DNA from: Synechococcus sp. A15-24 | GTDB taxonomy: Bacteria > Cyanobacteriota > Cyanobacteriia > PCC-6307 > Cyanobiaceae | Assembly: GCF_014280195.1 (NCBI RefSeq) | Contig: NZ_CP047960.1 | Coordinates: 1,680,001 to 1,712,000, forward strand | Direction: 5' to 3' | DNA length: 32,000 nucleotides | In this document: piece after piece, positions 1-32,000 of the stretch | How positions within the stretch are numbered: position 1 is the stretch's first letter | Layout of the letters: each line of letters opens with the position of its first letter | Program-made: the position numbers and the translations under genes | Notes under the pieces: generated by a model | What the model was told of the DNA's origin: nothing | The model's input: only the letters and a program-made list of their open reading frames with translations | The model's database searches: none

Positions 1-190
1 GTTCCGGTCTTCTGGCGACTGGCCTTGAGAGCGGCATAGGCCTCTGGGGGCAGCAGCGCCTTCACCGTGCGAGTCACGGTGTTTGGGCTGCAACCGAAGA
101 CCTCCGCCAGGGCAACAGTGGACTCTCCAGCCTTGTAACGACCCACCAGGTCCTGCTTCTCGCTTTCGCTAAGACGACGTGGGGCCATCA
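1..190 (-). CDS. HTH-domain DNA-binding protein, N-terminal 63 codons only (gene runs off the left edge)
   Basis: Reverse-strand ATG at 190-188. It reads MAPRRLSESEKQDLVGRYKAGESTVALAEVFGCSPNTVTRTVKALLPPEAYAALKASRQKTG with no stop down to position 1. The GESTVALAEVFGCSPNTVTR stretch looks like a resolvase/transposase-type helix-turn-helix. It is absent from the ORF track because it is truncated. Confidence 0.6.
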
Positions 191-250
191 ATGTCGTTTA
201 GGAGCTCCAAACTCTAGGAGCCTTAGGTGGCTGGCAGAATGCGATCGGCA

Positions 251-324
251 GCTCCCTTAGCTCAGCTGGATAGAGCAACTGCCTTCTAAGCAGTCGGTCG
301 ATGGTTCGAATCCATCAGGGGGCG
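251..324 (+). tRNA. tRNA-Arg, anticodon TCT
   Basis: The cloverleaf is readable by eye. Acceptor stem: GCTCCCT (251-257) / AGGGGGC (317-323). D arm: GCTC-AGCTGGATA-GAGC. Anticodon arm: ACTGC-CTTCTAA-GCAGT, with TCT at 285-287. Variable loop: CGGTC. T arm: GATGG-TTCGAAT-CCATC. Discriminator: G324. No CCA is encoded. Confidence 0.93.
280..322 (+). repeat. attL-type direct repeat (3' part of tRNA-Arg), identical to 5722-5764
   Basis: TGCCTTCTAAGCAGTCGGTCGATGGTTCGAATCCATCAGGGGG is present at both places. I compared the two copies base by base and found 43/43 identical. Confidence 0.9.
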
Positions 325-338
325 TTAGTTATACCAAA

Positions 339-367
339 GGTTCTCAGCGTTTCTGAGAGCCATTTTT
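339..367 (+). terminator. intrinsic terminator directly after tRNA-Arg, lying inside the inserted element
   Basis: The stem is GGTTCTCAG (339-347) / CTGAGAGCC (353-361), 9 bp with one G-U pair. The loop is CGTTT, followed by ATTTTTC (362-368). Confidence 0.55.
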
Positions 368-383
368 CATTTCATCTTGCAGC

Positions 384-420
384 CTTGTGCGCAGAATTGT
401 GCGCAGATTCATTGCAACCG
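384..420 (+). repeat. 37-bp arm repeat, copy A (two GTGCGCAGA sites 12 bp apart plus ATTGCAAC)
   Basis: CTTGTGCGCAGAATTGTGCGCAGATTCATTGCAACCG matches 5571-5607 at 32 of 37 positions in direct orientation. GTGCGCAGA occurs at 387-395 and 399-407. An inverted single copy (GTGCGCA on the minus strand) lies at 450-456. Confidence 0.7.
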
Positions 421-546
421 CCTCTGCCGCAACAGATCACAGCAATTTTTGCGCACAATCGCCCAAAACCCGCCGCCTGAAATGCATCTCGTCATTTATT
501 TCGTAATTCAGTGCCTATAAATAATTGCCTTTATAACTAGAACCGG

Positions 547-573
547 CAAAAAAGAAGCCGCCGAAGCGGCCCC
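547..573 (-). terminator. orphan intrinsic terminator on the minus strand (UUCG tetraloop hairpin plus U-tract)
   Basis: The minus strand reads GCCGC-TTCG-GCGGC followed by TTCTTTTTTG. On the plus strand this is GCCGC 557-561, CGAA 562-565, GCGGC 566-570 and an A-tract at 548-553. No minus-strand ORF lies upstream of it. Confidence 0.4.
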
Positions 574-668
574 TATCTGTTGCGCTGAGCCGCCAGTCCA
601 CCGTAAAACTGAGTGTTCACAGAATACTCAAAACAGCTAAGCTGTATATATCCCAGATATGCATTTTA

Positions 669-845
669 GTGCCCAAACGTCAGCTACCTATTCAGGCTGA
701 CCTGATCATCAATCGTCTTCGTCTTGAAGCCAGTATTGAACGTCAGCGTGCAGTCTTTGAAATTGATGATGACTTGCCACATGTGCCGTCCTACGACCCA
801 TTAGCAAGTCCCCAAAGCCGCCGCATAGCAACTCATGTCAGCTGA
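669..845 (+). CDS. possible small ORF (58 aa, GTG start) overlapping the next gene; hypothetical
   Basis: Frame 3 is open from 537 to TGA at 843-845 and contains no ATG. GTG at 669 gives VPKRQLPIQADLIINRLRLEASIERQRAVFEIDDDLPHVPSYDPLASPQSRRIATHVS. It overlaps the ATG at 835 by 11 nt. It is below the ORF-track cutoff and the start is uncertain. Confidence 0.3.
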   Translation: MPKRQLPIQADLIINRLRLEASIERQRAVFEIDDDLPHVPSYDPLASPQSRRIATHVS

Positions 846-1245
846 ATTTCAATCAATCGACGACCAGATCAAGGCGTCGTACCAATCTGCATCGCAAGTC
901 GAAACTCAGGCTCGTCAGCTTGAAGCCAGAATCGCCAAGATCGATGGCACAAAACATCTCATACCAACACGTCGTTATGGTCAACCGGTCGACCTAGCAA
1001 AAATCAGGTCAAATCTGACACTTACATCTCTTATTGCACAAGATTCCGCAGAGCTAGCTCACTTTTGCGGCATAGACCCTGGCATTCGTCACCGTATGGA
1101 CGAGGAGAAGGAGGCCAGAGCCCTTGCAGCGCAGTCGTTAGCGATGCGCACAGAGCGCCTCCGCGACAGTAACGAGAGCGCTGCCAAGGTCCGCGAGCAG
1201 CAGCTCATCAGTGGCATCAACCCAATGACTGGGAGGTTCTTCTGA
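835..1245 (+). CDS. hypothetical protein, helical/coiled-coil-looking (island cargo)
   Basis: 136-aa ORF with an ATG start. Its stop (1243-1245) shares a base with the next ATG (TGATG). I recognise no domain by eye. Confidence 0.6.
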   Translation: MSAEFQSIDDQIKASYQSASQVETQARQLEARIAKIDGTKHLIPTRRYGQPVDLAKIRSNLTLTSLIAQDSAELAHFCGIDPGIRHRMDEEKEARALAAQSLAMRTERLRDSNESAAKVREQQLISGINPMTGRFF

Positions 1246-1592
1246 TGCTTGCTCGACCGCACCCTGTTCTGGGTTGGCTGCATTGCCAGCCAGAGGACAG
1301 CAGAAGACTCCTCGACCGTCAGCTAACCCATCGCGATCATGCGCTGGAGGCTGATCCAAGCTTCAGCGGTATGCCAGCGAGCTTCGTTGAGGAGACCTGG
1401 GTCAACTGGTTGCCCAAGGCTGTCGCCAAGCCCTTCTACAGAGACCAGCTCACCGCCCATGTTGCAGAGCTGGAACGCCAAATCACCAACCTCAGCCGGG
1501 AGATTGAACTGCAGTCCGGCGGCCTGCTCGATCAAAGAGATGCAGCTGTGGATCTCAGGCAACGTCTCAAGCACTTGCTTGACAACTCATAA
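1245..1592 (+). CDS. hypothetical protein (island cargo), C-terminal coiled-coil-like segment
   Basis: 115-aa ORF coupled to the upstream gene by a TGATG overlap. The C-terminus LTAHVAELERQITNLSREIELQSGGLLDQRDAAVDLRQRLKHLL looks heptad-like. Confidence 0.55.
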   Translation: MLARPHPVLGWLHCQPEDSRRLLDRQLTHRDHALEADPSFSGMPASFVEETWVNWLPKAVAKPFYRDQLTAHVAELERQITNLSREIELQSGGLLDQRDAAVDLRQRLKHLLDNS

Positions 1593-1615
1593 CTCTAGAC
1601 AGTCTGAAAATTCCA

Positions 1616-1834
1616 GTGCAACCACTACTGATGCCAAACCTTTTTGATCACGTCCCAGACGTTCCTCTGTTGCATAGCGTTAACCGATGGCCCAAGAGTT
1701 GCGCCAGAGAGGAATGGTTGCGAATAACTAAAGCCGCTGTGGCTAGCGTCATTGCAAATCTGGCAGATAACCTAGACGACGTGGAGCTATCACTCGTCGA
1801 GCAGCTCTTTAAAGAAGCAGATTTGTTGCCATGA
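1616..1834 (+). CDS. hypothetical small protein (island cargo)
   Basis: 72-aa ORF starting at GTG 1616, with an alternative ATG at 1631. It is on the same strand as the two upstream ORFs and 23 nt after them. Its stop is 8 nt from the convergent 1843-3015 gene. Confidence 0.45.
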   Translation: MQPLLMPNLFDHVPDVPLLHSVNRWPKSCAREEWLRITKAAVASVIANLADNLDDVELSLVEQLFKEADLLP

Positions 1835-1842
1835 GACCAGAG

Positions 1843-3015
1843 TTAATCGAGTTCCATTTCATTTATTGATTTCACCACTGAACGGGCTCTTTTTACTTGT
1901 GCAGGGTCACAGTATTTTTCTGCAAATTGCCACTTGCCCAATGAAATCAATTCACTTTCAAGTTCTGAAATAATGGACTCAAACTCAGCTGGCGGCAATT
2001 GGGTAAGCTCTGTTTTCCCTGTCCAATCCCTAAGATCCTCTGGGATATCCTGAAGTCCCCACCCAAATTTAAATGCTTGTTCAATAAGGACGCAGTCAGA
2101 TCTATCAGGGAAAAAGCGAGGTGCAATTAATTCGGGCCCGTATTTACCTTGTGAAGACCTTCGCTTCTTGTTGCTACTTATTCCGTACTTTGAGCATTTC
2201 GGGTTAGGGGACTCGTGCAGATATAGCTCACAGTTGCCTCCATAAGCAAGAGTGCCAGACAACGCTCTCCAAACGGTATCATTAGTTTTTCCATTATGTG
2301 CAGAATATATTGGTCCATATTTTCTGCCTAAGGCAGGACCTACTTTTTTTCCATTCGCTATACATTGGGCAATATGACAGCATTTAATACCACTTTTGTG
2401 GCCCTTCTTGGGTCCCGTCAGCCGCCTCTGCAAAACATCTTTTGGCTTTGCTGGGTGCACTTCGTTGTGACGTGTGCAGTAAAAATTCAGTACGGATCTG
2501 CAGGTAATGTATTCACCTGAAACCCATACAAGAGTGGGATTGTAGTTTGCTAGACGTTCCTGAAAACTCTCAGCATTTTTTCTATCTTTTTCTCTCCCTC
2601 TTTCTCTATTAGCCTCTAACATACAACATCTTAAGCCTTGGCCCTTTTTGCAGTGGTTGGGAGCGGCTTCAAAATGTTTTTGATGTTTTAAGCAAAGGTG
2701 ATAGATGGGCGTATCCTTATCAATATATTCTTCGAGTCGAATTACTTTTCCAAACTTGGCAAGATCTTCATCGTAAGTTGCTGCCGCTTTATCCCTCTTC
2801 CTTTGATTAGCTTCTTGCGCACGATGCCTTGCGCAGCACTCAAGCCCCCAGCCTCTTGCTACGATGCATGGCTTAGACGTATAAACTTCATCGTGTCTTA
2901 GACACAAGTAATAAGTGTCTCTCTCGTTACCAAGAAATTCGCCTACAAGTTCTACTCTCCCGTGAGAGACTATTTCAGCTAGATGTTGCTCCTTTGTTTT
3001 GCGTCGATTAGGCAT
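1843..3015 (-). CDS. triple Zn-binding-repeat protein with a C-terminal GIY-YIG/T5orf172-like putative nuclease domain
   Basis: 390-aa ORF. It has three tandem repeats of the pattern Y-x-C-x2-H ... C-C: YYLCLRHDEVYTSKPCIVARGWGLECC, IYHLCLKHQKHFEAAPNHCKKGQGLRCC and NFYCTRHNEVHPAKPKD...KSGIKCC. The C-terminus reads CELYLHESPNPKCSKYGISSNKKRR ... LIEQAFKFGW ... WTGKTELTQL, which resembles GIY-YIG-clan (T5orf172-like) spacing. This is the lowest-GC stretch of the island. Confidence 0.7.
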   Translation of the reverse strand: MPNRRKTKEQHLAEIVSHGRVELVGEFLGNERDTYYLCLRHDEVYTSKPCIVARGWGLECCARHRAQEANQRKRDKAAATYDEDLAKFGKVIRLEEYIDKDTPIYHLCLKHQKHFEAAPNHCKKGQGLRCCMLEANRERGREKDRKNAESFQERLANYNPTLVWVSGEYITCRSVLNFYCTRHNEVHPAKPKDVLQRRLTGPKKGHKSGIKCCHIAQCIANGKKVGPALGRKYGPIYSAHNGKTNDTVWRALSGTLAYGGNCELYLHESPNPKCSKYGISSNKKRRSSQGKYGPELIAPRFFPDRSDCVLIEQAFKFGWGLQDIPEDLRDWTGKTELTQLPPAEFESIISELESELISLGKWQFAEKYCDPAQVKRARSVVKSINEMELD

Positions 3016-3142
3016 TTTTTCCGTGTTACTTTACATCTCTGAGGTGCTCTTCTGGTGGTGTTTTCTTGGGCATTTAAAAGGATTTGCGCGTTTGATGCGA
3101 GTCGCTGCGCAACAGATTTATCCATTGTAGAGGAGCTGAGAA

Positions 3143-3529
3143 ATGGCCAGAACCAGCAGAGCTGAGCGCAACCGACGTCGTGAATCAGCGTTAACGCTGG
3201 TCAGCGAGGGAAAAGGTTTTAGTGATGTAGTGACCGCACAGATGGCGCAATGGGGGTGCAGCAGAAGTTCTGCGCAACGGGACTGTCGTTGGGCACACAA
3301 CCAGCTGCAGTTGGGCATGGATTCGCACGATGCTCAACATCTGATGGTGCACATGGCGACATCACTTCAACGCATTGCATTGAAAGCCGAGCAGGACAAG
3401 CAGTACGGCGCAGCGGTCGGTGCACAGAAGATGTTGTACGAGCTGCTGTTACGTCGACGGCTTGATGACGAAGCTGAGAAGGCAAAGAAACCAGGTTGGG
3501 GTTATCGCCATTGCAACACCAGGCGCTGA
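3143..3529 (+). CDS. hypothetical small basic protein with an N-terminal HTH-like segment (island regulator or DNA-binding protein?)
   Basis: 128-aa ORF. A basic N-terminus (MARTSRAERNRRRE) is followed by SALTLVSEGKGFSDVVTAQMAQWGCSRSSAQRDCRWA, which looks HTH-like. The rest looks helical. The functional call is inference only. Confidence 0.5.
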   Translation: MARTSRAERNRRRESALTLVSEGKGFSDVVTAQMAQWGCSRSSAQRDCRWAHNQLQLGMDSHDAQHLMVHMATSLQRIALKAEQDKQYGAAVGAQKMLYELLLRRRLDDEAEKAKKPGWGYRHCNTRR

Positions 3530-3533
3530 ATAC

Positions 3534-3554
3534 TCTGCGCACCAATCTGCGCAC
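3534..3554 (-). promoter_or_regulatory. third pair of phased GTGCGCAGA sites (inverted relative to the end copies)
   Basis: The plus strand has TCTGCGCAC at 3534-3542 and 3546-3554, which is GTGCGCAGA twice on the minus strand with 12-bp spacing. ATTGCAAC lies nearby at 3510-3517. A related single site, CTGCGCA, is at 3105-3111. Confidence 0.5.
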
Positions 3555-3608
3555 TGCACTCGAAATGACAGAAGATTATTGAGTCACAGAGGGCGATCTA
3601 AACAGGTC

Positions 3609-3635
3609 GACCTACTGCTGTTACGGCAGTAGGTC
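3609..3635. terminator. 10-bp hairpin between convergent island genes (possible bidirectional terminator)
   Basis: GACCTACTGC (3609-3618), a 7-nt loop, then GCAGTAGGTC (3626-3635). The flanking U-tracts are weak, with only TTT on the minus-strand side. Confidence 0.35.
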
Positions 3636-3697
3636 ACTTAGAATGGCCTCATCCTTGGCTGGATCTGGCCCGTGACCTATTCGGTTGTGGGTCATTT

Positions 3698-3934
3698 TTA
3701 TGCTTGCTCCTTACGGCTAAGCATTCCAAGCTGGTGAAATTTTTCACGGCAACTTTCAACGTCCCAACGAATTGGGGATGTTTTGTGTGCACCGAGAAAA
3801 TAATCTTCGCCAGCTATCAGAGGACCACCTTTGGAATCCATCTGACGTTTTAAGTGGCCCTGCGACATTTTCATCGCATAGGCAGCATCAGCTGTCTTTA
3901 AGACAAGCCGATGCCTCTCCATTGTTAAATCCAT
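3698..3934 (-). CDS. excisionase/AlpA-like HTH DNA-binding protein
   Basis: 78-aa ORF downstream of int on the same strand. LKTADAAYAMKMSQGHLKRQMDSKGGPLIAGEDYFLGAHKTSPIRWDVESCREKF follows the typical Xis/HTH_17 layout: HTH, then G-x-x-P, then W-D. An alternative start is the ATG at 3922. Confidence 0.6.
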   Translation of the reverse strand: MDLTMERHRLVLKTADAAYAMKMSQGHLKRQMDSKGGPLIAGEDYFLGAHKTSPIRWDVESCREKFHQLGMLSRKEQA

Positions 3935-4132
3935 TAAAATTAAGCGTGGTTAAAGAAAGAAGTTGCATGGGACTAGAGCAGAGCTTCAGTTTCTGACCAC
4001 ACCGGCATAACCAGTGCTCACATAGTGAATCGAATGTAGCCACTCGATTCAGCCGGTCATAGCGAGCCGCCGAAGGCAGCATTCGCGTCAGACGCATAAC
4101 GCCTGTGACCACATTCTGCAGCACGTTGCAAG

Positions 4133-4165
4133 CTTTGGCAAGCCAAAGACACCATAGATGGTGTC
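4133..4165. repeat. two abutting palindromes between the int stop and the xis-like gene
   Basis: The first is CTTTGGC-aa-GCCAAAG (4133-4148). The second is GACACCAT-ag-ATGGTGTC (4148-4165). They lie 43 nt downstream of the int stop, in the minus-strand sense. Confidence 0.45.
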
Positions 4166-4207
4166 AGCCAACAATGAAAGTAATTTGGTATGCCATAACT
4201 TAAAGGC

Positions 4208-5611
4208 TCAAGTCTGGCCTTTTGCCACTGCAACACCGGCATTAGTTTTCTTCAGCGCAGCATCCATAGACTCGCGATCAAGCCAGTGACCGTAATGCCT
4301 GAGATGGGTCAGAAGCGAGTGCCGAAGCCACTTTGCAGCGACTCGTTCGTGCATGTGATTGTCAGATTCAATATGCGCTCGATACGCCCAGCCATGCCGG
4401 AATGAGTTTGCTGTGATGTTGGCGTTGCCAGCTTTGATGACGTCTCGCCAGTAGGGGAAGCGATTCAGCTGCTGCCCGACCTCACCACCAACACCTTGAA
4501 AACTATTCTTCTTCTCTATTGTAGAAATTTGGTTGCGTACGGCCTTCGGCAGCTTCACTAAGCCAGATTCGAATGCTGTCAGCATCTGCTCAGCTTCGCC
4601 TACAGGCCGACCCGCAATGGCCAGAGGCATCACAGGGTCAGGTGCCTTGATCGGTTTGTGCATAGTGCGATGGTTTCGTTTGATATGACCAACAGTCGCT
4701 TGACCGTCTTGCACCTGAAGCACCGCAATTTCACCTGGTCGTAATCCGAGATAAGCGATCAGCCCAACGCACAATTTCAGATCGTGGCGGCCAGCACTCT
4801 CCAGTTCATCCAAAAGATCACTGATCTGCTTGCTCTTGAGTGGTGGTGTGGTTTTGTCCGCTTCAACCTGTGCGCTGGCCGTACCGGTCAGCTGACGCAT
4901 CAGCTCAGTGCCTTGTGAACCTGATGGTGGTGCGAACCGTGGCGGAACCATCTGACGCTCGACAGACCATTTCAGAAATGCCGAGCAATCTTTCAAAGCT
5001 CGGATTCGCCCTTGGCCGCCAGCACTGACGGAAACGTTGCCGTCCGTATCGTAAAAATGCTGCTCCGCATAAGCCTGCAGAGCCGCTTCACCATTGCGTG
5101 GCTTTGGTGCTGACTCTAGGGTTTGCAGCAGTTTGTTCAAGCGAGCTGAGGTCCATTTCAGAGTGTTGGGGCGATTGCCAGCCTTTGTCGCCATGAAGCT
5201 GGCAAGAGCTGATTCCCACGCTTTTTGGCCAGTGACACCGGCAACGCTTGCAGAAGGCTTTTTCGGATCATCCAAAGAATCTCCGTACAGCTTCACCGCC
5301 TTGGAGAGAGAGAGCTGCTGAACCTCCATCAGCTCACGCACGGCCTTGACCCAGTTCAAGATTGGAGTCGAACTGGCCTTGGTCCAGGGCAACGGCAGAT
5401 ACGCAGAAGACCTTGAACCGTCTTCGAAACGGCGCGTGAGCTGCACAGTTCCGCGATGGTCACGAATGGACCAACCGAAGCCTTGCTCGGCCTTGAGCAG
5501 CTTTCTGCAAGTTACGAACCATTGCTCTCTCGTAGAAGCCATGACCAACTGCCTTGAAGCATCACAGGAGCCTGTGCGCACAATTGTGCGCAGAATCGTT
5601 GCAACGGTCAA
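4208..5611 (-). CDS. int: tyrosine recombinase / phage-type integrase
   Basis: 467-aa maximal ORF. The C-terminal catalytic elements are readable: GLRPGE (Arg I), NSFRHGWAYRAH (H-x-x-R), WLRHS and LRHYGHW (Tyr). The first 23 codons overlap the 37-bp arm repeat (5571-5607). The ATG at 5542 (MASTREQWF..., 444 aa) is therefore the more likely true start. Confidence 0.88.
   Translation of the reverse strand: MTVATILRTIVRTGSCDASRQLVMASTREQWFVTCRKLLKAEQGFGWSIRDHRGTVQLTRRFEDGSRSSAYLPLPWTKASSTPILNWVKAVRELMEVQQLSLSKAVKLYGDSLDDPKKPSASVAGVTGQKAWESALASFMATKAGNRPNTLKWTSARLNKLLQTLESAPKPRNGEAALQAYAEQHFYDTDGNVSVSAGGQGRIRALKDCSAFLKWSVERQMVPPRFAPPSGSQGTELMRQLTGTASAQVEADKTTPPLKSKQISDLLDELESAGRHDLKLCVGLIAYLGLRPGEIAVLQVQDGQATVGHIKRNHRTMHKPIKAPDPVMPLAIAGRPVGEAEQMLTAFESGLVKLPKAVRNQISTIEKKNSFQGVGGEVGQQLNRFPYWRDVIKAGNANITANSFRHGWAYRAHIESDNHMHERVAAKWLRHSLLTHLRHYGHWLDRESMDAALKKTNAGVAVAKGQT
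5571..5607 (+). repeat. 37-bp arm repeat, copy B
   Basis: CCTGTGCGCACAATTGTGCGCAGAATCGTTGCAACGG is 32/37 identical to 384-420. GTGCGCACA is at 5574-5582 and GTGCGCAGA at 5586-5594, 12 bp apart. One further GTGCGCA lies at 5630-5636. Confidence 0.7.
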
Positions 5612-5721
5612 CCAGGAGTTACAACTTCTGTGCGCATAGCCTTGCCTAACACCTAGTCATACCAACGGTTATCACTAGTGTTCATGGGATTTTGACCTTG
5701 ATACAGCGCCCTTTGACCAAG

Positions 5722-5764
5722 TGCCTTCTAAGCAGTCGGTCGATGGTTCGAATCCATCAGGGGG
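5722..5764 (+). repeat. attR-type partial tRNA-Arg copy (3' 43 nt only, not a gene)
   Basis: Identical to 280-322. The upstream sequence cannot form the acceptor 5' strand or the D arm. Two TTTGACC heptamers (5691-5697 and 5712-5718, 21 bp apart) sit immediately to its left. Confidence 0.9.
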
Positions 5765-5880
5765 AGTTCAAAGAGAGGCCATTCTTTGAGGTCGAACACA
5801 TGGCCATGGGAGGTCAGAAAGGGCAAGAAGGCTGTTGCTCGAGACCTGTTGGGGACGGTGGCGATGACCACCATGCAAAC

Positions 5881-6060
5881 TCAAGCTTGTTGACTGCTCG
5901 CAAATTCGAGGTCAGCCCAGGTCAGTCCAACCCATTCCAGTCCCTCCTGGATGTCTTGCTGAAGTGCAGCAGCCTCTTCAACAGCATCCATCTCGATGAG
6001 GTCCAGATATTTCTGGTACTCAGCCATCCAGGCGATGAGATTCGGAGTGCTGTTCGTCAT
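5881..6060 (-). CDS. small acidic helical protein (59 aa), hypothetical
   Basis: My own translation gives MTNSTPNLIAWMAEYQKYLDLIEMDAVEEAAALQQDIQEGLEWVGLTWADLEFASSQQA, then stop. It has a clean ATG and protein-like composition. It is below the ORF-track cutoff. Its ATG overlaps the stop of ORF 6057-6260 as ATGA. Confidence 0.5.
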   Translation of the reverse strand: MTNSTPNLIAWMAEYQKYLDLIEMDAVEEAAALQQDIQEGLEWVGLTWADLEFASSQQA

Positions 6061-6262
6061 CCTTCGATTCTTAAGCCTGGACCGGCCGAGAGGCTGGCAT
6101 CTTGGATACAGCTTCCGTTGAAGCCCAAGCTTCCTCGCGGTTGCAGGGCAGAGGGACGGCGACCCCCGCGAAGGTGCAGAAGACTTGCCTCAACGTTCAG
6201 AACATTCCAACCAAGTACTTTGTCTTGGTCGCAAGTAGCTCTTGGCAAAACGGGTCGCACTA

Positions 6263-6442
6263 ATGCTCACAACAGCAGCGATGTGGTTCGTCCAATCAGT
6301 CCATGCCTCTGAATGCGTCACCGTGACGAGCAACAACGATCCAAGTCGTGATGGCATGGTCTGCAAGCGCGTCGCCAGAAGTAGCACCAACGGGATTGGC
6401 TTCTGGAGGTGCTGTCCTCAAACAGACGCGACAAACGACTAA
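6263..6442 (+). CDS. possible small secreted Cys-containing peptide
   Basis: The sequence is MLTTAAMWFVQSVHA/SECVTVTSNNDPSRDGMVCKRVARSSTNGIGFWRCCPQTDATND. It has a short signal-peptide-like N-terminus and 4 Cys in the remainder. The track ORF begins at TTG 6242. Confidence 0.35.
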   Translation: MLTTAAMWFVQSVHASECVTVTSNNDPSRDGMVCKRVARSSTNGIGFWRCCPQTDATND

Positions 6443-6597
6443 CCAATCAGAAGGACCAACGGCAACCCCCACCCCTGTCAGGCACTCAACCCAAGCACCC
6501 CTGACGGCGTTAGCATTGACCAGTCAGAATTTCCACTTCGATCATCATCCGGAGCTGCCACATATCAGCGCCTTAACAACTGAGCTTCTTTAGGCTA

Positions 6598-6873
6598 TTG
6601 TTAGTAGAAGAAAGTTGTGACAGCAAAATCAAAAACAATCAGTTTCAACCCACAGAGAAGGACTCAAAAAGGAGTCAGCATCTCAGACAAGCTGAGGCCT
6701 TCTTCCAACAGGCTCAAGCCTTGATTGAAAAAAGCGAAGACTGGCATGGCTGCGGATCTCTCATTCTCAAGGGCCTATCGGAAGAGCGCAAAGCGCAGAA
6801 CTCTGGAATTCAAGTGATGAACATGATTCGAAAGCGTCCTAAAATACGCGTTGAATTCAGCTTCCGAAGCTAA
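6598..6873 (+). CDS. hypothetical ORF in an AT-rich patch (TTG start, weak)
   Basis: 91-aa ORF with only a TTG start. The sequence is plausible but unrecognised (QAEAFFQQAQALIEKSEDWHGCGSLILKGL). It lies in a low-GC segment. Confidence 0.25.
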   Translation: MLVEESCDSKIKNNQFQPTEKDSKRSQHLRQAEAFFQQAQALIEKSEDWHGCGSLILKGLSEERKAQNSGIQVMNMIRKRPKIRVEFSFRS

Positions 6874-7106
6874 TTGAACACCTGGCCATAGCAGGCAGTA
6901 ACTTTCTTTATTGAAATATCCTTTGTGCCAATTATTTGCTTGCGTTCACTAGCATTTGTCGCACGCCATTAGCCTAAAAACAAGAGGAAACAGAAAATTT
7001 GAGCGGCTGCCGGCACTGAAAAATGCTTTGATGACCAAGACTTGTGATTCAGATCACCTTTTTTGAGGATGATCTCTGAGAAATTCAACAAAAGATCAAT
7101 CAACCC

Positions 7107-7406
7107 ATGGCTGCCAAATTTCTGAACAATGTCCGTGTGATCTGCAAAGCGGGTTGCGAAGAGTCATTCATTTCGGCAACACAAGCATGGGTCAACCCTG
7201 AGGGAATGTTGGATGCCTATTGGGCCAAGACCGGGGAGCGGCGTTACTGCTTCGTGGGTCTCTGGGAAAGCGAAAAGAGCCTTGTAGATGCTCGGCCCCA
7301 GATGATTCAGCATCTGAATGATGTGCGTGATCTCCTCGAGGAGCTATCGCCAGAACTTGGCGTGACGGATCCCGTCTCCGGCACTGTTGTGACCCACAAG
7401 GGTTGA
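7107..7406 (+). CDS. small alpha/beta protein, possibly ABM (antibiotic-biosynthesis-monooxygenase-like) fold
   Basis: 99-aa ORF with an ATG start. The pattern ...CFVGLWESEKSLVDARPQMIQHL... resembles ABM-family proteins. The assignment is by eye only. Confidence 0.55.
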   Translation: MAAKFLNNVRVICKAGCEESFISATQAWVNPEGMLDAYWAKTGERRYCFVGLWESEKSLVDARPQMIQHLNDVRDLLEELSPELGVTDPVSGTVVTHKG

Positions 7407-7876
7407 TCAGCATCAACACAGTTTTCAAGGTTGCAACGCCATCAAGACTCCGCCCTTGAGGTCCTGGGTTCAAACTCCATTCACTTCACCTACTTGCCCA
7501 TGGTCAGATTGGTGGGCCTGAACGACAGCGAATCTCGCTTTGCAACAAAGTCTCTCGGTGTCAAGGTTGCTTTGTTCTGATTCTTCGAACTGCTGATCTG
7601 CAATCTCGATCAGGAACGTGCCTTTTGAAATTTGGTGGGGAAAGGTTTCGTTCCCTGCCTGCTGAGCCTTGCTGTGATGGACCTTCTCATCATTCCGCGG
7701 GTCAGGCGCAGACTGCGCAGGTGACCAGGACACGTCCCCATGTCGATCGAAACCCTGGAGCAAATCGTGGCTGTGCTGGTCACGGCGGGGCTCGTCGCCG
7801 GAAATTTCCTGATGTTCACCCCCTGGCGCGATGGCCACGATCCACGTGAGCGCTGGCCCGCCCACAACACCAACGA

Positions 7877-8173
7877 TCAGCTCTCGGCAAAGTGGGATTC
7901 AGCCAACCGCTGCAACAGCTTCAGAGATTCCAGAACCTCCAAGCGTTTCTGCGCTTGAGCCAGCATCGGCTTGCCATGGGGCACACAGGAGTCGATCAGG
8001 GAGGCGGCCTCTGAGGCTTCCGCTTTGACCCAGGTAAGGCAGCGGTCGATCTGCTGAGCCACATTGCCCTCCTTGAGGGCACCGGCATAGTTCGGCCCGG
8101 CAATGGCGAGGAGCAACAACCGCAACGCCTGATCGGCGCTCTCCTGATCGGGGGGCAATGCGTCAGTCATCAA
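7877..8173 (-). CDS. hypothetical helical protein
   Basis: 98-aa ORF starting at TTG 8173 or ATG 8170. It overlaps the stop of the upstream gene (ATGACTGA). The composition is protein-like. Confidence 0.5.
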   Translation of the reverse strand: MMTDALPPDQESADQALRLLLLAIAGPNYAGALKEGNVAQQIDRCLTWVKAEASEAASLIDSCVPHGKPMLAQAQKRLEVLESLKLLQRLAESHFAES

Positions 8174-8393
8174 ACACCGTGATGCCGCTGGCCTGTTCCT
8201 CGAGATGGGCAGCTCGATCCAGCACCGCCTTCAGGACCTCTTCAGCAGATGGATCCAGATGGAGTTGGTGCAAGGTGAACGCCACATCCCTGGTGGAGGT
8301 CAGCACTGCTGGGGACACCTGCTCAAGCGGAATGGCCGGCTCTCGGCGGCGCCGTTTCTTGTTGTCGGCCTGCGTTCCCGCGTCTTTTGCCAT
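8163..8393 (-). CDS. hypothetical small protein with a basic N-terminus
   Basis: 76-aa ORF with an ATG start. It begins MAKDAGTQADNKKRRRREP, followed by an acidic helical region. It is translationally coupled to 7877-8173. Confidence 0.5.
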   Translation of the reverse strand: MAKDAGTQADNKKRRRREPAIPLEQVSPAVLTSTRDVAFTLHQLHLDPSAEEVLKAVLDRAAHLEEQASGITVFDD

Positions 8394-8487
8394 CTCAACG
8401 AAGTGCCTCCGTTCATTCTGACTCCCATCGCCATGTGATCTAGAGCACAGTCAGTGGCACAGTGACAATCAACACGACATTGAAATC

Positions 8488-8643
8488 ATGCTGCTGACCA
8501 GTCCACCGGCCGAAACCCGTGAGTGCAGCAGTTGCGGCAAAACGCTGTCGCTCAATTTCTTCGCGCTCGACACCCGTGAGTGCCGTCGCTGTGAAGCGCA
8601 GCGCAGCAGCCAGCTTCAGGCCTCACTTCAGGAGTCGGCCTAG
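8488..8643 (+). CDS. possible 51-aa zinc-ribbon-like peptide (CxxC...CxxC)
   Basis: My own translation gives MLLTSPPAETRECSSCGKTLSLNFFALDTRECRRCEAQRSSQLQASLQESA. The 12-nt ACCCGTGAGTGC is repeated in frame (8515-8526 and 8572-8583). Its TAG (8641-8643) interlocks with the convergent stop of the protease gene (CTAG). Confidence 0.4.
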   Translation: MLLTSPPAETRECSSCGKTLSLNFFALDTRECRRCEAQRSSQLQASLQESA

Positions 8644-10007
8644 AGCCCCTCAAAGCCGCTGAACAGGGCATGCCGTTCAAGATCCAGGTCACTCACACCT
8701 GGCAGTTGCGCCACCACACGACCATCAATCAACACCTGGCTGCCATCGTCAACTGAATAAAAGGTCACCGCACTGACATCAACATCGAAGACCAGTCGAT
8801 CCTTGCGGGGGTTGAAATCGGTCACCTCCACCAGTGCACCCTGTTGGGCTGAAATCCAGAACTGATCCTTCCCTTTGCCACCGGTGACCCGGTTGCCATC
8901 GCCACCGCCGGCAGCCAGAACATCAGCGCCTTTCTTTCCCTTCAGCCGGTTGTCAGCATCGTTGCCAATCAGGAGATCATCTCCCTTGCCACCGATGGCG
9001 ATCTCAATCACACAAAACCCCGCAGGCTGGCCGAGGTTTCTGCCGTCCCAGTCGTGGGCAATGGTGAAACCACCGAAGACGTCCTCCGCGCGGCTGACAT
9101 AGCCACCGGCATTGACGTCATCACCAAGGGTCGCGTTGCGCAGATCGATGGTGACAGGAGCTGTGGCACCAGCTGCCGTGATGCGGTCCACCCCGCCGGT
9201 GTCCCAGATCGCACGCCACCCCGTTCCCTGGCGATTCTCCAGCGGCAAGGTGTAAGTGTCATCTCCGGAGGCAGCGTCAGGATTGATTCCGTATATCCAT
9301 TGCAATGCAGCAATATCCAGCGCCCCCGGCGTCTGCAGAAAGCCGTAAGCGTCGATCGATTCCGGAACCATTCCATTACGAGCTCCCTTATCGACGTAGC
9401 TGAGCTGTGTGAAGGGGTGGGCGTTCTGGTCAAAATCGCCTTTGTCCCGAAATTCATTCGACCTGTGCGTCAAACCAGGGAAACGGGGTTGATCAAGCAG
9501 ACCTTTGTCATGGGGATGCTTAAGGCCAATTGCATGACTGAGCTCATGCAAAAACGTGATGCCGTAGAAGCTGCCGGAAGCAATCGAATTCTTGAAACTG
9601 CCATCAGCGTTTTGATAGGTCGACCAGTTGATGGCCACCAACCCTTCATCAGAGTCGCTGCCGGGGGTGTAGGCGAAGCCATAGCTTCCTTCTGACTGAC
9701 GTTTATCGAGGTTGTAATACCAGATTTCCACCCCATCGTCGTTGTCATCTCCGCGGTCGTCGAACTGAAGAGAACAAACCGCAGAGATTTCCTCCATGGC
9801 ACCCTCCATGAGCTGGCGCTCTTGATCACTCCAACCCCAGGAGGGATAGCCCCCGAACTCACCACCCGGCCGATCAGATGTATCGCTGATGAAGGTGGTG
9901 CCGACAGCAGGGTCTGTCGCTGTGGTGCCCCAGCGGAAGCCGTCCGTCAGACCATCAATCCAGGCATTGCCTGAACGAGGTACTTCGATTGCAGTTTTGT
10001 AGGCCAA
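8640..10007 (-). CDS. serralysin-like (M10-type) zinc metalloprotease with C-terminal RTX calcium-binding repeats
   Basis: The HExxHxxGxxH motif is present in FLHELSHAIGLKHPHD. GGxGxD-type nonapeptides are present (GGKGDDLLIGNDADNRLKGKKGADVLAAGGGDGNRVTGGKGKD). There is no N-terminal signal peptide, which fits type I secretion. Confidence 0.88.
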   Translation of the reverse strand: MAYKTAIEVPRSGNAWIDGLTDGFRWGTTATDPAVGTTFISDTSDRPGGEFGGYPSWGWSDQERQLMEGAMEEISAVCSLQFDDRGDDNDDGVEIWYYNLDKRQSEGSYGFAYTPGSDSDEGLVAINWSTYQNADGSFKNSIASGSFYGITFLHELSHAIGLKHPHDKGLLDQPRFPGLTHRSNEFRDKGDFDQNAHPFTQLSYVDKGARNGMVPESIDAYGFLQTPGALDIAALQWIYGINPDAASGDDTYTLPLENRQGTGWRAIWDTGGVDRITAAGATAPVTIDLRNATLGDDVNAGGYVSRAEDVFGGFTIAHDWDGRNLGQPAGFCVIEIAIGGKGDDLLIGNDADNRLKGKKGADVLAAGGGDGNRVTGGKGKDQFWISAQQGALVEVTDFNPRKDRLVFDVDVSAVTFYSVDDGSQVLIDGRVVAQLPGVSDLDLERHALFSGFEGL

Positions 10008-10059
10008 GAGACAGCCGAAGAATTTGGTGTCGGTTTAGTGCCAAAGCCAACAACACCCG

Positions 10060-10893
10060 GTGACCAACCGACATCATCATCGCAATGCTACGGCTGCCAT
10101 GCAGACCCCCCGTCCGATCAACGATCCCTCCACTGGTTTGGTGGGTTTGGTTGCCATCCTGCTGAGCGTGCTGCTGCTGCTGGGTCAGTCCTTGTTTATC
10201 GTTCCTGCCGGACAGGTGGCCGTGGTCACCACCCTGGGCAAGGTGAGTGGTGGATCACGTCTGCCGGGCCTGAATTTCAAGATCCCCTTCGTCCAGGCGG
10301 CCTCTCCCTTCGATGTGCGCACGCAGGTGAGGCCCGAGGAATTCGCCACGCTGACGAAAGACCTTCAGGTGATTGAGGCCACCGCGACCGTTAAATACGC
10401 CGTCCGCCCTAACGAAGCCGGACGCATTTACCGCACCATTGCCAGCACCGATCGCGAGATTTATCCGCGCATCATTCAGCCTTCCCTGTTGAAGGCTCTC
10501 AAGTCGGTGTTCTCGCAGTACGAGCTGGTGACCATCGCCACCGAATGGAACGACATCTCCTCCCTGGTGGAGCGCACCGTGGCCGAGGAACTCGACAAAT
10601 TTGATTATGTGGAGGTGCGCGGCCTTGACCTGACCGGCCTGCAGATCGCCGAAGAGTACCGAGCAGCCATTGAACAGAAACAGATCGCTGAACAGCAACT
10701 GCTGAGAGCCCAGACGGAGGTGAAGATCGCTGAACAGGAAGCCATCCGCTACGACACCCTCAACCGCAGCCTGGACGACCAGGTGCTGTTCAAACTGTTT
10801 CTTGACAAGTGGGATGGCCGCACGGAGGTGGTTCCGGCACTACCCGGGACACCAGGGGGCACACCTCCGGTCATCGTGGGAAGGAAAAACTGA
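10060..10893 (+). CDS. SPFH / band-7 (prohibitin-like) membrane protein
   Basis: An N-terminal TM helix (LVGLVAILLSVLLLLG) is followed by FIVPAGQVAVVTTLGKV...GLNFKIPFVQ, the typical SPFH core. The C-terminus is an AEQQ-rich helix. The track start is GTG 10060, and ATG 10099 is an equally plausible start. Confidence 0.85.
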   Translation: MTNRHHHRNATAAMQTPRPINDPSTGLVGLVAILLSVLLLLGQSLFIVPAGQVAVVTTLGKVSGGSRLPGLNFKIPFVQAASPFDVRTQVRPEEFATLTKDLQVIEATATVKYAVRPNEAGRIYRTIASTDREIYPRIIQPSLLKALKSVFSQYELVTIATEWNDISSLVERTVAEELDKFDYVEVRGLDLTGLQIAEEYRAAIEQKQIAEQQLLRAQTEVKIAEQEAIRYDTLNRSLDDQVLFKLFLDKWDGRTEVVPALPGTPGGTPPVIVGRKN

Positions 10894-10906
10894 CGATCCC
10901 TAAGCG

Positions 10907-12097
10907 TTGACCGTCGATCAACAACGCCTGCTGGAGGAAAGAGATCGCCTGGATGAGCTGCACCGCAGCTACGACGGCGACGCGAAGCTGAATGAGTCGT
11001 TTCTGGTGCTCACCCTGGGTGCCAGTTTGATCGCCACCCTCGGCCTTTTGGCCGACAACGCTGCTGTGGTGATCGGAGCCATGGTGGTAGCCCCCTGGAT
11101 CCTGCCGCTGCGGGTGGCCGTCTTCGCTGTGCTGATCGGTGACTGGCGACTGCTGCCCCGTTAGGCCCTCACCCTGGTGGCCGGAGCCCTCGTCACCACG
11201 CTGCTGTCGATGATGCTTGGGCTGATCGCTCAAGCCAATGGCCTGCTGACCGTGGACGCCTTCTCAGGGGAAATCCAGAGTCGGTTAAGCCCGAGGCTCC
11301 TGGACCTGGGTATCGCCCTGGCCGCCGGTGCCATTGCCACCTACGCCAAGGTCAACCCCGGGTCCGTGAGTTCCATGGCCGGCACGGCGATTGCCGTAGC
11401 CCTGGTTCCACCAGTCTGCGGATGGGGCTGATGCTGGCGGCAGGAGACTTTGCGGACGCGCGCGGTGCCGGGTTGCTCTACGCCGCCAATCTGCTGGGAA
11501 TTTTGATCGGAGGGATCTCGGTACTGGCCATCCGAGAGCCCTACTTCCGAGACAAGTTGCGCCGGCAACGACGGTCCCGCTTGCCGCTAATGCTGGCCCT
11601 GACCTTGGCCAGCTGGGTGGGATTCAAGCTCTACGGCCGCTATGAACAACACCTCTATGCGCTGAAACGAGACTACGCCAAGGTCAGGATCGAAAAGGGA
11701 ATCAGCATGTACTTAAAGAAGAAAACCCAGACCTTTCGGTAGCAATGATTCCCTGGAACTGGAAAACATCCTGTTTGACTGGCCAGACTACTTGAGCAGC
11801 AACCCAACCCCGAAGATTATCCTGGTGGTTCGTGTCACCAACCCAACAACACCAAGCTACAAACAAGTTCAAATTATTCAGGACCTCATCAACAAGAAAC
11901 TAAGCGAAAAATTTGACGGACTAAAAATGCAGATGGAAGTCCAACGTATCAATGTCAGTGTTGTTTCCGGAAGCGAAGTGATGGATAGCATCAACATCAA
12001 GACCATTCTTGATCAAGCTGAATCCCCTGAAGAGACGCTTCAAACCAATCCATCACCTCCAGATTCTCCCCAAGCTGAGGCGTCAAGCGTCAATTAA
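10907..12097 (+). pseudogene. DUF389-family membrane protein gene, disrupted by one in-frame TAG and two frameshifts
   Basis: Four consecutive ORF fragments read as one protein. Fragments 10907-11164 and 11177-11431 share a frame and are separated only by TAG at 11162-11164. The frame changes near 11420 (...ALVPPVCGWG* versus MGLMLAAGDF...). It changes again within 11717-11742, giving ...FGSNDSLELENILFDWPDYLSSNPTPKIILVVRV.... The DUF389 hallmarks IGAMVVAPWILPL and AIAVALVPPVC are present. Confidence 0.55.
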
Positions 12098-12134
12098 AAC
12101 CCTGAAGATCCCGACCTCAGAACCACCCCTTGAA

Positions 12135-12977
12135 TCAACCAGGCTTGCGCAACCGCATCAGTCCCCAGCTGAGGCGTCCCTGCTGGCCACCATCCACCCA
12201 GTGGCCAAGGCCCACATCCATCCGATCGAGATAACCGGAACTGATGCTGGTTTCCAGCTGTGCACGACGTAACCGGGTGTCCTGCCGGACCCGGTCGTAG
12301 TGACGCACGAGCATCTCAGTGCGTTCATCCCAAACCTCCATCGTCAGGCCAACCGCATCTCCCCAAGCCCTGTATCGACTCGGTGAGGCAAGGTCGGGGA
12401 GATGAATACGGTCGAGGATCGGCTGCAGCAATCCCATCTCCACACCATCGGCCGCCATCGGATCGGTGAACACGAAACATCCCCCAGGCTTCAGCAGGCG
12501 GGACACCTCGGCCAACACCTTGGCTCGATCGCCGGCATGCAGGATGGCATCCTGACTCCACACCAGGTCTGCACTGGAATCGGCCACGGGCACCTGCTCA
12601 AACGAAGCGTCGTGCACCGTGATCTGCTGCTCAAGACCGGCATTAACATTTAGTCGACGATGGCGGTCGTTCTCAACCGCCGAAATGTTGATGGCATGAA
12701 CCGGTCGCTCACTCCAGCGAGCAAGGCGCCGGGATGCTCCGCCGTAGCCCGCCCCAAGATCCACCACGCATCCGCCTTGAGGCAGTGGGTCGGCCAGCTC
12801 AAGCAGGGCATGCACCGTGCGGTCACTGGCCGTCGCGATGGCCTCATCCGGCGTTGCATACAAACCGATATGAATATCCTCCCCACCCCAAACCTGTTCG
12901 TAAAACTGATCAGCGTCCTGACTGTCGTAGTAGGTCGCCGCAACGGAATCCGCCGCAGAGCCATTCGTTGTGCCCAT
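12135..12977 (-). CDS. gbmt2: dimethylglycine (sarcosine/dimethylglycine) N-methyltransferase, last step of glycine-betaine synthesis
   Basis: 280 aa. The N-terminal motif YYDSQDADQFYEQVWGGEDIHIGLY is characteristic of SDMT/DMT enzymes. The SAM-binding VVDLGAGYGG is present. It lies immediately downstream of the GSMT gene. Confidence 0.85.
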   Translation of the reverse strand: MGTTNGSAADSVAATYYDSQDADQFYEQVWGGEDIHIGLYATPDEAIATASDRTVHALLELADPLPQGGCVVDLGAGYGGASRRLARWSERPVHAINISAVENDRHRRLNVNAGLEQQITVHDASFEQVPVADSSADLVWSQDAILHAGDRAKVLAEVSRLLKPGGCFVFTDPMAADGVEMGLLQPILDRIHLPDLASPSRYRAWGDAVGLTMEVWDERTEMLVRHYDRVRQDTRLRRAQLETSISSGYLDRMDVGLGHWVDGGQQGRLSWGLMRLRKPG

Positions 12978-12982
12978 CAGCC

Positions 12983-13831
12983 TCAGTGCATGGTGGTGTC
13001 GACGTCGAAGCGATATTCCTTCTCCGCGACGTGAACATAAAAATCGGGATTTTCAAAGTCCCGCTGATAATCACCAAAGCTGGTGATCTGCTGGAAGCCA
13101 ACCTCAGACATCAGACGACGGACGTAGCCGTAGCGCAACGGGAACATGTTGAGGTGATAGACCCCACCATCACTGAAGGAATAACGGAAGCGCGCCAAAC
13201 CTTCATCAACATGCTCAGGACCAACCTCCACATCTTTTCCGCAATAGACATTGCCTTTGCCCTGTCGAACGGCCGATCCGCCCTCCAGCAGCCGGTCGTA
13301 ATTGCGGTGATCAAGAATCAAGATGCCATTGTGCTTCAACACGGCGTAATACTCAGCCAGAGCTTTACGCCGATCCCGCTCCTTGAACAGGTGGGTGAAT
13401 GAATTACCAAGACAGATCACAGCATCAAACTCGCCGTGAATGTCACGATTGAGAAAGCGCCAATCCGCCTGCGATGTCCTCAGCAGCTGATCACGGTTGC
13501 GAGCATTGCGAAACGCCCGGGCCAGCATGTTGGGGCTGCCATCCGCACTGACCACATCAAATCCTTCCTCCAGCAATCGGATGGAGTGAAAACCAGTTCC
13601 TGTGGCTACATCCAGAACCGAACGGGCACCGTGCTCCTTGAGCAGACGGATAAAGAAATCACCCTCCGCTTCAGCCCGTGCATTCCAGTCGATCAATCGA
13701 TCCCAGCGATCGGTGAAGTCTTCGATGTACTCCTGCTGGTAGTGATCCGTCTCGCGAACCGATTCAGGAGATTGTCCAAAACGCTGCTGATCGTCCTGCG
13801 TTTGCAATGGATGGTTCTGCGTTGACGTCAT
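12983..13831 (-). CDS. gbmt1: glycine/sarcosine N-methyltransferase
   Basis: 282 aa. The sequence ...DHYQQEYIEDFTDRWDRLIDWNARAEAEGDFFIRLLKEHGARSVLDVATGTGFHSIRLLEEGFDVVSADGSPNML is typical of GSMT, with the SAM motif VLDVATGTG. It is the first gene of a two-gene operon. Confidence 0.85.
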   Translation of the reverse strand: MTSTQNHPLQTQDDQQRFGQSPESVRETDHYQQEYIEDFTDRWDRLIDWNARAEAEGDFFIRLLKEHGARSVLDVATGTGFHSIRLLEEGFDVVSADGSPNMLARAFRNARNRDQLLRTSQADWRFLNRDIHGEFDAVICLGNSFTHLFKERDRRKALAEYYAVLKHNGILILDHRNYDRLLEGGSAVRQGKGNVYCGKDVEVGPEHVDEGLARFRYSFSDGGVYHLNMFPLRYGYVRRLMSEVGFQQITSFGDYQRDFENPDFYVHVAEKEYRFDVDTTMH

Positions 13832-13917
13832 TCCAAATCAATTCGAAGTTCAAACAGGCTCCTTGACGTTCATTAAGGCAAGGACAATCCAAACCCGAAT
13901 GAATAAAATGAAGCCTT

Positions 13918-13934
13918 TGTGATCTGCAATCACA
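13918..13934. promoter_or_regulatory. CRP-family-like palindrome TGTGATCTGCAATCACA in the gbmt / proVWX divergent intergenic region
   Basis: The arms TGTGAT/ATCACA are perfect 6-bp inverted repeats around a 5-bp centre. The site is 87 nt upstream of the gbmt1 start and 178 nt upstream of the proV start. It is one base longer than the canonical TGTGA-N6-TCACA. Confidence 0.4.
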
Positions 13935-14111
13935 CGACTGAAACCTAGACACAGCCTGGCTGGTTGTCAGTGATTGAGAGAACAATCGGCCACCAGCAGC
14001 ACAGTTCAGACCACAAGACCCACTGCCGCGCAGGCAGACGCAGGGAATATTTCAACATTCAAAAATCGAGCTGAGCATGCCTAACATTTCATTAGCGGGT
14101 GTTGGGCTGGC

Positions 14112-15116
14112 ATGAATGAGCCGATCCGCCTCCGGGAGGTCTGGAAAAGTTTCGGCGGCAGGCCAGGAGCGTCGCCAGCCGAACTACTTCAGTCCTCTGA
14201 AGCCAGGGTTGCTGTACAGGACGTCTCCCTGGAGATCAGGGCCGGGGAGATGTTTGTGGTGATGGGGCTGTCCGGATCCGGCAAGTCCACCCTGTTGCGC
14301 ATGATCAATGGCTTGATCAGCCCAAGCCTTGGGGTTGTTGAGATTGAAGGGCGACCGCTGCAGCAGTTCAGCCGAGGCGAACTGCGTGCCCTCAGGCGGC
14401 GCAGCATGGCGATGGTGTTCCAATCCTTCGCCCTTTTTCCGCAGCGCAGCGCGCTGGAGAATGCAGCCTTTGGGCTTGAAATGGCCGGCGTCCCCCGCCG
14501 CCAACGCCTGGCCAAAGCTCAGCAGGCGCTGGAGCGGGTTGGCCTCGGTGGGGATCTGCACCGCACGCCGGATCAGTTGTCCGGCGGCATGCGTCAGCGG
14601 GTCGGTCTGGCGAGGGCTCTGGCGTTGGATCCCCCCGTTCTGCTAATGGATGAAGCCTTCTCGGCGCTGGACCCGCTGATCCGTGCCGATATGCAGGATC
14701 TGCTGCTGGATCTGCAACGGGAACACCGGCGCACCATTGTCTTCATTTCCCATGATCTGGATGAAGCGGTGCGGATCGGCGATCGCATCGCGTTGATGCA
14801 GGACGGACGTCTGCTGCAGTGCGATACAGCGGAAAAGCTGTTCCGCACCCCCGCCGAGCCGGCGGTGGCTGAATTTTTCCGTGGTGTTGATCCCGCTGGC
14901 GTCCTCACCCTTGGAGCCATTGCCGAGCCATCGCCACTGACTGACGGATGGGATCCCAAGGATCCCGACCTCACCGTGCTCTCCTCAGCCATGCTCCTCA
15001 AGGAGGCCATACCGATCGTCACGGCCGCAAACAGGCCTGTGGCGGTTGTCGGCAACGATCACCATCTGATCGGCTCGGTGTCACCCAACACGATCCTGCG
15101 GGCGCTTAGTCGATGA
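14112..15116 (+). CDS. proV: glycine betaine/proline ABC transporter, ATP-binding subunit
   Basis: Walker A is GLSGSGKST, the signature is LSGGMRQRVGLARAL and Walker B is VLLMDEAFSALD. It has a short C-terminal regulatory tail. Its stop overlaps the proW start (ATGA at 15113-15116). Confidence 0.9.
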   Translation: MNEPIRLREVWKSFGGRPGASPAELLQSSEARVAVQDVSLEIRAGEMFVVMGLSGSGKSTLLRMINGLISPSLGVVEIEGRPLQQFSRGELRALRRRSMAMVFQSFALFPQRSALENAAFGLEMAGVPRRQRLAKAQQALERVGLGGDLHRTPDQLSGGMRQRVGLARALALDPPVLLMDEAFSALDPLIRADMQDLLLDLQREHRRTIVFISHDLDEAVRIGDRIALMQDGRLLQCDTAEKLFRTPAEPAVAEFFRGVDPAGVLTLGAIAEPSPLTDGWDPKDPDLTVLSSAMLLKEAIPIVTAANRPVAVVGNDHHLIGSVSPNTILRALSR

Positions 15117-16027
15117 GTGAGCTCTTCAGTCAGCTGTGGCTGGCACAGGCCAGCGAAGCCGGGGCGGTGGGCGCGACAGCCGACAGCATCGTGAGCTGGC
15201 TAATTGGCAACGGCGGTGCCCTGTTCAGCCTGATCAACACCGTCATCTTTGTGCTGACGGCGTTCGTCGAACAGCTGCTGAATGCACCCGCCCCCTGGCT
15301 GCTCGCACTGCTGGTGGCACTGCTGGGGCTCTGGCGTGTGAGTGCCGCATTCGGTCTTCTCAGTCTTCTCGGTCTGAATCTTGTGCAGACCATGGGCCTG
15401 TGGGAGCCAATGGTCAGCAGCCTGGCCCTTGTGCTGACCGCCTCCCTGCTGGCCCTCGCGATCGGTCTTCCTTTGGGTGTGCTGGCTGCCCGTCAGCGAA
15501 GCATCTGGCAGCTCACCCGTCCGCTGCTGGATCTGATGCAGACCATGCCGGCCTTTGTATACCTGATTCCTGCCGTGATGCTGTTCAGCACCGGCGCCGT
15601 TCCTTCGGTGATCGCCACGTTGATCTTCGCGATGCCACCGGTGGTAAGGCTCACCGTTCTGGGCATCCGCCAGGTTCCGGCTGATCTGATCGAGGCCGGG
15701 CGATCCTTCGGCTGCTCCGAGTGGCAGTTGCTCACCAAGGTGCAACTGCCCAACGCTCTTCCCACGCTGATGACCGGCGTGAATCAGACGATCATGCTGG
15801 CCCTTTCGATGGTGGTGATCGCCTCGATGATCGGTGGTAGTGGGCTGGGTGATGTGGTGCTGCGGGGCATCCAGCAGCTGAACATTGGCCTGGGCTTTGA
15901 GGGAGGCCTGGCCGTGGTGATCCTGGCGGTCATCCTGGACCGTCTCAGCCAGAGCCTCAGCACACCCCCCAGCCGATCCGCGCGGGATCGGGTCCGCAGC
16001 CTGGCCACGCTTTGGAGGATTCGATGA
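15113..16027 (+). CDS. proW: glycine betaine/proline ABC transporter permease
   Basis: A multi-TM protein with the conserved loop IEAGRSFGCSEWQLLTKVQLPNALP. It sits between proV and proX. Confidence 0.9.
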   Translation: MSELFSQLWLAQASEAGAVGATADSIVSWLIGNGGALFSLINTVIFVLTAFVEQLLNAPAPWLLALLVALLGLWRVSAAFGLLSLLGLNLVQTMGLWEPMVSSLALVLTASLLALAIGLPLGVLAARQRSIWQLTRPLLDLMQTMPAFVYLIPAVMLFSTGAVPSVIATLIFAMPPVVRLTVLGIRQVPADLIEAGRSFGCSEWQLLTKVQLPNALPTLMTGVNQTIMLALSMVVIASMIGGSGLGDVVLRGIQQLNIGLGFEGGLAVVILAVILDRLSQSLSTPPSRSARDRVRSLATLWRIR

Positions 16028-16989
16028 ACAAGTTTCAGCTCTGGCGACGACGCAGTGTGCTGCTGGCTGGCTTGGGTCTGGCGGGTGCCTCCCTGCACAA
16101 CCTGGCTAGCCGCCCTGAAGCCGACACATCCGCCCCGGCGACGGACACGCCTGGATCAACGTCCCAGGTTCAGTCGAGCAACGACCGCAACTCTGCCGGT
16201 GCCCCCTTGAAGCTGGGCTGGTCGCCTTGGGCCGATGCCGAAGTGGTGAGTCTGATGGCGACCCAGCTGATCGAATCGGAGTTGAATCAACCGGTGGAAC
16301 GGGTGATGGCCGACATCGGCATCCAATACCAATCCGTGGCCCGCGGCGATCTGGACCTGATGCTGATGGCCTGGCTGCCAGGCACCCATCGGGATTACTG
16401 GAGCAAGGTGCGTGATCGAGTGCTGGATCTCGGGCCGATGTATTCCGGCCGGCTTGGCTGGATCGTGCCCGACTATGTGCCAGAGGAGGTGATTGCCAGC
16501 ATTGAGCAACTCCAGGATCCGCAGCTGGCGGCTCGCTTTGATGGCAGGGTCCAGGGCATCGACCCGGGGTCTGGCCTGAACCAGGCCTCACTGAAAGCCC
16601 TGAAGCAATACGGATTGACGTCTATGGAGCTGGTGGCGTCCAGCAGCGCGGCCATGGCTGCTGTGTTGGCCCAGGCGATCGACGAGCAACGCTGGCTGAT
16701 CGCCACGAGCTGGACCCCCCACTGGATGTTTGCCCGCTACAAACTGCGCTTCCTTGACGACCCCAAGGGCAGCTTCGGAGCAACAGAACGCATCCATGCC
16801 GTGGCTCGGCAGGGCATGGATCAGCTGCATCCTGCGGTGACAGCGTTCCTCAGCCGCTTCCATTTACCTGAGAGCGACCTGGATGGCTTGCTGCTGCAGG
16901 CCCAGGAGTCATCCGCCGAGACCGCGGTGTCGACCTACCTGGCTCGCCATCCCAATCGGGTTCGCTACTGGACGACAGGAAAGATCTAA
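16012..16989 (+). CDS. proX: glycine betaine-binding periplasmic protein
   Basis: OpuAC-type substrate-binding protein (LGWSPWADAEVVS...). The signal region contains WRRRSVLLAGLGLAGA, which is twin-arginine-like. ATG 16024 forms an ATGA overlap with the proW stop and may be the real start. Confidence 0.88.
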   Translation: MEDSMNKFQLWRRRSVLLAGLGLAGASLHNLASRPEADTSAPATDTPGSTSQVQSSNDRNSAGAPLKLGWSPWADAEVVSLMATQLIESELNQPVERVMADIGIQYQSVARGDLDLMLMAWLPGTHRDYWSKVRDRVLDLGPMYSGRLGWIVPDYVPEEVIASIEQLQDPQLAARFDGRVQGIDPGSGLNQASLKALKQYGLTSMELVASSSAAMAAVLAQAIDEQRWLIATSWTPHWMFARYKLRFLDDPKGSFGATERIHAVARQGMDQLHPAVTAFLSRFHLPESDLDGLLLQAQESSAETAVSTYLARHPNRVRYWTTGKI

Positions 16990-16992
16990 AAA

Positions 16993-17044
16993 GCACGAAA
17001 TCGCATTTATATCGAGTCAATATCAACTCGATACCGTGCCTTTT
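16993..17044 (+). terminator. compound hairpin plus T-tract after proX
   Basis: The outer stem is GCACG (16993-97) / CGTGC (17035-39). The inner stem is TATCGAGT (17010-17) / ACTCGATA (17026-33). CTTTT (17040-44) follows. The structure lies between convergent genes. Confidence 0.5.
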
Positions 17045-17055
17045 AGCGCCGGAGA

Positions 17056-17514
17056 TCAGATCAACCGTTCATCAACCCCCTTTGGCCATTGAGAGCGGTC
17101 TCGATCACGCAGCATCTCGAAATCGTCAAAGCTGAACCCTGGGCCGACGCAACAGCTCACCAGAGTGAAATCTCCCTGACTCCGGGCTGCCATCCAGACC
17201 CCCGCCGGAACCCAGGCCACGGGCTGATCCTCACTGATCACCTGTTCATGGGGTCCGTCTGCAGCATCGGAATGCTGGAACAGGCTGAGGGGAGCGCCAC
17301 TAAGGAAGGTCCAGATCTCATCACCACCGTGAACGCAATGCCAGCGACTCACATCCCCGGCACCGAGCAGAAACAGCACGGTCGTGATGGCACTGCGTGG
17401 TTGGCCATCGGGCCTTGTGACCTGAATGGAGCTCCGTTGCACTTCCCTGTACCAACCGCCTTCGGGATGAGGCTGCAGCCGCCAACGGGCCACAAGGGAG
17501 TCCATCAGGTCCAA
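17056..17514 (-). CDS. cupin-fold protein, DUF985 family
   Basis: 152 aa. The N-terminal L..HPEGGWYRE motif (LQPHPEGGWYREV) and later WH.V.G.E (WHCVHGGDEIW) are typical of DUF985 cupins. Confidence 0.75.
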   Translation of the reverse strand: MDLMDSLVARWRLQPHPEGGWYREVQRSSIQVTRPDGQPRSAITTVLFLLGAGDVSRWHCVHGGDEIWTFLSGAPLSLFQHSDAADGPHEQVISEDQPVAWVPAGVWMAARSQGDFTLVSCCVGPGFSFDDFEMLRDRDRSQWPKGVDERLI

Positions 17515-17551
17515 CGCTGATCAGAACGCAGGAAGCCAACGTTGGCACAAC

Positions 17552-17578
17552 AAAAAGCCCCCACCTTGCGGTGAGGGC
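17552..17578 (-). terminator. psbA intrinsic terminator
   Basis: The minus strand reads GCCCTCACC-GCAA-GGTGGGGGC followed by TTTTTG, about 40 nt after the psbA stop. A second hairpin, GATTCAG-N5-CTGAATC (17584-17602), lies between the stop and this terminator. Confidence 0.7.
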
Positions 17579-17618
17579 TTTCCGATTCAGTTGATCTGAA
17601 TCGTTACTTGATTCCAGA

Positions 17619-18698
17619 TCAACCGATGGCAGGTGCCTGCAGAGCCACAGGAGTGGACTCAGCAGCAGCCAGGTCGAGGGGGAAGTTGTGAGCGTTACGC
17701 TCGTGCATCACTTCCATGCCGAGGCCGGCACGGTTCAACACGTCGGCCCAGGTGTTCAGGACGCGGCCCTGACCATCAAGGATGGACTGGTTGAAGTTGA
17801 AGCCGTTCAGGTTGAAGGCCATGGTTGACACGCCCAGGGCGGTGAACCAGATGCCGACAACAGGCCAGGCAGCCAGGAAGAAGTGGAGGCTACGGCTGTT
17901 GTTGAAGGAGGCGTATTGGAAGATCAGGCGACCGAAGTAACCGTGGGCAGCCACGATGTTGTAGGTCTCTTCCTCTTGGCCGAACTTGTAGCCGTAGTTC
18001 TGGGACTCGGTCTCGGTGGTTTCACGCACCAGGGAGGAGGTCACCAGGGAGCCATGCATGGCGGAGAACAGGGAGCCACCGAACACACCTGCAACACCCA
18101 GCATGTGGAAGGGGTGCATCAGGATGTTGTGCTCAGCCTGGAACACCAGCATGTAGTTGAACGTGCCGGAGATGCCCAGGGGCATGGCGTCAGAGAAGGA
18201 GCCCTGACCGAAGGGGTAGACCAGGAAAACTGCAGAGGCAGCAGCGACAGGTGCGCTGTAGGCGACGCAGATCCAGGGGCGCATGCCCAGGCGGTAGGAG
18301 AGTTCCCACTCACGACCCATGTAGGCGTAGATGCCGATCAGGAAGTGGAAGACGACGAGCTGGAAAGGACCGCCGTTGTACAGCCACTCATCAAGAGAAG
18401 CAGCTTCCCAAATGGGATAGAAGTGCAGGCCAATGGCGTTGCTGGAAGGAACAACAGCACCGGAGATGATGTTGTTGCCGTAAATAAGGGAGCCAGCGAC
18501 GGGCTCGCGGATGCCATCGATGTCAACCGGAGGAGCGGCGACGAAAGCGATGACGAAGCAGATGGTGGCAGCCAGCAGGGTGGGGATCATCAGCACACCG
18601 AACCAACCGACATACAGACGGTTGTTGGTGGAGGTGACCCACTCGCAGAAAGCCTGCCAGCTGGAAGCGCCGGAGCGCTGCTGGAGGGTGGTGGTCAT
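17619..18698 (-). CDS. psbA: photosystem II reaction-centre protein D1 (E130, D1:2-type isoform)
   Basis: Full-length 359-aa D1 that I recognise unambiguously. Counting residues puts Glu at position 130 (YMGREWELS). A C-terminal extension follows ...NFPLDLA. Confidence 0.98.
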
Positions 18699-18714
18699 GA
18701 GAACGGAAAGAAGT

Positions 18715-18757
18715 GTTCCCGAAGGAACGGTTTAAGGAAGGGCAGGTGTGCCCTGCC
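18715..18757 (-). promoter_or_regulatory. two hairpins in the psbA 5' leader
   Basis: GTTCC-CGAA-GGAAC (18715-18728) gives a UUCG loop on the mRNA strand, 17 nt upstream of the ATG. GGCAGG-N5-CCTGCC lies at 18741-18757. The function is not established. Confidence 0.35.
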
Positions 18758-18785
18758 TCACACCAATGTAACGGAAGGTTGAGAG

Positions 18786-19028
18786 GTGTGTTCGGTTATT
18801 GCGGCAAGCGTTTTGGGCAGCCCTGTCAGTGACTGGCCAGCTCACAAAGATTTAAGGTTCTGGTGTTGTCCGGAGCCCGTTTTGGTCCTGATCCGCTGGC
18901 TCCATGCTGGACGTCGTCTCGAGGAAACAGTTCCTCTGGAACTGGCTCGCCATCGACGCAATGAACTAGAGGCTCAAGGTGCCACCATTTATTGGAGTGA
19001 GCGGCTGGTGCCGACCGGTCTCAACTGA
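18786..19028 (+). CDS. hypothetical small protein (start uncertain)
   Basis: 80-aa ORF from a GTG start. The C-terminal half LIRWLHAGRRLEETVPLELARHRRNELEAQGATIYWSERL looks protein-like, while the N-terminal part is doubtful. Confidence 0.35.
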   Translation: MCSVIAASVLGSPVSDWPAHKDLRFWCCPEPVLVLIRWLHAGRRLEETVPLELARHRRNELEAQGATIYWSERLVPTGLN

Positions 19029-19056
19029 GAGGCTGTAGCCAACGTTCCTGCGTCGG

Positions 19057-19389
19057 ATGAAACGCTGTTATTTCGCGCTGTCATTCATGGCTTTGAGCTG
19101 CCTGCTTCTCAGCGGCTGTGTTTCGAAGCCATCCTCCACCGGCGCAGACAAGACCAGCCAAGCCGCCCTTGAGCAACTCGAACTGCGGGTTAATCAACTG
19201 GAGCGGAAACTCAGCGCCAGAAGCCCTGGCAACGCAGAGATCGATCAGAAAGTCCCTGCCGGACCGCTTCAGTCCCTCACCCTTCGCCTGGGGACGGACG
19301 ACGATCGTCTGCGGCTGTACTGGGCTGATGGTCAGTCGAGTGATCTGCTCTGCAGTGAGGAAGGCAAAGGTGTCTGGGCCTGTGGTTAA
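19057..19389 (+). CDS. putative lipoprotein
   Basis: The sequence starts MKRCYFALSFMALSCLLLSGCVSK, a signal peptide with an LSGC lipobox. The ORF is 110 aa. Confidence 0.65.
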   Translation: MKRCYFALSFMALSCLLLSGCVSKPSSTGADKTSQAALEQLELRVNQLERKLSARSPGNAEIDQKVPAGPLQSLTLRLGTDDDRLRLYWADGQSSDLLCSEEGKGVWACG

Positions 19390-19435
19390 GCCACCCCGAA
19401 CCGATCAGAGTGGATTAACGCCATTCGCCGCGCCG

Positions 19436-19786
19436 ATGCGTCTGATCAGCCTTCTGCTCGCAGCAATGAGCCTGGCCGCTCCCACGGCCCAGGCCCAGAC
19501 GCCATACACCCACGCCCAGACCAAAGCAGCCAACCTGGCCAGGATGCTGGCCGAAAAGCTCAATGGTGGTCTGCGTCTGTATCGCGCCGACCGCTGCATG
19601 TACGTCACCCGTGGTGTGGACTGCCTCGTCTCTGCCGACGAGAACGGCTACAGGTTCAGCTTCAAAGGAGGGGCGCCGGGATGGCAACAGCAAAGTCCCC
19701 CTGACCCAACCCTCGAAACCGAAGTACTGATTTCTATCGATGGCGATGAAATCCTCGATGTTCCCTACAACGGGCCGCTTCGCTGA
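19436..19786 (+). CDS. secreted hypothetical protein
   Basis: An in-frame ATG at 19436 within track ORF 19118-19786 gives MRLISLLLAAMSLAAPTAQA/QTPY, a clean signal peptide. The upstream part of the long ORF overlaps the lipoprotein gene out of frame. Confidence 0.6.
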   Translation: MRLISLLLAAMSLAAPTAQAQTPYTHAQTKAANLARMLAEKLNGGLRLYRADRCMYVTRGVDCLVSADENGYRFSFKGGAPGWQQQSPPDPTLETEVLISIDGDEILDVPYNGPLR

Positions 19787-19789
19787 GGC

Positions 19790-20701
19790 TCAGCCCATCA
19801 GCTGCTCCAACGCCTGACCCCAACTCGGATCGATGGGCCAGACCTCCCGGCGGGTCAATGAAAAGGCGATCCTCTTTTCGGCATAGGCCGCCTCATTGAT
19901 GAACACGGGCCAGGTCTCTCCTCCATCCACCTCAAGCGGCACCGTGCCTCCGCGAGGCAGTTCAAACATGGCCGCTCCGTCCATCAGCGGCCGCCAGTCC
20001 TGTCCCTGCAGCTGTGGATGAACCATGGCAGCTGCACAATCCCGTTGATCACGCGGCAGATCAACACTGCCGAGGTGACGATGCACCACCAGGTTGTGGG
20101 GGTCCCGGCCCGTACCCGCACGCGCCGCGGCCAATTCCCGACAACACGTCTCGAGGGCGATCCGGGTTTGGCGCACCACCCGTGCATCCAGAACCCCCTG
20201 AGGCACGGGCCCCACTTCGATCACCAGCCCGCAGGGCCACTGCTCCACCAGAAACCCGGTCTGAGCGGCATCGGCCTCATGCAGATAGATCGGCAGTCCA
20301 AGAGCCCCTTGCACCCGTGCAGCCAGTGCCAGATCGGCGGGGCGACGGCCGTACACGACCAGGCAGCTGCCCATGGCTGCTGTGGTGCTGTGCAGGTCCA
20401 GGGCCACCCGGCAGGGGTTCGCGCCGTCGGGGCCGTGCCAAGCGAGGAGCTGCCGGGCGCGCTGCAATTCCTGCTCCTGCTCCCCCTGATTCAACAGATC
20501 CGCGGTGAAGCAGCGGTTGAGATCTCGGTCGACGTAGCGACGGTTGGCTGTGCGAGCTTCGGGATTGCCGATCTCCAGAGCCAGAGAGAGCCCCGCGGCA
20601 TCCAGCAAATCTTGCTGATCACGCCACTGGTCCACCAGCCAGGCCCCATTGATTTCGTTGCCATGGGTGCCACCCACCACCAGCACATCGCAGCGGGTCA
20701 T
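19790..20701 (-). CDS. succinylglutamate desuccinylase/aspartoacylase-family zinc hydrolase
   Basis: [23 protein letters not shown] is the typical N-terminus of AstE/AspA-family proteins. The maximal ORF extends to 20776, but that would overlap the divergent GST gene, so ATG 20701 is preferred. Confidence 0.8.
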
Positions 20702-20768
20702 CTCAAGCTTCTGAATCCCCTGACTGAAGCATGGGAAACGGCAAGACTGAAGCCAACAGCAACTGAGC

Positions 20769-21740
20769 ATGGCCATCCCCCCGGCTCTTGTGATCGCCGC
20801 CCGGCAGGGCTGGCAATGGCAATGGCAGCGATTAATGGGAGGCCTGGGGCCGGCTGATGCGGAGGGGAATTACCAGCGACCCAGCAGCGATCACCTGAGC
20901 GCCAGCGTTCCATCCTTTGTTCTCTCAACGCTTCCAGAGCAGCGACGCCCCCTGTTGATCCTCGGAAGAAGCTGTCCGTGGGCCCACCGCACCTGGCTGG
21001 TGCATCAACTGCGGCGACTCGGCAGCAGCGTTACACCGCTGATCGCCAGGGCCGACCACCGCGCCGGCCGATGGCAATTGGATCCCCCCTGGCAGGGGTG
21101 TCACACCTTGCTGGAGCTGTACCGGCGCTGTGGTGCTCCCCCCTCGTACCGGGCCACCGTGCCGGTGCTGGTGGATCCCAGCGGGCCTCGGATCCTCGGC
21201 AACGAAAGCGCTCAATTGGTGGAGCTGTTCAACGAATGGCCAGCACCCGATGGGGCACCGGATCTGGCAGCTGCGCATCAACGAGGGGAGATCGACCGTT
21301 GGCAATCGCTGCTGCAACCAGCCGTCAACGACGGGGTCTACCGCTGTGGATTCGCCCGCACCCAGGCGGCCTACGACCTCGCCGAAACAGACCTCTTCAA
21401 CGCCCTCCAGCAAGTGGAGCAGGCTCTTCAAGATGGTCGCTCCTGGCTTTGCGGCGATGAGCTCAGCCTGTCGGATGTTCGCCTGTTCCCCACCTTGATC
21501 CGCTGGGAGGTGGTTTACGCCCCTCTGTTCGGCTGCAGCCGCCGACCACTTTGGCAATTCCCCAATCTGTGGCTTTGGCGGCAGCGCTTCCACGCGCTTC
21601 CTGGTGTGGACGACACCTGTGATGCCAAAGCATGGCGCCAGGACTATTTCGGGGCCTTGTTTCCGCTGAATCCCGGCGGAATTGTTCCGGCTGGACCTGA
21701 CCTGAGCACACTGGTGCATGCCGGCATTCCCAGGCCATGA
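20769..21740 (+). CDS. Xi-class glutathione S-transferase (glutathionyl-hydroquinone reductase, YqjG/ECM4-like)
   Basis: The diagnostic CPWAHR motif is present ([16 protein letters not shown]). The length is 323 aa and a C-terminal GST-C-like region is present. Confidence 0.8.
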
Positions 21741-22375
21741 CCACGGCTGATCCGCAATTTGAGGGGGTCTACGGCCCATACACAATCACCGAAGCCGACC
21801 GCAATGAGGTGCAGCGCTATCGCCTGGCTCTGCTGACCACAGGTCTGGCGCTGCTGGCGGGGATCCTGCACTGCTGGCTGCTTGGTGCCCGCTGGGCATG
21901 GGTCTGGATCCTGCCCATGGGCATCGGTCTCGGGCTGGCCCTGCTCTGGATTCACATTTACCTCCGCCCCCTGCACCGAGCGCTTCAGCTGTTCTGGCTG
22001 ACGGGCTGCCTGGGCTGGGGAACGCTGCTGATCAGCGCCGGTCCGCCCCATGCCCTGCTCACCCTGGCGGATCAACGGCTGTGGATCGTGGCGATCGGGC
22101 CCGTGTTCGCCGCCCTGGCGGGCATCGGCTTCAAGGAGTTTTTCTGCTTTCAGCGCCTGGAAGCTGTCGGCCTCACCCTGTTGCTGCCTGTGGCTCTGCT
22201 GGGCCGACTGGTCGGCCTGATCGACCCTCACGTCTGCCTGGCGCTGATGGCGGTGGCTGCTGCTCTGCTGGTGGTTCTCGCCCTGCGCAAGTTCGGGATG
22301 GACGCCGCCGCTGATGTCGGCGACAAGAGCGTGTTTGCTTATCTGGACGGTCAACTGTCTGCGCGCACCTCGTGA
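21737..22375 (+). CDS. conserved cyanobacterial integral membrane protein (DUF2301-like)
   Basis: 212 aa. It starts YGPYTITEADRNEVQRYRLALL and then has several TM helices. The ATGA overlap with the upstream stop supports the start. The family name is from memory. Confidence 0.65.
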   Translation: MTTADPQFEGVYGPYTITEADRNEVQRYRLALLTTGLALLAGILHCWLLGARWAWVWILPMGIGLGLALLWIHIYLRPLHRALQLFWLTGCLGWGTLLISAGPPHALLTLADQRLWIVAIGPVFAALAGIGFKEFFCFQRLEAVGLTLLLPVALLGRLVGLIDPHVCLALMAVAAALLVVLALRKFGMDAAADVGDKSVFAYLDGQLSARTS

Positions 22376-24276
22376 GTCTGATCAGCCTTGTGGGTGCCGC
22401 CAAGGACTTCGGCATCCGCACCCTGTTCGCCGATCTTGAGCTGCACATCGGGGAAGGTGAACGGCTGGGGCTGATCGGCCCGAACGGTGCCGGTAAGTCC
22501 ACCCTGCTGAAGGTGCTGGCGGGTATGGAACCACTCGGGGCGGGAGAACGGCGGTGTTCCCCCAGGTTGCGGGTGGAGCTGGTGGGTCAGGAGAGTCGTG
22601 TCACCCCCGGCCTGACCGTGCTGGAGCAGGTTCTGGAGGGCTGTGGTGCCAAGCGCGACCTGTTGCTGCGCTTCAGCGCCCTCAGCGAGGCATTGGCAGC
22701 AGCCCCAGAGAACGAAACACTGTTGTCCGAACTGGGGCAACTGAGCCAGCGCATGGACGATGAAGAGGCCTGGAGCCTCGAGCAGCAATGCCAGGAAGTG
22801 CTGCAGAAGCTCGGCATAAGCGATCTCCAGCGTCCCATGGCGGACCTCTCGGGGGGCTACCGGAAGCGGGTTGGCTTGGCCTCCGCCCTGGTGGCCTGCC
22901 CGGATGTGCTGCTGCTGGATGAGCCCACCAACCATCTGGATGCAGCCGCCGTGGAGTGGTTGCAGAGCTGGTTGGACCGCTACCCAGGGGCCCTGGTGCT
23001 GGTGACCCATGACCGCTACGTGCTGGATCGGGTGACCAGCCGCATGGTGGAGGTGGACCGAGGACGGGCTCGCACGTACCAGGGCAACTACAGCACGTTC
23101 CTGCAGCACAAGGCGGACGAGGAGGCCTCGGAAGCGTCCTCCGCCGCCAAATTCCGTGGTGTTCTGCGCCGGGAGCTGGCCTGGCTTCGGCAGGGACCCA
23201 AAGCCCGCAGCACCAAACAGAAAGCCCGCTTGCAGCGCATCGAGGCCATGCGGGAGGCCCCCGTCCAGCAGGGGCGCAAAATCCTGGAAATGGCCAGCGT
23301 CAGCCGCCGCATCGGCAAGCTGGTGATCGAGGCCGAAGCCGTGGGAGTCACCGCCGATGGCCAGCCCGACGGCAGGCCCCTCCTCAGAGACTTCAGCTAC
23401 AGCTTCAGCCCGGAGGATCGCATTGGCATCATCGGGCCGAATGGCAGCGGTAAGTCGACCCTGTTGGATCTGATCGCCGGTCGGCGTCAGACCACGTCTG
23501 GCGCGTTGCGGTTGGGAGAAACCGTGCACATCGGCTACCTCGACCAGCACACCGAAGCCTTCACCGAGGGGGAAGGACTGCAGCGCAAGGTGATCGAATT
23601 CGTTGAAGAAGCCGCCAGCCGCATCGAAGTCGGCGGAGAGCAGGTCACCGCCTCCCAATTGCTGGAACGATTTCTCTTCCCCCCGGCTCAGCAGCACAGC
23701 CCCCTGACCAAGCTGTCCGGAGGCGAGCGTCGGCGTCTGACCCTGTGCCGGATGCTGATCCAGGCCCCGAACGTGCTGCTGCTGGATGAACCCACCAACG
23801 ATCTCGACGTCCGCACCCTGAGCGTTCTGGAGGACTTTCTTGAAGACTTCCGGGGCTGCGTGATCGTGGTGTCCCACGACCGGTACTTTCTCGACCGCAC
23901 AGTGGATCGCCTGTTCTGCTTCGATCAGGGTCGTCTGCAGCGGTTCGAGGGCAACTACAGCGGCTTTCTCGAGCAGCAGCGCCAGCAGGAACGGCAACGG
24001 ACCTCAGCGCCGTTGCCCACGGTCAAACAAGACAGCCGCCAAGCCGATGCCAAGTCATCGACGGGCCCGCGGCGGCGCAGTTTCAAGGAAACCAAGGAAC
24101 TGCAACAACTCGACCAGCGCCTACCGCAACTGGAGGAACGCAAGGCGGCCCTCGAGGAGAAATTGGCCGGTCATGGCACGGATCTCTCGCAGGTCAGCCG
24201 CGAATTAGCGGAGCTGATCGCCACCATTGAGGCTGCCGAAGAGCGCTGGCTGGAACTCAGCGAGCTTCAGCCCTGA
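22372..24276 (+). CDS. ABC-F family ATPase (Uup/EttA-like, no membrane domain)
   Basis: There are two ABC cassettes. The Walker A motifs are GPNGAGKST and GPNGSGKST. The signatures are LSGGYRKRVGLA and LSGGERRRLTL. The C-terminal tail is coiled-coil. The GTGA overlap with the upstream gene supports the start. Confidence 0.9.
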   Translation: MSLISLVGAAKDFGIRTLFADLELHIGEGERLGLIGPNGAGKSTLLKVLAGMEPLGAGERRCSPRLRVELVGQESRVTPGLTVLEQVLEGCGAKRDLLLRFSALSEALAAAPENETLLSELGQLSQRMDDEEAWSLEQQCQEVLQKLGISDLQRPMADLSGGYRKRVGLASALVACPDVLLLDEPTNHLDAAAVEWLQSWLDRYPGALVLVTHDRYVLDRVTSRMVEVDRGRARTYQGNYSTFLQHKADEEASEASSAAKFRGVLRRELAWLRQGPKARSTKQKARLQRIEAMREAPVQQGRKILEMASVSRRIGKLVIEAEAVGVTADGQPDGRPLLRDFSYSFSPEDRIGIIGPNGSGKSTLLDLIAGRRQTTSGALRLGETVHIGYLDQHTEAFTEGEGLQRKVIEFVEEAASRIEVGGEQVTASQLLERFLFPPAQQHSPLTKLSGGERRRLTLCRMLIQAPNVLLLDEPTNDLDVRTLSVLEDFLEDFRGCVIVVSHDRYFLDRTVDRLFCFDQGRLQRFEGNYSGFLEQQRQQERQRTSAPLPTVKQDSRQADAKSSTGPRRRSFKETKELQQLDQRLPQLEERKAALEEKLAGHGTDLSQVSRELAELIATIEAAEERWLELSELQP

Positions 24277-24359
24277 TGTCAGCGAACGATTGAAAAGGGT
24301 GTCTCGGGAGCAGGAACGAAGCATCGGCCGTAAGGTAGCCACGGCAGAAAGGTGTTCCC

Positions 24360-24578
24360 ATGAAATCGATCGACGAGCACATTCAGAAGGACAAGACCGA
24401 CATCGAAGCAGCCAAGGCAGCTGGTGATGAGGCCAAGGTGCGTCACCTGGAAGGGGAACTGCACTCCCTGGAGGAGTACAAGGAACACAACCCCGAGGAC
24501 AAGCACGACCCCACTCCCCTCGAGTTGTACTGCGACACCAACCCGGAAGCTGACGAGTGCCGCATCTACGACGACTGA
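24360..24578 (+). CDS. cp12: CP12 (Calvin-cycle GAPDH/PRK regulator), variant with only the C-terminal Cys pair
   Basis: The C-terminus LELYCDTNPEADECRIYDD is the canonical CP12 GAPDH-binding loop. The protein is 72 aa. It has no N-terminal Cys pair and no AWD-VEEL core. Confidence 0.8.
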   Translation: MKSIDEHIQKDKTDIEAAKAAGDEAKVRHLEGELHSLEEYKEHNPEDKHDPTPLELYCDTNPEADECRIYDD

Positions 24579-24581
24579 ACC

Positions 24582-24848
24582 TCAGTATTCGTCGTTGTAA
24601 TCAGAGGGGCTGCCGGTGAGGCTGCACACCACAGCCTCTTGATCTTTCATGGCGCGGACCTGAGCAATCGGACGCCCCATGCGTTTAAGAACGGCGATTT
24701 CCTCTTCCGTCTGACAACGGGCGATTACCGATCCCTTGTCATCCAGGCAGGTGTAGAAGGTCATCACGAGGTGGTGGATCACTGTTCCGTTATGGCGGCG
24801 CTGAGACGTGTTCACAACCACCGATGTGGTGGCCGACACGATTGCCAC
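24582..24848 (-). CDS. hypothetical protein
   Basis: 88-aa ORF with an ATG start, convergent with cp12 across a 3-nt gap and 11 nt downstream of obg on the same strand. I do not recognise a family. Confidence 0.5.
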   Translation of the reverse strand: MAIVSATTSVVVNTSQRRHNGTVIHHLVMTFYTCLDDKGSVIARCQTEEEIAVLKRMGRPIAQVRAMKDQEAVVCSLTGSPSDYNDEY

Positions 24849-24859
24849 CCGATTCGTCT

Positions 24860-25852
24860 CTAGGCGATCCCCAATTCCGTCCAGACCCGTTGCAGCAGCT
24901 GATCAAGATTGCGTCCCATCGCCGCTGAGATGCAAAGGGGAGCACGTCCACTGGCCTGTTCAAGCTCTTGGCTGAGTTCAGGGAGCTGCTCGTTCAGAAG
25001 TAATTCCTGCTTGTTCAGCACCAGAAGGCGAGGACGGTCCACCAGGCCATGGCCGTAGGCCTCCAGCTCCTTCTCCACCACCCGTAGATCGCCGACGGGA
25101 TCATCGGCCCCGGCATCGACAACGTGAATCAGCAAACGGGTGCGCTCGATATGACGCAGAAAATCGTGTCCCAATCCGGCGCCCTGGGCAGCACCAGCGA
25201 TCAATCCAGGAATATCGGCAAAGACCGTGCCGTCGCCACTGGGGCGTCGCACCACGCCGAGATTGGGCACCAGGGTGGTGAAGGGGTAGTCGGCGATTTT
25301 GGGGCGAGCGGCTGACAGGACAGCGATCAGAGTGCTCTTTCCAGCGTTGGGCAAGCCAATGATGCCCACCTCCGCCAGAAGCTTCAGTTCCAGCTGAAGG
25401 GGCCATTCCTCCCCATCGCGACCTTCGGTGAATTTCTCCGGCGCACGGTTGCGATTGCTGAGGTAATGGGCATTACCAAGACCGCCGCGGCCGCCGAAGG
25501 CCACGGTCAAACGCTCGCCGGGATCGGTCAGGTCCCCAAGCAGGATGCCGGTGGTGAGATGTCGCACCTCGGTCCCGCAGGGCACCTTGATCACCAGATC
25601 CCGACCCGAGGCTCCCGTGCACTTGTTCGGGCCACCTCGCCGGCCGTCATCCGCGGCGAACAACCGTTTGTACTTGAAGTCGAGCAGGGTCTGAAGGTTG
25701 CTGTCCGCCTCCAGCACCACAGGCCCGCCATGACCTCCATCACCTCCGGAGGGTCCACCGGCCGGCACATATTTCTCGCGACGAAACGCGGCGATGCCAT
25801 CTCCACCGCGGCCACCGCGCACCGTGATCCGTGCCTGATCGATGAACTGCAC
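24860..25852 (-). CDS. obg: GTPase Obg/CgtA
   Basis: The N-terminus has the Gly-rich Obg fold ([43 protein letters not shown]). The G domain has [15 protein letters not shown] and NKQE. Confidence 0.93.
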
Positions 25853-25910
25853 GGCGCCACGCGATGGATCCAGCTCTCAACCCTAAGATTCAGCCGCTGC
25901 TGAACAGCCG

Positions 25911-27134
25911 TTGGCCGGCGTCCGTTTCGAAGCCCTCAGCAAGACCTATCCCGGACGCCGTGGCTCGGAGCCCGTTCCGGTGATCCGTGAGCTGGACCTC
26001 AGCATCGAGGACGGTGAATTCCTGGTGCTGGTGGGACCGTCGGGGTGCGGCAAGAGCACCTTGCTGCGACTGCTGGCCGGCCTGGAGAGTCCCACTGTGG
26101 GTGAAATTGTCATCGGTGAGCGCCCCGTGAGCCAGGTGCGGCCCGGGCGTCGCGACGTGGCCATGGTGTTCCAGAGCTACGCGCTCTATCCGCACCTGAG
26201 CGTGCGCGACAACCTCAGCTTCGGGCTGCGACGCAGCCGCCATCGCAGCCTGCCTCAGCAACTGCAGGATCAACTCAGCCAGCTCAGCCGCGGACTTCCC
26301 GCATTCCTGAGGGTGCGATCCCCGCGAGAGGAGCTGATTGAACAGCGCGTCCACACCGTGGCCCAGGCCCTGGAGCTGGAATCACTCCTCGACCGCCTGC
26401 CGAAGGAGCTCTCCGGCGGGCAGAAACAACGTGTTGCCCTGGGGCGGGCCATGGCGAGAAAACCGGCGGTGTTTCTGATGGATGAACCGCTCAGCAACCT
26501 GGACGCCAAGCTGCGCAACAGCACCCGCACCCGCATCGTTGACCTGCAGCGGGAGCTGGGCACCACAACGGTCTATGTGACCCATGACCAGGTGGAAGCC
26601 ATGACGATGGGTCACCGCATCGCCGTGCTCAATCAGGGGCGCCTGCAGCAGCTCGGAACCCCGATGGAGCTCTACCGGTGGCCGTCCAATCTGTTCGTGG
26701 CGCAGTTCATCGGCAGCCCACCGATGTCGATGCTTCCCGTGGTGATCGGCCCAGGCGCCACCCTGCTTCTCGGCCCCAAGCGACTGTCGGTTGAGGGGCC
26801 TCTGGCAGCGGCCCTACCGGCATTGGAAGGCCAGACGCTGACGGCGGGCCTGCGGCCAGAGGGCTGGCGTGTGGCGCCGGCCACGAACCGCAACCTGCCG
26901 GCCTCGGTGCTTCATTGCGAAGTGCTGGGAAACGAGCAATTGATCAGCTGCCGCCTGCACGACGGAGACCACCTGGTGCAGGTGCGGACGAACCCCGACT
27001 TAACGGTCAAACCCGACGATGTGCTGCATCTGGATCCTGAACCCAGTGGCTGGCGGTTGTTCGATGCAAGTGGAGAAGCGATTGCACGGCAGGATCCCGG
27101 CGCTGACGCTCCAAAGCTGCCCAAGCTGAGCTGA
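25911..27134 (+). CDS. MalK/UgpC-type ABC transporter ATP-binding protein (carbohydrate-uptake family)
   Basis: TTG start. Walker A is GPSGCGKST, the signature is LSGGQKQRVALGRA and Walker B is FLMDEPLSNLD. A C-terminal TOBE-like regulatory domain is present. No partner permease or binding-protein genes are adjacent. Confidence 0.85.
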   Translation: MAGVRFEALSKTYPGRRGSEPVPVIRELDLSIEDGEFLVLVGPSGCGKSTLLRLLAGLESPTVGEIVIGERPVSQVRPGRRDVAMVFQSYALYPHLSVRDNLSFGLRRSRHRSLPQQLQDQLSQLSRGLPAFLRVRSPREELIEQRVHTVAQALELESLLDRLPKELSGGQKQRVALGRAMARKPAVFLMDEPLSNLDAKLRNSTRTRIVDLQRELGTTTVYVTHDQVEAMTMGHRIAVLNQGRLQQLGTPMELYRWPSNLFVAQFIGSPPMSMLPVVIGPGATLLLGPKRLSVEGPLAAALPALEGQTLTAGLRPEGWRVAPATNRNLPASVLHCEVLGNEQLISCRLHDGDHLVQVRTNPDLTVKPDDVLHLDPEPSGWRLFDASGEAIARQDPGADAPKLPKLS

Positions 27135-27319
27135 TCAGCGCTCCATCAGGTTGTAGGCCCCGTTGGTGTCGTCCTCCTCCTCACAGACCTCCTGACCGGA
27201 GGGTCTGATTGGTCTGGCACTCAGCCTGGCTTGGAGCTGGGACAACAAGGGAACCGATCAGCACGATCAGGACCACCGAGATCGGATTGATCACCACAAC
27301 TGCGCGGCTGACGTTGATA

Positions 27320-29758
27320 TCAACGTACCCACACCACACTGCAACCTCTTCCGCCATCCCCCTGCTCGGCGTCGGTGACACGCTCGACGTAGGGCACCGT
27401 CTCCAGCCAGGCCCGCAGCCCTCGCTTGAGCTTGCCGGTTCCAATCCCATGGATCACCCACACCGGTCCATTGGCCCCACGCAGCTGTTCCTCCACAGCG
27501 GCCTCCGCCTCATGCACACGCATGCCACGCACATCCAGCGTGTTGCGGCTGGTGCGCACCTGGGCACCGGACCCCGGGTTGATCCGAGCACTGACCTTCA
27601 CGACCGGCTTAGCGGGCGGCTCCGGCTTGCGGCCATCGAGGCTTTCCACGCCAGATAGCTCCACCGTGCTGCGCATCACGCCGCAGCGCACGGTGAGCTG
27701 CATGCCGTCGTCCGAAATCGCCAGCACCTCTGCCGCCTTGCCCAGGGCCAGCACCCGGATTCGCTCGCCGGGTTCTGGTCTCCAGCCAGGCAGGGGCTGA
27801 CGCCGTTCCAGTTCGGGGCGGTGACGGTCCTCCAGCCGACGCAGGCGCTGTCCGGCCCGCCGTGCTGTTTCCCCATCGGCGCGATCATCCCGAAGGCGCC
27901 GGATCAGGGATCGCACCTCCTTCTGACCATCGCGGATCGAGCGTTCCAGCCGTTGGCGCCCCTGCTCCTGGCGTTCGGCCGATTGTTGTTTCTCCTTCTG
28001 CCATCGCTGCAGCAGTTCGTCGTGGAGCAGCTCCGTGCGGGCCAGCAAAGCGGCAGCATCCTCCGCCGCCGCCTGCTGCCGCTGCCGCTGTTCCTCCAGA
28101 CCACGGATCACACTGTTGACCTCTCCATCAGCAGCGGGCGCCAGCAACTGACGCGCCTCCTCCAGCACCTGGTCATCCAGGCCGAGACGGCTGGCAATCG
28201 CCAGGGCGTTACTGCGGCCTGGGATGCCCCAGAGCAACTCATAGGTGGGGGAAAGGGTCTCGGCGTTGAAGGCCACAGAGGCGTTCTCAAAGCGGGCATC
28301 GTTGTATTTGAGAGCCTTGAGTTCGCCGAAATGGGTGGTGGCGATGGTGAGCCGAGCGCGGTCGGCGAGGGCCTTGAGCAGAGATGTCGCCAGGGCCGTG
28401 CCTTCACTGGGGTCGGTACCGGCCCCCACCTCATCGAGCAGCACCAAGGCGGGCGAAGGGCCGGACTGCAGCGCCTCCAGAATCCGGCCGATCCGCTTGA
28501 TGTGACCGCTGAAGGTGGACAGGCTCTGTTGCAACGACTGTTCATCGCCGATGTCCGCCAGAACCTGGGCACACCAGGGCAGGGTCGGCATCCCTGCACA
28601 GGGCAGCAGCAATCCCGCCCGGGCCATCAATGCCGCCAGACCGATGCTTTTGAGCGTGACTGTCTTGCCTCCGGTATTCGGACCGGTGATCGCTACCACC
28701 CGCAAGTCAGCGGACACCTCCATCGAGATCGGCACCACCGCCGGCCCGCCAGCACGCTTGTGCTGCCAGACCAACAGCGGATGGCGCAGGGTCTCGAAAC
28801 GGAACGGTGCCGCGGCGGAAGCCTCCATGCGGGGAGCTGTGCCGCCGAGAAAGCGGCCATAGCGGCCTCTGGCCAGGGCCAGATCCAGCTGCAACAGGAT
28901 CGACACCAACTGCATGAGCACAGGGTGATCGACCGCGACGGCCGCGCTGAGCTCGCTCAGCACCTTGCGTTCCTCGTCCCGGATCCGACCCTCCAGATCG
29001 GTCAGTCGATTCCCGATGGTGAGCACGGAGCGGGGTTCGACGAACACCGTGCTGCCTGAGGCCGAGCTGTCGTGAACCTGACCCGGCACCTGTGCCACTG
29101 CGCCAGCTTTCACCGCCAGCACCGGGCGGCCATGGCGTTGGGCGATCACGCTGTCCTGCAGAAAGGGCGCCAGGCGCCGCAACAGATCCTGCAGCTTGTC
29201 GCGGCGTTCCTGGCGCAGGCCTTGCCATTGCTGACGCAACCCCGCCAAAGGGGCACTGGCCCGATCGGCGATGCGACCGCCCTCCTCAATGGAGAACTTG
29301 AGCCGTTGCTCCAGCTCCGGCAACGTCACCATCGTGTCGATCAGCGCCGAACAGGCAGGTCTGAGCTCAGGCTCATCGATCTGACGGCGCAGACGACGGG
29401 CAGCGGCCAGGGTCTCAGCCACCGCCAGCAGCTCCTCGCCGGAGGCCACGCCCCCCTTGCTGCAGCGCAACAGCACCGGTGTGAGGTCTTGCACCCCGCG
29501 GAAACTGAGGCCTCCTTCGGTCAGGTCATCGAGCACCGCCATCTCGACGGTCTCCGCCAGCCGCTGCCGGCTCACCTCCAGGGTTTCAGGCATCACGAGG
29601 TTTCGAGCCGCATCACGCCCCATGCCGGTGGAGGCGAAGCTCGACAGGTGGTCGCAGACCCTGGGCCACTCGAGCAGATCCAGGGTTTCCTGGACGGCCC
29701 GATCGATCCCCCTTGTCGGGTCAGCGGCAGTTGGAGGGAATGCCACCGGGGGGTTCAT
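27320..29758 (-). CDS. mutS2: endonuclease MutS2 (MutS-family ATPase with C-terminal Smr domain)
   Basis: 812 aa. Walker A is GPNTGGKTV. The C-terminal Smr reads LDVRGMRVHEAEAAVEEQL...VIHGIGTGKLKRGLRAWL. Confidence 0.93.
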   Translation of the reverse strand: MNPPVAFPPTAADPTRGIDRAVQETLDLLEWPRVCDHLSSFASTGMGRDAARNLVMPETLEVSRQRLAETVEMAVLDDLTEGGLSFRGVQDLTPVLLRCSKGGVASGEELLAVAETLAAARRLRRQIDEPELRPACSALIDTMVTLPELEQRLKFSIEEGGRIADRASAPLAGLRQQWQGLRQERRDKLQDLLRRLAPFLQDSVIAQRHGRPVLAVKAGAVAQVPGQVHDSSASGSTVFVEPRSVLTIGNRLTDLEGRIRDEERKVLSELSAAVAVDHPVLMQLVSILLQLDLALARGRYGRFLGGTAPRMEASAAAPFRFETLRHPLLVWQHKRAGGPAVVPISMEVSADLRVVAITGPNTGGKTVTLKSIGLAALMARAGLLLPCAGMPTLPWCAQVLADIGDEQSLQQSLSTFSGHIKRIGRILEALQSGPSPALVLLDEVGAGTDPSEGTALATSLLKALADRARLTIATTHFGELKALKYNDARFENASVAFNAETLSPTYELLWGIPGRSNALAIASRLGLDDQVLEEARQLLAPAADGEVNSVIRGLEEQRQRQQAAAEDAAALLARTELLHDELLQRWQKEKQQSAERQEQGRQRLERSIRDGQKEVRSLIRRLRDDRADGETARRAGQRLRRLEDRHRPELERRQPLPGWRPEPGERIRVLALGKAAEVLAISDDGMQLTVRCGVMRSTVELSGVESLDGRKPEPPAKPVVKVSARINPGSGAQVRTSRNTLDVRGMRVHEAEAAVEEQLRGANGPVWVIHGIGTGKLKRGLRAWLETVPYVERVTDAEQGDGGRGCSVVWVR

Positions 29759-30101
29759 AGAGCATTTCCAGCCAGTTGCCTTCAGGATCCTTCAGATAAA
29801 AGGATGCGGTTCCGTCACGGTGATCGTGGACGGCACCGACGTGCACGCCTTCAGCCTTCAGACGATCGTGCACACGATCCACCTCCTGGCGATCACGAAA
29901 ATGAAAGGCGAAGTGGGGACCTGCGGCTTTGTAGCCAGGCCCGAGCAGGGCCAGTCCGTCCCGGCCTTCACCCGCTTCCAGGTAGCACCAATCGTCGGCC
30001 TTCCAGACAAGACGCATGCCAAGCCCCTCGTAAAACGCCACGGCACGGGGCACATCCTGAACGCGGATAGCCACATGACCTAAACGATCAACCGTTGTCA
30101 T
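29721..30101 (-). CDS. VOC-family (glyoxalase/bleomycin-resistance/dioxygenase fold) protein
   Basis: MTTVDRLGHVAIRVQDVPRAVAFYEGLGM... and ...SFYLKDPEGNWLEML are the typical VOC repeats. ATG 30101 is preferred over the maximal ORF start at 30182, which would overlap hemB. The 3' end overlaps the mutS2 start by 38 nt. Confidence 0.75.
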   Translation of the reverse strand: MTTVDRLGHVAIRVQDVPRAVAFYEGLGMRLVWKADDWCYLEAGEGRDGLALLGPGYKAAGPHFAFHFRDRQEVDRVHDRLKAEGVHVGAVHDHRDGTASFYLKDPEGNWLEMLYEPPGGIPSNCR

Positions 30102-30150
30102 CTGCAGCCGACGTCGATGTGCATTCTGAAGTGTTGGGCTGTCAGACCGC

Positions 30151-31152
30151 TCAGCCTTGACGCAGCCATTCCGCGGCATCACAGGCGTGATACGTGAGGA
30201 TCAGATCCGCACCGGCCCGCTTGAAGCTGAGCAGGGTTTCGAGAACCACGGCGCGCTCCTCGATCCAGCCGCGTTCGGCGGCGGCCTTCACCATCGAATA
30301 CTCCCCACTGACGTTATATGCAGCAATGGGAAGCTCCGACTCATCGCGCAGTCGATGAATGATGTCCAGGTAGGCCAAACCCGGCTTCACCATCATGATG
30401 TCGGCGCCTTCCTGTTCATCCAGCTGGGCTTCCGTGATGGCTTCCCGGGCATTGGCGGGGTCCATTTGATACGTGTCCTTGTTGGTTGGAATCGGCTTGC
30501 TGCTGGCAGCACGGGGGGCCGAATCCAGGGCTTCACGGAATGGCCCGTAATAGGCCGAGGAGTACTTCGCGGTGTAACTGATGATTCCGACGTGCTCGAA
30601 CCCTTCGTCGTCCAAGGCCTCACGAATGGCCCCGACACGCCCATCCATCATGTCGCTAGGGCCGATCAGATCAGCACCGGCTTCGGCTTGAACCACAGCC
30701 TGTTTACAGAGCAATTCGATCGTCTCGTCGTTGAGGACGACCCCCTCTGCGCTGACGATGCCATCGTGACCATCGCAGGAATAGGGATCTAGTGCCACGT
30801 CAGTCATGATCGCCATCCCCGGAACCTCCTGCTTGATCTGACGGATGGCTCTGGGAATCAGGCCATTGGCGTTGAAGCACTCAGCGCCGTCTTCTGTTTT
30901 CAAGCCCTCGGAAACCTTGGGGAACAGAACGATGCAACGGACCCCCAGGTCCCAGGCGCGCTGAACTTCTCCGGTCAGGGCCGCCAGACTCCACCTACTC
31001 GCCCCTGGCATGGCACCGATGGGTTCGACGTCGGCGCCCTCATGCACAAACAGTGGATAGATGAAATCCGCTGCAGAAAGCTGATGTTCCCGCACCATGG
31101 CGCGCAGGGCCGGTGTGCGTCGTAAACGACGGGGGCGGTAGGTGAGCTCCAT
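30151..31152 (-). CDS. hemB: porphobilinogen synthase (delta-aminolevulinate dehydratase)
   Basis: 333 aa. It reads RPRRLRRTPALRAMVREHQL...FIYPLFV...PSDMMDGRVGAIREAL...MVKPGLAYLDI..., the classic HemB sequence. Confidence 0.95.
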   Translation of the reverse strand: MELTYRPRRLRRTPALRAMVREHQLSAADFIYPLFVHEGADVEPIGAMPGASRWSLAALTGEVQRAWDLGVRCIVLFPKVSEGLKTEDGAECFNANGLIPRAIRQIKQEVPGMAIMTDVALDPYSCDGHDGIVSAEGVVLNDETIELLCKQAVVQAEAGADLIGPSDMMDGRVGAIREALDDEGFEHVGIISYTAKYSSAYYGPFREALDSAPRAASSKPIPTNKDTYQMDPANAREAITEAQLDEQEGADIMMVKPGLAYLDIIHRLRDESELPIAAYNVSGEYSMVKAAAERGWIEERAVVLETLLSFKRAGADLILTYHACDAAEWLRQG

Positions 31153-31191
31153 CGGGATCTATGTCCAGGCGGCGATCGTACGGCCGAAGCC

Positions 31192-32000
31192 TCAGAGGGC
31201 GGCGGAGCGCAACCAGTCGTGACGTGGATTCTCGGAGCGTTGCTCGCGCAACTTGTTCAGCAACTCCTGTTCGTCTGCAGTCCAGGACGACGGCATCTTC
31301 AAAGCCAGGGTCAACAGCAGATCGCCGCGACGTCCTTTCAGAGGCCAACCCTTTCCTTTCAAGCGCAAACTTCGACCGGGAGCCGTACCAGCTGGAATCG
31401 ACACCTGCGCTTCGCCATCAGGGGTCATCACTGTGACGGTGGCTCCAAGAGCCAACTCATCGAGGCTGACCGGGAGATCCGCCTGGAGCTGCTCTCCATC
31501 CAGCCTCCAGACCGAATGCTCCTTCACATTGAGGTTGAGGTAGAGATCCCCCCGGCGCCCAGTACCAGGCTGCAGATTGCCCTTCCCCTTGAGGCGCAGG
31601 CGCGAACCGTTCTTCACCCCGGCAGGGATGCGTACCTGAACCCGTTCGTTGTTCACCGACAGAGCACGCTCAGTGCCGCGAAAGGCTTCTGCGAATGAAA
31701 TGCTCACGGTTGCTTCTGCATCCAGATTCACTGGAGTGCGAGCTGCTGCATTCCCCCTAGGGAACCCTCCACCAGGAAAACCACCGCCTGGAAAACCACC
31801 ACCAGGGAAGCCGCTGCCCTGAAAGCCACCAGCTCCAGCTGGACCGCCGAACCGACCGAGAAGATCGTTGATGAAATCGTCGAAGTTGCCGTACCGACCG
31901 AAATCCACATCCATGCCCGGCCCCGCTCCACCCGAAGCACCGGCCTGATTCCAGTACTGGCCGAATTGTTCATAACGACGACGCTTGTCGGGGTCCGACA
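31192..32000 (-). CDS. DnaJ-family co-chaperone lacking the Zn-finger (CbpA/class II-like), C-terminal part; the J domain lies beyond the right edge
   Basis: The frame stays open to position 32000 upstream of the track Met (...SDPDKRRRYEQFGQYWNQAGASGGAGPG MDVDF...). This is the end of a J domain followed by a G/F-rich linker (GFPGGGFPGGGFPGGGFP) and two DnaJ C-terminal beta domains. There is no CxxCxGxG. Confidence 0.85.
   Translation of the reverse strand, partial: SDPDKRRRYEQFGQYWNQAGASGGAGPGMDVDFGRYGNFDDFINDLLGRFGGPAGAGGFQGSGFPGGGFPGGGFPGGGFPRGNAAARTPVNLDAEATVSISFAEAFRGTERALSVNNERVQVRIPAGVKNGSRLRLKGKGNLQPGTGRRGDLYLNLNVKEHSVWRLDGEQLQADLPVSLDELALGATVTVMTPDGEAQVSIPAGTAPGRSLRLKGKGWPLKGRRGDLLLTLALKMPSSWTADEQELLNKLREQRSENPRHDWLRSAAL

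Follow-up and report, generated by a model that had tools for sequence, protein, structure and literature searches.

A small, very probably tycheposon-type integrative element without a replication module at tRNA-Arg(tct) of Synechococcus sp. A15-24

Tycheposons have seven insertion targets, including tRNA-Arg(tct), tRNA-Ala, tRNA-Pro and tmRNA, and about half of the catalogued Prochlorococcus elements carry an integrase (int) and an excisionase (xis) only and are called “cryptic”, as given in the preprint (Hackl et al., bioRxiv 10.1101/2020.12.28.424599). For marine Synechococcus, Grebert et al. (2022, PMC8995045) reported tycheposon-like insertions at a tRNA-Phe(GAA) gene that lies upstream of the phycobilisome rod region.

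The window analysed here is a 32,000-nt stretch of Synechococcus sp. A15-24, in which we interpret the interval 323-5764, with high confidence, as an integrated small site-specific integrative element of picocyanobacteria, of tycheposon type and with the replication module absent. [quoted passage not shown] It differs from them in its host, which is Synechococcus, in its integrase, which adjoins the partial tRNA at the distal end and not the full tRNA, and in its size (5.4 kb versus the 10-20 kb quoted for tycheposons). It contains neither a replication module nor recognisable adaptive cargo, so it would fall in the “cryptic” half by the criteria of the Hackl preprint, and in the text consulted there is no mention of its small-ORF operon or its TGTGCGCAGAAT box pairs.

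With the insertions of Grebert et al. the element shares a marine Synechococcus host, a distal tyrosine recombinase beside a tRNA remnant and a site heading a niche-related variable region, while the target tRNA and the locus differ, and those insertions are larger and bear restriction-modification genes or other recombinases; for the A15-24 integrase clade, that study shows neither a circular form nor an empty-site pair (PMC8995045). PICIs and PICI-like tycheposons are likewise small, with an int-xis module and tRNA-type attachment, and the PICI-like contig L099 shares the att core, but the A15-24 element is without replication, capsid and terminase genes and was not found in viral contigs (IMG/VR). 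We regard it as a reduced form of the known tycheposon-type elements, real but mostly ordinary.

Insertion at tRNA-Arg(tct), empty site and circular relatives

251-324 (+), intact tRNA-Arg(tct) (ARAGORN; Rfam tRNA, 67.6 bits)
280-322 (+), attL core of 43 nt, spanning anticodon stem to acceptor 3' strand (exact repeat)
323-5764, integrated element, 5,442 bp, from the first base past the attL core to the attR core end
339-367 (+), element-borne hairpin and T-run terminator for the tRNA (terminator scan)
5722-5764 (+), attR core, a partial tRNA without the 5' half (exact repeat of 280-322)

The preliminary description had proposed that a tyrosine-recombinase element was inserted at the 3' end of tRNA-Arg(tct) with regeneration of the gene. 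The intact tRNA and its exact distal repeat were confirmed by ARAGORN, Rfam and a repeat search: the 43-mers at 280-322 and 5722-5764 are identical, 5,442 bp apart start-to-start, and similarity extends beyond the core to 54 nt at 94% (273-326 versus 5715-5768), while ARAGORN found no tRNA 5' half ahead of 5722-5764, as had been described. A dispersed genomic repeat had been named as one finding that would undermine the proposal. It turned out that a 27-nt sub-pattern, allowing up to 3 mismatches, is confined to the two att sites in 32 kb (0 expected from shuffles), and therefore the 43-mer is no dispersed repeat. The 5' part of the tRNA gene is chromosomal, and its last nucleotides and the downstream sequence come from the element. 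The latter includes the terminator at 339-367, correctly attributed to the element before, whose hairpin is kept in four elements, with a 13-bp stem after the core in L002, L004 and L077. The AT-rich interior also stood (49.8% G+C versus 60.4% in the left flank and 62.5% at 14-32 kb), but it is largely due to one inserted homing-endonuclease-like gene, and the immediate right flank is low as well (53.7%).

The suggested empty site was found in metagenome contig L079, which matches window positions 1-326 at 97.6% and continues, without intervening sequence, into a match to 5715-6445 at 91.8%. Here the tRNA runs directly into the right flank of the window and the 5,442 bp are absent, so the insertion is recent or polymorphic in comparison with this near relative. 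The base after the core is A in attR (5765) versus C in attL, attB and attP, and the 35 nt past 5765 are unlike the L079 empty site.

Contig L004 (7.5 kb; integrase 65% identical to that of the window) is a circular assembly because its ends overlap by 141 nt. It contains a single core and no tRNA 5' half; one side of the core resembles window 323-405 and the other resembles 5715-4225, and this core joining right-end-like to left-end-like sequence is the predicted attP. The same junction of right end, core and left end is present in L002, while that of L001 is less clean, its element-like left-arm match stopping about 15 nt past the core. The expected circular junction was thus met in close relatives and not for the A15-24 copy itself, of which neither an excised circle nor a repaired site was seen, so we infer its activity. 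Together, the empty site and the attP of relatives support the proposed insertion with regeneration of the gene.

Integrase family, putative excisionase and the missing replication module

3698-3934 (-), 78-aa putative excisionase (recombination directionality factor; position by int, HTH_17, RdfS)
4208-5542 (-), 444-aa tyrosine recombinase (integrase) at the distal end, pointing inward (phrog_1, 1e-12)

The integrase ORF spans 4208-5611 (-), and the true start is probably M24 at 5542, as in the A15-24 annotation and all homologues. The protein is 100% identical to the annotated integrase of Synechococcus sp. A15-24. Pfam Phage_integrase matches it at 1e-3 with 19.4 bits, under the 27.1-bit gathering cut-off, while R268, K288, R382, H408 and Y417 are invariant across 18 homologues, which bears out the uninterrupted recombinase with catalytic residues read beside the distal repeat earlier.

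The integrase family is restricted to picocyanobacteria, with 70 loci in their assemblies, and the few with non-picocyanobacterial labels look like mis-binned MAGs. Across these loci a distance of 150-300 nt separates int from tRNA-Ala(ggc), Arg(tct), Pro(tgg) or Val(tac), one locus also has a tmRNA gene, with a partial int about 1.8 kb away, and homologues in Prochlorococcus single-cell genomes are located beside the same tRNAs. This restricted range and these tRNA neighbours, including those in Prochlorococcus, therefore group the element with tycheposon-type elements, an assignment based on which taxa carry the family, which tRNAs it targets and how its genes are ordered. Together with the Arg(tct) target, they support the earlier label “tycheposon-like”. 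The orientation of the att core relative to int is inverted compared with L011, L023 and L068.

Homologues of the 78-aa protein exist in about 35 int-bearing loci, including Prochlorococcus, mostly directly downstream of int and in a few cases further off. The earlier reading “Xis/AlpA-like” has weak support from sequence, where 6 of 25 homologues match HTH_17 and RdfS is matched at E 0.23, and strong support from this kept position, and the protein is likely an excisionase.

After xis, primase-like and DUF3987 genes follow in L001 (int 86% identical), L002, L004 and L006, a 3.6-kb stretch in L011, and other ORFs in L080 (int 86% identical). The window has only about 170 nt in this place and neither gene, that is, the A15-24 copy is without the replication module that close relatives carry. 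The statement that capsid and replication genes are missing thus holds for this copy, but not, as to replication, for its close relatives.

In the mechanism we propose, the tyrosine recombinase would recombine attP, which contains the last roughly 43-47 nt of tRNA-Arg(UCU), with the chromosomal tRNA gene. The element's own tRNA 3' end and hairpin terminator would keep the gene intact at attL, and attR would retain a tRNA fragment beside the inward-facing int. With the 78-aa protein as excisionase, excision would give a 5.4-kb circle, and in relatives the primase-like and DUF3987 helicase-like genes would permit replication of the circle. The A15-24 copy keeps only int, xis, the small-ORF operon and the TGTGCGCAGAAT box pairs, plus an inserted endonuclease-like gene. 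Since int and xis are kept and the primase-like and DUF3987 genes are absent, it can probably still excise and integrate at present, but not replicate alone, and it may be a dead-end derivative.

We consider it very unlikely that this copy is an immobile remnant, a decayed replicative element which lost its replication genes and persists within a tRNA-proximal genomic island. The absence of a module kept in four relatives, the single substitution adjoining the attR core, the inserted selfish endonuclease gene and an integrase clade found in no other species-representative genome (best identity 44%) are consistent with decay; however, neither int (444 aa) nor xis is interrupted and every catalytic residue is present, the 43-nt cores are identical, the box pairs and the terminator are conserved, the empty site makes the insertion recent or polymorphic, and the published description of tycheposons treats replication genes as optional, with the int-and-xis-only half in Prochlorococcus.

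Box pairs, small genes and the endonuclease-like cassette

386-409 (+), left-arm tandem pair of TGTGCGCAGA(A/T)T boxes, 12-bp spacing
450-457 (-), third left-arm box
3534-3554 (-), internal tandem pair of GTGCGCAGA boxes
3597-3694, two hairpins between convergent orf128 and xis (sequence; terminator scan 3666-3694)
5573-5636 (+), right-arm boxes: tandem pair 5573-5596 and single box 5629-5636

The motif TGTGCGCA occurs 9 times versus 2.2 expected, and 8 of the 9 occurrences are within the element. Box pairs of the TGTGCGCAGAAT type stand at equivalent places in five elements and are probably integrase arm sites and/or operators. The internal pair coincides with the junction where relatives hold different cargo or the replication module, and the homology of L080 stops at 3536. 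The right-arm pair overlaps a promoter-like site for int. Its conservation ahead of int extends to L001, L002, L006, L080 and L081, with 23/23 nt identical in L002/L003 and 88-91% identity over 33 nt in L001, L080 and L081; its surroundings have about 70-77% identity in relatives. The hairpins at 3597-3694 are likely terminators, judging from their sequence and the scan hit at 3666-3694.

669-1834 (+), operon of four coupled small ORFs (ORF list; homologues in relatives)
669-845 (+), orf58
835-1245 (+), orf136
1245-1592 (+), orf115
1616-1834 (+), orf72
1843-3015 (-), 390-aa homing-endonuclease-like protein (phrog_681 endonuclease, 3e-17; CapR; BFVD folds)
3143-3529 (+), orf128, 128 aa, basic, with N-terminal HTH and helical C-terminus, family-conserved

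The coupled small ORFs exist as listed before. By their homologues in L004, L008/L040, L010, L011, L038, L062 and L077, the operon is a conserved backbone of the family, and Pfam, PHROG, NCBIfam and PADLOC gave no family for its proteins. The small HTH-like basic protein also mentioned corresponds to orf128. HTH_23 was detected in 9 of its 33 homologues, and the profile of its family gives a collinear alignment to the cyanophage Pam5 small terminase (query 10-100 versus chain 6-98; E 0.02, hhalign probability 74%). We regard orf128 as a candidate regulator with weak small-terminase-like similarity.

This similarity bears on whether the element is a PICI-like phage satellite, excised on cyanophage infection and packaged in helper capsids, in which orf128 would be a small-terminase-like packaging factor and the CapR/T5orf172 protein, like CapR in the Vibrio PLE satellite, would act on helper-phage DNA by binding or cutting it. 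The small size with int and xis agrees with such a satellite, as do the Pam5 alignment and the 390-aa protein with CapR-type domains and a phage homing-endonuclease fold, CapR of the Vibrio PLE being encoded by the satellite and repressing the capsid genes of the helper (PMC8096241). In addition, the circular 9-kb IMG/VR contig L099, which shares the tRNA-Arg core, encodes a major head protein, a primase/helicase-like protein and an integrase with a related catalytic domain, so the tRNA-Arg site is used by true PICI-like elements. However, none of the window ORFs matched a capsid, terminase or other packaging family, PHROG scans matched no terminase family among the 33 orf128 homologues, and the structural model of orf128 (pLDDT 55) is too poor to test the similarity. 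Neither int nor orf136 nor the DUF3987 protein of a relative has relatives in IMG/VR, the replication module that PICIs need for amplification is absent from this copy, and the endonuclease-like gene looks secondarily inserted and not part of the backbone. The weak small-terminase similarity of orf128 is therefore what a satellite comes down to here; we judge it very unlikely, and the earlier term “satellite-like” found no support.

For the tycheposon-type element, the 390-aa gene appears as an addition. As predicted from sequence, the protein has three Cys/His zinc repeats of CapR type and a C-terminal T5orf172/GIY-YIG-like domain. The CapR domain was matched in 4 of 9 homologues, and the AF2 model (pLDDT 83) matches T5orf172, GIY-YIG and CapR proteins in BFVD with E 1e-13 to 1e-8, in line with the former description “Zn-repeat/GIY-YIG-like”. 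The gene is the part of the element with the lowest G+C (43.1%), and in L062 the homologues of orf72 and orf128 are adjacent. By composition and gene order it is a low-GC inserted cassette (about 1835-3142), which looks like a secondarily inserted selfish gene outside the backbone. Its predicted Cys-rich DNA-binding modules resemble those of CapR from the Vibrio cholerae PLE (Netter et al. 2021, PMC8096241) and its C-terminal domain the T5orf172 homing endonucleases of phage ICP1 (PMC8096241); unlike these proteins, it has three zinc modules in tandem, and its identity to known members is low, at 12-18% in the fold matches.

The tRNA-Arg target and its empty site

The element at window 323-5764 (5,442 bp) is real, cleanly bounded and recently inserted, and it is a known kind of element in minimal form. 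The features that define it are as follows.

Features of the element and its target (window coordinates)
251-324: tRNA-Arg(tct), the insertion target
280-322: attL core (left end of the integrated copy)
386-409: box pair near the left end
669-1834 (+): operon of orf58, orf136, orf115 and orf72
1843-3015 (-): 390-aa putative endonuclease-like gene
3143-3529 (+): orf128
3534-3554: box pair at an internal junction
3698-3934 (-): 78-aa xis-like gene
4208-5542 (-): integrase gene (int)
5573-5596: box pair just upstream of int, overlapping a promoter-like site
5722-5764: attR core (right end of the integrated copy)

ARAGORN and Rfam found a single tRNA in the window, Arg(tct) at 251-324, and the repeat search aligned 273-326 with 5715-5768 at 94% identity, in which 280-322 is identical to 5722-5764. 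The partial tRNA copy is exact over 43 nt, starts 5,442 bp from the start of the core within the tRNA, and has no tRNA 5' half ahead of it, so that the 43-bp repeat and intact tRNA-Arg of the preliminary description were confirmed as written. When a 27-nt part of the block was searched with up to 3 mismatches, it turned out that the 32 kb contained two sites and the shuffled sequences 0. The possibility that the 43-mer is a dispersed repeat, considered in the same description, is therefore ruled out together with a chance match, since two copies only were found against 0 expected.

To look for the empty site, homologues of the partial HTH gene that precedes the tRNA were sought, and the contigs encoding them were fetched. 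In L079, a 4.3-kb metagenome contig (ENA ERZ1742973), window 1-326 is matched at 97.6%, followed directly by 5715-6445 at 91.8% and then by 7480-8511 at 93%. Its tRNA-Arg is intact, the 5,442 bp between the cores are missing, and the tRNA runs into the right flank of the window, which is the empty site (attB) that the preliminary description had proposed to look for. The 35 nt right of the attR core (5765-5799) are unrelated between the window and L079, while both sides are otherwise 92-98% identical; besides, attL, attB and attP share a C that is replaced by A at position 5765. The divergence could be the scar of an earlier integration or excision.

Other relatives differ further at this site. 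In the more distant L078, the tRNA is joined to homologues of window 8163 onward, indicating that the downstream 2.4 kb is variable too. In L077, a 44-kb contig of a related Synechococcus, another and larger insert fills the same tRNA. Its left end is of the element type, it has a poly-G run, and sequences homologous to window 1183-1651 lie about 8.6 kb downstream of the tRNA; it may be a tandem or composite element. Taken together, the three comparisons indicate that the tRNA heads a variable island with the element at its proximal end, the same pattern as described for tycheposons, the tRNA-integrating elements of Prochlorococcus (Hackl et al.). The locus thus offers a cleanly delimited example of tRNA-seeded island building in marine Synechococcus.

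Recombination genes, circular relatives and the shared backbone

The integrase (444 aa from M24) has a 100% identical counterpart among the annotated proteins of Synechococcus sp. A15-24; together with psbA and its PhotoRC-I leader elsewhere in the window, this shows that the DNA is a marine Synechococcus chromosome. By profile, the integrase matched Pfam Phage_integrase with an E-value of 1e-3 (below the cut-off) and PHROG 1 with 1e-12. Among 18 aligned homologues R268, K288, R382, H408 and Y417 are invariant, and the family has Asn or Tyr in place of the His of the usual H-x-x-R. The gene reads inward and lies 180 nt from attR, at the distal rather than the tRNA-proximal end. The 78-aa protein matches no family by itself. 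Its homologues occur in about 35 family loci, Prochlorococcus included, and the gene directly follows int in the closest relatives and in most other loci. HTH_17 was reached by 6 of 25 homologues, and the family profile weakly resembles the recombination directionality factor RdfS. Mainly by gene position, this protein is taken as the likely excisionase.

Integrase homologues at 63-87% identity were found only on short metagenome contigs. The ends of one of them, L004 (7,686 nt, int 65% identical), overlap exactly over 141 nt, indicating a circular assembly of 7,545 bp. L004 contains one att core with three substitutions, two of which form a compensatory pair in the T stem, and the tRNA 5' half is absent. 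This core is flanked by sequence like window 323-405 on one side and like window 5770-4225 on the other, which gives the order right end, core, left end; the same arrangement exists in L002. In L001, the element-like left-arm match extends about 15-17 nt past the core before it diverges and the 1.7 kb beyond the core has no convincing ORFs, so the argument for attP, the single core of an excised circle, rests on L004 and L002. The circular junction suggested in the preliminary description therefore stands in part, as a finding in these relatives. Between them, the window (attL and attR), a near relative (attB) and the circular relatives (attP) cover the full set of four attachment states. We consider it somewhat more likely than not that this copy is still able to excise.

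What's more, the window, L002, L004 and L077 share "CGT.." after the core, followed by a 13-bp hairpin and a T-run. The final bases of the tRNA, like its terminator, thus come from the element and not from the chromosome, in agreement with the preliminary description. The terminator stem is conserved, with no double compensatory change among these sequences.

The 5.4-kb element contains eight ORFs, none of them structural. For the four coupled small ORFs and orf128, family scans and PADLOC gave no annotated family, and this operon and orf128 are conserved in Synechococcus and Cyanobium elements at tRNA-Arg and tRNA-Ala sites. Two genes come after xis in L001, L002, L004 and L006: the product of the first (307-359 aa) resembles the N-terminal regions of phage primases/helicases, and the second encodes a DUF3987 protein of 480-494 aa. 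In L011, a Cyanobium-like genome contig, 3.6 kb lie between xis and orf128, space enough for such a module. The window leaves only about 170 nt between xis and the convergent orf128, which indicates a copy without the replication module, and family scans of 323-5764 found no primase, helicase or DUF3987 gene. The ORF list and these scans bear out the earlier view that replication and capsid genes are lacking. L080, a relative with an 86% identical integrase, departs from the window exactly at 3536 and has other small ORFs there, which marks this point as a cargo junction.

The motif TGTGCGCA occurs 9 times in the window against 2.2 expected, and 8 of the 9 copies are inside the element. These boxes form tandem pairs with 12-bp spacing. 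The pair upstream of int is conserved at 23 of 23 nt in L002 and at 88-91% over 33 nt in three other relatives (L001, L080 and L081), much more than the surrounding DNA (about 70-77%). In L002, L004 and L006, boxes lie on both sides of the DUF3987 gene in direct orientation. The simplest reading is that the boxes are predicted integrase arm sites and/or operators; a role as iterons is possible. The replication module could have been lost when box pairs recombined with each other.

Generally, the backbone common to Synechococcus and Cyanobium consists of int, xis, the small-ORF operon and the conserved box pairs, and the replication module and other cargo are exchanged at one junction within it. 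Being a natural minimal version, the window copy is a handy substrate for studying excision, the role of the boxes and the need for replication genes in spread.

Placement among tycheposon-type elements

In the tycheposon preprint, the defining features are a lineage-specific integrase, usually a tyrosine recombinase, that faces inward, hallmark genes of mobility and of replication, and a replication module that is optional; the elements integrate at island-associated tRNA genes, with a full tRNA on one flank and a partial one on the other, and form circular intermediates on excision (10.1101/2020.12.28.424599). The hallmark genes are an excisionase and, as the optional replication part, a primase, helicase or polymerase; the cargo serves environmental adaptation or phage interference, and about half of the 937 elements contain int and xis only and are called "cryptic" (10.1101/2020.12.28.424599). 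Seven targets are listed, namely Pro, Ser, Ala, Thr, Arg(tct), Met and tmRNA, and AG-355-N18 is named as an element-bearing genome (10.1101/2020.12.28.424599).

A scan of 185,579 species-representative genomes gave 70 loci of the integrase family, with a best identity of at most 44%. The homologues are taken as confined to picocyanobacteria: nearly all loci are from Synechococcus, Cyanobium, their relatives and Prochlorococcus single-cell genomes, among them AG-355-N18; a few are in metagenome-assembled genomes with other genus labels. In these loci int sits 150-300 nt from tRNA-Ala(ggc), Arg(tct), Pro(tgg) or Val(tac), and in one locus a tmRNA gene is also present, about 1.8 kb away from an int that is partial.

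The window element is flanked by a full and a partial copy of an island tRNA target, Arg(tct), which is among the seven. Its integrase faces inward at one end, though this is the distal rather than the tRNA-proximal end. Of the hallmark genes, xis is present and conserved, while primase, helicase and DUF3987 genes are absent; the replication module being optional, this absence does not exclude the copy and places it among the cryptic int-plus-xis elements. One clear difference is that in L011, L023, L041 and L068 int comes after the full tRNA. Relative to int, the core of the window clade has the opposite orientation, so that int ends up at the distal end, and the same distal arrangement was seen for Synechococcus by Grebert et al. 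Two of these loci, L011 9729-18692 and L068 9772-18874, represent elements of 8.9-9 kb that occupy tRNA-Arg(tct) in Cyanobium-like genomes. In both, int adjoins the full tRNA, which gives the att core the reverse orientation to int from that in the window clade. The window backbone of xis, orf58, orf136, orf115 and orf128 is present in L011 as well.

Judged from taxonomic range, tRNA targets and gene order, the element fits the description of a putative Synechococcus tycheposon-type member of the cryptic or minimal sort. Family range, tRNA targets, the int/xis pair and the island-head position agree with the tycheposon-like label given earlier, and we regard a tycheposon-type integrated element as the main and highly probable explanation. 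With it, the tycheposon picture of Prochlorococcus is carried over to a tRNA-Arg site in Synechococcus; current views are not overturned.

Cargo and phage-related readings

The only annotatable cargo is the 390-aa homing-endonuclease-like protein. Its gene has the lowest G+C in the window (43.1%) and is placed between orf72 and orf128, on the other strand from both; in L062, a related locus, the homologues of these two ORFs adjoin each other. The protein contains three C-x2-H...CC repeats and a C-terminal "LYLYE...KYGIS...R...E" region. Only nine homologues exist among 5.8 billion clusters, 4 of which match the CapR homology domain. The AlphaFold model (pLDDT 83), searched by fold against phage proteins (BFVD), matched T5orf172, GIY-YIG nuclease, CapR-domain and treble-clef zinc finger proteins with E-values from 1e-13 to 1e-8. 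No match was obtained by tblastn to 50,697 phage records, by sequence to PDB, or by Foldseek of the model to PDB; the BFVD search and the CapR Pfam matches were the only informative ones, and they uphold the Zn-repeat/GIY-YIG-like character noted earlier. The CapR repressor of the PLE satellite derives from ICP1/T5-type homing endonucleases (PMC8096241), and the endonucleases of ICP1 and T5 have the same architecture as the window protein. On sequence and model, the gene is read as a putative free-standing gene of the homing-endonuclease type that invaded the element. A known defence system was rejected, PADLOC having given no match. In L104, a Synechococcus single-cell genome (GCA_003210375.1), a 42% identical homologue at 8001-9212 lies downstream of lexA, among a few clustered genes that lack annotation, so the gene occurs outside tRNA-Arg elements too.

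A prophage, which would have tens of kb and structural, lysis and packaging genes, is ruled out by the 5.4-kb size and by the gene content, none of the eight ORFs being structural, as the preliminary description had held. The same description had also suggested a satellite-like element. The one lead towards a phage satellite is orf128: its profile, built from 33 homologues, gave a weak collinear alignment to the Pam5 cyanophage small terminase (E 0.02; hhalign probability 74%). However, PHROG scans of orf128 homologues gave no terminase family, comparison with the weak terS-like protein of L099, an IMG/VR contig, was negative, and the single-sequence AlphaFold model of orf128 (pLDDT 55) was too poor to search with. 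Family scans found no capsid or packaging family in any window ORF, the PICI genes for redirecting a helper (small terminase, capsid, size-redirection) were not found, and 323-5764 lacks its own replication module (primase/replicase and origin). Three protein scans of IMG/VR found no relative of int, orf136 or a relative's DUF3987 protein, and a viral origin of the family was rejected on this ground. The satellite-like label is thus not supported, and we consider a phage satellite very improbable.

A minimal helper-dependent hitch-hiker is likewise very unlikely. Here orf128 would be a divergent small-terminase-like DNA-recognition protein, with the TGTGCGCAGAAT box pairs as its packaging or replication sites, and a cyanophage would be the target of the CapR/T5orf172 protein. 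Related primase/DUF3987 elements would provide for replication of the 5.4-kb circle in trans, and a cyanophage would package or mobilise it. If so, no smaller satellite-type element would be known in picocyanobacteria.

Several IMG/VR contigs carry all or part of the same tRNA. L099 (IMGVR_UViG_3300032215_001034) is a circular 9-kb contig (123-nt terminal overlap, 64.7% G+C) with a tRNA-Arg(tct) 3' fragment without 5' half at 5868-5907. The catalytic half of its integrase is related to that of the window (hhalign probability 98.9%), and its other products include a primase/helicase-like protein of 860 aa, a major head protein (PHROG 617, 1e-78) and one that weakly matches a small terminase; it looks like a PICI-like satellite with the same attachment site. 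L096, L100 and L102 are cyanophage-like (47% G+C; endolysin, ribonucleotide reductase, dCTP deaminase) and carry an exact 40-nt tRNA-Arg 3' fragment of Synechococcus without 5' half, which is attP-like (4397-4436 in L096). They may belong to the potentially lysogenic cyanophage lineage described previously (bioRxiv 10.1101/325100). L097 and L101 form one 66.9-kb contig, on which a full tRNA-Arg(tct) lies by a distantly related integrase (24% identity) and another core, a partial one, lies elsewhere; this suggests a larger integrated element at the same tRNA in another host.

Besides, several other loci of the window were recorded. The 455-aa ORF at 8640-10007 (-), in the variable region downstream of the element, has in translation a zinc-metalloprotease motif HELSHAIGLKHPH and Gly/Asp-rich repeats near the C-terminus; L078 has a 66% identical DNA stretch there. 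The intervals 12135-13831 (-) and 14112-15116 (+), in a region of intermediate G+C, contain, as judged from translations, two adjoining methyltransferase-like ORFs (280 and 282 aa) and after them an ABC-transporter ATPase-like ORF with the Walker A motif GLSGSGKST. A psbA-like 359-aa ORF is located at 17619-18758 (-), with a PhotoRC-I RNA motif (66.9 bits) directly upstream.

Follow-up and report, generated by a model that had tools for sequence, protein, structure and literature searches.

Candidate arm-type integrase sites in a small tycheposon-like element at a picocyanobacterial tRNA-Arg gene

Tyrosine integrases that bind arm as well as core sites include lambda Int (sites P1, P2 and P'1-P'3) and the integrases of Tn916 (DR2 repeats), P4, HP1 and L5. 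Phased repeats in att arms and at promoters are also bound by Cox of P2 and Apl of 186. Both the arm-binding fold of three strands and a helix and the autoregulation of int through an overlap of att site and promoter are established (PMC8138268; PMC2951348); in the KplE1 (IntS/TorI) modules, attL overlaps the int promoter (PMC2951348). From Prochlorococcus and Synechococcus, tycheposons have been described, for which tandem arrays and excised circles were reported (bioRxiv 10.1101/2020.12.28.424599); the terms "arm-type", "binding site" and "attP" are absent from the text of that preprint.

We analyzed a 32,000-nt stretch (the window) of the 2,305,373-bp (2.3 Mb) genome of the marine picocyanobacterium Synechococcus sp. 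A15-24. The segment bounded by the repeated tRNA part (Table 1) is best explained as a small tycheposon-like integrative element in tRNA-Arg(TCT). With tycheposons it shares the picocyanobacterial host, the 3' part of a tRNA gene as integration site, and genes for a tyrosine recombinase and an excisionase-like protein, and its relatives carry a primase-helicase module (DUF3987 in L100, L102 and L103; D5_N in L136). Unlike a typical tycheposon, the copy in the window lacks a replication hallmark, a search of its genes having returned no primase, helicase or primase-polymerase, and it would rank as "cryptic" in bioRxiv 10.1101/2020.12.28.424599. The hairpin with its T-run just inside the left end is a terminator that the element furnishes to the tRNA gene.

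Table 1. Features of the element and its target, by position in the window.
Feature	Position	Strand	Remarks
Whole element	325-5764		5.4 kb; ends set by the 43-bp repeat of the 3' part of tRNA-Arg(TCT)
tRNA-Arg(TCT), integration target	251..324	+	ARAGORN; gene left intact by the insertion
attL core	280..322	+	43-bp block, same as 5722-5764; anticodon stem to near the tRNA 3' end
Hairpin + T-run, element-borne	339..368	+	Kept in relatives
Pair A (putative distal arm)	387..407	+	GTGCGCAGA at 387-395 and 399-407; 63 bp from the tRNA 3' end
ATTGCAAC box	411..418	+	After the distal pair; partly conserved
Inverted single copy GTGCGCAAA	448..456	-	About 50 bp past the distal pair
ORF 3143, 128 aa	3143..3529	+	Homologues in other elements
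Internal inverted pair	3534..3554	-	Units at 3534 and 3546
Xis-like protein, 78 aa	3698..3934	-	Helix-turn-helix probable
Tyrosine integrase (int), 444 aa	4208..5542	-	Profile, homology and structure-model matches
Pair B (putative proximal arm)	5574..5594	+	GTGCGCACA at 5574-5582, GTGCGCAGA at 5586-5594; 32 bp 5' of the int ATG
Boxes GTTGCAAC (5598-5605) and GTTACAAC (5618-5625)	5598..5625	+	20 bp apart
Third copy GTGCGCATA (putative proximal arm)	5630..5638	+	44 bp past the second unit of pair B
Two TTTGACC boxes	5691-5697 and 5712-5718	+	21 bp apart, abutting the core
attR core, partial tRNA copy	5722..5764	+	Repeat analysis

On re-reading the sequence, we found the repeats, the ATTGCAAC/GTTGCAAC boxes and the TTTGACC heptamers at the positions and with the sequences that an earlier note on this DNA had given. 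The repeats near the two ends (384-420 and 5571-5607) are identical at 32/37 positions, and in each of the three GTGCGCA(G/C)A pairs the two units start 12 bp apart. The earlier note had described these as tandem sites in helical phase; the exact spacing was borne out, but 12 bp does not strictly match the helical repeat. GTGCGCASA occurs 8 times in the window against 1.07 expected, and none of 100 shuffles contained 8 or more; the bare hexamer TGCGCA is not enriched there (23 observed vs 17 expected). Genome-wide, 29 copies of GTGCGCASA were counted over both strands, 7 of them inside the element, which makes up 0.24% of the genome. The earlier note had also suggested counting the 12-bp pair across the genome. 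GTGCGCASA-N3-GTGCGCASA turned out to be exclusive to the element, with all 3 genomic copies inside it, and by chance only about 0.04 same-strand GTGCGCA pairs are expected per fixed spacing. Pair A is 63 bp away from the attL core and pair B 128 bp away from the attR core, so placed that both arms of a predicted attP would carry one, outside the crossover core; in sequence the pairs differ from the core.

Judging from sequence comparison, we consider it probable (about 0.77) that the GTGCGCA(G/C)A repeats are arm-type sites at which the element's own tyrosine integrase docks with its N-terminal domain. As at the sites of lambda Int-type enzymes, short repeats that differ from the core stand on both sides of the attP core, in adjacent tandem copies. 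Unlike lambda-type sites, they keep a strict 12-bp tandem spacing, and one or two additional pairs, inverted and conserved, lie inside the element, where lambda has none.

The protein itself was recognized in several ways. It matches PHROG integrase families at 1e-12 and Pfam Phage_integrase at E=9.5e-4, the latter below the family cut-off. In Foldseek searches with the full model, lambda Int, XerH, Cre and IntI ranked highest, and the best PDB matches were full-length lambda Int (5j0n_G and 1z1b_A, E=3e-4). Six residues, R268, K288, R382, H383, H408 and Y417, do not vary among 30 homologues and are candidates for the catalytic residues including the tyrosine nucleophile. The start at ATG 5542, for which the earlier note had argued, agrees with the homologues, which align from that Met, and with the 444-aa record P0001 of the window's integrase.

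The N-domain (about residues 1-95) is predicted to consist of a helix, three strands and a helix (H7-20, E24-29, E32-38, E44-52, H55-75); across residues 11-70 the block-mean pLDDT is about 86-91. Its predicted three strands and helix, like the Xis-like gene next to int, recall lambda Int-type systems. Searched alone, the N-domain gave no significant Foldseek, Pfam or PDB-sequence match, so its kinship with known arm-binding domains is judged by topology and position only. It differs from those families in this lack of a detectable sequence or fold match and in an additional N-terminal helix. New here is an integrase N-domain that, in Foldseek, Pfam and PDB-sequence searches, fits no described family.

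About 35 related elements share this site layout, with the site sequence shifting in step with the integrase N-domain. Scoring the proximal pair as an exact tandem repeat of at least 7 bases between the int ATG and the tRNA-derived core, we found one in 31/31 loci with an integrase homologue (29-78% identity); in 29 loci its spacing is exactly 12 bp. When 240-bp windows were drawn at random from these loci, such repeats turned up in only 9%. Where enough flanking DNA was available, a far-end pair in the same orientation and inverted internal copies recur across lineages. The position of pair A is maintained in G166, G350, G183 and the metagenomic contig L100. This contig, circular or tandem with a 141-bp terminal overlap, reads arm, partial-tRNA core, arm, as in lambda attP; it could be a tandem junction instead of a circle. 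The alignment of homologous elements proposed in the earlier note thus found motif, spacing and positions all kept.

The single copies fared unevenly. The third proximal copy is maintained in 5/5 close relatives aligned, whereas the inverted single copy at 448-456 is clear in L100 only and degenerate in G166 and G350. A further copy, which the earlier note had placed in the promoter of ORF 3143 (3105-3111), comes down to the hexamer TGCGCA and found no comparative support.

Across relatives, the repeat sequence tracks residues of the predicted three-stranded N-domain sheet; it follows neither the catalytic domain nor the Xis-like protein. The N-domain residues QLTRR go with GCGCAGAA, QLTRI..DR with GCGCCAAA (a pairing seen on two different N-domain backgrounds), QLIRI with GCACCAAA, KLTHR with GCGCAAAA, QSGKxKLTRR with TAGCGCAG, TQVTYR with GGCGCATA and TQVTYQ with GGCGGGAT. 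In Mantel tests, motif and N-domain sheet were correlated (r=0.49, p=2e-4), also with the catalytic domain held constant (partial Mantel, r=0.44, p=2e-4), whereas motif and catalytic domain given the N-domain were not (r=-0.05). When the motif was predicted from the protein alone, the prediction was correct at 4/4 unseen loci (L135-L138). All proteins of one element are inherited together, so the covariation is also compatible with another linked protein. Taken together, rarity, conservation, covariation with the N-domain and the predictions on unseen loci argue, by comparison only, for the reading first offered in the earlier note, in which a lambda-like integrase has its arm-type sites next to attL and attR.

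The linked protein with the best claim to the repeats is the Xis-like one, whose gene lies directly 3' of int in at least 25 related elements and of which one homologue has a faint match to PF12728 HTH_17. It might serve as excisionase and transcription factor in the manner of P2 Cox and 186 Apl, making the repeats directionality-factor sites, which we regard as unlikely. The position of its gene after int in nearly all these elements, the internal copies 140-400 bp past xis, and the Cox and Apl precedent of phased direct repeats at att arms and promoters, serving both recombination and transcription control, fit that idea. However, the Cox and Apl boxes are bound by the directionality factor, while the motif here tracks Int. 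Identical Xis recognition helices occur with different motifs (L036/L046 vs L037; the window vs L039), and very different Xis proteins with the same motif (L034 vs L036). L038 bears the window's motif with no detectable Xis or ORF 3143 homologue, and placement on both sides of the core is what Int arm sites typically show and directionality-factor sites do not.

A better candidate for Xis binding is the pair of boxes GTTGCAAC or CTTGCAAG, which co-varies with the Xis helix; in the window, the two boxes in 5598..5625, which vary jointly across relatives, are the candidate Xis sites. A second protein may bind the ATTGCAAC box at 411..418, which recurs at 3510-3517. The TTTGACC boxes are retained in relatives as (T/C)TGA(C/G)C.

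If the repeats are integrase docking sites, excision would join the element ends to an attP of the order int, pair B, two GTTGCAAC boxes, third copy, two TGACC boxes, tRNA-derived core, terminator, pair A and inverted single copy, in which pair B, the third copy and pair A have a common orientation. Like lambda Int in its intasome, the integrase would bridge arm sites, through its N-domain, and core, through its core-binding and catalytic domains, and the Xis-like protein would probably set the direction of the reaction. As in KplE1, int abuts an att site on a tRNA gene and the putative arm sites lie in its promoter or leader, so negative autoregulation is expected: occupancy of pair B would probably repress int, compare IntS of the KplE1 prophage. 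Unlike in KplE1, int here abuts the partial tRNA copy (attR) and not the intact tRNA, and promoter and repression are putative. Over pair B, a promoter consensus is matched at 9/12 positions, with the -35 at 5611-5606 and the -10 within the pair, at 5588-5583; this match is weak, and shuffles yield as many. Autoregulation of int via pair B, as far as it draws on this match, is plausible. The internal inverted pair would be a further docking site of the same integrase. Its role, like N-domain binding and autoregulation, is what we infer from these arrangements.

Rather than at a promoter, the internal pair of the window is found between the converging ORF 3143 and xis-like genes, 144 bp past the xis-like stop (S1 position) and 5 bp past the ORF 3143 stop (S2 position), and our best guess is that it acts as an operator or roadblock. 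Homologues of ORF 3143 in other elements stop 20-45 bp short of an inverted pair, and its product has no family match. In relatives, internal pairs are found where the replication genes begin and where their operon ends. The conservation of internal inverted pairs and their placement at module boundaries are new here.

The repeats could instead be operators of a separate element regulator, for example the ORF 3143 product, controlling a leftward int-xis unit and a rightward unit of small ORFs. Such a regulator might account for the stops of ORF 3143 homologues 5-45 bp short of the inverted pair in several elements, and for pair A ahead of the rightward operon and pair B ahead of int. Yet the full layout occurs with no ORF 3143 homologue within 10 kb in L038, L039, L041, L042, L045 and L048, site orientation is fixed relative to the core and not to the direction of transcription, and the motif follows the Int N-domain; we judge this very improbable. 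Slightly less probable still is that the element uses the repeats as iterons for replication or as partition sites. The internal pairs of relatives do bracket a replication module (a gene of about 354 aa and a DUF3987 or D5_N primase-helicase gene), but sites are present where there is no replication gene, in the window's element and in others such as L038, each site has just two units, and the arm copies sit exactly at the positions expected for att arms. It is hardly credible that the repeats are generic to the genome or serve a host factor, for instance as a site in common with the operators of ribbon-helix-helix (RHH) antitoxins: an RHH antitoxin-like gene with a TGCGCA-N6-TGCGCA operator does occur in many genera and in this genome (~530,248), but the full pair belongs to the element alone, and the motif varies by element lineage within a host family and even within this genome, where a paralogous element at tRNA-Val holds all 3 genomic copies of TAGAGCA-N5-TAGAGCA, in the order +/-/+.

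With the repeats read as integrase docking sites, a wider meaning may be sketched, which we hold only tentatively and consider rather doubtful as a whole. The N-domain/arm pairs would amount to an addressing code that diversifies, has at least 12 natural specificities and is shuffled independently of tRNA-core specificity, and the internal sites would make the integrase a master switch that couples excision to the control of replication genes. If this is true, the independent shuffling of the arm code means that elements at the same tRNA or in the same cell would excise only with their own ends; to our knowledge, such own-end recognition has so far not been described for these elements. The sites offer a direct, cheap handle on integrase recognition, and in the matched natural variants of protein and DNA there is a ready-made code for how a small DNA-binding domain of beta-sheet type recognizes its sites. 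Elements of this kind build the variable genomic islands of marine picocyanobacteria, and the code could explain how several of them share one tRNA target without cross-excision; it also allows integrase-less cassettes in island arrays to be matched, by their ends, with the integrases that once served them. Finally, the conserved internal sites suggest that the integrase is regulatory as well.

The stretch begins within the 2,305,373-bp chromosome (G+C 59.6%) of this picocyanobacterium. A 43-bp block of its tRNA-Arg gene, 280-322, is exactly repeated at 5722-5764, and the two copies (the attL and attR cores) thus bound an insert of 5.4 kb, whose features are collected in the table. Behind the tRNA, a conserved hairpin followed by a T-run (339-368) forms part of the element. 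Additionally, a strong terminator-like hairpin with a T-run on the minus strand (553-574) adjoins the distal arm, with no minus-strand gene upstream of it.

Genes and repeat sites of the element, in positions of the window
Feature	Position	Strand	Remark
tRNA-Arg(TCT)	251-324		
Pair A	387-407	+	distal arm
Four small ORFs	669-1834	+	first in the insert's gene order
Nuclease-like gene	1843-3015	-	matches PHROG endonuclease families
ORF 3143	3143-3529	+	follows the nuclease-like gene
Internal inverted pair	3534-3554	-	
Xis-like gene	3698-3934	-	78 aa
Tyrosine integrase	4208-5542	-	444 aa; last in the insert's order
Pair B	5574-5594	+	proximal arm
Third copy	5630-5638		single proximal unit

As the earlier note had described, the repeats at the two ends match at 32/37 positions and contain two GTGCGCA(G/C)A units apiece, set 12 bp apart, and a third pair stands inverted inside the element. 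The 9-mer matches the window 8 times, against 1.07 expected, and 7 of its 29 genome-wide copies are inside the element. All three genome-wide occurrences of the full 12-bp pair are in the element, against about 0.04 such pairs expected by chance. On these genome-wide counts of the 9-mer and the pair, we rejected a generic genome repeat. The "loose" copy proposed in the promoter of ORF 3143 (3105-3111) is a bare hexamer that is not conserved, and we rejected it as a site.

Similar words turned up elsewhere. Outside the window, a small, probably ribbon-helix-helix antitoxin-like gene (MRTTLELPDPLF...; G000:C1:530248-530310, G000 being the window's own genome) is immediately preceded by an operator-like pair, TGCGCA-N6-TGCGCA, and further loci of this gene are L049, L050, L052, L068 and L095-L098. 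In the form TGTGCGCATCTTAGTGCGCA this pair is kept in many genera, with a third copy overlapping the start codon; its hexamer spacing is that of the element's sites, yet it has no relation to the element. A pattern scan of viral contigs gave 30 single matches, none accompanied by an integrase, Xis or ORF homologue; we took them as chance. One viral contig of 47% G+C (L107, IMGVR_UViG_3300028384_001239) carries 23 GTGCGCA copies in 14.5 kb but none of the element's genes in homologous form, and its repeats probably belong to another system.

To analyze the conservation of the layout, we compared loci related to the window's element. Integrase homologues were found in 36/301 genomes of the same family and also in metagenomes; a related-locus search of genome contigs with the integrase gave no match. 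In the closest genome, G166 (integrase 78% identical), the same three pairs lie in +/-/+ order at tRNA-Arg. In all 31 loci with an N-terminally complete homologue, an exact tandem repeat (7-12 bases) stands between the start codon of int and the tRNA-derived core, spaced 12 bp in 29/31. Just 9% of random 240-bp windows drawn from these loci show such a repeat. The loci were selected by integrase homology and include related elements as non-independent samples. Many loci, including all close relatives, have the third copy about 44 bp coreward of the proximal pair. Where enough sequence is available, a same-orientation pair recurs at the far end and one or two inverted pairs recur inside. The motif, its 12-bp spacing and its positions are kept in homologous elements, a check that the earlier note had proposed. 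The same genome also holds a paralogous element in tRNA-Val(TAC) (L040, G000:C1:2180401-2187255), whose integrase is 38-40% identical to the window's, depending on the tool. Its word, TAGAGCA-N5-TAGAGCA, occurs three times genome-wide, all inside that element and in the +/-/+ layout.

Further, window-type pairs (TGCGCAGA) lie just past the tRNA core in L042 (genome G095, 8929-8949) and L083 (G149, 7876-7894), where the elements themselves use other words (GTGCTCAA and GCGCCAAA); they seem to reflect tandem stacking, or arms left behind, at one and the same tRNA. In L081 (G350, 8189-11905) and L087 (G183, 9735-9890), a distal-arm pair follows tRNA-Arg at the usual distance, joined in L081 by an inverted internal pair. 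No integrase homologue was found within 10 kb of either, and both are probably integrase-less remnants or cassettes.

The repeat word varies by lineage, with GTGCGCAGAA, GGGCGCAGAA, TAGCGCAGA, GTGCGCCAAA, GGGCACCAAA and RTGCGCAAAA among its forms, together with TAGAGCA, TGGCGCATA, TGGCGGGAT, GTGCTCAA, GTGCTCCAA and GTGGCCCAAA. It tracks integrase residues in and around the predicted strand 2 of the N-domain: QLTRR goes with GCGCAGAA, QLTRI..DR with GCGCCAAA, QLIRI with GCACCAAA, KLTHR with GCGCAAAA and QSGKxKLTRR with TAGCGCAG. The second of these combinations, QLTRI..DR and GCGCCAAA, recurs on two N-domain backgrounds, one near the window's and one with a 9-residue hairpin insert. In Mantel tests on 26 elements, motif distance correlated with distance in the N-domain sheet (r=0.49, p=2e-4), more strongly with strands 2-3 only (r=0.55, p=2e-4), and less with the catalytic domain (r=0.23, p=0.016). 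The N-domain correlation persisted given the catalytic domain (r=0.44, p=2e-4), and the converse was not significant (r=-0.05). In a per-column mutual-information scan, too noisy with 26 sequences for contact mapping, H29 and R30 ranked top at motif position 1, H29 at position 2 and R38 at position 7.

We then considered the Xis-like protein, which does not follow the motif. L036/L046 and L037 differ in motif, as do the window and L039, yet within each comparison the recognition helix is identical; L034 and L036 have a common motif and very different helices. L038 has the window's motif and neither a Xis nor an ORF 3143 homologue. For the integrase, we predicted the motif from the protein at four unseen loci (L135-L138) and read the DNA afterwards; all four agreed. 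For the homologues P0033, P0015 and P0032 (VQLTRR) the DNA reads GTGCGCAGAA, GGGCGCAGAA and GTGCGCAGAA, and for P0030 (S.Q.G..KLTRR) it reads TAGCGCA. Taken together, the repeats are very probably the arm-type sites of an arm- and core-binding integrase, a known kind of system.

An AlphaFold model of the integrase (mean pLDDT 82) predicts an N-domain with a helix (7-20), three strands (24-29, 32-38 and 44-52) and a second helix (55-75); the published arm-binding fold consists of three strands and a helix (PMC8138268). The best PDB matches of the full model are full-length lambda Int structures (5j0n_G and 1z1b_A, E=3e-4, alignments of 426-434 columns). The N-domain alone had no significant match in the fold search, in Pfam or in a profile search of PDB sequences, and its profile, run against 1.84 billion proteins, retrieved just 395 cluster representatives, which makes it an unannotated small family. 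Nearly all matches are N-terminal, in proteins of about 410-470 aa or fragments. One odd repeat protein, P0062 (2315 aa), matches profile residues 19-38 in 15 separate stretches.

Homologue alignments back the proposed int start at ATG 5542, so pair B lies 32 bp upstream. A weak match to a minus-strand consensus promoter places its -10 element (5588-5583) within pair B. By analogy with IntS of KplE1 (PMC2951348), autoregulation of int would be plausible.

The metagenome contig L100 (ena:ERZ6864471:c_000000970748, 1-7686) represents a related element with a DUF3987 replication module; its integrase and that of the window are 65% identical. An exact 141-bp terminal overlap marks the contig as a 7,545-bp circular or tandem form. 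Starting from int, it carries the proximal pair, two boxes, the third copy and two TGAGC boxes, then a core made of a partial tRNA-Arg, without a full tRNA, and beyond it the terminator, the distal pair and an inverted single unit. Joining the window's attR and attL would give this same order, an attP-like junction with the logic of lambda attP. In the window, two boxes 20 bp apart lie between pair B and the third copy (GTTGCAAC at 5598-5605 and GTTACAAC at 5618-5625), and a GTTGCAAC-type box is also found at 411-418. In L100 and L102 the two boxes change together, to CTTGCAAG-like forms: both are CTTGC(A/G)AG in L100, and in L102 they are CTCGCAAG and CTTGCAAG. The Xis helices of L100 and L102 have HLK(M/L)Q in place of HLKRQ, and the GTTGCAAC-type boxes are the better candidates for Xis sites. 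The TTTGACC boxes that the earlier note saw next to the core (5691-5697 and 5712-5718) are conserved in relatives and vary jointly (GAGC in L100, GGCA in L042).

The close relatives L079, L099, L100, L102 and L103 each carry an inverted pair (S1) 140-147 bp past the xis stop, where a gene of about 354 aa begins; a DUF3987 primase-helicase gene comes next. In L100, L102 and L103 this replication operon is followed by another inverted pair (S2), at the point where a convergent small-ORF operon meets it; in other lineages S2 lies 20-45 bp past the stop of ORF 3143 homologues. The sole internal pair of the window is 144 bp from xis, the S1 distance, and only 5 bp separate it from the stop of ORF 3143. 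When window 3534-3700 is compared with the five S1 relatives, nucleotide homology stops exactly at this pair, and the window's element has neither their 354-aa gene nor their DUF3987 module. The distance, the nearby stop and the end of homology suggest that the element is a relative that lost the replication module between S1 and S2. Since S1 and S2 each carry their own lineage's motif, both should be bound by the same protein as the arm sites. Our best guess, held with low confidence, is that the internal pair acts as an operator or a roadblock.

These sites are set in a family of tycheposon-like elements; the terms "arm-type", "binding site" and "attP" appear nowhere in the text of the tycheposon preprint (bioRxiv 10.1101/2020.12.28.424599). 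Three features extend the known arm-site pattern: the strict 12-bp spacing of the pairs, the inverted sites that recur throughout the family inside the elements, at module boundaries, and a natural series of N-domains with matching sites, at least 12 combinations in all. Further, GCGCAGAA accompanies a tRNA-Arg core in the window and a tRNA-Ala core in L038 and L048, and conversely one core occurs with different arm words. From such combinations, the specificities for arm and core appear to be separate modules in evolution.

Follow-up and report, generated by a model that had tools for sequence, protein, structure and literature searches.

What is encoded by a 390-codon gene that sits between two small genes of a chromosomal mobile element in Synechococcus sp. 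A15-24, and why does it sit there? We analysed it within a window of 32,000 nucleotides, the whole stretch of DNA under study (contig NZ_CP047960.1, positions 1,680,001 to 1,712,000). An earlier note, made from the letters alone, had read the product as an array of zinc-binding repeats coupled to a nuclease of the T5orf172/GIY-YIG type, serving either homing or defence. The structural part of this reading is supported by CapR-type fingers, by profile alignment with T5orf172 domains, by a relative that bridges the two families and by the mobile context of the gene.

Table 1. Features of the element and of the 390-aa protein (positions are those of the window; domain assignments are predictions)
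Feature	Position	Strand	Remarks
tRNA-Arg(tct) with attL	about 251..326	plus	attL in the 3' part, 273-326
orf72	1616..1834	plus	backbone gene flanking the insertion junction on the left; closes the small-ORF operon; homologues in L001, L005, L021 and L023
Nuclease gene	1843..3015	minus	ATG start, 390 aa; three CapR-type Zn-finger modules, linker, T5orf172-like nuclease domain and C-terminal helical extension
C-terminal helical extension	1846..1959	minus	residues 353-390; family-specific; conserved G360, W362, F364, A365
T5orf172-like (GIY-YIG clan) nuclease core	1960..2232	minus	residues 262-352
Linker, finger array to nuclease domain	2233..2361	minus	residues 219-261; predicted to be partly disordered (AF2 pLDDT<50 at 227-243)
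Zn-finger module 3	2362..2568	minus	residues 150-218; C180, H183, C212, C213; 11-aa lineage-specific insertion
Zn-finger module 2	2608..2781	minus	residues 79-136; C108, H111, C130, C131
Zn-finger module 1	2818..2991	minus	residues 9-66; C38, H41, C60, C61
AT-rich spacer, 127 bp	3016..3142		between the divergent starts of the nuclease gene and orf128; part of the inserted segment
orf128	3143..3529	plus	backbone gene flanking the insertion junction on the right; member of an abundant family (>165 clusters)
Excisionase-like gene, 78 aa	3698..3934	minus	assigned by its position beside the integrase gene and its conservation in related elements
Divergent tyrosine integrase	4208..5611	minus	PF00589, E 9.5e-4 over 166/172 profile positions, under the Pfam cut-off
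attR	5715..5768	plus	54-nt direct repeat of part of tRNA-Arg, 94% identical; closes the 5.4-kb element

The base composition of the gene is foreign: its GC content is 0.431, compared with 0.517 for the remaining island and 0.612 for host DNA, in agreement with the remark of the earlier note that it is the most AT-rich part of the island. That note also had it convergent with the small-ORF operon, and the two stop codons indeed face each other (orf72, 1832-1834; nuclease gene, 1843-1845). All peptides quoted there are present in the translation, namely VELVGEFLG (residues 21-29), IRLEEYID (92-99) and VWVSGEYIT (163-171) in the N-terminal part and CELYLHE...KKRR (262-286), CVLIEQAFKFGW (308-319) and WTGKTELTQL (331-340) in the C-terminal part. 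Conventional annotation is uninformative. Nothing useful was returned by Pfam, NCBIfam, PADLOC or a PDB sequence search, and the Pfam models T5orf172, MUG113, GIY-YIG and CapR fail to match the protein even at E<=10; dividing it and searching Pfam with the N-terminal and C-terminal parts separately, as the earlier note proposed, was no more informative. Weak matches to U1snRNP70_N and S1_RRP5 were discarded as noise because they are below cut-off and fall within charged linker helices. The AF2 model of the whole protein has a pLDDT of 83.

The N-terminal part comprises three tandem modules of ~58-69 aa that are mutually homologous, each with an invariant C-x2-H...CC signature. The repeats had been described as sharing a Y-x-C spacing as well; the C-x2-H and CC elements do recur in every module, whereas the spacing ahead of them varies (YLC, YHLC, YC). 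HMMs built from a single module of nine family members recover the other two modules in the 390-aa protein (i-E 1e-7 to 1e-17) and hhalign comparisons of module with module reach 99.3-99.5%; judged by such comparisons, the modules are true repeats and not a chance resemblance. The alignment of the nine-member family, whose members have three or four modules each, shows no variation at any of the twelve C/H/C/C positions. In the AF2 secondary structure of module 1, the C-x2-H knuckle is flanked by strands E34-38 and E43-47, and a helix at 59-88 begins with the CC pair. Each module would therefore offer four candidate zinc ligands in a variant C-x2-H...C-C pattern. The four ligands of published CapR fingers are arranged CxxC...CxC (Netter 2021, PMC8096241; Barth 2023, PMC10448857), an arrangement replaced by C-x2-H...C-C in all three modules here.

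The relationship to CapR emerges through homologues. Pfam CapR (PF21817, cut-off 24.2 bits) has no match to the 390-aa protein at E<=10, and it matches five of the nine family members, four of them below threshold and one, the 44%-identical homologue P0007, above it at 36.7 bits. Precomputed annotations of P0007 are PF05265 and PF21817. Two PHROG endonuclease families match residues 4-197 (phrog_681 at 3e-17 and phrog_559 at 8e-10), and a BFVD fold search retrieves proteins named ‘CapR homology domain-containing’ with prob 1.00. These concurring matches uphold the DUF723-like reading of the earlier note, and we assign the modules, by sequence and predicted fold, to the CapR-homology/DUF723-related treble-clef zinc fingers.

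The C-terminal domain is similarly cryptic. Neither Pfam T5orf172 (PF10544, cut-off 20 bits) nor MUG113 (PF13455) matches the C-terminal 165 aa at E<=10, and none of nine close homologues matches either model. When aligned by hhalign with five T5orf172 domains from phages, each scoring above the Pfam cut-off, the domain scores 95.9% (E 5.5e-9, 86 columns) in a register that is correct motif for motif, its motif residues pairing with lY, KIG, R, E and GatE; the nine-sequence profile alone gives 89.8%, and reversed or column-shuffled controls give 0.0-2.0%. Ten diverse relatives were also scored against Pfam T5orf172, among which P0034 passes with 23.4 bits and P0063 lies just under the cut-off with 18.4 bits; P0034 in turn matches the family profile of the 390-aa protein with an E value of 2.7e-20. 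The core is laid out as a first strand with Y265, a second strand with K276-x-G278-I279, a helix with R286, then Y292, a third strand, a helix with R305 and E312, and W331-G333-x-T-E336. Across 120-147 relatives, conservation is complete at Y265, G278, E312 and E336 and at least 90% at K276, I279, R286, Y292, R305 and G333. The AF2 model of the domain (pLDDT 94.4) has the order b1-b2-a1-b3-a2. The C-terminal extension, helical in the AF2 domain model, falls outside the T5orf172 match, which spans only query positions 19-109. The domain is accordingly classified, at the level of profile and motif, as a divergent T5orf172-like domain of the GIY-YIG clan. Experiments on Odn/Gp88 (PMC8263062) provide a precedent for nuclease activity of T5orf172 domains, and we infer that the 390-aa protein is a nuclease.

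Fold searches give a more divided answer on whether the protein has a GIY-YIG-like fold, a point on which the earlier note had staked its reading. At full length, the BFVD matches are strong: phage proteins named T5 Orf172, GIY-YIG nuclease or CapR-homology align over ~350-420 columns with prob 1.00. The C-terminal domain alone, on the other hand, has no significant match among solved structures. Foldseek with the confident C-terminal model found nothing in the PDB at E<=0.001, the best thematic match being a nonsignificant one to Slx1 (7cq3_A, E 1.7, prob 0.23, TMq 0.33), and a profile search of PDB sequences was also empty. The whole model found nothing in the PDB either, as expected for a multidomain, flexibly linked model. 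An hhalign comparison with a seven-sequence profile of I-TevI-type GIY-YIG domains scored 1.6%, which does not count against the assignment because the T5orf172 positive control failed in the same comparison (5.3%) and the comparison thus has no power.

The earlier note knew of no described family with this exact architecture, but it has been published: repeated CapR/DUF723 fingers joined to T5orf172 are known from homing endonucleases of phages (Barth 2023, PMC10448857; Netter 2021, PMC8096241); the architecture is known and its genomic context is new. The phage enzymes, from ICP1, T5-like and other phages and with CapR, DUF723 or DUF4397 fingers (PMC10448857), share with the 390-aa protein an N-terminal ‘beads on a string’ finger array and a C-terminal nuclease, a sporadic, free-standing gene between conserved genes, and an exchangeable DNA-binding front end (HTH arrays in the wider relatives). 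They differ in that the 390-aa protein is missed by the Pfam T5orf172, MUG113 and CapR models, has C-x2-H...CC fingers and an extra conserved C-terminal helical extension of ~38 aa, and is encoded in a chromosomal tRNA element of a cyanobacterium and not in a phage beside essential phage genes.

Other characterized systems share parts of the design. CapR, from the PLE satellite of Vibrio cholerae (PMC8096241), is a homologous zinc-finger DNA-binding domain encoded on a chromosomally integrated mobile island, and our reading of PMC8096241 and PMC10448857 equates it with the finger region at the N-terminus of such endonucleases; another paper of the same group labels PLE1 CapR a ‘T5ORF172 domain’. 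CapR is a transcriptional repressor, whereas the 390-aa protein has three predicted fingers and a nuclease domain with conserved catalytic-type residues. In the origin-directed nuclease Odn/ICP1 Gp88 (Barth 2021, PMC8263062) a T5orf172 domain is guided by a swapped-in, sequence-specific DNA-binding domain; Odn is a demonstrated nuclease in which the catalytic Arg and Glu are kept, but its partner domain is RepA_N and it is phage encoded and acts against a satellite. I-TevI and canonical GIY-YIG homing endonucleases have a comparable modular arrangement of nuclease, linker and DNA-binding region, including a zinc finger. Measured on the I-TevI reference sequence (confirmed at 100%), 11 residues separate the Tyr of the first strand from the second-strand motif and 10 more lead to the Arg, as in the 390-aa protein, so that Y265, K276 and R286 correspond to Y6, Y17 and R27. 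Unlike the 390-aa protein, I-TevI has its nuclease at the N-terminus, in reversed order, and where it has a second Tyr the 390-aa protein has a Lys, the T5orf172/MUG113 signature.

The gene is carried by a small 5.4-kb tycheposon-like element integrated at tRNA-Arg(tct) of a marine Synechococcus. Tycheposons (Hackl et al., bioRxiv 10.1101/2020.12.28.424599) have Arg-tct and Ala-ggc among their seven island tRNAs and are described as carriers of defence and adaptation cargo. This element shares with them its tRNA-Arg(tct) site (relatives are integrated at tRNA-Ala(ggc)), flanking partial tRNA repeats, a divergent tyrosine recombinase, a xis-like gene and variable cargo, and relatives of the carrier have a helicase. 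The tRNA and its flanking repeats are plainly present and the evidence for the recombinase is the subthreshold PF00589 match; the integrase is also 40-48% identical to those of related elements L005 and L017. The excisionase-like gene has no Pfam match and is 43-52% identical to integrase-adjacent genes of L005, L017 and L021. In contrast to the tycheposons described, mainly from Prochlorococcus, the carrier belongs to Synechococcus and is minimal, with helicase and primase absent and hence no replication module; its relatives L005 and L017 carry AAA_25. The 127-bp spacer presumably holds the promoters of both divergent genes: GAGGAG precedes the ATG of orf128, and no consensus sigma-70 match was found within the spacer.

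Related elements reveal the state of the insertion site with and without the gene. The nuclease gene lies exactly between orf72 and orf128 on the minus strand, and homologues of these two genes abut or overlap in related elements that lack it, as in L021, where stop and start overlap in the sequence TAGTG; the slot is also free of a nuclease gene in L017-L020, which share integration at tRNA-Arg(tct). In Synechococcus AG-686-B21, a 42%-identical homologue occupies the same junction in the opposite orientation (plus strand). A third state is found in AG-686-F08, where the junction holds an unrelated 449-aa gene for a DUF4379/CapR and GIY-YIG-like protein that has 246 phage homing-endonuclease-type tblastn matches. 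By element, the junction is occupied in this one (minus strand), in L001 and L006 (plus strand) and in L005 (the different nuclease), and empty in L021 and L017-L020. Each of the three occupants has a higher AT content than its own backbone. This polymorphism of presence, absence and replacement in a tRNA-integrated element gives the gene the mobile context that the earlier note had expected.

The history of the insertion is less clear. The closest backbones (L004, L023 and L026; orf128 84-98% identical) lack the nuclease, and the position upstream of orf128 can hold unrelated cargo, which is RTX-like in L004, YadA-like in L023-25 and an ADH in L026/28. Because such cargo also occurs there, junction occupancy may reflect general cargo turnover and not site-specific homing. 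The nuclease copies of this element and L001 have diverged (42%) as much as their backbones (36-44%), and a single ancient insertion followed by an inversion may account for the two orientations. Alignment of the junction DNA of the two elements was uninformative because their backbones are too diverged. No inverted or direct repeats, promoters or terminators above chance were found around the gene, and no sign of an invertible cassette or terminal repeats.

The close family is rare and sporadic, with nine proteins compared with >165 clusters for the orf128 backbone family. The wider family comprises at least 267 clusters that share a T5orf172-like domain without annotation, in most cases joined to HTH arrays; a distant member, P0009, adjoins a DNA polymerase A gene, and another, L039, lies in an island beside GmrSD. 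Homologues in phages, which the earlier note had suggested seeking, are nearly lacking from the collections searched: INPHARED gave one weak tblastn match confined to the finger region, and IMG/VR scans were empty with the nuclease domain and with the backbone genes. A metagenome scan with the tighter alignment A8 recovered four short marine contigs. We found no near-identical copies of the nuclease at other loci.

We lean, at slightly better than even confidence, towards a free-standing homing-endonuclease-like gene of the T5orf172 branch of GIY-YIG that has colonized a tycheposon-like element. The combination of a homing-endonuclease design with an optional insert between normally coupled genes makes a selfish, DNA-cutting rider on a mobile element the likeliest identity. 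On this reading, the three treble-clef CapR-type fingers, with helices of ~30 residues between them, would read an extended DNA site, and the flexible linker would tether the C-terminal nuclease domain, which would cut nearby using Tyr265, Lys276, Arg286 and a metal-binding Glu312. The likeliest natural target would be the uninterrupted orf72-orf128 junction of related elements, which would gain the gene when the break is repaired with a nuclease-bearing copy as template, as in ‘intronless homing’.

The same parts could instead serve defence or exclusion to the benefit of the island itself or of its host, the fingers being directed at a cyanophage or a rival mobile element, which the nuclease would degrade or nick, a reading to which we give appreciable but clearly lower credence. 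T5orf172 nucleases are weapons in conflicts between phages and satellites, such as ICP1 Odn against PLE (PMC8263062; PMC10448857), the gene occupies a slot where cargo varies, in a kind of element described with defence cargo (bioRxiv 10.1101/2020.12.28.424599), and L039 of the wider family neighbours GmrSD. Yet no defence-system family in PADLOC-DB matches the protein at E<=1, the gene family is very rare, and its neighbours are always element backbone, with no conserved partner, immunity or sensor gene adjacent. That a single junction has hosted two distinct homing-endonuclease-type genes, with both orientations represented, is also better explained by selfish invasion than by selected cargo.

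Roles in the life of the island or in its regulation appear improbable. A site-specific nickase or endonuclease might start recombination and cargo exchange at orf72/orf128, or the replication or mobilization of the excised element, and related elements do differ in their cargo at the occupied junction, phage nuclease genes are reported as boundary markers of genetic exchange (PMC10448857), and the 5.4-kb element is without the helicase/primase module of its relatives. Most related elements, including the closest backbones, are nevertheless widespread without such a nuclease, so that it cannot be required by the element. More improbable still is a domesticated regulator that binds DNA to repress or tune island or phage genes while its nuclease domain is dead, in the way that PLE CapR, a repressor, derives from homing-endonuclease fingers (PMC8096241). 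The gene does share its 127-bp control region with the divergent orf128; the (near-)invariance of Y265, R286, E312 and E336 across 147 relatives would be unexpected for a decayed active site.

If the protein is the homing-endonuclease-like enzyme that we favour, a further and distinctly speculative proposal, which we consider rather unlikely, is that nucleases of this type colonized the tycheposon-like elements of marine picocyanobacteria by cutting the coupled orf72/orf128 junction, and that the resulting breaks could make the junction a hotspot of cargo exchange. Its invasion at least twice by different CapR-finger nucleases, together with the unrelated cargo of sister elements, allows this reading. 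The nuclease family would then drive gene flow among the islands of ocean cyanobacteria, in analogy to the phage nuclease genes reported at exchange boundaries. CapR-finger/T5orf172 homing endonucleases have so far been characterized in phages and satellites, and here a divergent form missed by Pfam is nested in a Synechococcus tRNA element. The wider family could improve the annotation of marine metagenomes. With the insertion site defined at single-nucleotide resolution, and with empty alleles and alleles bearing another occupant at hand, the locus is a concrete, testable system with a candidate target, catalytic-type residues and putative zinc ligands, and it bears on whether selfish nucleases travel among, and remodel, the cargo islands behind the genome plasticity of ocean picocyanobacteria.

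The gene of interest encodes three tandem Cys/His modules that are real repeats, as the earlier note had proposed from peptide strings that were all found at the expected positions in the ORF. Each module comprises a short strand (VELVGEF, IRLEEY or VWVSGEY), a C-x2-H knuckle and a distal CC pair. In the alignment, all nine family members keep the twelve Cys/His positions without exception, and each member has three or four modules. Family HMMs of single modules detect the other two modules of the window protein (i-E 1e-7 to 1e-17), and module-against-module comparison with hhalign gave 99.3-99.5%. In an AlphaFold model based on the alignment of the family (pLDDT 83), the C-x2-H of each module lies between two strands and each CC pair begins a helix of ~30 residues, a predicted arrangement that we take to be a treble-clef layout.

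Coordinates of the nuclease gene, its repeat modules and the bounds of the carrier element
Feature	Position	Strand	Remark
Nuclease ORF, 390 aa	1843..3015	-	ORF call
Module 1	residues 9-66		in window protein
Module 2	residues 79-136		in window protein
Module 3	residues 150-218		in window protein
tRNA-Arg(tct)	251-324		left bound of 5.4-kb element
54-nt repeat of tRNA-Arg(tct) 3' part	5715-5768		right bound of 5.4-kb element

The window protein itself has no match in Pfam, NCBIfam, PADLOC or PDB sequence searches, and only eight further relatives (27-73% identity) are present among the 5.8 billion sequences of a protein database. In PHROGs, two families of phage endonucleases match residues 4-197 through internal segments (3e-17 and 8e-10). 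The family member P0007 matches the Pfam CapR homology domain above cut-off (36.7 bits vs 24.2) and has a precomputed DUF723 match; four further members match CapR below threshold. The model of the complete protein aligns at a probability of 1.00 and over ~350-420 columns with phage proteins annotated as T5 Orf172, GIY-YIG nuclease or CapR-homology. Because CapR fingers are described as CxxC...CxC (PMC8096241, PMC10448857), the C-x2-H...CC of the window protein is a variant.

The most conserved region of the family is residues 244-390, and its profile retrieved 267 proteins at E<=1e-3 in an exhaustive search of 1.84 billion representatives; in nearly all of these proteins the domain is C-terminal and preceded by 130-450 variable residues. 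Across 120-147 relatives, Y265, G278, E312 and E336 are invariant and K276, I279, R286, Y292, R305, P325, W331, G333 and F364 are at least 90% conserved. As a T5orf172 reference we used five phage proteins with CapR/DUF4379 fingers whose scores exceed the Pfam cut-offs for T5orf172/MUG113. Aligned with their nuclease domains by hhalign, the window family scored 95.9% probability (E 5.5e-9, 86 columns), as against 0.0-2.0% for reversed and twenty column-shuffled controls; the nine-sequence family by itself reached 89.8%. Motifs of the window family pair with those of T5orf172 as LYLY with lYIm, K-x-GIS with KIGIS, R286 with Arg, E312 with E..H and W-G-x-TE with F-dGatEfF. Independent evidence comes from P0034, a relative matching the profile of the window family at E 2.7e-20, whose Pfam T5orf172 score of 23.4 bits exceeds the cut-off of 20; another relative, P0063, reaches 18.4 bits. 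AlphaFold predicts the domain alone with pLDDT 94.4, pTM 0.88 and the order b1-b2-a1-b3-a2, and the spacing Y265-(11)-K276-(10)-R286 equals that of I-TevI Y6/Y17/R27. Comparison of the C-terminal model with the PDB gave no significant match, the best thematic one being Slx1 (E 1.7, probability 0.23), and a profile search of PDB sequences gave none. The window family scored 1.6% against a small I-TevI-type profile, a comparison that is uninformative because the verified T5orf172 set (5.3%) also fails to match there. T5orf172 is placed in the GIY-YIG superfamily (Pfam; PMC8096241, PMC10448857, PMC8263062). On the strength of the hhalign match, the P0034 bridge and motif conservation, the T5orf172-like C-terminus suggested by the earlier note is upheld, and at the sequence level the domain is a divergent T5orf172-like domain. 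The match does not extend into residues 353-390, a helical extension specific to the family.

The T5orf172-like domain family comprises at least 267 clusters, mostly outside Pfam coverage (relatives P0010-P0155), and only one of ten sampled C-terminal domains, that of P0034, passes the Pfam T5orf172 cut-off. Since the N-termini of most members are HTH arrays (HTH_23/38/7, CENP-B_N, Sigma70_r4) instead of Zn fingers, the C-terminal domain is a module with an exchangeable DNA-binding front end. Many members reside on 2.1-2.8-kb contigs that barely exceed gene length and may be multi-copy or mobile units; one is named 'transposase' by JGI. Longer contexts (loci L035-L037, L039-L042) are islands or mobile elements with GmrSD, ArdC and DUF3987. 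The gene for P0009, the most distant close-family member (L003 189-1367; four fingers), sits directly upstream of a DNA polymerase A gene, with an XisAC-type recombinase gene nearby, a position typical of homing endonuclease genes in phages.

That the host is cyanobacterial is shown by psbA, glycine-betaine synthesis genes, ProV, MutS2 and HemB in the window, and every related locus comes from a single-cell genome of marine Synechococcus or from a marine metagenome. A glycine-betaine module (12135-16989), made up of a sarcosine/dimethylglycine N-methyltransferase gene and genes for a ProV-type ABC transporter, is ordinary host content and fits a marine Synechococcus. Besides an xis-like gene, the 5.4-kb element encodes a divergent tyrosine integrase, and its relatives, which carry an AAA_25 helicase, sit exactly at tRNAs Arg-tct and Ala-ggc. 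Both are among the seven tRNAs targeted by tycheposons (bioRxiv 10.1101/2020.12.28.424599), a description that the element matches. Just inside attL and attR, the tRNA-derived repeats bounding the element, is a 33-nt direct repeat (386-418 and 5573-5605; 91% identical), each copy containing TGTGCGCA-N4-TGTGCGCA, a candidate arm-type binding site for integrase/Xis. Just past attR, positions 5769-8000 have a GC content of 0.52 vs 0.61 for the host and short ORFs only, and are probably a remnant of older integrations beside the tRNA, in keeping with the model of tycheposon island growth. A gene for a serralysin/RTX-like metalloprotease (8640-10007, minus strand) is found a short way outside the island, and metallopeptidase-like (HExxH) genes recur as cargo in related elements (L001 7472-8146, L004 278-1303).

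The backbone operon of the element consists of orf58, orf136, orf115, orf72 and orf128, and the nuclease gene occupies one of its junctions. At locus L021 this junction is empty, the stop of the orf72 homologue overlapping the start of the orf128 homologue (TAGTG). Loci L017-L020, at the same tRNA-Arg with an integrase 48% identical, also lack the nuclease gene; there a 62-aa ORF at the orf72 position, with no detectable homology to orf72, overlaps the orf128 start. The window has an AT-rich segment of 1.3 kb exactly between orf72 and orf128. Its nuclease gene, encoded on the minus strand, is convergent with the small-ORF operon, 8 bp separating their stop codons, and is, as the earlier note had it, the most AT-rich island feature (GC 0.431, compared with 0.517 in the remaining island and 0.612 in host DNA). 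Synechococcus AG-686-B21 has a 42% identical homologue at this junction on the plus strand, and AG-686-F08 (L005 6568-7917) a different protein of 449 aa with about five DUF4379/CapR/DUF723 fingers and a GIY-YIG-like C-terminus ('WFYLM...QQIGIS...R'; Pfam GIY-YIG E 0.007, below cut-off). In phages, tblastn gives 246 matches to this protein, T5-like endonucleases and AR9/PBS1 Hef-like homing endonucleases among them. All three occupants have a GC content of 0.42-0.43 vs 0.48-0.55 for their backbones. The orf128 family numbers more than 165 clusters vs nine for the nuclease family. On one contig, L026 (also L027), two orf128-family genes 2.7 kb apart (1881-2267 and 4646-5029) suggest tandem or nested elements, the second directly following a 61-aa ORF at another empty junction.

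Free-standing homing endonuclease genes are expected to leave such a pattern: occupation of one gene junction that is sporadic, orientation-independent and subject to replacement by another nuclease. We lean towards a nuclease of the T5orf172 branch, free-standing and homing-endonuclease-like, which would ride on a tycheposon-like island and whose probable target would be the orf72/orf128 junction without an insert; nuclease activity, target and homing are what we infer. Unrelated cargo also occurs at this position, however, which makes simple cargo turnover a possible explanation of the same pattern: the nuclease is missing from the closest backbones (L004, L023, L026; orf128 84-98% identical), and these have other cargo upstream of orf128. 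That the gene is defence or exclusion cargo seems rather unlikely, and a function in the island life cycle less likely still. A nuclease-dead regulator is the least probable reading, being disfavoured by the invariant catalytic-type residues.

The earlier note's reading of a Zn-repeat array coupled to a nuclease, of homing or of exclusion or defence type, was essentially correct, but the architecture that it could not place has been described in phages. CapR is related to N-terminal domains of ICP1 proteins with T5orf172 C-termini (Netter et al. 2021, PMC8096241), and CapR, DUF723 or DUF4397 Zn fingers, often repeated as beads-on-a-string, occur in 200 of 229 phage T5orf172 homing endonucleases (Barth et al. 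2023, PMC10448857). In Odn/Gp88 the T5orf172 domain is an active nuclease that retains the catalytic Arg and Glu (PMC8263062). The design of CapR-type fingers with T5orf172 is already known. What is new is a divergent sequence family missed by Pfam, with a variant pattern of putative Zn ligands and an added C-terminal extension, carried by a non-phage element.
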